Shown here: positions 1-64,000 of the stretch, in pieces
How the letters are laid out: every line of letters starts with the position of its first letter
Numbering within the stretch: position 1 is the stretch's first letter
Source of the DNA: Acanthaster planci
Taxonomy: Eukaryota
Assembly: GCF_001949145.1 (NCBI RefSeq)
Contig: NW_019091356.1
Span: 3,888,934-3,952,933, forward strand
Direction: 5' to 3'
Length of the DNA stretch: 64,000 nt
Notes under the pieces: generated by a model
The model's input: the letters and a program-made list of their open reading frames with translations, nothing else
Told to the model about the DNA's origin: nothing
Database searches by the model: none
Position numbers and translations under genes: made by a program

Positions 1-3000
1 GGGGCTGCGAGAGAGGCTGCGCAGCATGGAGCACGCTCAGACCTCGCTGCAGCAGGAGAGGGAACGTGTGGAGGAACAGAAGGCGGCGTTTGAGCAGCGG
101 CTTGGACAAGAGGACTTAGGTGAGTCAACGGAAGCTGTGTAATCCAGTCATCTGTGTAATCGAGGCAGGATTTTAAACATGCCATTTTCATGAATTGTAA
201 CAGGGCTATAGTTGAGTCAGTCATAAGTCTAGTTTATAAGTCCTTTCACAAGTCCAGTCACAAGTTGCAGGATAAACAATGACTGAGGAATGCTTTTGTC
301 ACAGTTCATTTGAATAGCTTGCGATTTGCGTTCAGATTGGATGACTTGTCAATGACTCAACAACACCAGACAGGGGTTATATGTAGATTGGTTGCTGATC
401 AATGGTGGTGGGACTTAATCTCCATGGATGGTGTTGGGCACATTGCCATTGCTCCTAAAATGGCCAGCTGCCACCCCCATGATCCCTGACACTTACCCTC
501 CTTCCTCACCAAAATAAAGTTTTAAGCTAACGAAGTTAAACAATGAAAACCAAAGAATTCAAGCAATGATATAAGGAAGAGAAGAACTTAAATACTGAAA
601 AGCAATAACTGAAATGGTTTGCTTGATTAATTTTTCTGCCGGATTTTTCCAACGAAAATATTTCGTGAAATTGAGCTGCCTTTCCTGGAAAACTGTTCGG
701 TGTCGAAAGTTTGTCCTTGGTTTTTTTCTGTCTGAAATGATACCTTTCATATCCCTATCTTCATTTCCTGTCTTGTAATTATTTTCTGATTAATTTTTAA
801 GCACCCCAGTTGCCTTTTCAATATTCCCTCTTTCATCTTGTGCTTTGTTTTTTTTTGCATGTCCCCCCCCTCTTCCCCTCCCCTTGGTGTCTTGACCGTT
901 TCCCTTGTGCACGTCTATCACCCCGTTTGTCACCCCACCTGTGACTGCATATGTCTCTGTCTCACCTCTTATCGATGTCAGACCCAAGAGGTGAGTATGA
1001 CTTGTCATCATTGTGGCTAAGGGGGAATTTGTTTCTGTAAATGTGACTCATTCTATTTTTCTCAAAAGTACAAGTTCACGAAGTAACCCATTTAAAATCT
1101 AACCCACTGCGCTAACCAGGCTGAAGTAGATATTTTGAACACACAATCTTCTATATTGTCAATAAAGCTTTGTTTTAGCACTTCAAAAGCACCAATCAAC
1201 ATCACATCTTACCATTTGTGTGCAAAAACGTGGAGGTTGTGCTTAATCATAGTTAACTTTGTGCTAAAATGTTGCTGATAAATACTAAAATCAACTTGAA
1301 AACTTTTCCTGTGGTTTCAAATCAATTTGGGGATAGAGGATCACATTTTAAGTCGACTTTCCTGGGCAAATTCACAAAATGTCAAGTGTCAAAGGTTAAG
1401 AAGTTGTTTTCATCGTCACTTCAGTTATCAAGCAAAACCACATGCCATTGCTGGTTTCCAGGAGGTTTCGGTCTGCACCAAAATTACCCCCCCTACCCGA
1501 CACACTGAATGGACAGTGAGTCTGTTAGTCATGTAGCCTGTGTGCACGTCACACGTCTGCTACCTGTTATAGATCATTATGAGTCACAGAAGTTGTTTGT
1601 CTGCGTTCTGAATGTTGTGCATAGAGGCATTACTGCTGTTGCAGTCTTTTGCTTTTCAGTATTGAATTTGGATCTCATTTTAAGATTATTTATTAAGACA
1701 TTAATCCCTATTTCTTACCGTAAAGTAAACCTGTAGATGAAGTGCTTCTTTTCTGCAGCTTAACCCTAACTGCTCAAGGGTTGCTGGACCTAACCTTACC
1801 CATTCACACAAAATTAAACACCCATATAGGACTTTGTGCACAGAGGCTGTTGGACTTTGTTTTTCTGAGGTATGCCAAACCCAATGCAAAAGCCAGCTGT
1901 CTGGGCCTACCAGACCTATCCCCACAGAATTAAACACTTTACCACTGTTTAACCCTGTGTGGTTGGGGAAGGTTAGGGTTAAACTCCCAACTGATTTCCA
2001 TCGATGCAATCAAGAAACAGACTCACGTTCTCCGTCTTTGTAACAGATGAAATACAACAGCACCTTTCATGAGTGGGCAAAATTTGAGATGAGAATTTTT
2101 AATGGAATTCCAGATAATAACCTATCAACAGGACGGGGTGGTGTCTGGTCTTTAGTCTTGTCCGGGTAAGGTAGGGATTTCTGGACATGAATCAGGGTAA
2201 CAGATAATGTGTTGTGTCAGAGTTTGACACGTTACACCATGCATTGAGAAACTGTCACACACCCAGGCCTACAACATCCCCTTCAGCGGCTGATTTCCTT
2301 TTTTGTTACCAATTTCACTGAAATCTAGAAAGTGAAAAATGCCCTGTTGTGTTTACAGACTGTTTAGTTTTACGCCGTAGTGACCTTTGACCTCTGAATG
2401 GGGCTTCAGTCAATGCACACATGTGGAATAGATACTGATGGAACAAAAGTGAAAGGGTTGGGAAAGGTTTTGCCATCCAGCGATTTCCTGGTTCATCAGC
2501 AGAGTATTAACATTATCAGCACATGCGGTGTGTTACATTGCATCCGATGGCCAGATGTGCAGCACGCCGCTTAGCTTTGCAAAGGCTTCTTGTTCCTGCC
2601 CAGAAAATATTAATTTTAGCACTTGATTGTATCTGCCTTGGCAGATGATATGAACACAGCTTGCTCTTGCAACCTTGCTCTTATTTTTCTGATTGGAATT
2701 GGGCACCTTATCTTTCTACACTTGAGGGATTCCCGACTTAGATGTTATTTTGCCAGACCAACTCCCATGGGATCAAGCTGATGAGTGTTTCTGCAAAGGC
2801 TTTTGGAAAGCAATAAGGCAAAGATAAAGAAGTGCTTAAACTGGCCTGAAGGAATCTGTTTTTACCAAGGCTAAATCGACCTAGTTGAGACAATCCACCT
2901 TCTTGACAACATTCTCCTCATGCTTGTCATCCTGCTGCCAGGCATCCTCCAGGAGAACCTCCGCCTGCGGGAGGAAGCGGAGACCGCCCTCCTAGAGCGC

Positions 3001-6000
3001 CAGGACGCTGAGCGGCAGGCGGCCAAGGACAAGGCGGACCTCCAGGACCAACTGCACCACCTGGAGGCGGCGCTGGAAGAGCAGATCGCCCGGGGAGACA
3101 CCCTGGCCGAGAAGAGGAAGAAGGAGACGGAGGAGCTGAGGCGAGAACTGGAGGCTCTGGAGAAACAGCTCAAGAAGAACAAGCAATTCCTAGAGGTAAA
3201 GCTTCTTGTATTCAGGATTTTTAAGAGAGAACTCAAATATTTCAGAAGGAAAGCTGCTGTGTATACTGAGCATTTGATGGTAGCTAAGTAGTGTCTGCAG
3301 TATACTTGTAAAATACTTTTAGAATATCCCAATAATAACTTCAGTATATCTGTAGAATATCTGTGCAATAACTTTGAAATATCTAACCTTTTTCTTCAGA
3401 ATGCATTTTAAAATATTTGAAGGTGACCCTTAGGATGCTTGCAAAATATCTGTAAACGCTGAAACTAACAGAAATTTCTGCAAAATATTTCAGTAAATGT
3501 TTTTGAACTTTTTTCTGCAGCAACAAACTATAGAACGAGAACAGGAGCGAGAAGAATTTCAGCGTGAGATAGTCCGACTGGAAGCAGACCAGAGATCAAG
3601 AGACAGGTTGCCATCAAACATTGATGAGATCTTCAGAAAAGAGGTAGATCAAAGTAGTTAAAAATACTGCTTGAGAAGTTGACATCATTAAGAATTGTAT
3701 GCTGTATGAAGCCTTTGTTATTTAAATTGAATAGAATGCAGAGACGTAGAATCTCAAATTTAACTACAGCAATAGAAAACTGAAACAAATAACTGAAGTC
3801 AGTGCCAAAAGGTTAACTTCTCCTGCTTCAGAACAGTTAGGATCATGACTTACTGTTAAAATCTTTTCACACAGGCCCAAGAGCTTCGCGAGGAGCTGCG
3901 AGAGAAATCAGACCTGGTCAGCCAGGCCCAAGTGAAGGCACAACAGCTGGAGCGCGACCTGCAATTCTCGGAGGAGACGACCCGGGAGCTGAGCAGCCAG
4001 CTGAAGGAGGTAGAGCGTCACCTGGATGAGGCTGTCCAATCACGGCAGCAACTGGAGACTAAGACGGACGAGCTGGAGCGCGACCTGGGTGAACAGCGCC
4101 ACCTAGAGGCAGAGATCATGCACGAGAAGGAGGCACTGCAGAAACAGCTCTACGACCAGCTGATACAGGTATGCGTGATTTTAAATTTCTGAGATTGATT
4201 TGTGAAGAATTGATGTAAAGTTTGGGAATTTGAAAGTGAAACTTGATTTCACGTTATCAGCAGTTGAGGTTCCGTGTTGACTCCCATCCCATGCTATCAG
4301 TTTGTTGTTGGAAGTTTAGACCAATCAATAACAGCATTAAGTAGGTCCGTGGCGCTGAGGGTCGGGCAGCTGGGGCACCCACCCTCAGCGCTGTGCGGCA
4401 CTCTGGAGTGCGCCGTGGCGAGCCGATTGAAATCTTTTTGACATCGTGCCTAAGTTGATTTTGTACTGTCATGGTTTTCTTTTTCAATTTTAAATTGGTT
4501 TTTTTGTTTATTTGTAATAGATGGGCCATTGTTCTTTACATCATTTTCATTCTAAAAGTGGGTACGCTTTCATCCTTACCTGAGATTTTCACTCTTGTAA
4601 AGTTTCAGGAAAAGAATTTTGAAAGACTCCCAATTTTCACAGATTGACTTGGCTTTCATTCCCCTCCACAGATTTCAGCGTTGCAGTCCAAGCTGGACGC
4701 CCTGAAGCATGGGGCAGATGGTGCGGATGGCACGGCCAGCTCAGACTCGGGTGAAGTGGTCGGCACCGAAGGCTCGCTGCTGAAGCAACTGGAAGAAGAC
4801 AAGGAGGCGCTGGAGAGGAAAGACAAAGAGGTAATGGCTCAGTTCATGAATGCTAGAGGGCACTCTGCCCATTTTGTGTCAGTTTTCAATTGAATGTGCA
4901 CAATGATGTGACCTAGTTGTGGCCTGTCGAGTGGGAAAATTTGTGTTGAATTGCTTGACTTGTACTAGCATGTCTATTGACGAAGCAACAAACAGTCTAC
5001 ATTTGGTTGTGCCTACAAGTGCTTGAATATTCCAGTCTCTCTTGTTTTGAAAGTATGGCATTCCTTTGTCTTAGATCGAGAATCTGGTGGAGCAGTTGGA
5101 GCAGTTCAGAGAGGATATCCTCAACAAGGATGAGGAGATAGCGCAGCTGAACATGCAGATTGAGGTAGGCACCAGGGAGCAGGACTCGGGACGGGAGGAC
5201 CTGGAAGGAAAGCTGGCTAAGGCGTTGGAGGAAGTACGACAGCTGGAGGTGAGGAGGAAGGCANNNNNNNNNNNNNNNNNNNNNNNNNNNNNNNNNNNNN
5301 NNNNNNNNNNNNNNNNNNNNNNNNNNNNNNNNNNNNNNNNNNNNNNNNNNNNNNNNNNNNNNNNNNNNNNNNNNNNNNNNNNNNNNNNNNNNNNNNNNNN
5401 NNNNNNNNNNNNNNNNNNNNNNNNNNNNNNNNNNNNNNNNNNNNNNNNNNNNNNNNNNNNNNNNNNNNNNNNNNNNNNNNNNNNNNNNNNNNNNNNNNNN
5501 NNNNNNNNNNNNNNNNNNNNNNNNNNNNNNNNNNNNNNNNNNNNNNNNNNNNNNNNNNNNNNNNNNNNNNNNNNNNNNNNNNNNNNNNNNNNNNNNNNNN
5601 NNNNNNNNNNNNNNNNNNNNNNNNNNNNNNNNNNNNNNNNNNNNNNNNNNNNNNNNNNNNNNNNNNNNNNNNNNNNNNNNNNNNNNNNNNNNNNNNNNNN
5701 NNNNNNNNNNNNNNNNNNNNNNNNNNNNNNNNNNNNNNNNNNNNNNNNNNNNNNNNNNNNNNNNNNNNNNNNNNNNNNNNNNNNNNNNNNNNNNNNNNNN
5801 NNNNNNNNNNNNNNNNNNNNNNNNNNNNNNNNNNNNNNNNNNNNNNNNNNNNNNNNNNNNNNNNNNNNNNNNNNNNNNNNNNNNNNNNNNNNNNNNNNNN
5901 NNNNNNNNNNNNNNNNNNNNNNNNNNNNNNNNNNNNNNNNNNNNNNNNNNNNNNNNNNNNNNNNNNNNNNNNNNNNNNNNNNNNNNNNNNNNNNNNNNNN

Positions 6001-9000
6001 NNNNNNNNATGGAGAAGGGTTTTTGGAGCGGCCACTGAGAAGGATAGGCAGAGCTCTGGATGGGTTAGAGAGGGTAAGGATGGGGTGTTGTGAGGTTCGT
6101 AAGTAGGGGAAAGAGATGGAGAGGGGTGTTTCCTGGAAAAATTTGAAACGGGAGAACCTCAGTGTTGCCATGTATTGAATGAGGTTTGTGGGTTTTAGGT
6201 CAGGTGGAGAGCAGGTTTTGTTGAAGGGGTTTGCATCGTGTTTGCCATCTTCCAGGATCAAGTGACGCTGTCCAGTCAAGACATGGCGGCCTCCATGCCC
6301 CGCTTTGCCCAGGAACTCCTTGAAGAGAAGAACCAGGAGATTGACCACCTCAACGAGCAGCTGGCCCAGGTTATGCAAGACCTGGACGAGGCCCAGACAA
6401 AGACTGAGCGCCCTCCAGAGCCAGCCTTGGGCCAGTCACAGCGCCCTCCAGAGGCAACTGATGTGAAGGAGTTGGAGAAAGAAGTAGTAAGTCACGACAA
6501 TAATTAAAGATGAGATAAATTTGCTCAATAAATGGAAATCTTGTGATGTGTTGGCAGTACTTATTCCAAATGTTCTTTCCAACGTTGTCTTTGATGGTCT
6601 CTCCACAGGAGAAGTTGCAGGGAGAGTTGGACAACAAGCTAAAAACCAAAGAAAGAGAGATAGCCACCTTGAGGCAGTCGCTGGACCAGGAGAGGTCGAG
6701 GGATGTACTGTCACATCCCAAGGTGGAAGAAAAACTCAAGACCTTGCAGAAACACAGCATTGCATTAGAGGTAAAGTTGATTCTGTGCTAATCCTACAAA
6801 TAATTTTTCGGCGTACCTCCGTCCCATGAATTTTGCCAAGGCTACCATGACTTGCAACTGGATTTTTGATGGGCTGGACCTACAAGTCAAGTAAACCAAC
6901 AAAAGTTATCTTTATTTCGTCTCCCCAGACTCGACATGAACAAGAGATGTTGTCTTTGAAGCAGACGTTGGTGGCCCGTCAGAGAGAGGTGGATCACCTG
7001 GAGGGACTCTTGGTCCGGCTCCAAGAGCAATCTCCCAGAGGGAGTGATACCAAGACCTATAAGAGCCAGATCAAGGCCCTTAATCAGGAAGTGCAGGTAT
7101 GGATGTGTGATTGTGTGGGTTAGCAAGTTCCTTGTGTTCTGTTGGTGGTGGTAGTTTGAGCGTTGATGCACCCCCCTGAGCTTGATCCTGTGAAGTTTGT
7201 ATGAAATTGGTTCTAGATTCTCATGTAATCTTGTTAATTGCAGCGTGAGAAGAGTGAATGCTTTATTTGTTTCTAGGAAAAAGAGGCAGAGATCACCCAA
7301 CTCCGCCTCCAAGTGGATAATCTGGAGGAGCAACTTTTCCAGCTACGGCAACAGCAGCAGCGAGAGTTGGACGAGGAACCTCCTCACCAGCAACAACAGC
7401 AGCAGCAGCAGCTGTCCCCCCACGGACCAGCTGACACTAGCTGGCAGCGCCTGCAGCATGACCACGAGCTGCGCATCGTCGAGCTGCAGCGCAAGCATGC
7501 CGAGGCACTGGAGGCACTCAAGCAGCGTCACGAGGCGGAGATGAACCAGCTACGGGAGGCTCAAGCCTCGGACGTGGAGAGACTGAAGGAACTGGAGATG
7601 GATTATGACCGGAAGATGGCCAGTCTACAGGGACTGTCACCGGGCAAGACCCTGGAGCAGGTCAGGGGTCAATTTGCTAATAAAACTTACTTTGGAGGAA
7701 AAATTGCTTTGTTGGAAAGTCTTGATTCCACAAAACATCTTGCTTCGTATGAAAATCTTGCTTAACAGGATAAACTTGCTTAGTGGGAACAACTTTATTG
7801 AATAGTAGGATAAAATTGATTAGAAGGAAAATTTTGATTTATACTAGGAGGAAAATCTAACTTTGTAGGAAAATGTAGCTAATCAGCTGGACTTTGCATA
7901 GCCAAAAATTCACTATCCAGAATACTCTGTAGTGTGTTTTGTTCAATTCTCAACTCAGTTTCGTGATCCTTTTCAGCCGAACAGAAAATTGATTGAGATG
8001 GGATTTTAACCTGGAACTTCCAATGCAGTATATCTGAGGGCTGCAAGGGTGAATCCCATTCAGTCTTTTCCCTCTTCAAATAGGAACTGTTTCTTTTCAT
8101 GTTGATTTTGTGGAGTGTTGCCCATTCAAGTTTGCAATTTTTGAAAAAAACAGTGTTGTTCATCCGACAGAAACTGCGCGAGATCCGTTCGGAGCTGACA
8201 CGCCAACACCAGGAGCACGTGGCCGACATCCAGCGCACCATGGAACGCGAGACACAGGTCCTGATGGACCAGCTGCGGGCAGAGTACGCCCAGCACTCCC
8301 GGGCCCGGGAGGAGCGGCACCGACATGAGATGGAGGAGGCGGTGCTGCGCGTCAACCGTGACCAGATGGCAGCGCACGCCGAGGAGGTTGCCAAGATACA
8401 GGAGGAGCACGGGAGGCAGCTGGAGAGGATACTGGCGGCCACGCCCGTCAACGCCAGCCCCATGAGCAGTGTCATCGCAGGTACTTGGGGATTTCATCTG
8501 AACTTTCAAGATGATCTTCCAATTCCCAGGGCACTGCAAACAAGATTGTTTGCAGTGCAGTGATTAGTTTTTGAACAGACAGCCTCTGTCACTTTATTTG
8601 GACTTTATAATGTGTTGTCATAGCATGTCCCAATTGCTTTCTGACAAGTAGATCTAAACGGATTTGTTACGCCCCAACTGCAGTGTAATTGGGACCATCC
8701 GAACTGTAGTTGAGCCTATCCCAACTAGAGTGATATAGCTGGGCCGGCCCAACTACAGCAGAGAGGTCCAGTGTGCAAGTGCCCAGCATATGCAAAGGTC
8801 ATATTGTTTACAATGACATGCCATAGAAGAAGTGCCATATTTTAGATGAATTGTGTCAAGTGTGAGATGTATAAATTTGGATAAGGTTGAGAAAATTTCT
8901 ACAGAAATTGGTCAACAATAGTTGGCACAGTCCCAACTGTAGTGCTGCAGTTGGGCTGGCCAACTAAAGTTGGGACAGATGCTATAGTTGGGCCGTAACA

Positions 9001-12000
9001 GATTAAAAATGGCTCCAGACAAACTGGATAAGGGTTTTAACCTGCTACTACCGCACCATTGTGTGAGGATTAGTGCATACCACACATACNNNNNNNNNNN
9101 NNNNNNNNNNNNNNNNNNNNNNNNNNNNNNNNNNNNNNNNNNNNNNNNNNNNNNNNNNNNNNNNNNNNNNNNNNNNNNNNNNNNNNNNNNNNNNNNNNNN
9201 NNNNNNNNNNNNNNNNNNNNNNNNNNNNNNNNNNNNNGAGGTGAAGGGGTTAAATTGTCATGATGGTGTTCTTGATAAACTTGTACTTTAAGGATGAAGT
9301 ATTTTTTACATCAGACACAGCCAACAGACTGACCCAAGAGCTGCAAGCCACAGAGAGGCTGGATTCGAGACTAGTAGGCCAGCTCAAGACCAGGCAGGCC
9401 GGGGTGGGCAAGGAACGAGGGCCAACAGAGGGCGCTGCTCACAACGGAGAGGGACTCGTTAATGGCGGGGACATCCCACAGAGGTTACAGGCAAGGACAG
9501 GAGTTTTTGTATCGTAGAGTTTTGTGGAGTTGAAGATGTTCGCAGTTGTATCCAACATTTGCATCCTTGATGTTGAGCAGTGTTGAGAAACATGGCTTTC
9601 TTTGTGGCTACAACTTTAGGCTGCAACATCCTAATGGAAAAGCCAACATTGCAAAGTAACTGATTCAGACACGGCTTGACATCAATGGATTGTGAGAGAT
9701 TTGATATAAATCAGTCAGGACCTGTTGCAGTTGATGAAAGCTGTTTGTTTTGGGTTTCGTCCAGGCTGTCCTGAACAGACTTCACAACGAGGGACTACAG
9801 GTTCTCAGTCTCTCTGATCTGAGGTACCTACGCCAGCAGACGTCCCCGCGCCCCATGGTCCAGGATGGGACGGACATCCTCACTCTGCAGGATGCCTGGG
9901 AGAATGAGAAGCAGGCCTTGCTGGATGCCATACAGGCCCTGAAGGACCTCATCAGCCAGGCTACCAAGGCTCATTGGGTAAGACTCAGGCCAGATACCTC
10001 TTGACCAGGCCTTCTGAGATGAGCTAAGCACAAATAGAGAGATTGACATCTGCCAAAATTGCTGTAAAGACTTACCTCATAGAGCACTAGTAGGGTAACC
10101 CGGAGGTGATGGGTTCGAACCCAGCTTTTCTGGAATTGCCAATGAACGGCTTGGTTCCAGTGGTTTGTAAGAGATTTTACATTTGATTACACCTGTGTTT
10201 AGAACCAAGTGCAGTCTTGAGATCTCAACTTGAAATTTAAAGTCTCGACAAACACTCTTCTAAGCTTTTGCTGATGTTCAATTATTATTGGCGAACAGAC
10301 GCAGACGTCTTCAGAGTCTGACTGGCGAGGCCGTGTTCTCCGAGCCATCCAGTCAGTCTTTGATCAGGAGAGGGACGCCCTGTTGGCAGAGCTGAGGACT
10401 CATGTCACCTCCAGCGGGGACCGTGACTTGTCTGAGGTTCAGCGGCTTGAGAGGAAAATTCGAGAACAGGTGAGCAGGTGGAAAAACAAGATTCTGTCCT
10501 ATTTACGGAGCACCAAGAATTGCCGAAAAGGAGTCACAATCTCCTCCTCTCTCTTCTGGCAGGAGGCGCACCACAAGTCGGCCCTGGAGCAGATCTACAG
10601 TGCCGACCGCTCCTCCCTTCTGGCTGAGATCGAGGACGTGAGGGCGCACTCCAAGATGCTGGCCGGGGAGCTGCAGGAACAACGAGCTAAGCTGACCTCG
10701 CAGCTGAACAGTGTGGAGGAGCATGGCACCAGTCGCGAGAGACAGCTCAAGAGGCAACGTAAGATTGGACAGTCTCTCTGCTGCTGTTAACAAATTGTGG
10801 TCCTTGAGGAGAAACCTGCAACATTGAGATCTCATCTGAAGAAAACATTAGCTAATATCATGCAATTGCTAAGTTTCATGTATGGTAACCAGCCAAAGTG
10901 CCACTTGATGTGCATTGCTTTTAACTGGTTTTCCAATCTTTAGTTCATAAAGAAACACATTGCTTCAACTAAGTAATATTCTCTGCTTAACAGCTTTTTA
11001 AAATTTGCACCACGGGCTGACATTTTCAAATTGAGAATGGTAAATGTGGGGTTTTTTTTGGCGTACTAGTTGAAATGATGGAGCATAAGTACCGGCAGGA
11101 GAGGATTCTTGTGGAGGACCTGCAGACATCTCTGATTGTGGAGAAGGAGAAGGTGGCTCAGCTAGCTGACGCCTTGAACAAAGAGAAGAATCAGGTCCTG
11201 GAACTGCAGAACGAGCTGTCGGAGCTGCAGATCAAGCTGGATCGGCTGACCGGTAGCAAGGAGAGGATAGAAGCCAAGCTGGCCGAAGTCACGTAAGAAC
11301 CCTGTCGTTTCAGTGTTCTGTGTCTGTCTGAAAGATGTCTTCCTTGAGAAATGTTTGCCTGCATCCAGGATCTGGACCAAGATCTGTTTTTTTGAGGAGG
11401 AACTTGTTTTTTTTTTTTTGTTTTTTCTTCTTCTTTAAATTGATTTGGGTCTAGAAAGGTTCCAATGCTGCCCCTGATCTTTGCATCATCCCGCCCCCCC
11501 CCTTATTACCTCATCATTGGCATGTCTGAATCCGCATGGGTTGTTGCTGTCTGTAATCTTCATGCTGGACATCCACAAAGCCTTTCAAGTACGGCGTACC
11601 TGATGACGTGGACTGTGGTACGAGTGCAGTCATTTCTCATGTAGATTTATTTTGCCTCAGTAGTTTTCCAAGGTGTGTTCTTGGAACAAATCATCCCATG
11701 TCGTTGTGCACTGTGAACTGTTTTGCTGCCAAGCTTGTATACGAAAAAGTTTGCGGGGCCCAAGTTCGGTGTTAATCCCAAAGAACATTTTTAGAATCTG
11801 CAACAGGGGTGAAGGTTACCCTCTAGGAGATTGTGGTGAGCTGTACACCCAATAGTGATGTTTGTAACATCTCAATCTTCTAATTGGAGCTTTTTGAAAC
11901 CACAGATTTGTTCACCTGTTCCAATTTGAGTCTCCAAACATCAAGCGTCATTTTCCCCCAAACTAATTCATTCCTCTATGACTGACACATTTCTCAAGCA

Positions 12001-15000
12001 TTTGACCAAGGCTCCTGATATTAATAGCAAGCCATTGTTTCTTCCCCTTCCCTGATTGGTAACCTTTGACCTTTGACCTCAACACCAACAGCGGCATAGC
12101 GGAGGGAGTTTTGTAAGTGTGTGCTACAAGTCATTTACACTTCTCACTGGAAGCATGAAAAAAACTAACCCAAAATCTAACAAAACTGCTAATGAAACAT
12201 GTATTTTTTCCCCACAAACACATAAAATCATTTTTTTTCCAGAGAAAACTTGGCATGAGAAAAACTAACTGAGTCATTCAAGGGCTTTCCCTCCCAGTTT
12301 GGGATCCTGGGGAATTTAGATGGTTTTTATGTGGATGGACCATTTCATGTGAAAATTGGGTTGTGGGCCTGCATTGTAAGACTAACAGTGGAATTTGCTA
12401 TTGAGGAACGAAATAAAACTACTTGTCTTGCTTGCTCTTTTGAAAACACAAAAATATCCAAATGTCATTTCATCCGCTTGCTTCTAGAAGCAAAAATTAA
12501 GCAGATGCAATTTTATGGTCAGTGGCAATAAAAAAAAAAACAAACTATGATGACATTGGAGTGAGGCAGACATCAGGGAAACTAGAAAGAAAAAACCTTT
12601 ATCCCTGGGCACAGCGGCCGTTTTGAAGGCAGTGCCGTCTATGTTTTGTGTCAGTATTGTTCATCTGTTTGTAATTGTGCCAAGGTTGGCAGTAGCCACC
12701 AAAATGGCCAACGGTGATGCCACAGGTGTGTTCATGGGATACCTAGTGCTTTGTTGTCATGGCAACAGAATAGCATAGTCTGTTTGCATAATGTGTGTGT
12801 GCATGTGCATGGAAGATCACATCGCTTTGTTTCACAGTGTGCATGAGGCTCAGAACTAGAAATTTCTGTCTCCAGCTCAGGAAATCAGTTCACACCCATT
12901 ATTGCTTGGAATGGAAATAACATAAGCCCACTTTGTGGGTTATGAAGTGTTTATAGTTTTGAGCCTCATAAAAGGCTTTGTTTTTTTCCCCAAAATGAAA
13001 GATGGTCAGTTTATGTCCTTTGTAGTCTTTTATGATATGCATGCATGGATCGGTTGTATTTGGTTTTGTAATATTTGGTCGTCTCAATTATTTTCTTAGT
13101 TTTTTCAGCTTTCTGAGTATTGGTGTCATTGTGTTTTGCTTCAAGTTCTTCATCTAAATATTCCTTGGTTCAAGATATTTTCCTTGCTTGATTTGTAGCA
13201 CACAACCAAGTTGCTTTCTTTACTTTCTGCTGCTGTTTTCTGCAGATTTGTTCTTCCTTTTTTGTTCTGGTATAAAGGTGGATGTCCTCAGATACCTGAT
13301 AATTTGCTGTACTTGAACCTTCTAAGACAAAACTGTATTGTTAGGATTAAAAGAATGGACTTTATGAATATTCAGTGACAGAAAAAGTCCCCCTTGCTGT
13401 ACCTCAGCAGCAAATGATAAATTCACAGCCATTTCTAAGACATATGCCAATGGCTGTAGAGCTTTATTGAGCATTTGCAGGTATCTGATTTGCTTCTTCA
13501 TGCATCAAGGACAGGTGGATGGGGGAAATCACTCATTTTAACTTAGGAAAGCATTCATTCTTACGATCTCTTGTTGGAGAATCATTTTGTTGTGTGTACA
13601 TCCATCAAAATCTGCACAGCCGGTCTCAGGATAAAGATTGCCAACCAAGATTTTTCATTTTTGTGTCCACAGCATTTTCTCCACAACGTCGTCCCCCAAT
13701 CTCTTTTTTTTCATTCATTTGCATTTTGTTATACTTAAAAACCTGAAATATGTTGAAGCTTTCTAAGCAAAGAATTTTGCCCCTTGCGTCATTGCCTTCA
13801 AATTAATCTCTCAGCACTGGCAAAATATCAGCCATGTGATACCATCCCTTCGGTGACGGATTTGATCAAGGTGGCCATTTGGTCATTCTTATTCCAGAGC
13901 CCAGTTAGAGTCAGAGAAGTCCCACTCGCGGAGTCTGCAGGAGGCCCTGGATTCGGAGCAGCAGAGCGTTCACAACCTCCAGCAGACGCTCGAGAGCGAA
14001 AGCAGCCGTACGGCCAAGGCCCGGCAGAGAGAGCAGGACTCGGTCAAGGTGAGAGGCAGAACTACAATTGCAGTTGGGATAATGGGCAAAGTTACTGCTC
14101 AATATAGAAGCCTCACATACTGAGTAGACCGCCCTCTATAGGAATTGCACAGATCTAATAGGGTCCAGGTAACATCTTGCCTTTTCCAGGGGTAGGGGGG
14201 GTGGGATTAAATGGTCTGTAAGGTTCCTTCAATTACCAAAGAAATTTAATTTGAGTTTCTACAAAAAAGCTGGTTCTTCTAATAACATTGTTGTCTTTCA
14301 AAAACAATCCCCAAAGGCTCTCATGCCAAAGTAAATGATTCCAGAGAAGGTAAGAGTCATCTGACTGTCGTGTGGAAGGGGTTTGAAGACATGGTTTTCT
14401 GAATTTTGGGGGGAACTGTTTTGACTTCACACAGGAGCTGAGGAAAGCCCTGGAGAGCGAACGCAACAAGCTGGTGGAGACCCACAAGGACCTGGAGAAG
14501 GCCAAGATCAGAGCCGAAGGGCTGAAGAGAGACTTGGAGGCAGAGAAATCCAGGTCGCTAACCCTTGCAGACACGGAGCGTGCCAAGATGTCCGACCTGA
14601 AGACGGCACTAGATGTTGAGAAAACCAGAAGTCAGGAACTGCACGCAGCTCTGCACGTAAGGAAGTTGTAGAAACAGAAGAGAGAGGCTTGATCTATCAC
14701 TGGTCCTATTTAAGAGGTTCTGCATGCTGAGTGCTTTATGAAACTTTGTCAGAAAAAAATCTTTGCCACTGTATCAATTAGGACTTGTCAGATGAGGATG
14801 TGTTATAGTCTTTGTCGCCAACTGACTGTGAGATTGTGTCTTTGACAGATTATACAATTGCTGGTCTTTGGCTTCCGTTGTTGCATGTGTTATTCTGACC
14901 TTGGCAAAGCTTTTCAAATGCAGCCTGAATTCAGAGAACCTATAGATTTTCTAACGTTTCATTCTTGGGTAACTTTAAAACTCTCTTGCTTCCAGCGGGA

Positions 15001-18000
15001 GCAAGCCTTGAACACCCAGCTGCATGAGTCATTGGACCAAGAGCGTAGCGCCTACGCCGAAAACTCCCACTACGAGAAGTCCACTATTGGTGAGCTGCAG
15101 ACAGTCTTGGACAACGAGAAGTCGCGCAACCTGGACCTGCGGACCCGAGCCAACCAACTGGAGAATGAGGTGGAAGCGCTTCAGAACATGAACGACCGGG
15201 AAAAGAGCCGGAGCTTAGAGGCTTTGGAGGAGGAGAGGGCCGTATGCCGGCAGCTGAAGGCCACCATTGATAGCTTACAGGTACAGACTGGAGGAGTTGT
15301 AGAGGCAGAGCATATCATTACCTTCCATGGGTTTGAGTCAGGGAACCAAGCCTGGTCAATTTTGTTCTTAATACGAGATACAATTTGTTCTTTTTTTGAA
15401 TGATTATATCTTGAAGAATGATTTTGAGAAATTTCATTCCTCTCTTTGTCTGGACAGGTACAGCAAGATGACCTGAATCGCAAACTTGTTGCTGAGCAGG
15501 AACGAGTTGCCATGACTCAGCAGGAATGCGATCGACTGAAGAGCGCCCTCTTGAGCCAGAAAGAGGAAGGCCGCGAGAAGGACATTATCCGGGAGAAGGA
15601 AAGGCAGATTGAACGACAGCGACACAGGGAGAGGGAAAGGGAGAGAGAGCTGGAGAGGCAGAGACAGGTATGGGGTGCCAGACAGGGTGGGGGAGATAGT
15701 GATACACTTGGGGTTGGGGATAGTTAACTTTGGGCTGAAGTGTGGGCGTTTTTGTTACTTCTGGACTTCTCTGGTCGTTTCGTTTTTCCAGAGTGACTTC
15801 CAGTTGGAGCGGGAACTGGACAGGCAGAAGATCCAGTCTTTAGAGCATGAGCTAGAGGAGAACAAGACAGCCCACGAGACAACATCCTCCGAGCTCAAGA
15901 AGCTCCGTGATGCCCAGCGACACTTTATCCCAAGGGTCACAGAGGAAGATTTGCAACAGGCCCATGAGGAGGTCAGTTTGCCTGAACATGTTAGGCCTAC
16001 TATTGCTTGGTTTCACAGATCATTGTGTATGTCGTGAAAGATGCATCTTGAAATTTGAGCAAACATCTGGGGTATAATCAGACTTGAGATCTTCCAGTCT
16101 TCTACCTGAGACTTGACGTTTTGGCTTTGGGATGTAAAATCTTTCACATTTTTGCACAGGAAGACATTTGCAGAGCAGAAAGTAGAAAGCAGATATGTGG
16201 TGGGGACCAGTCACAAACTGTGCACATCTCATGGCATTTTGACTGGTAACCCATGCTTACTGTACCCAGGGTATTGCTTGTTGAAAATTGCAAATGTTCT
16301 GAGTGGTAACTTGCCCCTTTATTGAAGTTTATACTAATATTAACCCCACACGGGAGCTCAATTTGAGAGTGTTGTTGTATACTTAGAGCATGCCATCAAT
16401 GGCCAATCAGCAACAATTTGTTAACCACAGGTTGAATTAGCTTGACACCTAGTATATATTTCATGCATAGGTTACCAGTCGAAATTGACCACTGGTTGAC
16501 AAGGTGTCGCTGGTTGAATTTACCCAATGCTTCAGTATCTCCTCAATCCTCCTCTGTTCAGCAGGAGTTGTCGCGAGGCAGTCAGCATCGCAGTCCCCGC
16601 CCTACCCCCTTGGCGTCCCGTCTGCAGCTCTACAAGGCCCAGCTGGAGGCGGTCCGGCAGAGATTGCAGCTCCTGGCCGTCCGCCAGCAGGAGGAGATCG
16701 CCAAGCTGCTGCGGCTGGGCTTGGAGAGCGACCGGCAGGAGTTGGGCAACCTGCAGCGGGGGCTGACGGAGACGCTGTCGGAGCTCAAGCAACTCCACGC
16801 CTCTCTGGCGCTGCACTCAGAGGTAAACGACAATCAAAATGGCCCTGTCGGAAGGAATAAGGGACATATGACTGTCTTGAAATTAGCGTCTCAGATCTTT
16901 AGCCCAACAAAGCCATCAGGGCTCGAGGGGGGCTCTTTAAACCAGTGGAGCCTGTGATAAAAATGAATGCCAGTACTGAACCAAAACTCAAAAGTCAACG
17001 TCTTTTTACATTGAAGTAGAACAGTTGCATGAAACCTACTTTCAGATCTTATATTATATCAAGATGGTCTCATTTTCAAGAGAGGTGAATTTGAAAGTCT
17101 TGAAGTGGATTTGAGAAACGAATGTCAACATTGATGTGGACAAAATTGTGTTTTGGTTGTCAAGACAAAAACTTGAAAAAATCCGGTAACCATACTTTTT
17201 CTGTCATCCCTTCAGTCTGTTCCGTCTATTGTTACCCCAACGACAACCACCCGCCTGAACGACCGCCTGCTATCCCAGAATGCCGAGCTGAGCAACTTTG
17301 CCTCTCGGCTGAGCGAGGAGAAGACAGAGATGCGGACGGCCCTGGCCAAGCTGGAGGAAGAGGTCTGGCGGTTTAGGCAGCGAGAGGCACAGCTAGACGA
17401 GGTGAGAAATGACAAACAAATAAATCCAATATGGCTTCCTCCCTAGCAACCTGTCAACCTTGTCCTCAGAGGTCATAAGGAGATTGTCACAATACATTTT
17501 CGTGTAGAATGCTTGACAGGATTATCAAAATGGATTGATAACTAAGTTTGTCTGCTGAACGTGTTGTGCTTTGGTTTTTTTTAATTCTCAGGCGACTCGT
17601 CGTTCTTTAGACAACACCGACACAGCTTTGGCAGAGGAACGTGCCCTGTGGAGCAGGGAGAGACAAGCAGCCCAGAATGCATTGCAGAAGGCCGAGTCCC
17701 AGATCGCCCACCTCAAAGCCCAGCTACAGCATGAAGCCAATAGGAGAGATGCAGGAGGCCCTCTGTTGGCAGGAGCAGGAGAGGTCTCTGAGCACCAACA
17801 GCTGAAGGTACTTCCTTCTAATGCAGCAATGAAGCCAAAAGCCTTTTACTTTGAAATTCCTTCATTTTTTGCAGGCAAATTGAACACTAACCCCAACAAT
17901 GCAGTTCAGTTTACAAATGAGACCATTTTATGTGGTTGTCTTACTTTAGAACTTGCTCAAAATATCAAAATGTAGTAAGTTTTTTGAGTCTGAAGATTTT

Positions 18001-19534
18001 TAAGTCGCAATGGACCAAGCGTTGTAAGTCACTGTATTAGACATGCTTTCAACTATAGGCTGTTTTAATCAGGTGTCTTGTGGCTTTGGCAATGACGGAT
18101 TGTTCATAGTGGCCGGAGTATAACTCACCGTTGACTCTGATCAGTTTTCCCCCCCCCCGTACAATCACTTAGTTGCAGAAGATGTACGGCAAGTACCTGC
18201 GGGCAGAGAGCTTCCGCAAGGCCCTGGTGTACCAGAAGCGCTACCTCCTGCTCCTTCTAGGAGGTTTCCAAGACTGCGAGCAAGCGACGCTGCAACTCAT
18301 TGCCAAAATGGGTGCCTACCCAGCCCCTGAATCTCTGGAGAGGCAGTCCCGACACAGCAAGGCCTTCTCAAGATTCAGAAGTGCCGTGCGAGTAGTCATC
18401 GCCGTGTCCAGGTCAGTATTGGAATGAGTAGAAAGGGATGTCAAAAAAACATCTACAAACAAAAGAACCGTACATGTGGAAAAACGTCTTGGAAAAAATG
18501 TAATCGTTTTTTCTTGGAAACAGGTTGAAATTCTTGGTCCGGAAATGGCGACGGGCCACACGTGTTGGCACACCCTCCACCACCCCATCCGTCCACCCAG
18601 ATGTCATGTCCTCTCCACCCCCTCGGGGACTGTCGTCAGCCTCCATCCCTAACATCAGGGTTACTACCCCAGTCAGAAGCTCCCCACCCACGGGGATGCA
18701 TCTCGTCAATGGTGCGTCACCCCCTGTGCGGGACGTCATCGGTCAGTCGGCGTTGCGGACAGTCTTTCCCAGTGGACACCACAGGGCCAGATCCTCCAGC
18801 CCAGTTCTATTCCACGGGTAAGAATTGCATACTTTGGGAATTGAGAGAGTTGTTGAAAGTTTTAACTGGCATTTTTCGTAGTTCTTTCAACTGCTACTTG
18901 ATATAGATGACAAGAACCAATAGGAACATCACTCAGCTTGGAGGGGGTTGATGTGCCATTGATGAATGCCGTAAGACCTAAAGGGTCCATAGCACCCTTT
19001 CCTGAATCTTTTAGGGAGCCCCCCCTCCTTTTGGTCGTAGCCACTCCCCTCCTGATGCAATTTTAGTCACTTCACGAATTAATTCAACTTGGTTCTCATT
19101 CCCACTTTCTTCGCCCCTTTAGAGCCACCTCTCCGTCCCCACGCCCAGACGGCCGGCCCTTAGGGTACCACTCGGCCTCCCCTCTAGACAGACACTTCAG
19201 CAGATCCCTGGATAGACCCCTGGATGCATCGGGGAGCGGGGACCCCGAGGCCTCACTGACCAACTACATCCAGAAGCTGGAGAGTCTTCAGCAGAGGCTG
19301 GGAGCTCACATCTCGGGTAAACAAATAAACGTCACCCGTTGATCGATACGGCAAACTTTGCTTTCAGTGATATTTGGCAGTGCTGTAAGGTGCTGCTCTG
19401 TACCTCAAATAAATCTATTTTTGATTTTTGCATGAATTCTTCTCCATGTCCCTTTATGAAACTTTTCTTGTCCAATCTTTAAATGTCCAGGAGAGAGTAG
19501 AACGACCAGCTATTCCACGTTCTCCAAGAGGTAG
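1..19534 (+). CDS. PCNT/AKAP9: Pericentrin/AKAP9-family centrosomal coiled-coil scaffold with C-terminal PACT domain (5'-truncated by window edge; multi-exon)
   Basis: Phase-consistent exons: <1-119, (982-990), 2942-3195, 3521-3643, 3875-4168, 4672-4830, 5075-5248, 6256-6486, 6609-6770, 6929-7096, 7277-7660, 8171-8480, 9315-9490, 9765-9977, 10299-10469, 10563-10758, 11070-11292, (12092-12112), 13898-14048, 14435-14656, 14996-15280, 15458-15667, 15792-15971, 16562-16822, 17216-17401, 17592-17807, 18173-18411, 18524-18817, 19123-19316, 19491-19534 (TAG). The protein is E/Q/L-rich heptad coiled coil. Family motifs: QFLEQQTIEREQEREEFQREI, LHNEGLQVLSLSD, DWRGRVL, RLLSQNAEL, PACT YGKYLRAESFRKALVYQKRYLLLLLGGFQDCE...FRSAVRVVIAVSRLKFLVRKW, and terminal DPEASLTNYIQKLESLQQRLG. 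Extra exons could be hidden in the N-gaps. Confidence 0.93.
982..990 (+). other. Candidate 9-nt in-frame microexon of the PCNT/AKAP9 gene
   Basis: Long pyrimidine tract, then gtcag|ACCCAAGAG|gtgagt. Phase 1-1; inserts D-P-R between flanking exons with no stop. Confidence 0.6.
5264..6008. other. Assembly gap (N run); further gaps at 9090-9237, 22322-22914 and 37133-37786
   Basis: Runs of N in the sequence. Confidence 0.99.
8661..9004. mobile_element. MITE-like foldback element with internal CCCAACT/AGTTGGG sub-repeats
   Basis: Terminal inverted repeats tgttacgccccaact ... agttgggccgtaaca, with many internal cccaact(g/a)/agttggg motifs in both orientations. Intronic, no ORF. Confidence 0.55.
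12092..12112 (+). other. Candidate 21-nt in-frame microexon of the PCNT/AKAP9 gene
   Basis: aacag|CGGCATAGCGGAGGGAGTTTT|gtaagt. Phase 2-2; inserts GIAEGVL with no stop. Confidence 0.6.
18173..18548 (+). other. PACT centrosomal-targeting domain (exon 18173-18411 plus start of exon 18524-18817)
   Basis: Translation LQKMYGKYLRAESFRKALVYQKRYLLLLLGGFQDCEQATL...RFRSAVRVVIAVSRLKFLVRKW matches the PACT signature of pericentrin/AKAP9. Confidence 0.93.
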
Positions 19535-21419
19535 TAATGGCCTCATGCCGTCAACAGCTCTCATTTCCTTGCCTGCTCTGTTCTTCACCGATTCAAAAAC
19601 ATACAACTCGATTTGTAATGAAATATGAAATCAGGAATTTTTTAGTGGTTTAATAATATTTATGTTGTTGAAAAACTTGCAAGTCGAATCTGTCTTGTGT
19701 GAGCCATTTTTAACTCGCCAAGACAAACTGGTGTTGAGTGTCTTCACAACAGTAGGCCAATCACACAGTGGAAGCAAACTTAGATGTTTTGCACCCTTTC
19801 ATTCGATGGAGGGTTGTGGTTTCGTAAAGTCATATTTAAGTGTGCTAAGTTGGATAACATTTTGATTTTCATTGCTCTACATTAAAGCAGTTGCGTTTAT
19901 TATTAAAAAGCAATAAATGGGCTCATGCGTTGCTTCAAGAAGATGGTTTCAGTCAAGAACCATTTACATAAAGCACAGAACTGGAAAATAGAGGCATATT
20001 TGCAGAAAACAAGTCGATTCTTACAAGAAAAAGTAGATACAAACTAAGCCAAGTTGTTCAGTTGGGCATGAACTGATTGAAATTTTCGTGTGATTTCGCC
20101 GCCACCGTTTTTTAAAGTGGATTTTTTAAAAGCAAGTTAAAACTGACAGTGCGTTCTGTCTTGTTTTTAACGCATACTTTTTTCAGTTCATTTTAAAGTG
20201 ATATTTGGAGCAATTATTGACTCAAGATTTTCTTGGTAATAGTTGTTCCTGGATTTGTGTGAGCTTCTTGGTATCATTGGTAATTTTTCTATCTGCCAAT
20301 ATCTCTCTGAGGATACTTTGAATACTCCGGGGGGGGGGAATGTAGTCATAAGATCCTTTTAAAATTCTTTCTTGTGTGTATAGTCAAAAACGTCTATTTC
20401 TGAAAGTGGCTGTAAATTTTAGCTTGCCTGTAAAAAGTACAACGGAACCAATGATAAAAAAGTTTGAAAGTGTGTCGAAAATTGCATATAGAAATGTAGC
20501 ATGTGCATCAACTCAGTATTCCAAGTACATGTAGTGTATGTTGGTGCTATTTTAGCCGGGGTTTATGTTCTCGGTGCCAGCGAAAAAGTAGCCTTGGTAA
20601 GGACACTTGACAATTATGCAAGAACACTCGGCAAACATTCCAGATTGAAATGAAATGTTTTATATGACGGCACAAAGTGAGTATTTGTACCATTTGTATA
20701 ATTGAAAAAAAAAAAGATTAAAGTGCTCGTGTAATCTGAAAAGGTGGCTGGAATCTATGCATGGCACACTACTACAAACAAATGCTATCTTTGAGAGAAG
20801 TTATCAATGGCCAACCTCCTATGTTGCTGTGGTAAATGTAACTCCTACTATTAAAAGCAAAGTCTTTACAAGAAAAGCCAAGCCTTTGATGGGAAGGTGT
20901 CCTCTTCTTAAAACTGGCCAATTTCATTGACATCTGAGACTGTTGCGCCATTGTCCCAATGCACCTGTGAATGTGCAGTGTGCACACACAGAATCATTGG
21001 GAGTCACTGTTAAAATGTCAATCTGTAAAAGGCTTGAAAAGATGTCATTCAGGGCCAGCTCTAAGTATCATTGGTGGGTGCAAGGGAGATTGGCTTATTT
21101 TAATACTGATTTTCTTTCTTTGATCATACCATACCAGAATTGTACACTTGCTCATCTTGCATAAAATGCATAACAATTTGTAGTACATGTACAATGTAAA
21201 GGCTGGCTTAAATGATTCATGCTTTCAGTTAAGGATCCCAGTAAGAAATTAACCATAAATAGCACGGATTTGAACATTGTATTTATGTACATAAATATTG
21301 CAAGTCATTTTGAAATTTCGAAATTTATACTTGTTTGTTGTGTTGGTTTAAGTTGTACTGACCTGAAAGGGTTTTTCAGTATCTTTTAATCATTTGAATG
21401 TGAATAGACAATAATAAAG

Positions 21420-21700
21420 ATTTTTGACAAAATTGAGATTCAGAGGAAATTCAAAGTTTGACCAATTTAAATTAAAATGTAAGGCTAACCCCTTGCAAAT
21501 TCAGTTATTTTTGGACAAAAAAGGGCCAATTTTTAGATGTGGCAAAATTTAAATTTTTACCTTGTTAAATTAAAATGTATTAGGCTAACCCCTTTTGATT
21601 TCTTTTAGTTTCTGCAAAAAAATGACAAAATGGAAAATTAGGAGAAAATTCGCGCCAATTGAAAACAGTGCGAAATAGGACCGAAATAGCGTCACCTGTT
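21420..21700. repeat. Short copy of AT-rich degenerate satellite-like repeat (same family as 26690-27800)
   Basis: Contains attaaaatgtaaggctaaccccttgcaaat and gatttcttttagtttctgcaaaaaaatgac, shared with the 26.7-27.8 kb array. Confidence 0.7.
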
Positions 21701-23793
21701 GACTCTTGTGAAGAGATTAAGGCCAGAAGATCACTTTTTGTTTCAGTTTCATGGGGGTTAGCCACAAATTTTTTTATTCTCCTTTGAACAAAGACACCCC
21801 AAAATAGCAATAAAAACTAAGCGCTCATTTCTGAATGTAGCTGCCCGCCTCTATCCAAAATAAGTCCACAATTTGGGGCTTTTTGTGAAAGAAATACCAC
21901 AAACTGGAAACTATCAGTCCCAAATTCGCGATTTATAGAAATAATAAATCTAAATCTGTAGATCTGTTGATAATAGTCTGAGCAACTTGAACTCTACAAA
22001 TTGCCTTTTTAAAGATTCAGAGAGGGTCCGGCGAAACATGGCCACGTAAACACACTGGAAACTCATCAGTCGCGTCAGTGTGAAGTCGCCAACTTGGTCT
22101 GGAATCAACTCGCTCCGAGTCAACTCCATCTCAGGTCAACTTGGTCCCAAGTCTACTCGGTCTCGTCAACTTTGGGAGGCAGGCACATGGCTTCGGCATG
22201 AATAAAAATCTTCCAAGCTAGTTTCGACACACTTTAGCATACCTAAAGTACATGTATTTCCAGAATTCTAAAATAGCACGTGTTGTTCATGTAAATTGAC
22301 TGTTTCCAGTGGCAGTGGCATNNNNNNNNNNNNNNNNNNNNNNNNNNNNNNNNNNNNNNNNNNNNNNNNNNNNNNNNNNNNNNNNNNNNNNNNNNNNNNN
22401 NNNNNNNNNNNNNNNNNNNNNNNNNNNNNNNNNNNNNNNNNNNNNNNNNNNNNNNNNNNNNNNNNNNNNNNNNNNNNNNNNNNNNNNNNNNNNNNNNNNN
22501 NNNNNNNNNNNNNNNNNNNNNNNNNNNNNNNNNNNNNNNNNNNNNNNNNNNNNNNNNNNNNNNNNNNNNNNNNNNNNNNNNNNNNNNNNNNNNNNNNNNN
22601 NNNNNNNNNNNNNNNNNNNNNNNNNNNNNNNNNNNNNNNNNNNNNNNNNNNNNNNNNNNNNNNNNNNNNNNNNNNNNNNNNNNNNNNNNNNNNNNNNNNN
22701 NNNNNNNNNNNNNNNNNNNNNNNNNNNNNNNNNNNNNNNNNNNNNNNNNNNNNNNNNNNNNNNNNNNNNNNNNNNNNNNNNNNNNNNNNNNNNNNNNNNN
22801 NNNNNNNNNNNNNNNNNNNNNNNNNNNNNNNNNNNNNNNNNNNNNNNNNNNNNNNNNNNNNNNNNNNNNNNNNNNNNNNNNNNNNNNNNNNNNNNNNNNN
22901 NNNNNNNNNNNNNNGATGGGCAAGGGTGGAAGTCCTTGGGGCTGGAAGTCTGAGAGCTGATAGGAAGGGTAGAGTGGATGGCTGAGGGCTTGGGACTATC
23001 AGTATAGAGCTCTGAGGATCCCATGGGGTTGAAGGACATAGCTTCTTAATGTTCCATATTGCTATTGGGTTTACAGTAGCCCTTATAAGATTGAGACTAA
23101 AAGGCTCCAAGAGGGAACTTTATACAAGGAGCTAGGGAGATGATTAAGACTGGCAGGGCTTTCATGTAGGAAGAGACTGTAATGTAAAATCTAAAGATGG
23201 AGACAGATGTACCTTAAACTCTGGCAGTGTAAAATGGTCCAGATTAGGAGAAGGGTGAAGTGGCAAAGTACTACAGGTTTACAAATAGATATACGTGTAC
23301 AAAAAGTTGTTTTGCTAGTTTAAATAAATGAGCATTTATTTCACTTGCAAATGAAAATTAACTGGTTATTGCAATAAATGGTGACTGTTTTAGAAAGCAT
23401 TTTTGCAAGGTAATATTTTCAAAGGAAACAAATTTTATGTCAGTGCTAAAAGGTCCTTAGAATGCACTAAAAGGTGTTTAGTGAAAAATATTATTTTAGA
23501 CATTAATTGAAGAAACAGAATTGGTTAAAATTGTTGGCCACAAAAAATAGTTTTATGACTAACAAATAAAACTGTTTAAATGAAATGTTTCTTTCGTGCA
23601 CAGAGTAAGGCCCTTAGAGTGTTTTCAAAAAAATGTTTGCAGTAATGACCTTTCAGCACTGAGCCAACAATTTACAACTTGAAGTTTTGTGATAATTTTA
23701 AGTGAAAGACCTTTTTCTGATGCTCTGGCAATGTGGATGTACAACTTGGAAAACACATAATGCACACAGAACTTTGTCCAAGGAAAAACTTAA

Positions 23794-23905
23794 AAAGATG
23801 AACAAAGAAATTGACGGGAGCGAGATTTGAACCTGCGACCTCTGGAATACCGTACCGGTGCTCTACCAACTGAGCTATCTAGCCCTACGTTGGTGGTTCT
23901 TCCCA
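23794..23905 (-). mobile_element. tRNA-derived SINE-like element (copy 1)
   Basis: Minus strand has Pol III A box (tagctcagttggtagagc) and B box (ggttcaaatc) but no acceptor stem. A near-identical copy with the same flanks lies at 60222-60334. Confidence 0.7.
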
Positions 23906-24839
23906 TTTATCAATATCTCTGTTCAAGGGGTAAACTTGTAAAAAATGAGGTTCAGAACAGCCACTGGGTTGATTGAACAGTGCTGGTATTTTGGCTGCCT
24001 GAATGGGAACACCCATTTTTAAAAGCATACAATAGTTACAAACTTTTAAGCCTCAAAAGAAGTAGTATCAAAGTGTCGAAAGTCTTTCCAAATGGTCATT
24101 ATTTGCAAATTTTGAAGTACATGAATAGCATCTTGATAACCTACATGTAAACATGAATGTTGTTAAATGTGCATTTATGAGTCAATGCATTACGATGAAA
24201 AGAAACAAATTCAAGGCAAACAATAGTCTTTCTTCAAAAGCAAACTGACCAATTGTCTATTCAATTTACAGAGTACCTTTTAAGTCATGAATAATTTGGA
24301 TGTAAGTACAGAACAACGTCTCTATAACAAATAAGTCGGTAAACGGAACATGCCTCTTGGCTCCCAAATTTTCTTCTCACTTTCACTGAACATCACAAAT
24401 TTGCTTTAAATTAAAGAAAAAAATTTGGGACTGGTGACAGTGACTCAAAAGTTAAGATGAAAATCACCTCCGAAATTGGAACGGCCATGTTATGAGCCCA
24501 TAGCAAAACAAGAAGCCGCACAAGAGAATCTGTTTTACACGAACAAGAACACACCTGTATGTATGTGTAACAACTGACATTTCAACATAGGAAATAGCAC
24601 CTTCTTTTTTCTGCAAATGGCCGCACCCCCTCTCTGTTTTGGCAAATAGCGCCCTCTTTTGCTAGGACTTTTTCCCTTTTTTATGGAAATCAGAACACTT
24701 TGATTTTTAGGCCTATGAAAATGTGACAATTGGAACAGTACCAATGAAATTGCAATAGTTAGGGAGGTATGCTACACCAAGCATTGTGTATGGACCCTGC
24801 CCTGTTTATTACAGCAGCATTGTGCTGTATACCCGTTTA

Positions 24840-25266
24840 CACTACTCAAAAAAATTAAAGGATCACAGTCACATTTGTCTTTGAAATTTCAGCCAGATGT
24901 GTACCTCATTGACTTTACTTATTGTACACTGAAGCTCATAATCATGCTTGGTTGAGCACCATAGATTGTGAGACAATGCAATTGGTTAGTCCTGTTTCAG
25001 AGCCCAATTGCCTGGAAGGGTCAAAAAGCATGGGGCGATGTGTATTGCTTAGGTATTGCACAACTTAAAAATGACCATCTTTCACTCTCTTTGCACATAA
25101 ATTTAGGATGGGATGACTGTGAGGCAAGGGGGTGAGAGACTGGGAGGGTCTTGGAGAGTTGGGGGGTACGATGACATGAATGAGACTGGCCAGTACTATG
25201 CGATGTGAATACCATTTGTTACAATTATTAATCACTACGTATGATACTTTGATCTTTTGAGTAGTG
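24840..25266. mobile_element. Non-autonomous Tc1/mariner-type MITE
   Basis: TA|CACTACTCAAAAAAATTAAAGGATCA ... TGATACTTTGATCTTTTGAGTAGTG|TA: imperfect terminal inverted repeats flanked by a TA target-site duplication. No transposase ORF. Confidence 0.75.
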
Positions 25267-26689
25267 TACAAATGCAGATTGACTTGCTCCTTTACTAAGG
25301 TGGAAGCAAGGAACTGCATCTCTGAAAAGATTGAGTCCTTTCCTTGCCTTTTTGTGAATCAATGCCTAAGATTCTGATGAGGATCCCTCATGCAATCTTG
25401 GAAACTGTTCCTCCTCGGTGATGGAGGCGAGGACTGGCATCTGTCTGAGTTGCTTCCTCTCCTTGACATTCTCATGAATCATCTCTGTAGAGTCTCATAG
25501 GGTCTTGTCCTCCATCTTCCTTCTCTCCAGGTTGAAGGAGGCGAGGGCGCTCTTCTCATCAGCATCATGGTCTGCTTTTCCTGGGGCATACCCACAGCCT
25601 TCATAGGAGGTTGTCTGGGGAAGAAATTAATCACGAAAGCAACTAAGTTGCAGCAGAAATTGAGATCCTTGTATGCTCCTTATTTTACATCTTTTATTTC
25701 ATATAAAAACTGTTAGTTCCTATTGCTTTTTATCCATGTCTGAAAACGAACTATGACAAAAGGATTCCATTGACACTGCTGACCCATTTTTTCTGAAAGC
25801 ATTTTTGATTTGTACTGTTATTAAAATATTTTTCCAGACACCCCTTTAGGGTTTAGTTTTTTGGTCATGACCCCAATTGGCCCCTCCCCCCTTTCCCGGA
25901 TTCATCCTTGCAGAAAGCCAGCAATGATATGACACACAGGACTCTTACCTGTGAGAGTTATGATGCAACCTGCCTCCTCACTTTAGAGATTTCATCGGTC
26001 AGTCCACTCGCACCATGATGCTAGCCAGCCTCAACGTTCATGTAGGCTGCCATGGCAGTACATTCACCTGGCAACGAGGCCTTCCCAAATCTAAACACAG
26101 GGAAAAATGACCAAAAAAACCAAGCAGAAAAGGTCACCTAAGGGTTTTCTGTAATAATGTTTCGCCAAATGAGCAAAACCTGTTTATTGTATGTAATAAT
26201 TTGTTTGGTATAATAAATAATATAACATTTCAACCCATCACCACATAGACTCTTATCATGGGTCGCTGTTAAATCCATAAAACCATACAATGCTGGGGAG
26301 TGCAGGGTGTAACAGGCTGGGTGGGGTCAGGGCCCAATTTCATGGGGCTTCTGAAGACAGAAGAAAAATTGTGCTACTTCAGCTGAAAAATGTGCTAACC
26401 TTGAGCGCTATTTCATGGCGGTGCTCAGGGTAGTTGTGTTAAGAGTTCCATGTGGATAGAGATTTCTGTTGTTACATCTTTAAGTTTAAGCAAATCTTTC
26501 CTCCAAGGTTAGGATGCATTTGGCTGTACTTACTGTTTATGACTTACAAGTGTGGAATAATAAAAGCTAAATCCATTGTACTTACTTCATCAATGCGTCA
26601 CGTACATGAAGGTATGCCAGCGATTCCTCAAAGACTAATTTCTCGATGATACACAAAGTCACGAACATAAATGGATTCAAATGTTAACG

Positions 26690-27800
26690 TAATTCAATTA
26701 AAATGCAATGCTAACCCCTTGCGATTTCTTTTAATTTCTGCGAAAAATGACAGAGTGAAATAATTCAGAGAAAATTTATTGAAATTTAGCCAATAATGAC
26801 AAAATGAAGATTCGAAGAAAATCAACAGCTTGACCCATTTCAATTAAAATGTAAGGCTACCCTTGCATATGAATTAAATTTTGGCAAAAAATGAGAAAAT
26901 GAGATTAGGGAAAATTGAATTTTTGTGTACTCTGAATTAAAATGCAAGACTAATCCCTTGCAAAGTTACTGAAATTCAACCGAAAATTTCAGTCCATTTG
27001 TTTAATAATTAATTTAAGTTTGGCCAAAAAAATGAAATAAAATGCAAGGCTAAGCCCTTGCAAATATTAATTAAATTTTGGCCAATAATGAGAAAAATTG
27101 AGATTTGGAGAAAATTAACAGTACAACTCATTTTATTTAAAATGCAAGGCCAACCCCTAGCAAATTTACTTTCAACAAAAAAATGACAAAATTGAGATTT
27201 GGTGAAACTCTAATTTTGACCTATTTTTAATTAAAATGCAAGGCTAACCCCATGCGATTTCTTTTAATTTCTGCAAAAAAAAGGCACACTGAAAATTCAG
27301 AGAAAATTCACACTCTGACCAATTTAAATTAAATTGTAAGGCTAACCCCTTGCAAATAAATTAACTTTGGCCAAGGCTGACAGTGAGATTTGATAAATTT
27401 AAGGCTAACTTCTTGGAAATGAATTTAATTTTGGCCTAAAAATTATGAAAAGGAAATTTGGCAAAACAAGATTTGGGTCAAATTCTGATTTGGGCCCATT
27501 CTTGTGAAATGTGAGGTTAACTCTTTGTACATTTATTTGATTTGGGCAAAAATGACGAAATGACATTTGCTTGAAATGTTGAAATGACACTTCTGTGGCT
27601 GTACAAGAAAGATCAAATTCTGAAAAATGGGAAATTTTTCCATTTTTATTGAAAATTCATTTTTTCAGGGTGAAAAGATTTTTGCAGGATTCAAATTGAT
27701 AATGAAGGTTAATCCCTTGCCACTTTCATTTTTTTCTGGAAAATAAAAAAAAATTGAAATTTGAATTCCTTGACAACAGGCTGGTGAGGCTTTAGAAAAA
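26690..27800. repeat. AT-rich degenerate tandem (satellite-like) array, roughly 95-145 bp spacing
   Basis: Core attaaaatg(c/t)aaggctaaccccttgcaaat recurs at about 26697, 26842, 26935, 27036, 27136, 27229 and 27327, with more degenerate copies to about 27720. Confidence 0.8.
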
Positions 27801-28293
27801 TAGCATCAAAATGCAAAAGGTTAACCTGAACAAATTGTCTTTTCGTTAAATTCCTTGAAAATGTTTTGGTCATTGTACATCAAACTCTTTCAGACAGTAC
27901 AAGCTCATCCTGTTAGATAGTGAAAACTGATTTATCTGTTTGAAAGAAATTTCAAGTATTTGGAACTATAAAATTTGGGGAAAATGAGTTTAAGTTCTGG
28001 AAAGCATAATATCTCCATCGCATGGTCAATCTTTGGTGTTTGAACGCAACCTTTTTGAACGGATTTATCACCAAGAAATAATAGACCCATTTTAAAAAGC
28101 AAGTTGGGTCACGTCAAACAAATCTGTTTTCCACATGTAACACCTGGATATTTTACCAGGTCAAAGTCACTGAGTTTGAATTTTTTCACACTGCTCTGGC
28201 GGCACGACTCATCCCCACACTTTCTGCTGCAGACTTACAACGGGCACCAGCCTCATAATAGGACAATATCAGACAACTTGGCAAATTGTCCAG

Positions 28294-31200
28294 CTACGTG
28301 CTGTTGCCATAGATACGAGCATAGCGGCCCAGGGCCCATATTGGAAAGATGTTGCGGTAACTTGTGTAGCTGATTGCACAGGACTTGTTGAATACACCCT
28401 TGATATTTTCCTGCGGTTGGGAAAAACAAGCAACTATTAAAATGAGACAAACATTTCCAATTTTGTCAAATCTTACAATGGGAAATGCTAACTGAATACT
28501 ACTGCATTTTCGAATGAAAGGTCAAAGGTTACTGGAAACCATGTCAAAGGTAATCATTACCTGCGCCCAATCTCCATTTGGTAGCTGTCGGTCCATAATA
28601 ACTTTGATGCCTCGATCAATGACATCACGCTCTGGAAATCTGACCGAAAAAGTTTAACATCTCTTTTTTTAAAAACTGATTGGGTAGTAAACTCTCTTTA
28701 CTGACTTTTAGGCAAACTTCTTTTTTGAAGAGCATAGCAAGGAAAGGACGAACGTGTAAAAGTTTCCTAAGCTTCCAAACTGTCCATTCTTACGGTCAAC
28801 CTCCATACTCAGCATACTTAGCACAGCAAGACCGAGGGTGCATGTTCTTGTAATGCTCTATGCTATAGCATAGATTTTCTTCAAATGAAATTTAAGGAAA
28901 AAAGTCCTACCTGACTGCCATGAGAGCTAGGACCGCCCAAGCCGTGTTGACGACCTGTGATGTCTTGCTTTGGACGTACCGCCTCTCTTCGCAGGATTCA
29001 AACTCCTCCCCCCATCCGCCATCTTCCATCTGCTTGGATTTGAGGAACATGCACGCCCTCCTGATCTGCATGGTCACCGCCCTAGAGAAGGGTCAAAACT
29101 TTTCGTTTTTCGTGTCAACAAAGATGGACAATTAGTGAATAATGGCTGAATAGTTGAGATTGGCGCCCTTACCCTGTTTCATAGCTGTATCCCATGCAGG
29201 CAAAGGCTTCCAGACCAAACCAGCCGGCGTAGGTAAAGCACACACCCCACGACCTGGTTGGAAGGAAACTAAATGTCCAGTAAACTTACAAAAGACTTTC
29301 CTCAATAATCAATGCATCGTGTACATGTTTCAATTTGGCTCGGGTTTCCAGAAATACAGAAAAGTGAAAAACTCTCTTGATTGAGACCTGTCTGGTTCTT
29401 CCAAGAAGTCTAAGGATAATTTTTTTCAGAGCAAACTGACGCACCCTTCCCAGGATCCATCAATCCTTTGCTTCATGGCAATGTACTTCAAGCCCTTGTC
29501 CAACGTGGATCTGATGTCCTCCTTGCGATAGTCAGGATACAGGGTGTTGAATTTCTTCAAGGTTTGCATGACAGCTGAGGTCAACTCCACGTAGGTGTAG
29601 TCAATCATGATATCACCTGCATGAACAAAAGAATTTTTCAAACCTCTAAAACTATTTTGCTGGTTCAGTTCTGCACTGATGTAATGTATGGCACATCTTT
29701 TTCCATACATTCTCAGAGCAAGTGAAAAAAGATTCACCTGCTAACTTAAATGGGTCTTGCTTTCTAGTGCAGATGTCTGATTGGCCAAGCTTGTTTGGGT
29801 GGAGCTGCAGGTACCAGAACTTCAACTGCAAATATGCGAAAAATGACTGAAAATTGATGTTTCAAAAAGGTTCTGGTGAAGAAACTTGAGGGAGAAATTC
29901 ATAATTTGGACTGTAACAGCAGTTTTCTTTTGACTCCTCAGAAAGTCAGAATCTTGCCATTTGTGAAAAAGGCATTACCAAACACTTCAGATGGATTAAG
30001 TTTTTCAAGGATCACTCCCCCTCGCATGGTCTCGTAGGTCGCAAATCCTCCATCTTTGTTACGCATATTCAGAATCTGAAAATAATCACACAGGATCAAA
30101 ATCAATTAGCAAGAACAAAACGGCGTGTCAAATCCGTACCTTTATGAGATCCTCAGTACACAAAAATGACAGATTAAACATCTTCTGTTCCTGAGCAGGA
30201 TATTTTACCACAATGGCGGTGAGATATCTTACCACATCCACAGCTTGACAGTGCCTCTCCTTCTCTATATGGTCTCTGACAGAGGGGCACATTGTCTCCA
30301 GCATCAATGCTGCCTTGAGACCTTCCGCCGTACAGTCAGCTACAATCCAGCCACAGTCACGGGTACTGAATGGATAGCCCCCCTGGAAAGAGAATGGCAG
30401 TTCAGTTTCTGTTGTCACAAGTGACACCAGAGTTCACTGCTGTGAGCAGAAATGTTATGAGTACTGAAGGATATTTGAGACCCATTAACCAGAGCTTCCA
30501 ACACTGAAAAGCCAGAAAGTCTTCATCACCTAACCCTTGACCTTTTAAAGCTGAACTTATCAAGTTCAATCAATCCATACTAGCCAGAAGGCACAATAAA
30601 GAATGGAACAAAATTCCATCCTACTTTTCCTGGGTTCGCTGCGTTTAACCATGACTAAAATCAATTAGAACTCATAGGGCACCATACAACAAAAGAGGAA
30701 ACCCTGTGTTATGATTTTTTTTTTCGTACAGCAAGAGGTAGCATATTCCTGGAGGGACTGACCTTGTTCATTTGACGATAGTACTTTTGATAGTTGGGTG
30801 GATTGTCAGGGATCTGTGTAAGCTTCAGGAAGTCATGGGTGTGCTGCAGGCAATCATGTAGCTCCTTGTTCTTTGCTGCTCCAGCTTCCAAGAAGGCCTG
30901 GGCAGCGAAAGCCGTGTCCCAGAGCTGTGACCCATTGGTTCCCTGCAGCCAAGCCAACAACAGACAGCCGTCAAGGAAGTACACAAAATAATCATCACTC
31001 TGGCTCAAAAGCTGGCGAGTTAAACCAGAACATGGGAACTTCCACTTGAAATTAAAAAGTTCTGGAACCTTCTGCTAACTTGACTTAAGAAAATGACTGT
31101 TTTTATTGGAATTTTCATCGGAATGTAAGTTGGTATCCTGCAGAAATGTTTGGCAATGTATGAGCATGCACTGAGAAAACAGAACGTTCGTTTGAGAAAA

Positions 31201-34200
31201 AAAAGTTTGACAGAGGGAAACATTCCACATTGAGGACTTGTTCTTTAGTTTTAGGTCGACAACAGGAAAGACTTCAGAATCAACAAAGCCTCATGGGCCT
31301 CTTTCACATTTGAAGAAAACTACAACTAAAAATTTATAAGAGGTTAGATTTTTGTTCAAAGAAAATGATAAACAAAATTACCTGCATTTTCATGCCATCT
31401 AAACCAATCCTGAAATGAAAAAACAAAACAAAATATTTAATCATAACAGCCCTTTTTGTTAAAAAGGAAAACTTTCGAAACCAATTACAACTCACCAAGA
31501 ATCATTCCATAAACCAAATTCCATTCCAAAACAAGACAAAACTATTCCAAATTGAAGCAGTTGCGTAGTTCCAAAATAATTTAGTGTTACATTTTAACAA
31601 TGTTGTCAATAGCCAGCATGTGACCTTAGATTAGCAAGTAGACACCTACATAGACAAACTGACAAACAAACTGTACCAGAGGTAATCTGGGATACGTTCC
31701 ACGTGTTGTTTAAAGACCTGAGAGTCAGGTCCATCCGTCAACCATCTCACCAACATGTTGATGACTTTAGAAATCTGTGAACGAAATCAACCAATCAACT
31801 AAATAGCTCACAGCAACTTTCTGTAGAACCTACAAACACAAAAGATGTTGTACACATGCCCCTAGACCATCTGTTGTGCTCAAGATGAAACATTACTACC
31901 CTCGATCTCAAGGCCTATAAATCACTTTGAAAAACTTCTTTTTTATTGTTCCAGCTTTTCGAGAGAGAAAAAGCAAATCAGAAGACACAAACTGGATATA
32001 AGATAATTGGACTATCAACATTATGACATTACTATGCGTGTTCTTCAGGCCCTGATGAGGTTGATCATCTGAAATATTTTGCAAGAAAGCAATTAGCCAA
32101 CTCTGCCCTCCCAAAAACTCCTGAAATGGGAGGAGCCTCTTGAGATAATGTGCCTTGCCCAAGGACACTCATACAGCAAGTCCAACAGAATTAATTCATT
32201 GTCTTATATTTGACACATTACACCGCTAAGCTGAAATGCTCAACCTTACAACCATCACGGGTTGCTCCTTTTTCAAATCGTAACCAACTTGTGGCAAACT
32301 GTCCTGCTTCTGGACATACACACTATCAAACGGTTACACACTTACAGGCCCAATGCTAATGCACTTGGTGAACTGATCATCAGCTCGAATGTGATCAAGG
32401 CACTCATCAAGAGCCATCTGGCGAAAGTAAGTGGAATGATACGGCTCGTAGACGTCAAGGAAACCTGTCATGACAAATATCACATGGAATTCTTTAAAAC
32501 GCTCAACAGGTATTTGTTCTCTTGTTACAAACAAGCAAAGCAAAGGTAGAGGTTAGTAGAGACCACTTACCAAAAGCTAGATTGTAGAGCCAGCTGTGGG
32601 GTGTGTAGAGATCTATCTTAGCGATGTTGTCCCTCTGTGCAGGCCAATTGATGGTATTGTAATCTTGTATGTAGAGTTCCTGAAAGGGAAATGAGAGGAA
32701 ATGTAGAAATCAGAACAAAAAAGAGGAAAATGTTCAGAGGGAAAACCACTTCCCTCATCCCAAGGGAAATCGCCAACTTTTACACAATAAACAGAAGTGT
32801 TGACCACAAAAACAGAACAACTAGCGATGGATGAATGATGGGGGTTGGTGGTTTGAATCCCACCTGAGCTTGTCTTGGTGTTTATTCCTTAACTTCCATA
32901 GTTCCCCGATCACATCATTTTCTTTGGCCTCATGCATAATCCCAGAGCAGTAGCTCAAGGAAGGGTGCAGTTATAGAGCATTCTATGACTGGTGGTTCGA
33001 ATCCCACCTAAGCTTGGTAAGGACATTTTGTTTACGTTTCCCTCTGCTAAAATTAGATTAATCCTTTTTAGCCAGATTTCAATACCACAGCAATAGTTAA
33101 CAGGAGGAGAGCACATAATATAGTGACTGGTGGTTCGAATCCCACCTGAATACGTCATGGCTATTTCTGCTCACCTTTCGCAGTTCTCTGATCAAATCAT
33201 CTTCCTCAGCTTGATACTTGACCCCGTAACAGTAGCTCATGGGTAGGTAGACTTGCCGACAATGGCACCAGATGGTGGATGGATGGGCTGGAATCCACGT
33301 CGGAAACAGCCTTAATTCAGAACAAAAACAATTTGTTTCATTTTCAAAATTCTCGGCTAATTATTATTGTCATTACTACTTTTGAGGATTTTCATTTTTC
33401 AAGCCATTTGCTAGTTAGTTTCAAGTTCTTTCACCCACATTTTTCATTACTTTGCATTTGTGTTTCAACCTGTGTTAACCATTTTATGAAGCTTTAGTCA
33501 TCGTTCTGAAGGAGGTTAAGGTGCCATGGGTTTAGGAGTATGATGGACGAGCCTATTGTTACTCTGAAAAAACTAAAACAGCAATGGGACCCTAATGACC
33601 CCCCCCCACTCCAAAAAGACCACTTTGATGACTTGCCAAAGTTCCGGAAAGAGAGTGTGCATTCCCTCCCAGCTATAGACATTAAGGACTGACAGCCAGA
33701 ACTTGCCCCAAGATGGAATGGCAGCGGCTCCTCCTATAGACAACATACAGCACAGCTTGAATTAGTATTTGAGGCTATGGCTACGACTTTTGCTACTGAG
33801 TTGCTTGTGACATTGTGGCTTACATGCTCAGTTTGATAAGGCCAAAGACGCTGTTATAGTCTAAGGCAAATAAAGAAACAAACAGGGACAGTGTTACAAA
33901 ATGCTGTGAACTGATATTTTGGAAAACAGGAAGATGGTGTAAAGTTACCAGTTTTCTCACACAAAATGTCAAATCTTTCAACACAACAGCAAAAGTAATG
34001 TTATAGCCTTGTAATTATTTCATGATAACGCCAATTTCCTTCTGTTCTATGGGTTGATTTTAACCAATAAATGCACTCGAAATTTTATAATAATTTCTCA
34101 ATTTTTGTTCATGCTTTCACATATATACCGATTTACATAAATGCAATCCCATCCCGATGAAAACTGGTCTTTATTTTGCTGGTACCTAATGAATGAAGTA

Positions 34201-37200
34201 ACTTCCGGCATTTGACCAGATCTGGGTCATCAGCAGACACACCGAGCAATCTCATGGCCACGTAGTTAGTGGCACAACCAAAGACTGTAGCTGGGCCTTC
34301 GATATGTCTGGCAAAAAATGTACATCAACGTCAATTTATTTGCCGGTATTCTGCAACGTTAACAAAGAATTTTGCCAAGAGAAAATGAAAACTGTAAAGA
34401 TAAAGAATAAAATACCCTAAAAACTGCAACAGATTTAATCAGTTTGAAAATACAGAGCTTCTGGCGCATAAAATGTTGTGGGACGAATACCCAACCCAAA
34501 AAGTTTTCAAAAAAGCAACATAACTAATCAAACATACATGTACACTGCACAAACACTTGGGATGTCTGTCCCATGCACACTAGTGAGTAGGATCTACAAA
34601 CAGTTCATGCAACACCCGGTTTGAACAGAGTTCATGCAATAAAAGTTGACAGTTGACTCTCTTTGGATGAATTCAACAAAACATGCTGGTAGTGGAAATA
34701 AAAAAAGCGACGATTAAACATTCGCTACTCCGGAAAATGCAAGACGGAACGCAGTAAAAAGAAAGGATTATTTGCTGGTACGAATATGGACACTGCATTT
34801 GAGTTTTTTTGACATTTTGGTTTGTGTGCTTGTTTCGTCTCGCGCTTGGCTTAAGGATGCATTGATTGAATTCAGACTTACAATCCCCATCCACCATCCG
34901 GGCATTGTACGGAGCGCAGGTACCGGACCATCTCTTTCTTGACTGCATCCTGTAACTCTGTCTTGGTAATGTAGCACACAATCAGGAGTCCTGTCAAGAT
35001 CAGGGCAGAAAATGTGTTGAAAGTTTTAAAGGTGTAAGATGACAACTGGAAAGTCAGAAAAAGGAAGGAAATTGGAGCTTCAAGAGACTTTGTACAGTGC
35101 TTTTTTTTTCTATTTCTTATGGGGTACATGAGGAGTGGAAACAAGGAAAATTACATGATCTAGGGAAAAAGTTGCACGCTTGGAATTCGGACTAACAATG
35201 AACCCCTTGCTAAAGTGAACCAGGATATAAGAAAGAAGATCTCTCTAGCTTATTTTAGGGGAGGGTCAAAGGTCACAGGTCACCTGGCATGAGGAAGAGA
35301 GGGCCACCATAGTCTCCACTCCAGTGGCCATCCTCTGTCTGAAGCTTGGAGTAGAAAAGCATCCCGTTTGTTGCTACCTCTTGGGGCGTGGTAGGCTTAG
35401 GGAGGGGTGGAGCCTCTTTGCTCTGAAAGGCGAAAGTGGTTTAGGGTGGAATATGAGCCTAGCTTGTCTCTTAAATTAAAGAAATTGTTTTTAACATTTC
35501 ATTTTATGGTTTGACTCAAATAAGAGTAACATGTCTTTTCAGATTTGACCTTTCAGATTAAGAAGTCAGAACAAGCTTAAGAATATAACTTTCCAATGAT
35601 TTTCTAAAAAATTTTGTTTCATTTTTACAAATACCCTTCAGCCATGTTATGATAAGTTCCTCTCACAAGAACTCAGAAACAATCTCCCTACATGGAAATT
35701 AACATGTGGATAGTGTACAATGCGTGAGGTGGCACACAGCCAGCCAACTACAGCACAGCTTTATCAACTATTTAAAACTGGTCATGTGACATGCTCCTGA
35801 CTATATAGGAATGGCTTAATTGTTTAAGGAATTAATGAAATAAGAATACAACTTTAGTGTCAAAGACTCCTTGGGTTAAATTTTTTAATGAAAATCTCCA
35901 GCAGGTAGTTTTTATGCAACCAACAAAATCCACCTAAAAAGGCCCCAGCTGAAAATGACACAAATTTAACAATCTAGCATCTGTCTTAACTCTGTTGGAA
36001 TCAAATCAGCACTGAAATAAATAAATTTCAAATTTATTTTGATGTTAAAAATCATTGTTGGAAATAAATTGGATCAGTTTACACAAGTTCAAGCAGCTTG
36101 ACATAAAGTAATTTCCAGATACTGGAATGTCAGAAAACCCAAAATAGATTGTTCTATAAATAGTTGACCCACGTTGCCACCTTCCTCTCTACAAACAATA
36201 GATGGTCTCTTGGTAATATCAGTAACTATCAGTGCACACAGTATCAAAATAACCAACGACAATGGCAAGAGATAAATTATTGGATTATTTTTAGAAATTA
36301 TTCTCTGGGGATATAAATAGGTTCTTCTGCTGATCTGGGTGAAGAATATCTTTCTGAAGAAATGTAGCTCATATAAGATCCAAACTTGTTAAACTATGTC
36401 AAAAATCAAACTGCAGGGCTTGGTTTTGAAATGCTTCAAGTGCATTTTAGTTCAAAGAGTTCTTATTTTCCTTATTGATGGTCAATAAGCACACAATGAC
36501 CATTAGCAAAGTTTTGAAAATGTCCACCTTTTAATAATCACTGTTCACATGCCAAACTGCCAATCAAGATGGTTTAATCAAATTTAATTCATCTTTAAGC
36601 CACTTTTTACATGAAAAACAACAATTTGAGTGAAAAAAATTATAATTCTACAGAAGCCCATTAGTGCCAATTTTAACTTGGCAGAAATATATTTTATTGT
36701 GAAATAACACAATAAGTTTGCAAAATAACGCACCAGTATGGCAAAATAACCCAATAATTTTTACGAAGTAATCCATTAATGCAAAACAACACGGCAGTTT
36801 TGGTGATGTTATGAATGTTGCGCCCTCTTGTGCTTTGCCTCACTGCGCACGCAACGCACGCTAAGGTCACATGTCATACTTCCATTCTGGGTGCTTTCGT
36901 GCAGTTCCTCCTGTTAACAGGAGTACGATGCGTGCGCATTAAACTTGGGTCCAGGAACACATCCTCCCTCTAGTGAGAGTATACTCTCGCTGACCTGTGG
37001 GTCATACTCCAGCCATTCCAGCGCTCAGGAGTATACTCCTGTTAACATGAGTGACTGGTCCAGTCACTCAACCATTGTAGCTTTCTGAGATTACTCATTT
37101 GAATCTGATGTTTCAGGTCAGGTTGCAGCATANNNNNNNNNNNNNNNNNNNNNNNNNNNNNNNNNNNNNNNNNNNNNNNNNNNNNNNNNNNNNNNNNNNN

Positions 37201-38061
37201 NNNNNNNNNNNNNNNNNNNNNNNNNNNNNNNNNNNNNNNNNNNNNNNNNNNNNNNNNNNNNNNNNNNNNNNNNNNNNNNNNNNNNNNNNNNNNNNNNNNN
37301 NNNNNNNNNNNNNNNNNNNNNNNNNNNNNNNNNNNNNNNNNNNNNNNNNNNNNNNNNNNNNNNNNNNNNNNNNNNNNNNNNNNNNNNNNNNNNNNNNNNN
37401 NNNNNNNNNNNNNNNNNNNNNNNNNNNNNNNNNNNNNNNNNNNNNNNNNNNNNNNNNNNNNNNNNNNNNNNNNNNNNNNNNNNNNNNNNNNNNNNNNNNN
37501 NNNNNNNNNNNNNNNNNNNNNNNNNNNNNNNNNNNNNNNNNNNNNNNNNNNNNNNNNNNNNNNNNNNNNNNNNNNNNNNNNNNNNNNNNNNNNNNNNNNN
37601 NNNNNNNNNNNNNNNNNNNNNNNNNNNNNNNNNNNNNNNNNNNNNNNNNNNNNNNNNNNNNNNNNNNNNNNNNNNNNNNNNNNNNNNNNNNNNNNNNNNN
37701 NNNNNNNNNNNNNNNNNNNNNNNNNNNNNNNNNNNNNNNNNNNNNNNNNNNNNNNNNNNNNNNNNNNNNNNNNNNNNNNNNNNNNNTGTCAAATATTAAA
37801 ACCAAAAGCAAGAATTAAGTCAAACCTGACATGACAGCAAGATATTGACAGCAAAAGAAGCAACTAGTGAACTTTTTTATTACTCACAATATCCAGTCCT
37901 AAGCTGAACTTTTCCACAAAGTTCTGCTCTCTTTCGATGGGTTGGCCTTCCTCGATGTACCTCCAGCATTGTCGGCCATCGACGTTTGACAGACGCCATC
38001 TCGTTAGGTCAGTGACTGGCTGTGTCTTGTGTGGGCCTCCTCTGTTGCGTCGACTACTCAT
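28294..38061 (-). CDS. LSS: Lanosterol synthase (2,3-oxidosqualene cyclase), 725 aa, 18 coding exons
   Basis: Exons (minus): 38061-37888, 35422-35284, 34990-34882, 34307-34186, 33733-33637 (GC donor), 33310-33175, 32679-32571, 32464-32346, 31774-31677, 31409-31382, 30942-30763, 30382-30233, 30075-29979, 29616-29445, 29253-29173, 29081-28911, 28639-28561, 28410-28294; total 2178 nt, open frame. Motifs: [26 protein letters not shown] repeats ([36 protein letters not shown]), [14 protein letters not shown], catalytic [14 protein letters not shown]. Lanosterol-type residues T381/C449/V453 (human numbering) are present. Confidence 0.97.
32840..33150 (+). repeat. Three degenerate tRNA/SINE-head fragments in an LSS intron
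   Basis: B-box-like ggtggtt(t/c)gaatcccacct(g/a)a occurs three times (about 32847, 32990, 33129). The middle copy has an upstream A-box-like cagtagctcaag. Confidence 0.55.
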
Positions 38062-39777
38062 TATGGTAAAATCCTTGCTAGAAGGCATGAAAAAATTCAA
38101 AATGAATTAAATTGTCGGTGATCAAACAGATCTGAGCCTTGGAAACCAGCCATCCAAAATGACGAAAAATATAAAAAACAAAATTCTGAAAAAATTGTTG
38201 GTTCAAGTAACGGACTACCCCCACAACTGTGGGGTCTGACGTCTGCCCCGCTCCCATGGGGCGGAAGTCGGACCCCACAGTTCTGGGGGGGGGTAGTGAC
38301 GGACATGACTGTATAGTCACCAGGTCACTTATTGCACGACTTACTGTCAAAAACTAATTAGACTTGACAATAGGTGGTGAAATTAGGGACCTGGGGACTA
38401 TAAGCCTACCGTCACGCTAGCCCCCCCCACTAGTGTGGCACGGACTCTCGCTACCGCTCCATCCTTCGGTAGCGAGAAGAGTCCTTGCCACACTAGTGGG
38501 GCTACCATCACGCATGTTATTCACAATTACAGCCATGGCAACGTCTACTTTTGTGGTAAAATACTGCACTGCAACAGTATGGTGTCTCCCTGACAATCAC
38601 ATCTGTTACCATGGATACCTCTCATTGATGAATTTAGACTCATACTGCACGACAAAAATGGTTTCAATTTTTGAAAACTAGCAAAGGCGAGCATCTGTAC
38701 ACGATGACGCATGCAGTATTGACAAGTCCAAAAACTGGAAGCAACAGGCAACAATAATGTGGATTCTTCTGCCCTGGAAAATTGAAAAGTCTCTAGAATC
38801 CTTGCCATGCTACATGTAGGTGCTGGAAGCCAAGAAGCAGGATAGCCAAATCAAAAAGGACCCTGAAGAAGTCGCTGAGAAAGTGGCCTAGGCCTTACGT
38901 TAGGCCTTGTACATACATGTACATGTACAATACATGTACATGTGCGTTGCAAGGCTGCAACCAGCAGCAGGTTTTGGCTTAAGCCCTACTTTGACTTGTC
39001 TGCAAGTTGTAAGATACCGACTTTTGAAGTATTGAATGTTCTCACATGTACACTTTAGAAATACATAAATTCTTCATACTCACAGACAGTTTTTCTGCGT
39101 TCAGCTCTCGGTAGTAATATTTTTATATTAGAAACTACTGTTAGGTATGCACATGTACATGTATGTGGTGCTAGGCATTGCTAGAGAAAGACCATGGTTC
39201 TCAATGACGCGAAGCACAGCCGAAGTCCATGTTCGTCTTGTATCTAATGCCTTTTATTTACACCTTTGAACTCTGATCCCAAATATATAAATAATTTATA
39301 ACTGTGCTCCGCCTACTCCTTGCGAATACGTGCAATTAGTTTGTTTAATCATTGCAATTGTGCAATACAATAAAAGGCAAACGCATCCTAAGTTTTGCCA
39401 GAGAAAAATGCTTTCAAAATCAAATATTTTCCTTACGTGAGAATGACTCTTTACTTCAGAATCCTTATTTCATACAGAATTTATTTGTTATTCAGTTATT
39501 TATATAAACAAGCTTATTATTCATGACTCACTCTGATTGGTTACTTTTGACCCTAATGACCTAGAAATCCTCGGACCACTGCCGGCACATGTAAATGATT
39601 AGCTTTGTACACGGCCGTATCACAGTCTGTTTGTGCATGTAGTGTAGGGTAGGGTAAATAATTGTCTCTCGCTCGATCACTGAATCGGCTGATTTCTCAT
39701 CAATTTGCGCACACTCAACTCAGTTGCCTGCTTCTTCTCTTCCAGAGGGAGTTGTCGGCTTGGATCAGAAATCCATC
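38062..39777. promoter_or_regulatory. Divergent (bidirectional) promoter / 5'UTR region shared by LSS and CYP51
   Basis: Start codons face away from each other, 1717 bp apart. Contains palindromic TTTATATAAA (39499-39508), TGACTCA (39524-39530), a reverse CCAAT box (gattgg 39535-39540) and TGACCC-taa-TGACCT (39548-39562). Splice acceptors just upstream of both ATGs imply non-coding first exons. Confidence 0.6.
38212..38508. repeat. Two adjacent palindromic hairpin (MITE-like) elements in the LSS 5' region
   Basis: 38212-38300: ctacccccacaactgtggggtc ... gaccccacagttctgggggggtag. 38417-38508: tagccc..cactagtgtggcacggactctcgctaccg ... cggtagcgagaagagtccttgccacactagtggggcta, a stem of about 35-40 bp. 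Confidence 0.65.
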
Positions 39778-42700
39778 ATGGCATCTTCAGGAGCCGGGAG
39801 TTCGCTGGTGGAAGGGGCGATCGGACGATGGCAGGAGACGAGCACATTGACCATGGTGCTTGTCACCACGGCGTTTGTGCTTGTCGTCGGGGCGGTGTTC
39901 CGTAAGATGTTGGGAGGGGCAGACAGAAAATCCGTAAGAGCCATGGTCATGATCATGCATTGATAATGTTTCTTTTCATTTATTTTAAAATCGAAAAATT
40001 ACCATTTTTTATTAATTTTGAATGAATGTCGAGAGTGGCACTTACATGTAAAATATCCTTTTATTTTAAAATAGTTTATTCCCCGGTCCCGCACTTTAGC
40101 CCTTACGAGGCCGGCCTAGGCCCTACCTGGGCCAAGTTCCTCCATGGATTGACATACCTGAACTCATCTTCTAATCAATGCCGTTCTTATTTTGAAAATT
40201 ACACCTTCAAATTACGCTTCCTTTCTTTCGATTCTTTATTATTTATGAGTTCCATACACGGACAACATGAGATGCTCCTGTGTATGCACAAACCTATGAT
40301 GAGACTTGTCTGAAAAAAAACAACATGTTTTCTAAGTAGGGCCTCATTGCTTCAGAATTTTCTTAGCTAAACTTTTCAGGACATTATCACTTCATTGCTG
40401 TTACAATATTCAAGGGAAGATTAGTGTTGTCCAAGTATGGAACTCCTTCCTTTATGGCATGTCTGGAAAAACTGTTATTTACAAATATTACTTTGCAAGT
40501 GTAGTTTTCGCCCAATTATATTTTGGGGGGGGGTTGATGTAAGTCACCAACATCAATATTAGGCTTGTGTATTTGTCCCCGCATCTTTAAAGTTGAGAAT
40601 GTTGATTAAAAGTGTTCGGTGCTGTTCTTCATCTAATCATTAATCAATGTTTTATTTTTCAACATTGAAGTTCTCCACTTCTCGTTTCTGCTGCAGAACA
40701 TCAAAGTGCCCCCATACATTCCCGGTATTCCTTTCCTGGGAAAAGCAGTTGAATTTGGAGCAAACCCCATCAAGTTCCTTGAAGATGCTCACAGAAAGGT
40801 GCTGAATTGTTACCACTTTTCATATTTGTGTCCTTACTAAGAAACAGCAAACAAGTCAAGTTCTGTTCATTTTGTGAAAATTTTATAATTGATCATCCAT
40901 GTGTGTTCTCTATGCAAATTAGTTTATTGATCATTCCATCTTTTTAACTTACAGCTTCAAATTTAGTTACGCTCTTTGTGTTTGAAAACCACCAAGTAAA
41001 CATTTCCAGTGGCTCTAATTATTTTTTGTTTGGGGGTTGGCCTTTTTTTCAATCCCAGTATGGTGAGATTTTCAGCTTCACGATGGTGGGCCAGACCTTC
41101 ACTTATCTGATTGGTCCAGAGGCAAGTGCACTCCTCTTCAATAGTAAAAATGAACAGTTGAATGCAGAGGAGGTCTACGGTCGTCTGACCACACCCGTGT
41201 TTGGGAAGGGCGTGGCTTATGATGTTCCTAATGCTGTGAGTATCTTTTTTTTGTGGGGGTGATACCTTCCAGCACAGACATTAGGTCGAGTTTTCATATG
41301 AGTTTATTTGTGCTTTCAAAATCCTGATGTAGACTTGTTGCTGAACATGGCATATGAAACCTTTATTTGGATGTTTGAACAAAGCAAAATGGACTGATAA
41401 CAGAGATCAATTTGGTTCAATAAGATTCAAGCTTTGCAATTTGATATTTTTTGAGGCTTGTAGCTGACCTTTGAAACTCAGATATGAACTATTTTTATTG
41501 ACACTTTGTTTTGTAAGTTTTGTTGTCTTAGATATTCAGTCTATATTTGGATGAATCACTTTGTTGTACCTGAGCCAAAATAATCGTTCAGAGATCCATC
41601 TTTGAGTTAATGGAGAAAAATGACTCGTAGATACAATTAATTTTGGTTGAATTGATAAAAGTTATCAAAACCTTCTGCCACAGATTTTCAAATGTTGTTA
41701 CTATGGCAGCAAGAAATCTGACCCATGAAATCTCTCTTGTAATTTCATTCAACCCTGCCATTTGTTTTCCGAAAGTGGAGACAAGTTTTGATTTCAATTT
41801 TTTTGCTGGCACCTGCAATATGTTTTGATGGTGTGGTCAGATGGATTATTTGCAGAAGCTAGTTTCTAAACAGTTTGATGTGAGCCTACTAGCAGATAAC
41901 AGAGAAAAAGTGCTCTTGAAATGTTCATTTTGTACTTTTTTTCTGGCAGAAATTCTTGGAGCAAAAGAAGATCTTCAAGTTGGGCTTGAACATTGCTCAA
42001 TTTCGTAAGCATGTGGAACTGGTCCAAGAAGAGACAGGAAACTACCTGACAAGATGGAAGAAAAGCAGTGGCCAAGAAAGTGAGAATTCTTTTGCGCCAG
42101 GCGCCCTCAAAAAATCTCACATTTTGTTGCAGTTTTGAATTTTGAAACAGAAGCAGATTTTGTGTCCAGACATTCATCACCTTGGTTTGATAAGAACCTT
42201 ACTGGTTAAAGGTTACATCTCTGTTGAAATTGTTAGTTGTGTAATTAGTGAAAAACGTCTTCTTGCAAGCTTGGTTAAATAAAATGATTTTTTTCTTCCA
42301 GATCTGTTCGTAGCAATGTCAGAATTGATCATTCTCACTGCTAGCCGCTGTCTACATGGTAATGTATCACGTCTTCTTCATTCATAATGCCATTTAGAAT
42401 TGTCAAAAGGCAAAATTAGCAATAATTTTTAATTTTTATTTAGTGTTACACGAGTATGAATTGCTTTAAATTTGAAATCTATGTAGATTTTAAGAAATGT
42501 AAGAATCAATCAATAACATTATGTATATGTAGATTCTGCCAGTACAGATCAAGGCAATTTTGTCCCTGAGCCAGACACATTACCACAATAGCTTTATCTA
42601 AAAGTATCAGAACTTCTTCTGCAATGACCTCATTTACCAGACAAATTACTGTCAGAATTCCCTGTAGAACAAACTGTATAATTCCTCACTTTTCCTGCAT

Positions 42701-45242
42701 GAGACTTTTTACTTCCCAATGTTAATTCCACCAATCAGGGAAAGAGATCCGCTCACAGCTTGATGAGCGTGTGGCTCAGTTGTACATGGACCTAGACGGG
42801 GGTTTCAGTCATCTAGCCTGGCTCTTTCCCAGTTGGATACCCTTCCCAAGCTTCCGCAAGCGGGACCGTGCCCACCTGGAGGTCAAGAAGATCTTCTACA
42901 AGGTAACCAAAAAAAGAAATCCAGATATGTCTTTCAAATTTTATAATATGGTGTGAAAGAGACTTTAATTTACACTTTCTGGTCTCTCTGAAGTCTGCAC
43001 CCCTCTGCATTAAATGGAAGAATCTCCTAACTGTCACTTCCCTAGTCTTGAATGTATCATCCGTCCACTAATCTTATAAAAAAATGTTTTCATTTTTGAC
43101 CTAAAATTTTGTTCTGGTCAACGTTTTCATAATGTCGGAGATGTTCAGGAAAACCGAGAGAAAAGTAACAAGAGTTTTTTTCTTTCTTTTCAGGCTATAA
43201 AACAACGCAGGGCTTGTGATAATCCTGATGATGATATGCTTCAGACACTAATTACGACGGCATACAAGTAAGTTTAGTCCCAACAATTTGACCACCAGGC
43301 TACCTGTGACAGTTCTAGCACACATGGCTGTCTCACCCATAGCCTGGGCTCCATACAGCACATGAATCCCTATTAATGCTGTGAACTGAGAACAAAGACT
43401 GTTTACTTTCATGTGGTATGGTGTTCAAGTTATCATTTCCATCTGGAGACCTTCTTGGTAGCCTGGATGCCACCCTGTTTAAGACAATTTTCTAATTGCA
43501 CACAAAATCTCAGAAACCTTAACTTTTCCTGTATTGTTTTTGCGCAGAATAGTCTCTCAGAAATCTTTTGTAACAATGGCCACTTTGACTGTTTCAGGAA
43601 TGGGGAGTTGATGACGGATGACGAGGTAGCCGGGATGTGCATAGGCTTACTGTTGGCCGGCCAGCATACGTCATCCACCACTAGCTCCTGGCTAGGATTC
43701 TTCCTAGCTAAGGACAAGGATCTCCAGGTAGGAATGGGTGTTAGTGCCAGGAGGGGGAGGGGCTTAGAGAAAGGATTTAGTAGGCGAGTAACGTATGGAG
43801 AATTTATACATTGAAGCATTCTCTGCAATATACTAAATATACTAAACTTTTTTACAGTTGTGGTTTTTTTGGTTTTGGTGATTTAGGAACGTTGTTACCA
43901 AGAGCAACTGAGGATATGTGGCCCTGATGTGGATGAACCATTAACATATGACCAGGTAAATGTAACATTTTGTAAAAAAATCGTATTTTCTTGCTTAGTA
44001 ATACATTATTTTACAGACAGAACTAGGTAAAACTTGTTTTTTCTTCATCTGATATGTTTGGCAAAATCTAAACAAGGAGACGAAGATATTTACCTAGCTG
44101 GAGATGTATTTAGAAATGTAGGTTCTTAAAACAGATTCAAGTCTTTTCCAAGTATTCATGAATTATTTATGTCCCGATTTATGCATAGGTAAAGGACATG
44201 ACGCTATTGGACCGTTGCCTGAAGGAGACCTTAAGGATACGCCCACCCATCATGACCATGATGAGGATTGCCAAGGTGCCTTTGGTGAGTAGGTGATTTA
44301 ACCTCAGCTTGCTTAGGACAGTTACTTCATAAAAACGGCTCATTAAAATGTACTTGGACTAGTTTTGCTTTTTGAAGCTGAGGCCGTGTCTGAAACAGGC
44401 TTCTAGAGCTACAACGGCTAAGTCTATTGTCAGCACATCTCTGTGTATTTCCAATGGAGCGAAGACCTTGACCTCGCTCTAGACAACAGATATGGATGCA
44501 GCCTGAGTGCTTAGAGAGCAGGGAAACTTAATTCTTGTGAAATCAACAAGATGTATTCATGAAACGGCTGTTGTGTCCCCGCGCAGACTTTCAAGGATTA
44601 CGTCATTCCGCCTGGGCACCAGGTGTGCGTCTCACCAACCGTCAACCAACGCATTGAGGACCAGTGGATGCCCGAACCTTTGACCTTTAACCCTGATCGG
44701 TAAGACTTCCTCTTTACACAACTACCACAAGACAAATACCACCATCTTGGCATGTTGCCACATAGCAAAGCATTCTGGGACAGATTGGGGCCAAAAAGAA
44801 AGAGAAATTAATCAGTTTATTTTGTGGCTTCAGCTTTGTGGTCATTTTATTGGACACTATTTGTCATCCAATGCTTTTCTTCACATCTTAATATTTTGAC
44901 TTTAGATGAACACATTTTCTATCATGTCTAACATCTGAAAATGATGTCGTAATTATTCTACCGGCCATTATGAAGCTATTGAAAACCTTTGATTTTACTC
45001 ACCACAGTTTCATTGACGAGAATGCTTCTAACAGCGACAAGTTCTCCTACGTTCCCTTTGGGGCCGGGCGGCATCGTTGCATCGGGGAGAATTTTGCCTA
45101 CGTCCAGATCAAGACCATCATGTCGGTCCTCATCCGCAAGTATGAGCTGTCTCTTGTGGACGGTTACTTCCCCACCATCAACTACAGCACCATGATCCAC
45201 ACACCCTACAAGCCCATCATCGCATACAACCTCAGGAAGTAG
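39778..45242 (+). CDS. CYP51A1: Sterol (lanosterol) 14-alpha-demethylase, cytochrome P450 family 51, 500 aa, 12 coding exons
   Basis: Exons: 39778-39933, 40697-40798, 41059-41235, 41950-42079, 42302-42358, 42739-42902, 43194-43267, 43598-43727, 43887-43955, 44189-44284, 44587-44699, 45008-45242; total 1503 nt. Has an N-terminal membrane anchor, [14 protein letters not shown]51 signature [21 protein letters not shown]-helix [10 protein letters not shown], ExxR (ETLR), FNPDRF and heme motif [10 protein letters not shown]. Confidence 0.97.
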
Positions 45243-47625
45243 GACACCCTATGTAGTCTGAAAGTTACTCGTTCAGAGGGAAAGATTCATAAACTACAGA
45301 TTTGGAGATAGAGTGTGGTTTTGGTGTGAAACAAAATGGGTCAAGTGCACAGCGGTTTGTGAATTTACATGCACCACTTTTCCTAACATAAGTACATGAC
45401 CATAAACCATACCGAGATTGGTGAGAAACGGAAACATAAATTATGATTTTTTTTCAAATGGGATTATCATTTAACTGTTAGGTTTTCTTCATTGTCAGCT
45501 GATTCTGCCATTGCTGTCTTTGATGGAGGCCTGTTTATGGCCAGGAAGTGGAGATATTAACTTAATAAATTGTACAAAACTTTGTACAAAATAGTTTCGC
45601 TGTGAAATAACCATAACAGAAAAAATATCATTGTGTATATTTATTATTTGATGTTCAGTCAAGTGGTGGTAATTTTTTGGGGGTTCTGTGTGCAGATTTT
45701 GCCACCAGCCAATTGGATGATGGCTTTGTTAAAAATACACCAGCGCATGTTTAGAAGACAGCCTTTCAATGGTTGACATCAGTACATACATGTAATTGGA
45801 AAATATCCCCCGACTGGAATGGTTTAAAGAATGAGAGTGAATCAAGACAAATTAAGATAGCTATTTAATCATGATGCATTACATCGAAGTTGTACAATAA
45901 TATAGCATTGCAAAACCTTGTATTATCCTAAACAGTAAATGTGGGAATTTAGCACACCATAATTATCCAAATTTAGTTGTACTTTGTCTTCAAATCATTT
46001 ACAACGTAAGTTTAATGAGCAGGATTTGTAAATCTGTCTTTATTTTCCATTCCGAAGGTTACTGCAGAGAGAAATGAGATTTACAACATTCAGTCCATTC
46101 TCCACTGAAAAAGTTTGTAGATTTTATTGCCATTTTGAGCCTTGCAAAAGTCCATGAAAATGTACAAAAGTGTGGCCAGTGAAATACAGTGAATTCAAAG
46201 ACATTTTGTTCAATTCTGCATAAATTTGCATTGGACCTTAGAGGTGTATCACCGTGTGTTATAAATGCACATGTATCTCCAAAGGACATTAAAAAACAAG
46301 TAATCACCCAAGGTTTTGCCCTCCTCAACAGCGATAGTGCAAGTCCTTTTCAGGCTCTCTTGGAGACTGCAAAAACAGGTTCACAAGCAAAATTGGTAGA
46401 ACTTGAAGCATCTCTTTTCTGGAAGTGTTTGCATTTTCATTTTGCCATGCAAATTAAGTTCTCCCGCAGGCTTTGAGAAAACACAAATACGTGGAAGGTT
46501 GTACACTGACCATCGACATGAATTTCCGGAGCACAGCCCTCTACTGTGTTTAGCAGATGCTACTAAACAAGCCTACGAACCTTCAAAAAGTGGCACAGAC
46601 CAATTCCTCATTGGAAGTACGACAGTGAAATGTCCATACAAAGCAAAGTTTTAAATACTTAATACAAGCAGATACAGCAGTAATTAGACACAAATGGTAC
46701 ATGCTGAAAACAAATGGAAAGCAAAAGCCTTAAACTAAAATAAAAACCAGATAAAATGGCTCAAAACACCCTACCCAATTTTACATTAAAAATACTATTT
46801 ACACCCGTCTCGCATATCATCCCGTTTCACATCCAAGTTGGAGGCTGCGACGAGTAAAACATCCAGTGAAATAAGTGTTTCAAAGCGCACAATTATTATT
46901 GGACGTTCTCACGTTACCATGGAACATATCCTTGGTCCTAGCTCAACGAAGAAAAGGACACAACCTGATCAATATTTGTAGTGTGGAAAACCACCCCTGC
47001 AGAGAATGAATCAGGAGAGATTTTTACTTCAGCGAAATACCTACAAACCCCCAAAAAACCTTGGAACAAAAAAATAACAAGACTCTCAACTACTATACTT
47101 ACACAAGCAAAAGAAAAAAAAGAAACTATTGTGTACATTCAGCCACATGTCTGGAACACTGATGCACCCGCCCCTCTAAAAAAAAGAAGAACGCCCAGAA
47201 AAGGGACAGAACGAAGTGACAGGAGTGATCACAAAAACTTGGAAGAGTGGCAGGCTGCTGTAACATTAATTCCATAATGTGGAGTCAGGGAACCAGATGA
47301 TGTTAGAAGAAATTTCTATTAAGGTAAACAGCAAAGTTTCTTGTCTTTCTTACTCAGATAATGTGTAATGGTGATTACAAGGGGATTTCAATCAAAAGTG
47401 ATATTTGAAGAAAATGTGAAGATTTGTAACAGAAAAAAAGGATCGCTGTTCATATTTCAAGATTCTCCTGCTTTGGAAACCACGCATACACATCTCTTGC
47501 GAACAGCGTCAACAACTTCACCGTGACTGTAAAACCCCTGCCACATTTCTGTTGACTTCCAAGGGGATTCCTGGTGAAAAATGTTTGGCAAAAGGTTGCA
47601 ACCCAAGGAAGCTGCGTTGCTGTAG

Positions 47626-50600
47626 TTAGGACAGTCCAAACCTTTCAGCACGTTTCTTCTTCTTTGCCTGTAAAAAAAACATTAAAGTTTAAAACATTTT
47701 GGGTTTCTGTTCTTTCCCAGTTTTTTCCTCCGAGACACATGGTCCAAAAAAAATGACACCTCCACTGTAGTGCAGTTCTCAACGAGAAAAATGTCTACTG
47801 CGCGAAATATGAGGATTCAAATTGAAATCTTCAGCAACTGCGAGTAGGCCATAGCGCCCTCGGTGGTCAATGCCCAGACACATTGAAATCCTACCTCTAC
47901 ATCATCCCCACCGCCCCCTGTCGATATTCTCCTGGTCCCCGTAGCCTTCACTGCAGCAGCTGTTGTAGTATTGGTGATCACCCCAAAGCGCTGCTTTCGC
48001 TTCAAAAGTCGTTCCATCTCATCCGTCTGGCCAGTTACAAAGCCAAAACAAAAATTACAGGCATACTGGATGTTATTACTTTAAACAGAAATTCTCTCCG
48101 GTTAGCAAATTTGATTTGATTTTAATCAAAAATTTAATCAAATGCTTCTGTCGGCATATGTCGAACCCTTTTCTGGAAACTGACCTTTTGGACAATGGGG
48201 GACACAGCTGTACCAAACCTCTCTGACCGCTTCTTCAACTTCTCCAAAGCGTCTGACTGCATTCAGATAAAAAATAAAATTAAGACCTCAAAAGCTACCA
48301 CACTCTCTCACTCTTGTCTGAAAAAAAAACACTGCACAGCACGCCAGTCTGAAATCACAGAAAAACAAACAAATGGAAGCAAATTGAAAAGAATTTACAA
48401 AGAATGGAGCAAAAAATATCTGGTGTTCTCAGTTCGGACATATAATCTGTGGTCATCAAAGGTCAACATAGACTACTTCTGCCACGATGGCTTACCGAGA
48501 CTGCCGATACTTTGCCTTGTGTTTTGGGGACAGCCCCAGCTGATGCCGTCACAGCTTGCTTGCCTCCAAACCTGAGTCAAAGGTATGTCATTGTTTGTCA
48601 GGATTAATAATGACATCATACATATTCATGAGTGGGCTTATCAAAATCCTGATCTTGAGAATTCTGTGATATTCTGAAGAGTTTCTTTATGAATTATTGT
48701 TAATGAGGCTAATGTTAATCTGAATATTAAGTTGAACCCCGCATCAACGTAACGATAGTACATGATATTCAATACAGCTTCCATTTGTTTTGGCTTTAAG
48801 TTAAGCCAGAGTTATAATATTAAGGACGACAAATTACTGAAATTAACAGAAAGCAATCGAAAATCACACTTACTTTTCTAATCGGGCTTGTTTCCTTGCC
48901 TCTTCTGAGAGAGGTGTGTTGAATCTTTGGGCTCGCAAAGCTTTTTTCTGCATAATAAAAAAATGGGCTTCATCAAAACATCTTTTGAAAGTGTCCAATT
49001 ATATCTACATGTACATCTTTCTTTTAATCAAAGAATAAGCAGTGTTTCAGTTAAGAACCGATTTGTCAGATTTATCCGTCAAAGTGTGGAACTATCAAAG
49101 GTTTTATGAATCTGAAGCCAAACATTTTGTACGTTACTAAATTGAAGAAATGATTACCAAGTATATCTTTCAATAGAAATAAAACCTCTCATAAAATCAC
49201 CTGGTCTCTAGGAAAGTTTAAAGATTAATAACAACAAATCAATACTGAAAAAGAGAATCATAGAAGACAGTTTTGAATTTTGACAGCTCGTTTACTGCAC
49301 CTCAGCTGGAGTCAGTTCACTGGTGGTGGCAGGGATGGTGGTGATTTTTTGTGCCGCGACGACAGGGGCACTGGGCTTGGCCTGAGAGGCTGTCAGTACG
49401 GGTTTCCTTTGTAGGGCAATGGGGGAGGTAACCTTGGCAACGGTTTCCGCGACAGCTGGCTCTTCTTCCTCATCATCCAGAAGATTTGGCTCATCCTGGT
49501 GAAACGATATTGGATGTTTTGGGGAATGTATTGAAAAACACTGCAACACTGTTTCCATACATCTTCATCGGAATTCCATGAAGAGTTTTAGTCCTCCATA
49601 CTTTCGCTTGAGTGTCATTTCTCCTACATGTACTGGTGCTTACGTTCGCCAAAACTATTCTGCAAGACAACTGATCCTAGGTTTGGCCAAGAAGTCGTAA
49701 AGATGCTGGGGACTGTTTTCTTCTTGTCCCAAAACTGATTTGATTAATATGATGCCTAGTGATGCTTGATAAGTCTGACAGCGTAAGATCTAATCTGTGT
49801 TAAAACAGCTGAACTGCCTTATAACAGCAATGTCACTGTTTAAGTCTTTCAACAATTTATTGGACACTACAAATACCACAATTATTTCGCACTTACGGTC
49901 CTCCACTTCGACGCAGACAGAAAGACTCAAAAAGCTTTTACATTTTCTACAGATCGACCTTAAGTTTCAAATCCAGCATAAGTTTTGGGGATGTTAAAGG
50001 AATCTTACCTCTTGCGCTAAAAGATCTTCCTCAACTGAAAATAAAGACAAGGAGGAATTGGGTCAAAGTTCATGAAGGCCAATCAAATAATGGTATTCTA
50101 ACTGAAAATTAAGCAAGTCTGACATCCAGATTTCACCTCATAGCATTCAGTTCAAAATCTGCATGTACCAACCTCCAGATGTTAATATTGCATCTGTGGG
50201 CTCTGTGCCGTTGTCAAGGATTGCCTCATCTGTGACATGGACAAAAATACGAGAAATGAAGGAACAAATTTGGAACATCCACGACCATTCTTGAAGGTTT
50301 TTGGAGAAAGAGCCTGTGTCCAAATGAAGCATTTTGGCCAACTCTACCTGTTGCTCTGGTAGTAATGAAGCACAAATCCAGAACAGGTACCTGCTGTTAG
50401 GCAATGCCTGCCTGCAATGGCTATGGCTAGATTAACATGTGTGCTTATGGAAGTCTCTAGCTAGCGGCTGCAGAGACTTCCCATACACACGTGTGTGACT
50501 GCTAGCCCCAGCTAGTTGACTTAGACACAGCCTTTGCTCAGCAAGTCCTCCATAGCCGCTGCACCCAACACCATGCTCAGCTACAAAGCTTATAGAGGTT

Positions 50601-52992
50601 TTTCGCATGACGTAACATGACGGGCAAAGGCATTTCAGGAAGCATACCATGTCCGTGGAGGCACATGTATTTCAAATCTGTGTATTTCTATCGGTATTTT
50701 TGTACACGAGACTGTTGAGAGACTTCCAAGGCGCCTACGTTCGAATGCCGACCGTCAAAAATCACGTGACTGAAAATCCTTTATACCCAGGCTCCGCTGC
50801 TATCCTCATGGTTTCATTACTAGCCTACACACTGTGCTAAGCAGGACTACAAACTCTGTAAGCACAAATGTGGTCCTAAGCACAAAGGAAAAACCCTCCA
50901 CTGCAGTGAAGTATAAGATGGCGCAAAACAGCCCTTGACATCGTCCCATGTTTTGCTTTGAACCCTCCAGAATAATCCAAAAGCCACCACTATTTAGGTC
51001 ATTGTAAAAGTGGGTGGGTTCTACCTTCCTGAATCCTGCAAAATCCTCCAAAACCTCTTGATGGATTTTGAAGGATAGGGGACGGTTTAAGGCAGATGCT
51101 GGCCAATTTGTTCAGAACCTCAATGCTGACAAACCAGACATGACTTTCCCCACATTAACAAAATGGCTCAAGAGTCACAATGCCAAAAAAGAAAAAAAAA
51201 GAAATTGGGGACGCGAGGCAGATTTGAGCTTGTTGACAGACCTTCAATTTTCATAACAGGCTCCTCGCCTGTTTTAAGATTTTCCACTGCAAGTAAACTT
51301 TCTCCTGACAGCACAGAAAGCAAATGAGAAATTAAAACAAGAAAAACGTCTTTTTATCACTGAAATACAGACTAATTTAGGCCAGTGAAAAATGATCGCA
51401 ATATCTGTACTTACTGCGAAAACGTAATGGACGGCATTTGTAGTTGAAACTAGCAAAGATTTGGGGATCAGTGTTAACACTGACACATTAGTCAAGGCTG
51501 CATTACCACATGAGCATTGCGTGTAAATCAATTTAGGCCTCACTGTTCCCAAGCAAATTATATCATCTGTCGTTAGCTGCAAGTGTTACTCCATTTGCTA
51601 CATTCAAATGAGCCAGTTGAAACCGGGAACCTCAACAGCCAAGCAGTTGCCCCATCTTAACAAACAGGCAGAGGTAAGTTGACAATATCATGTGGATGAT
51701 GTGGCCCATGTCTGTCACTTTATTCATACAATCTCTTTGATGTCATTAAGCACTTATCACGGGCCAAGCTCTACTCTCAGTGTGGAGGTTTTGTTTTGAT
51801 AACCTTTGGTGGCAGCAGTCAAGCCAGTCTGACCATGTGCAAAGGTCGGCAACTGGTCAGACATCTTACCGTTTTCCTCCAGATACTGAGACAGCCTGTT
51901 GACCAGCTCTTGCTTGTTGCCTTTCAATGCCAACCCACGGGACGTCAACTCCTTCTTCAGCTCAGGAATCTGTTGTGGACAACAATATGCATTTGAAAAA
52001 CATCCAAGTGACACAATGGAAAGGTGTTATCACAAGACACCTGTCACTAGGCCAGTAAAGCCATTAGGCCTACGTTGGCCTATATTATCCTTGTTCCTGT
52101 TGGTAATTCAAGACTTTTTGCAATGATCCTCTTTAACCTCCGGTGATAACTCCACAAGGAGTAACGGGCCTTGAGCAGGACCAAGAGAGGGCACTTTTTC
52201 CTCAGCAAGGGAGGCTCCTTTGGTACTAACTGAGCATCGCTGGCTCACGAACGACTAGGAAATGCAAGCATTGCAGTCGCATCGTTACCAACAAAGTGAA
52301 TACTCCCGACTAATGTGGCTCTTTTCAACCGATGGGGGGGTGCACCTGCTCAAGGTGGACATGGAAGATGGTCAAATTCATTACATAATTGTCATGGTAA
52401 GACCATCATAGGTCTTGATGGGTAATTCTCTTAGCTGGAGACTCTCCAACCATGGCATGTGCATTGTGCCCTTGAATTTGTACACAAATTACAAGTTAAA
52501 ATTAACATTTTTACATTACAACGTGGAAGATATTTTTTACTGCATAAAGCAGTGCAGTGATATGTTGAACATGCTGAATATTAAAATGTGTAGTCTCAGT
52601 CTCAGGCTAGTCTCAGGACAGTAACGATTTTCCCCACTGCCCTTAACACTATTCATTCCCTTGACTCCAGAGGGCACAAAAATGACAGCCACCACTGGCC
52701 GGGCAGAGTCAAGAAACAAAACCAGTGACCTCATGCCGACCACAGAGACTTCACTACAACAAGTGCAATAGGACATATCATATCTGGTCAATATGAAATC
52801 ACACATAAAATAATGACCCAAAATCATTTATACAACTATACAGAAAAGCTAGTACGTGCATTAATCTAATGCCACAGACAGCCTAACCTAAAAAGCCATT
52901 TATAAAAGATATACAAACTATTTTTATGTAAGGATACAATTAGAAATTGATCATTTTGAACACAACTTTACCTTCAGCTTTTTCAGGTCCAT
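47626..52992 (-). CDS. SARNP: SAP domain-containing ribonucleoprotein (CIP29/Tho1 family, TREX/DDX39B partner), about 264 aa
   Basis: Exons (minus): 52992-52972, 51969-51870, 50229-50173, 50034-50009, 49495-49301, 48947-48874, 48571-48496, 48256-48185, 48026-47895, 47667-47626. N-terminal SAP domain MDLKKLKIPELKKELTSRGLALKGNKQELVNRL, an acidic linker, and five R-x-x-(R/K)-F repeats (RAQRF, RLEKF, RSERF, RKQRF, RAERF) ending KKKKRAERFGLS*. Confidence 0.9.
50591..50785. mobile_element. MITE (family copy 1; second copy at 61811-62028)
   Basis: Termini atagaggtttttcgcatgacgt ... cacgtgactgaaaatcctttata. Internal catgacgggcaaagg is shared with 61811-62028. Confidence 0.65.
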
Positions 52993-53896
52993 GGTATTTC
53001 CCGTCGGTCGATTGTGTTCATTCGACGATGGTATCCTGGCTAAATTCCTACACATTACATTAAAGTTCGCGAGTAGTAGGCTGCGTACCAACGCTATGGT
53101 ACACGCGTCAAGGAGCGCCCTCTTTTCGTGAAATTAAAGACTGCGGGCGTGGTGATCAATCAGTGGGATGGCTAGGCTTCTCTGAGAAAACTCAAACGTC
53201 CGAGTCTGTCCCTTGACGAACAGCAGCACGTAACGACAGTCAAACAATCATTTGACAACTTCTATTTATTTTGGACGTCAGAAATCAGGGCAAAAGACGC
53301 AATGGTCATGGTCAGAGAACAAACTTTATTCACACGTAATCATCAGTGACCTTTTCAAAACGAAATTAGTGCGTGCTCCACACATGACTAATCTTTAGGC
53401 CTACGTACTTATGCCACTAAAGGTTTCTCAAATATAAGCTTAGGCTGAAACGTTGACTGAACCAACTCATGGCTTGTTTTATAATGCAAGTTAATCGTAG
53501 TCTGGATTGGTACACGGTGTCTCTGATTATCTTTTCCTTGCTCCATGCTCTAATGAGCCCCGAACGGGTCCAAGAGAGGGAGCAATTTTCCAAGCAGAGG
53601 AGGCTCCTGGTGGGCACTGCACTTCACTGGTTTACGAACGATCGTTATGAAACGCACGCCTTACGGTCAGTTGCATTGCTACCAAGGTAACGAACACTCT
53701 CACCGATCTCTTTTCAAGGGGGGTGTTTCTGTCTACGATTCACGGAATGACACCAAATTGAAATATCTTCTAGCACCCTATCTATTGAGCTTTTATTCAA
53801 TTGATAATAGCAGTCCTTCAGCGAAAGGTTCAAGCAAAAAGACGATGTCATTTATATGTGTTCAGTACTCGCAGTAAATGATTTTGCTGTTTCCTG

Positions 53897-56800
53897 TTAC
53901 TTCAAGTTCTTCGCGGCTTTTTCTGCATGTTCCCTCCATTTGTACATAAAATAAATCCAGACGAACAAGACGATGATCAACAAGGTGCCAGTCGAGAACC
54001 GGCTCATCGTTGAAACTGCCTCCCTCTCTGCCCTCAGCTTGCAGTCGTCGAAGGAGCAGAAATCCCCCACTGGTGCGTTGGCAAGATTAGGAAAGAAATG
54101 AAGACCAGCCACTGCTTCCAATTCCACCAGCGGCACCTGCCATGGAGAGAGCCAAAGACGGTACAAGCAAATTTGTCGAAGGTGTGTTGTTACATGTGTA
54201 AAGAGATTGAGGGAAAAGATAAGTTACGCACGATATCTTACACATCCTTAATAGTTATGAGGACAAGACTCGAGTAGACACAAAACTGTGTAAGAGAAAC
54301 TCTAATAATGGTCTAAAACTTTTCCCGAAATTTCCCCACAACGCAGTCCCAGTCAGGGACGTATTTTCGTCGTGACTTTGAAACAATGATCAGTGTGTCC
54401 AATGGTGAAAGACTTGACTCATATGGACCGCACGTGTAAAAACAACAGTAATGGCATACCGCCAGCGATACGGGCGATTCACAATATTGCCCCTCCCGGA
54501 GTTTGTAAAGCTTTGACCAATGACAGTGCGCGAACTCTGTCGACCCAATGCGCGTTTGGAAAGAGTCGACAGATTTCGCGCACTCTTGGAGGTACACGAT
54601 TGTGAAGCGCTCGTATTGTTCAAAATGTCACAACAGCTGAATTATGTTGAGAAATAAAAGCCAGCGCTGCTCCTTGTCTTAAAACTCGAGTTGCTCCAAG
54701 CAGCACTCTATGTATAGAGGCTTTGCATGGTAGCCATCTTGCAGGGCAGTTTTTTGGTTCCACGGGGGAAAACTCCTTTATGCATGCTCTCTTTACAAAG
54801 CTTTGGCCTGCAAGATGGCAGCTATTCAAACCTTCTATTATATAATCATTGGCAAGGTAGTTCTTTCTTCACTTTCCACATCTGTGGTCCCGGGTTCAAT
54901 TCCCGGCCCGGTCCACATGTGGATCGGGTTTTCAGTCCCTACCTGACTCCGTGGGTTTTACCCAGACTATTCCTCTGGGGTTTTCTCCCACCTCTAAAAA
55001 ACTGTAATTGTTTCTTACTGTCCCCTCTTTACTGATGTCGGTGAATGTGGGTCGTTTGGCGACTGCCCAAGGCGCCCTTGTATGCCATTGGCTCAACCAT
55101 GTTTAAATGTATTCATTGTTCCATGCTTAATGTCTTCATTGTACAGCGCATTTGAACATATCTAGATGAAATTTGCGCTTTATAAATGAATAAATTATTA
55201 GTATTATTATTTAACCTTGAAAGTGATCAGAGGCGTGTCGGAGTCAATTTTCTCGTTTGGAAGTAGAAACGCTGCAGCGAAGAGAGTTGTGTTGGATTCG
55301 GTTGCATTTTCGATGATGATGACCTTGAAGAAATGAGTCGGCACAGACACGTTGCTTTCACCAATTACCTGTAAGTTATTGATTAAAACTGACAATGATC
55401 TATATATCTGATTGTAAAATACTGCAAAGATGGGGATTTTCGTTATGAAGGTGACAGACGGTGGTAATGTTTAGGATAAAGATGAAAATGGTTGACCTTT
55501 TAATTGGCAGAAAACAAACAACAAGGATAAATTGTCGGAGGTAACTTTTTTTTATTCTTTTTACTAACTTTTTTTGTATCGTTCCAAAGCCATTCGGGTC
55601 CTAGGCCTACCTCATATTTGACAAACCGACTACTCTGTGTGTCGCCCTCAGACGTTTCGGGCAGGAATAGCGGGCCAGTAATCACCCGGACCTCCTCATA
55701 CTTCTCGGCCAATTCCCGGCAATACCCCTCGAAATCACGCCAATAGTACCGATTATGCTGGCTGCTCTGAGGTACGACGTTGGTGAGAAAGAATGACTCG
55801 CACATGGCGTCCTGTTGAAAGGAGAATGGCCAATGTTGGATTTATTCATAGGACCAGCTAGACTGCGTCAAATCTGTGACTTGACTCAAGTAAAATCGTC
55901 GTCCAGACAAGTGGGGTGTTAATATCATGAATGCCGGTGACGTCATGTTGCTTGAACCCACACGTTAGTTAGTGCTTTCTACTTTTTGACCGGAACCCTT
56001 TGCAACCGTCTTGGAATCCTGATCCAAGTGGGGATAGCTATCCCTTCTTGTGGGATTTCTCGTGTCTATAATGTTCTGAATCTCCAAAATATCAATACTG
56101 CAGATGTAACATTTCCTTAATCATGCCTGAACAAAAATGAAATGACTTGAATTGACGAAAGTTACCTCTGTCGATGTCACAACCACCGACTTCAGAGTTT
56201 GTCAGTGTAGTTAGTGAAACTTTTACCTGGCTGTATTTGTGATTGGCTGCCGGAGACATGTGACCCCTGTCGTAACCGCTTTTGCTGTAGTCATCGAGGG
56301 TAGATGAGAACATATCGTCTACCCTGTCTCTGTCTGGTTTGAAGCTACACTTAGTCCTGTCGGCATCACCTTATTAACCAATCACACAAAGAAGGAGTCG
56401 GTAAGCTTCAAAACTAGGAAGCTTCCACAATCCTCATTTTGTTAAAACTTTGCACTTAATATCTGAGTGCAAACATGCATTCTTTTCATTGACAAGTTAC
56501 AATAAAAATGCAGTGTTAGGAAGCCACGTACCTTTTATGTTGTCCTTTGTTATATATTCGGCAACCCACTGTGGGATTTTCTTGGCCCGGTCGTATCCGA
56601 CCGCGTGGTTTTGATAGTTGAGGGTCTCGGGACCTCTATCTGGTACCCCGTATTTCAGGATTGGCGATGTAGATTGATATTTCTTGTCTGGAAAAAGCAA
56701 AATTATTGATCTTAACATTTTCTTTAAAAGATTTTTACAGAGTCGCTGAATTGATTAAATAACAACAATAGAGTGTATAGCATTTTGGCAGCATCGATGA

Positions 56801-57091
56801 ATTAAAGGTGATCCTATAAAAGAAAACACTTCAGTTGAAAATCTCTGCCCTTGCCTCATTGGTAGCTGTTAGACGTTTTCGTCGACTAACATTTTGCCAC
56901 ATATTTTCCAGCAGTTCGTGTTTAATCTTACCTGCAACCTTTGGCGCGATGTACCTGTACACCTCTACGGGAACAACTACGGGGTGTTTTTGATCAGCCA
57001 CCAGAACTCCCCAATACACGAAACTCAATACCAAGGATACGACAAAACCAACAGAAAAACCGCTCTTGAAACTGAACATTTCCTTGGCCAT
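53897..57091 (-). CDS. Divergent EXOG/endonuclease G-family nuclease paralog (DRGH active site; N- and C-terminal hydrophobic segments), about 350 aa, 6 exons
   Basis: Exons (minus): 57091-56932, 56687-56532, 56369-56227, 55811-55611, 55368-55216, 54136-53897; 1053 nt, open. Motifs: ILKYGVPDRG, YDRAKKIPQWVAE, DYSKSGYDRGHMSPAANHK, ESFFLTNVVPQ..HNRYYWRDFE, VITGPLFLP, VSVPTHFFK, LEAVAGLHFFPNL. Intron positions are shared with the neighbouring EXOG, plus one extra intron. Confidence 0.88.
54713..54840. mobile_element. Short palindromic MITE (family related to 58749-58886)
   Basis: Inverted termini atagaggctttgcatggtagccatcttgcagg ... cctgcaagatggcagctattcaaaccttctat. Confidence 0.6.
54870..55210 (+). 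mobile_element. 5'-degenerate tRNA-derived SINE with LINE-like 3' tail
   Basis: B box gggttcaattcccggc, central gggttttctcccacc segment, and 3' end tgtacagcgcatttgaa...gcgctttataaatgaataaattattagtattattat typical of SINE tails. Confidence 0.65.
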
Positions 57092-58027
57092 TTTGCTCTG
57101 CAGTTATGACCTTGAACCAGCAATCATAAACTCCAGGAAACTAGGAGAAACTTGCACTGAGGATACTAACACTGTAGAGAGATTGCGCCTTGTATCCGAT
57201 GTAATTCTGACCATGCAAACCTTTCAAGTTGACAAACCTTTGGTTGTAGAACAATGTGTTGCAGTTTGGATGGGTTCAAAGTATGGGATCAATTGTTCAG
57301 TCAACTTGCTTGTTTGTTTAAGTCAGGAGTTCACTGTCTGGGTCGATCAAAACTGCTAAACCAAGTTAACTTTGACATGGAAGCATAATTAAAGAGTTGC
57401 GGCAATACTAACACCGCTGATGAACCAGCCAGGCGCATCAGTCGAAAAGTTACTTCCTGGCACTTCCACTACCTTGTCACTTCATGTAGTTTGGAAGGAT
57501 TCAGTGGCGGGAATAGTTCATGTAAAATTCAAAGGACTCTCGTCGTAAGTTCGTCATTTGCTTTTCTTCCTCAAACCCAATTAAACAAAACAACGAAAAA
57601 GACCCTTTAAAACCGCTATCAAGCATGTAATTTTGTACCACTATAAAATCACATATGTAATCAGCGACTCCGGTGATCGAGTTGAATTTAATTTTTGTCG
57701 GCCGTATGAAGCTGTCTCGCATCTGTAGCTCATCTGAGACAGAGCTGTCTCAGTGAAAAAAAATTGAAACAAAACAAAACAAAACAAAAACCAAGCAAAA
57801 TGGAATAGCGCCCTCTTTCGAAAATTTAAAATATTTTCTCACATGTCACATGTCGTCTGCTCAGACAAATTGCTTTTGTTTAGTAATGCCGCGGCCCGAC
57901 CGGTAATTATACATTTCCTCTCTCCAATTATCAGTTCGGAAATCAGGATTCGATCACAGTAGAATCGACTCTAGGTTGAGAGCCATTTGAGAGCCACGAC
58001 AATTTTGTGGCGTAAGGTTGAAAAAAT

Positions 58028-61000
58028 ATGGCGGCAAGATTTTTTGGCGGTGGATTTGCTTCAGGTGCAGTGACCTCGGTTGCTTTGTACAGTCTCTATG
58101 CTTACGTGCTGAAACCCTTCAACACAGAGCCTCGACTCAAACGAACAACAAAAGAAGGTAGGGAAGGGTGTTGTCTTTCTGAAGGTGTGCTTTTAAAGTT
58201 TGTGGGTAAATTTTGTACTAATTTGAGTAACGTTTAGAAGTCCGACTTCAACTTGGAGGTTAACTTAAGAATTTTCATTGTTTTCAAAAATAACAGTGAT
58301 TATGTACTTACAGAGAGATGGGCCTCATCCCCAACCAATTGTATATTAATTTATTTTCACGAGTCACTGCCTAACATTATGCTCACTTATTTCAAAGTTA
58401 ATTCTTGACACATTTTTTCCCTTTCTCAGGCTATGAGAATAGATTTGCATCCACCACCCACATGTTGCAACGCCACCACGCCCCCAAAAACATTATGTAC
58501 AAAAATTCATTATTTGTTAGAAAATGATTCAAAATCACAGCTCTGAATTTTATGCTGTATAAAACAGCACAAGCCCGTTTATGCATTTCATCCATATTTA
58601 GCTCAGTTTTGATGGCTTTTGTATGTCCAGATAGGCCTGCCTGAGCTATTGCCGACGCACGCGTGTCGGATTGACTTCCCACGTTTTCTATGTACATTTT
58701 ACAACAGGTGTTTTTTGTTGTGATGATTTCCATTTGACCTGATTCATGAATAGGCGTTCTGCATGGCAGCCATTTTTCCGGTTAGAGCTTTTGGTCCACA
58801 GGAATACACATGAGTGGATCTTTTGTGCTATCCTTCCGCAACAAAAGCTGTGACTGGAAAGATGGCTGCCATGCAGAACCTCTATTGATGAAGGGTGGCC
58901 TACTCGTAGCTCATCCCTCAGCGAGGCTTTTGGTTGTAGTTTGACAGTATTGTGCTTAAAATGTGCCTGTACTTGGAGGTTGGAATCAATTTTAGATTAA
59001 TGAAAAATGCCATAAGGCCACATAAAAAGAATAATTCGTTTAGCATCAGCACCCGCCTCAAAAATTCTTGCCGCATGTGTTTTTAAATGTTGTCGTTTCC
59101 GATGGCCTTAGCTGTCCCACGTAGTTTCTACAATGCCCACGCAACCTCGTGCACGCACAACATGCGACTTGAGCACATTCGCCCAATGTCATGTGCACTT
59201 CTGTGCACGAGTCTGAAGTGAACATGGCGCTTTCGTTCTGTGGTTGGAGCAGTCCAGATCAGCATGCATACCAAAGTATTAAAAAAAAAATCTCCTCCCT
59301 CCTCGTTTTTTGCAAATACAACTGATCTAAACTATTTTTATTTTAAGTGGCCTAATGCTTTTTTGAAATTGTTAGGATGCAAATCTACACCTTCTATTCT
59401 CATGGCCTTAGCTTGTACCAATTAACTGGTCTTTCAGTTCCTCCTAAACTTGAAGACTCTAAAGATATCTTGAGGTATGGAGCACCAGATAGGGGCCCTG
59501 ATGTCCGTTACTACAGCAACCATGCACTCTCCTACGACCGGTCCAAGAAAACTCCACTATGGGTTGCAGAGCATATTACTCAGGCAGACTTACAAGGTAA
59601 AACTCTTGTTTATTTGCCATTATTAATATTACTGAAGTTCTCAATAAACAGGCAGGATGGAGGATTTTGCAGGATGGAGAAACTGAAGGCATATCCGAGT
59701 GACCATTGGGGTTTATGCCCGTATTAAATACATGTACTAAAAGTTGTACCTGTGCTATTGGTTTGTCTACAAAACAGTCTAAATGAATTTGTAGGAAAGA
59801 TTAGTCAGCAAAACAATGCGTAGGGAGATAGGCTCAGCCACACAGAAAACATACAAATACTAGGCTGATAAAATAATGCACAAGGGCTTGAGTAGTATGA
59901 TGCAAGGTCATATGATGTATATTCAAAGTATTTTATGAATAATAAACTACAGATATGTTTTATGTATGAGGTCATAAAAAGTGGAAGAATAGTGTTTGAA
60001 ACATGCATTGATTATGGGAGTTACAATACTGATGTACCATGCATTATTTGCTTTATATGTATATGGATTAAACTGCACACGTCACTACCCATAAGGGAAA
60101 AACCTGAATTCCATACCCTTGCTTTCGACAGGGTATACTTTTTAGAATACTATCCTGGCAAAATATATATTGATGAAACAAATTATGTCGGGAAACTGAC
60201 CAGGTGTTTACAAATGATTATAAAGATGAACAAAGAAATTGACTGGAGCGGGATTTGAACCTGTGACCTCTGGAATACCGTACCGGTTGCTCTACCAACT
60301 GAGCTATCGAGCCCTACGTCGGTGGCTCTTCCCAAAGTATATTTTGGTTAAAAAGGGGGAGATGGAGATTGTATGCGCATTAACCAGGTTCAAATTGGAC
60401 TGGACCTGGTGTTGTCTAAATCCAAGTTGTCTTTGTGGGTAGGCTTAGTTCAGTCTTCAGTAGGCTAACAGCCAGCAGTGCTGATCTTCAGTGCGAAGGA
60501 AACATCCCCGAATTAGTACTATCAGCCCGTATATATATTTATATATATATGCTAGTCTTTACTGACAGGATTGCCAGCCCAAAAATCTACCACTTGAAAC
60601 CAGAAGGATTATTCTCATGGTGAGTGGGAGTTCTATGAAGTTTATGTTATGTGTTGAATAACTGTTTAGGAAGGGTTTAAGCAGAAAATGTTCAATTTTT
60701 TTTTAAGGTTTAAAACCAAAAATGTACATCATCTGTCTTAGGCAAATTTAGATGTTGTGTTAGCACCCTTAACATTAGTTAATTCTCAGGTGTATGGTGA
60801 AAGTATGCATAGTTTAAGAACTTGTGCCCTGAAAAAGAACATTGTTGCTGGCTCAAACATATAGGACTAGGTTTTAGAAATTTAGTTGGGTGTTTTTAGT
60901 ATTACAATGCAGCGTAAAGTAATCATGCTTTAATATTTGTTTTAAGAGTAAGAGTATCTATCAGACTCATCCATGGTAATATAATTGATCATTCATATTA

Positions 61001-62972
61001 ATGCTTAAACTGTTTTTAAGTATCTGCAGGTGGTCGTTCATATTAATCTAGATTGATCCAAGATGTAGGTTTTTTATTATTTCTCCAGGCCCTGCCCATC
61101 GCAAGCACAGCAACTTTGTGATGGACCCAAACATCCAGGCACCATTCGCATCACAGAATAGCGACTACAAGAGGAGTGGATGGTCCAGGGGTCACATGGC
61201 ACCTGCTGGAGACAATAAGTACAGCCAGGTAGGACTGTTATTGAAAGTTATGGGCTGTTACTTTCAACGAGGGACCAATAGACCTCTATCATGAGGCAGC
61301 CATCTTGCTTTTCAATCTGTCAAAGCAGTGTAACCCAACTGAGGCTGGAAGGGAAAAGTGTCTGTTCCCTTTCATCAATATGAGAAATTGTATAGCTTTT
61401 GCCAGTAGGTCTACTGGGAATAAGACATACATGGTAGCATCATGAAAATGGAAGCCACTGCCTAGTGGCTGTCGCCGTTTCACATTGATGTATATTACTT
61501 GCAGTCCCAGCTGGTTGATATGGACGTAGCCTTTGGCTGCTTTTGATGATGTGGCTAGGGCTGAAAAAAGCAAAGGTATCTATGGAAAGCACTTTCTAGC
61601 AGCTAGTGCCACTTCCCATAGACTTGTGTGTTTCTCCCAGCTTTTATTTTTAGGGAAATTGTAAGTAGATAGATGAAGGAATTTTTGTCATGAGTGAACC
61701 TGAGTGATGTACGTTTCAACAATTTTTACTCCACTTGCCTTTGTGAAATATTAGATAGCTTGAAGCTTGACTTTATGTGCTATAAAAAGTGCCTTCTCTT
61801 GTCTCTTGTAATAGAGGTATTTCACGTGACGTCACATGACGGGCAAAGGTAGTCTAGGAAACTTTCCAAGTCTGCAGCGGCATGTCCGTTTTGAATATGA
61901 GTCTTTATGTTGGTAGTTTCATGTATGCCAGAATGCTGACCGACTTCGAAGGCGCGCACATTTCCGAGAACATCCGTGTAAATTAAATGCTGACCATTAA
62001 AAATCATTTGACTGAAAAACCTCTATACGTCATTCAAGGAGTGTATGATTTCAAACGGCACAGTGAGAAGTACAGAGTTTGGGCGGTGCAGGGAGTAAAC
62101 ACTAGTTTTTTATCTCCCAACAAAAGGCTGCCATGGATGAATCCTTCTACCTTTCCAACATCGTCCCCCAGGACGTCAACAATAACGGGAACTTCTGGCA
62201 CCGTATTGAGATCTACTGCCGCAGCCTAGCAAAGAGGTACAAGGATGTATGGGTCATAACAGGCCCCCTGGCGTTACCCACCTTAGAGGAAGGAGGCAAG
62301 AAATATGTCAAGTATGAGGTGAGGGAGGATTGGAGTTAGGCAGATTGGAGTGGGGCAAATGAAATGACAGATTCCAAAAAAAAGAAAGAAATTGCATATT
62401 CATATATTCAAAATATTTCATGAATAATTGTATGATTTGATGTTTCCTTCATTTCACCACCTCTTCACTGTGTTATTTCTCAGGTCATTGGAAAGAACAA
62501 TGTTGCCGTGCCAACGCATCTGTACAAGCTCATCACTGTCGTTCTCCCTCCAGTGGACGGCAACAAAAGTGACACTTCCAGCACTAATGAGACTGTTGCC
62601 GTTGGTGCTTTTGTTGTGCCCAATGAACCCATCCCAGTTGAACGTCACCTTAAGGACTTCCAAGTTTCCCTGGAGAACCTCACGGAAAGTGCCGGGCTGC
62701 ACTTTCTCTCCAACCTCCAGCCGAGCGTCACGGTCCGGAACCTCTGCGATGTAGACTCGTGTAAGCTGATAACACAGCAACAGCTGCAGCTGCACATCAT
62801 CGGTAGACGTCTGGAGGGTGCAACAACGTTACCAAAGCTGGAGGACAGCTGGAGACAACTTGAGGAGTGGCACCTGGAACCGGATGACAATCTCTGGCAG
62901 TTGTATCAAAGAAGGAGGGTGGAACTGGAGGAAACGTCAAAACAGAAACCTAACCGGACCGACTCGATTTGA
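58028..62972 (+). CDS. EXOG: Mitochondrial exo/endonuclease EXOG, about 369 aa, 5 coding exons
   Basis: Exons: 58028-58157, 59438-59596, 61089-61228, 62127-62318, 62484-62972; 1110 nt. N-terminus MAARFFGGGFASGAVTSVALYSLY (targeting sequence plus membrane segment). EXOG-diagnostic SGWSRGHMAPAGDNK, ESFYLSNIVPQD.NNNGNFWHRIEIYCR, VAVPTHLYK, and C-terminal NLCDVDSCKL followed by a helical wing region. Confidence 0.93.
58749..58886. mobile_element. Short palindromic MITE
   Basis: aataggcgttctgcatggcagccatttttcc ... ggaaagatggctgccatgcagaacctctatt; inverted repeats of about 30 bp. Confidence 0.7.
60222..60334 (-). mobile_element. tRNA-derived SINE-like element (copy 2)
   Basis: Near-identical to 23794-23905, including the non-tRNA flanks (aaagatgaacaaagaaattgac ... 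gccctacgtcggtggctcttccc). Confidence 0.7.
61811..62028. mobile_element. MITE (family copy 2)
   Basis: Termini atagaggtatttcacgtgacgtc ... tgactgaaaaacctctat. Homologous to 50591-50785. Confidence 0.65.
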
Positions 62973-63112
62973 GATCAAGAGCTGGAGACAACTTGAGGAG
63001 TGGCACCTGGAACCGGATGACAATCTCTGGCAGTTGTATCAAAGAAGGAGGGTGGAACTGGAGGAAACGTCAAAACAGAAACCTAACCGGACCGACTCGA
63101 TTTGAGATCAAG
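62847..63112 (+). repeat. Exact 133-bp tandem duplication spanning the EXOG C-terminus and stop codon
   Basis: 62847-62979 is repeated at 62980-63112 (agctggagacaacttgagg...gactcgatttgagatcaag). Confidence 0.9.
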
Positions 63113-64000
63113 AGCTTGCACAACTCCCCTCCCTTTGTTTATGATCTTCAATGCACTGGAAACAAACTTAAAACAGTGAAACCCAAACAGAACTTTGGTT
63201 GGGGTGGTGTTTTGCATGTGGGAAACCGACCAATTACTGTCGACATATTTATTCTGGTTGTAGATATTATTTTATTCTGGTATTTCACCAACAAACTCAG
63301 TATTCCGTTTCTGATTAAGAACTTTACTTAAAAAGACTGTCCTTTAAAGAAAGAGTTCCATACACGGACAACACCTGAGGCCCTGTTCACAAACCTAATA
63401 GGACTTATCTTAAAAATCTGAGTGTTTTCTAAGTAAATGCTTTGGAATTTTCTGAGCTAAATTCCACTTTTTAGGACATGTTATCACTTTCTGACGGGTG
63501 TTTTAACATTTTAAAGGGAAACTTTGTTGTCCGCATATGGAACTCTTTCCGATTTGAAACCTTAAAAACGAGAGGGTTAAAGGCGAAACAATGTGTTGCA
63601 CTTTTGACGATTTTTACCAGCTGGCTGCCAACTTACATTGACGAGTGACGATTGGGGAGGGGCACATGCCCCCAGCCCCCCCGGCTACGCCACTGCAAAT
63701 AACGATTAGAATCTTTGGTTCATGGCTGTTGGCCATCTTCCAGCGCTATGCCATAATAAATAAAGGCACCATCTTCATTTGATAGTTGCTTGCATGGTTG
63801 CCCAATGCCAGTAAAAGGACGGAGCCCCGTGAATACTTGTCAGAAAAGCTTTTAGAGACGATAGCACAGCCAGCTTGTCGCTGAGTTCAGCCGCTGCTAA
63901 CAAAAAGCCAAAATCTTGATGGCATTTGAATTGCATAAATTATTCCTCCCTGCAAATGCACTCCATGTAATTACGTCGAGAAATATACGTGGGGTGAAGA

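What the first reader, a model, noticed from the sequence alone, without database searches (positions are those of the whole stretch)
28294..45242. Head-to-head LSS-CYP51 pair: a two-gene sterol biosynthetic cluster in an animal genome
Seen: intact LSS (minus) and intact CYP51 (plus) diverge from a shared region of about 1.7 kb with no gene between them. Established: LSS makes lanosterol and CYP51 carries out the next step (14-alpha-demethylation). The two genes are on different chromosomes in human, and pathway clusters are rare in animals. An oxidosqualene cyclase plus CYP51-family pair is the core of the oat avenacin triterpene cluster. Inference: this is a co-regulated, operon-like sterol module with a bidirectional promoter. 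It may be ancient, and one event could lose or silence both steps, which is relevant to sterol auxotrophy in invertebrates.
Basis: partly seen in the sequence, partly recalled or inferred. Interest (0 to 1): 0.88.

Follow-up and report, generated by a model that had tools for sequence, protein, structure and literature searches.

The report
Ancient back-to-back sterol enzyme gene pair
In the crown-of-thorns starfish, the genes for two consecutive cholesterol-pathway enzymes sit back to back with their transcript starts about 0.4 kb apart; the pairing is already reported in sponges, likely dates from early animals, was likely split in vertebrates by genome duplication, and may run from one shared promoter (untested).

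Summary
Observation confirmed. The window is Acanthaster planci. Intact LSS (minus, 28294-38061, 18 coding exons) and CYP51 (plus, 39778-45242, 12 exons) diverge with no gene found between them. RNA reads bridge an assembly gap inside LSS and reveal a non-coding first LSS exon at 39084-~39240, so the 5' ends lie about 0.4 kb apart, not 1.7 kb.

The pair looks ancient. It is published for four sponges (PMC13483135) and apparently drawn for echinoderms (PMC9236903). By an accession/contig proxy it is adjacent in a brachiopod and a hemichordate, and on one contig in 11 of 24 invertebrates, but 0 of 5 urchins and 0 of 12 vertebrates. The next gene is the PACT gene; in primates one PACT paralogue (AKAP9) abuts CYP51A1 and the other (PCNT) lies four genes from LSS, as reciprocal loss after duplication predicts.

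Both enzymes look canonical, so the avenacin analogy is weak. Shared regulation is plausible but untested, and no SRE was found. 'One event loses both' is contradicted by sea cucumbers.

The parts
2875..19340 (+). PACT-domain coiled-coil gene (pericentrin/AKAP9-like); coding exons seen over this span, 5' end not mapped; tail to tail with LSS
   Evidence: Coiled-coil ORFs; PF10495 PACT at 18176-18412, E 3.7e-25
28294..38061 (-). LSS (lanosterol synthase) coding region, 18 coding exons, 725 aa
   Evidence: Exact threading 725 of 725; tblastn; human LSS 1w6k 1155 bits; 5 introns shown with reads, 46 further joints not listed
37133..37786 (.). Assembly gap (654 N) inside the first coding intron of LSS
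   Evidence: bridged by spliced reads 35422->37888/9 in 3 of 3 RNA runs
38078..39083 (-). LSS 5'-UTR intron (1,006 nt) holding dispersed repeats (inverted-repeat elements 38218-38289 and 38425-38501; ACATGT-rich repeat 38908-38945)
   Evidence: Joint 38077->39084, CT..AC, in 4 of 4 runs; repeats; very high contig depth
39084..39240 (-). LSS non-coding first exon (5' end approximate; faint reads in the 39234-39309 bin); holds up to 5 upstream ATGs
   Evidence: Read depth; ATG count
39240..39637 (.). Interval between the two 5' ends, about 0.4 kb, 34% GC: candidate shared promoter
   Evidence: Zero depth 39310-39537 in 4 of 4 runs; molecule ends at 39637 and 39654 in X19; one DNA contig piece 38921-39945 spans it and both first exons
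39548..39562 (-). Perfect DR3-type nuclear-receptor-like element; nearby inverted CCAAT (39536), AP-1-like site (39524), TATA-like runs (39284, 39295, 39499). Leads only
   Evidence: Only DR3 in the window; 38 of 5000 gap shuffles give any two-half-site element, but 9 of 151 real tiles do; pattern chosen after seeing the site
39637..39777 (+). CYP51 5' UTR, unspliced in the reads laid
   Evidence: Continuous depth from the 39614-39689 bin onward, no joint listed here
39778..45242 (+). CYP51 (sterol 14-alpha-demethylase) coding region, 12 exons, 500 aa; AGQHT 307, ETLR 366, haem motif 440-449
   Evidence: Threading 499 of 500; Patiria CYP51 covers 1-500 in order; best solved lanosterol 14-alpha demethylases about 720 bits against 348 for fungal; 8 of 11 introns shown with reads

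Best explanation
The starfish's LSS and CYP51 genes are intact, expressed and divergent, with 5' ends about 0.4 kb apart; they are likely a neighbour pair inherited from early animals that probably shares one bidirectional promoter, which would keep lanosterol production matched to its demethylation. Shown here: gene structure, expression, the short gap, canonical active-site residues. Inferred from proxies and papers: the same adjacency in sponges, a brachiopod and a hemichordate (ancestry about 0.9). Inferred: the vertebrate split came from reciprocal loss after duplication of a PACT-LSS-CYP51 block, AKAP9 keeping CYP51A1 and PCNT keeping LSS (about 0.75). Inferred and untested: shared cis-elements hold the pair together (about 0.55). 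The link is breakable: urchins, limpets and vertebrates separated it, and sea cucumbers lost CYP51 alone.
For: Structure and expression. Residues matching human H232, T381, F444, C449, V453, D455, F696 are present here and invariant in 15 of 15 invertebrate LSS (F444 as the lanosterol determinant, the others recalled). Conservation: consecutive accessions on one contig in Lingula (XP_013417877/878, 272-kb scaffold) and Ptychodera (XP_070566081/082); both genes on one 640-kb scaffold and on one 86-Mb chromosome in Amphiura; same contig in 4 of 4 sea stars, 2 of 2 hemichordates, 1 of 1 nemertean; adjacency in four demosponges (PMC13483135 section 2.6). PACT link: PF10495 next to LSS; AKAP9 and PCNT are the only mammalian PACT proteins and paralogues; AKAP9 > < CYP51A1 in squirrel monkey; human order LSS, MCM3AP, YBEY, C21orf58, PCNT. 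Ancient conserved pairs are enriched for 5'-5' orientation, <1 kb gaps and co-expression. LSS and CYP51 levels share rank order in 4 of 4 runs over about a 25-fold range (ratio 0.22-0.40) and in 3 of 3 runs by junction counts (X15 is in both sets).
Against: No SRE-like site (up to 1 mismatch) lies between the genes, and no GC box or E-box. Orientation and distance outside A. planci were not seen, and the proxy cannot give them. The pair is on different contigs in 13 of 24 invertebrates (5 of 5 urchins, 8 of 10 gastropods, some on fragmented assemblies) and in 12 of 12 vertebrates, so constraint is not absolute. Six runs from three studies, with no unlinked control gene, cannot separate cis from trans co-regulation. 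The gene next to the PACT gene is LSS here but CYP51A1 in primates, so an inversion must be assumed. Amphioxus and lamprey were not testable (no CYP51 accession obtained).
Confidence: 0.6

Rival explanations
1. Ancient but passive neighbours. The pair is an ancestral adjacency that survives in slowly rearranging genomes because a short intergenic gap is a small breakage target. Each gene has its own promoter, and any co-expression comes from common trans factors such as SREBP.
For: Broken in 5 of 5 urchins, most gastropods and all vertebrates tallied, which still keep both genes; the PACT gene, unrelated to sterols, also appears to have stayed linked; no recognisable shared sterol element.
Against: Adjacency across sponges, a brachiopod, a hemichordate and echinoderms is long for a neutral pair; consecutive pathway steps in 5'-5' orientation with a 0.4-kb gap match the features of cis-constrained pairs.
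Confidence: 0.3
2. Repeated independent assembly: selection brought LSS and CYP51 together separately in sponges, lophotrochozoans and ambulacrarians.
For: Patchy distribution; OSC-CYP51 clusters have arisen separately in grasses.
Against: Needs several rare translocations; same-chromosome retention in Haliotis asinina, Biomphalaria glabrata and Lineus and the AKAP9/PCNT pattern fit decay of one ancestral block.
Confidence: 0.05
3. A specialised, avenacin-like saponin gene cluster assembled in sea stars.
For: Sea stars make steroidal saponins from the lanosterol route (PMC9236903 abstract); oat and wheat clusters pair an OSC with CYP51 family members.
Against: Canonical residues in both enzymes; one LSS and one CYP51 entry recovered for A. 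planci; no tailoring genes among the neighbours, which are a PACT gene, a SAP-domain gene and endonucleases; the pair occurs in animals unrelated to sea-star saponins.
Confidence: 0.04
4. Assembly artefact: the adjacency was created by scaffolding across the N gap.
For: A 654-N gap lies between the LSS ATG exon and the rest of LSS; no single contig spans the whole region.
Against: RNA joints bridge the gap and tie LSS to the exon at 39084; one DNA contig piece (38921-39945) from another run spans that exon and CYP51 exon 1; same contig in three other sea stars.
Confidence: 0.01

Closest known systems
Sponge lanosterol synthase (AcT2TS1)-CYP51 (AcP450_35) pair in Acanthella cavernosa, Geodia barretti, Halichondria panicea, Xestospongia testudinaria (PMC13483135; section 2.6 and passages read, figure not seen)
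   Same: The same two orthologous genes adjacent in an animal genome; lanosterol synthase validated in yeast.
   Different: Reported for demosponges only; the text read gives no orientation, promoter analysis, bilaterian comparison or vertebrate history.
Echinoderm OSC neighbourhoods, Thimmappa et al. 2022 Extended Data Fig. 10b (PMC9236903; passages and part 4 of 9 read, figure and supplements not seen)
   Same: The legend says OSC neighbourhoods are drawn with CYP51 in orange and a red cross for its loss in sea cucumbers, which implies the linkage was noticed in echinoderms.
   Different: The text read does not state adjacency, orientation or species; my proxy puts the two genes on different contigs in 5 of 5 urchins.
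Conserved ancient microsyntenic pairs with bidirectional promoters, e.g. HSPD1-HSPE1, HADHA-HADHB (Irimia et al. 2012, PMC3514665; section 7 and passages read)
   Same: 5'-5' orientation, gap under 1 kb, functionally related products, deep conservation.
   Different: LSS and CYP51 are not named in the main text (the supplementary pair list was not seen); this pair is broken in vertebrates; shared promoter function is untested here.
Oat avenacin (Sad1/Sad2) and wheat ellarinacin OSC-CYP51H clusters (PMC9169793; passages read)
   Same: An oxidosqualene cyclase next to a CYP51-family P450.
   Different: The plant clusters use duplicated, neofunctionalised CYP51H enzymes for defence compounds; here the canonical housekeeping orthologues are paired, with no tailoring genes nearby.

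Membership tests
Lanosterol synthase (animal LSS) | DCTAE protonation motif and lanosterol-type residues (human H232, T381, F444, C449, V453) | tested here: met
   residue roles other than DCTAE and F444 are recalled
Lanosterol synthase (animal LSS) | Makes lanosterol from 2,3-oxidosqualene | not testable with these tools
   Shown for the Patiria miniata orthologue (92% identical) in PMC9236903
CYP51 sterol 14-alpha-demethylase | Orthology to animal CYP51A1 with I-helix AGQHT, ExxR and haem-cysteine motifs | tested here: met
CYP51 sterol 14-alpha-demethylase | 14-alpha-demethylase activity | not testable with these tools
   Inferred from orthology
Bidirectional (head-to-head) gene pair | Divergent genes with transcription starts under 1 kb apart | tested here: met
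   About 0.4 kb between RNA-seq 5' ends; not CAGE
Bidirectional (head-to-head) gene pair | Shared cis-elements drive both directions | not testable with these tools
   Needs reporter or CRISPR work; motif scan inconclusive
Bidirectional (head-to-head) gene pair | Correlated expression above matched controls | tested here: inconclusive
   Same rank order over six runs but no control gene
Conserved ancient microsyntenic pair | Adjacency in several deeply diverged lineages | tested here: met
   Direct in A. planci; proxy in Lingula, Ptychodera, Amphiura; literature for four sponges. Proxy, not coordinates
Conserved ancient microsyntenic pair | Conserved 5'-5' orientation across lineages | not testable with these tools
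   No animal genomic loci could be fetched; the metagenome scan gave none
Specialised triterpene biosynthetic gene cluster (avenacin type) | Duplicated, neofunctionalised OSC/CYP51 plus tailoring enzymes of other classes | tested here: not met
   Canonical residues; neighbours are PACT, SAP-domain and endonuclease genes
Operon (polycistronic unit) | Same-strand genes on one transcript | tested here: not met
   Opposite strands, separate spliced mRNAs

The most novel reading that the evidence does not exclude
The last common ancestor of sponges and bilaterians carried LSS and CYP51 head to head under one promoter, a two-gene sterol switch kept in several phyla ever since. It was dismantled in vertebrates by reciprocal loss after genome duplication (the scar being AKAP9-CYP51A1 and PCNT-LSS) and broken in echinoderms in step with sterol chemistry: intact in sea stars and brittle stars, separated in urchins, and CYP51 lost in sea cucumbers that accumulate 14-methyl sterols. 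With no classic SRE, it may answer to a nuclear receptor through the DR3 site.
Probability: 0.35. Interest if true: 0.75.

Novelty: new member of a known kind. Interest (0 to 1): 0.55.

Why it matters
Same-pathway enzyme pairs conserved across animal phyla are few, and this one covers two consecutive core steps of sterol synthesis, the trait behind the steroid biomarker record and invertebrate sterol auxotrophy. A 0.4-kb interval is a small, testable target for how invertebrates regulate sterol synthesis, and echinoderms offer a natural experiment (linked, unlinked, CYP51 lost). The AKAP9/PCNT pattern would explain why the human genes are unlinked. The adjacency itself is not a first report in animals.

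Tried and rejected
No whole genome was held, so copy number was judged only from protein searches. My first guess that both genes have 5'-UTR introns held for LSS only; CYP51 reads run unspliced over the AG near 39745 (29 loose-end rows not shown). My first guess of amphioxus was rejected: the exon matches A. planci LSS at 100%. No RNA holder was listed in the run index; evidence comes from laying raw-read runs. SRE search: 33 matches with up to 1 mismatch in the window against 42 expected, none between the genes. The DR3 site is unremarkable against real tiles (9 of 151 carry some two-half-site element). A metagenome scan with an animal CYP51 alignment returned 80 loci; apart from two short 61-65% contigs of about 1.7 kb, they match at 30-41% identity, and none of the 80 holds a cyclase (only 34 are 12 kb or longer), so it says nothing on animal orientation. 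Accession distance cannot exclude adjacency: the truly adjacent A. planci genes are 13-23 numbers apart, so gaps of 68-651 in other species are uninformative. Paper searches that found no statement of a pan-animal head-to-head pair or of the AKAP9/PCNT link: (open-access library only). A cytochrome P450 synteny paper I recalled (Nelson et al. 2013) is not held and may discuss CYP51 neighbours. Scan look-ups returned only bacterial sterol loci or nothing.
Full report
Identity and gene structure. An LSS exon from the window matches a protein named lanosterol synthase-like [Acanthaster planci] at 100%, so the window is crown-of-thorns starfish. That 725-aa protein threads exactly onto the minus strand in 18 blocks from ATG 38061 to the stop at 28294-28296. 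The A. planci CYP51 entry threads 499 of 500 residues in 12 blocks from ATG 39778 to the stop at 45240-45242. LSS aligns end to end with human LSS and has DCTAE plus the residues matching human H232, T381, F444, C449, V453 and F696, invariant in 15 of 15 invertebrate sequences aligned. F444 is the determinant of lanosterol product according to PMC9236903; the roles of the others are recalled. CYP51 scores about 720 bits against the best solved lanosterol 14-alpha demethylases and 348 against fungal ones. Both look like ordinary housekeeping enzymes.

Is the adjacency real? Spliced reads join 35422 to 37888/9 in 3 of 3 RNA runs (16, 27, 33 reads). A second joint, 38077 to 39084, appears in 4 of 4 runs (47, 45, 6+4 and 1 reads) and defines a 1,006-nt 5'-UTR intron and a non-coding first exon. 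A contig piece from DNA run X8 (38921-39945, 2 other letters, 6 gaps) spans that exon and CYP51 exon 1, so the link does not depend on the scaffolding. No protein or RNA gene was found between the ATGs (4 of 13 ORFs scanned).

The promoter is smaller than stated. LSS first-exon depth falls off at about 39233-39240, with faint reads in the next bin. CYP51 depth begins in the 39614-39689 bin, with molecule ends at 39637 and 39654 in X19, and depth is zero over 39310-39537 in 4 of 4 runs. The 5' ends are thus about 0.4 kb apart, inside the <1 kb signature of bidirectional promoters cited in PMC3514665. The libraries appear unstranded and this is not CAGE. The interval has no SRE-like match. It has the window's only perfect DR3 element (39548-39562), an inverted CCAAT, an AP-1-like site and TATA-like runs. 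I chose the DR3 pattern after seeing it, and 9 of 151 real tiles carry some two-half-site element, so these are leads. Expression co-varies: identical rank order in 4 of 4 runs over about 25-fold with ratios 0.22-0.40, and in 3 of 3 by junction counts (six runs, three studies, X15 in both sets). With no unlinked control this does not show cis coupling.

Conservation. No animal genomes could be read directly, so I used contig lengths and accession order from protein look-ups (hand-tallied). LSS and CYP51 have consecutive accessions on one contig in the brachiopod Lingula (272-kb scaffold; also consecutive EukProt numbers) and the hemichordate Ptychodera. In the brittle star Amphiura both lie on one 640-kb scaffold and on one 86-Mb chromosome. 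Same contig: 4 of 4 sea stars, 1 of 1 brittle star, 2 of 2 hemichordates, 1 of 1 brachiopod, 1 of 1 nemertean, 2 of 10 gastropods, 0 of 5 urchins; 11 of 24 invertebrates in all, and 0 of 12 vertebrates. Species with only one gene recovered (amphioxus, Saccoglossus, Trichoplax, Amphimedon, Ephydatia and others) were left out. Some mismatches may reflect fragmented or different assemblies, same chromosome does not mean adjacent, and the proxy gives no orientation.

Prior art. PMC13483135 (section 2.6 read) reports a validated lanosterol synthase adjacent to CYP51 in the sponge Acanthella cavernosa, with conserved colocalisation in three more demosponges. PMC9236903 has an Extended Data figure of echinoderm OSC neighbourhoods with CYP51 drawn in and crossed out for sea cucumbers (legend read; figure and supplements not seen). 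So the pairing in animals is known. In the open-access library, searches found no statement that it spans sponges and bilaterians, is head to head, or relates to AKAP9/PCNT. Subscription papers and unseen supplements, including the pair list of PMC3514665, could contain it.

A neighbour that would explain the human split. The next coding gene I found beyond the LSS 3' end is a long coiled-coil gene ending in a PACT domain (PF10495, E 3.7e-25); an N gap at 22322-22914 lies between. Pericentrin and AKAP9 are the only mammalian PACT proteins and are paralogues (PMC7725499 passages). CYP51A1 abuts AKAP9 tail to tail in squirrel monkey (PMC10415907 table passage; human 7q21 recalled), and human 21q22.3 reads LSS, MCM3AP, YBEY, C21orf58, PCNT (PMC13723271 passage). 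One starfish PACT gene beside both sterol genes, and two vertebrate PACT paralogues with one each, is the pattern expected from block duplication and reciprocal loss. Dating this to the vertebrate genome duplications is inference, and an inversion must be assumed.

Mechanism and limits. The most likely reading is an ancestral 5'-5' pair held, where it survives, by a shared promoter that matches lanosterol formation to its demethylation. The benefit (avoiding build-up of 14-methyl sterols) rests on recalled biochemistry; sea cucumbers, which lack CYP51, do accumulate such sterols (PMC6018497 passages). The main rival is passive inheritance with trans co-regulation. PMC6627624 and PMC13412492 (passages) add nothing on linkage.

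Verdict. Real, expressed, probably ancient, and partly in print. The new parts are the 0.4-kb gap, the spread across bilaterian phyla by proxy, and the AKAP9/PCNT trace. New member of a known kind; interest 0.55.

Noticed in passing
window 54300-63000: Two divergent genes with DNA/RNA non-specific endonuclease domains (PF01223; endonuclease G/EXOG-like by recall), one on each strand, apparently head to head near 57-58 kb; likely an inverted duplicate pair.
   Followed up: partly
window 46000-52300 (minus): SAP-domain gene with weak Tho1/MOS11 C-terminal matches (SARNP/CIP29-like by recall), tail to tail with CYP51. Human SARNP lies near HOXC (recalled), which would fit a Hox-linked ancestral chromosome for this block.
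   Followed up: partly
window 25300-26140 (minus): Coding-looking, stop-interrupted segments with splice-like ends between the PACT gene and LSS; no Pfam match. Pseudogene or non-coding RNA.
   Followed up: partly
window 39084-39240: The LSS non-coding first exon holds up to five upstream ATGs and is polymorphic for 6-nt deletions near 39151-39159; possible uORF control.
   Followed up: no
window 23812-23884 and 60240-60313: Weak tRNA-like matches, probably tRNA-derived repeats; similar fragments recur in an LSS intron near 32840-33140.
   Followed up: no
window 44378-44506: Very high-copy transcribed repeat in a CYP51 intron (about 400 reads deep in each of three RNA runs).
   Followed up: no
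protein hits: All five sea urchin species have LSS and CYP51 on different contigs, unlike sea stars, the brittle star and hemichordates; a tardigrade (Paramacrobiotus) has an LSS, notable for an ecdysozoan.
   Followed up: no
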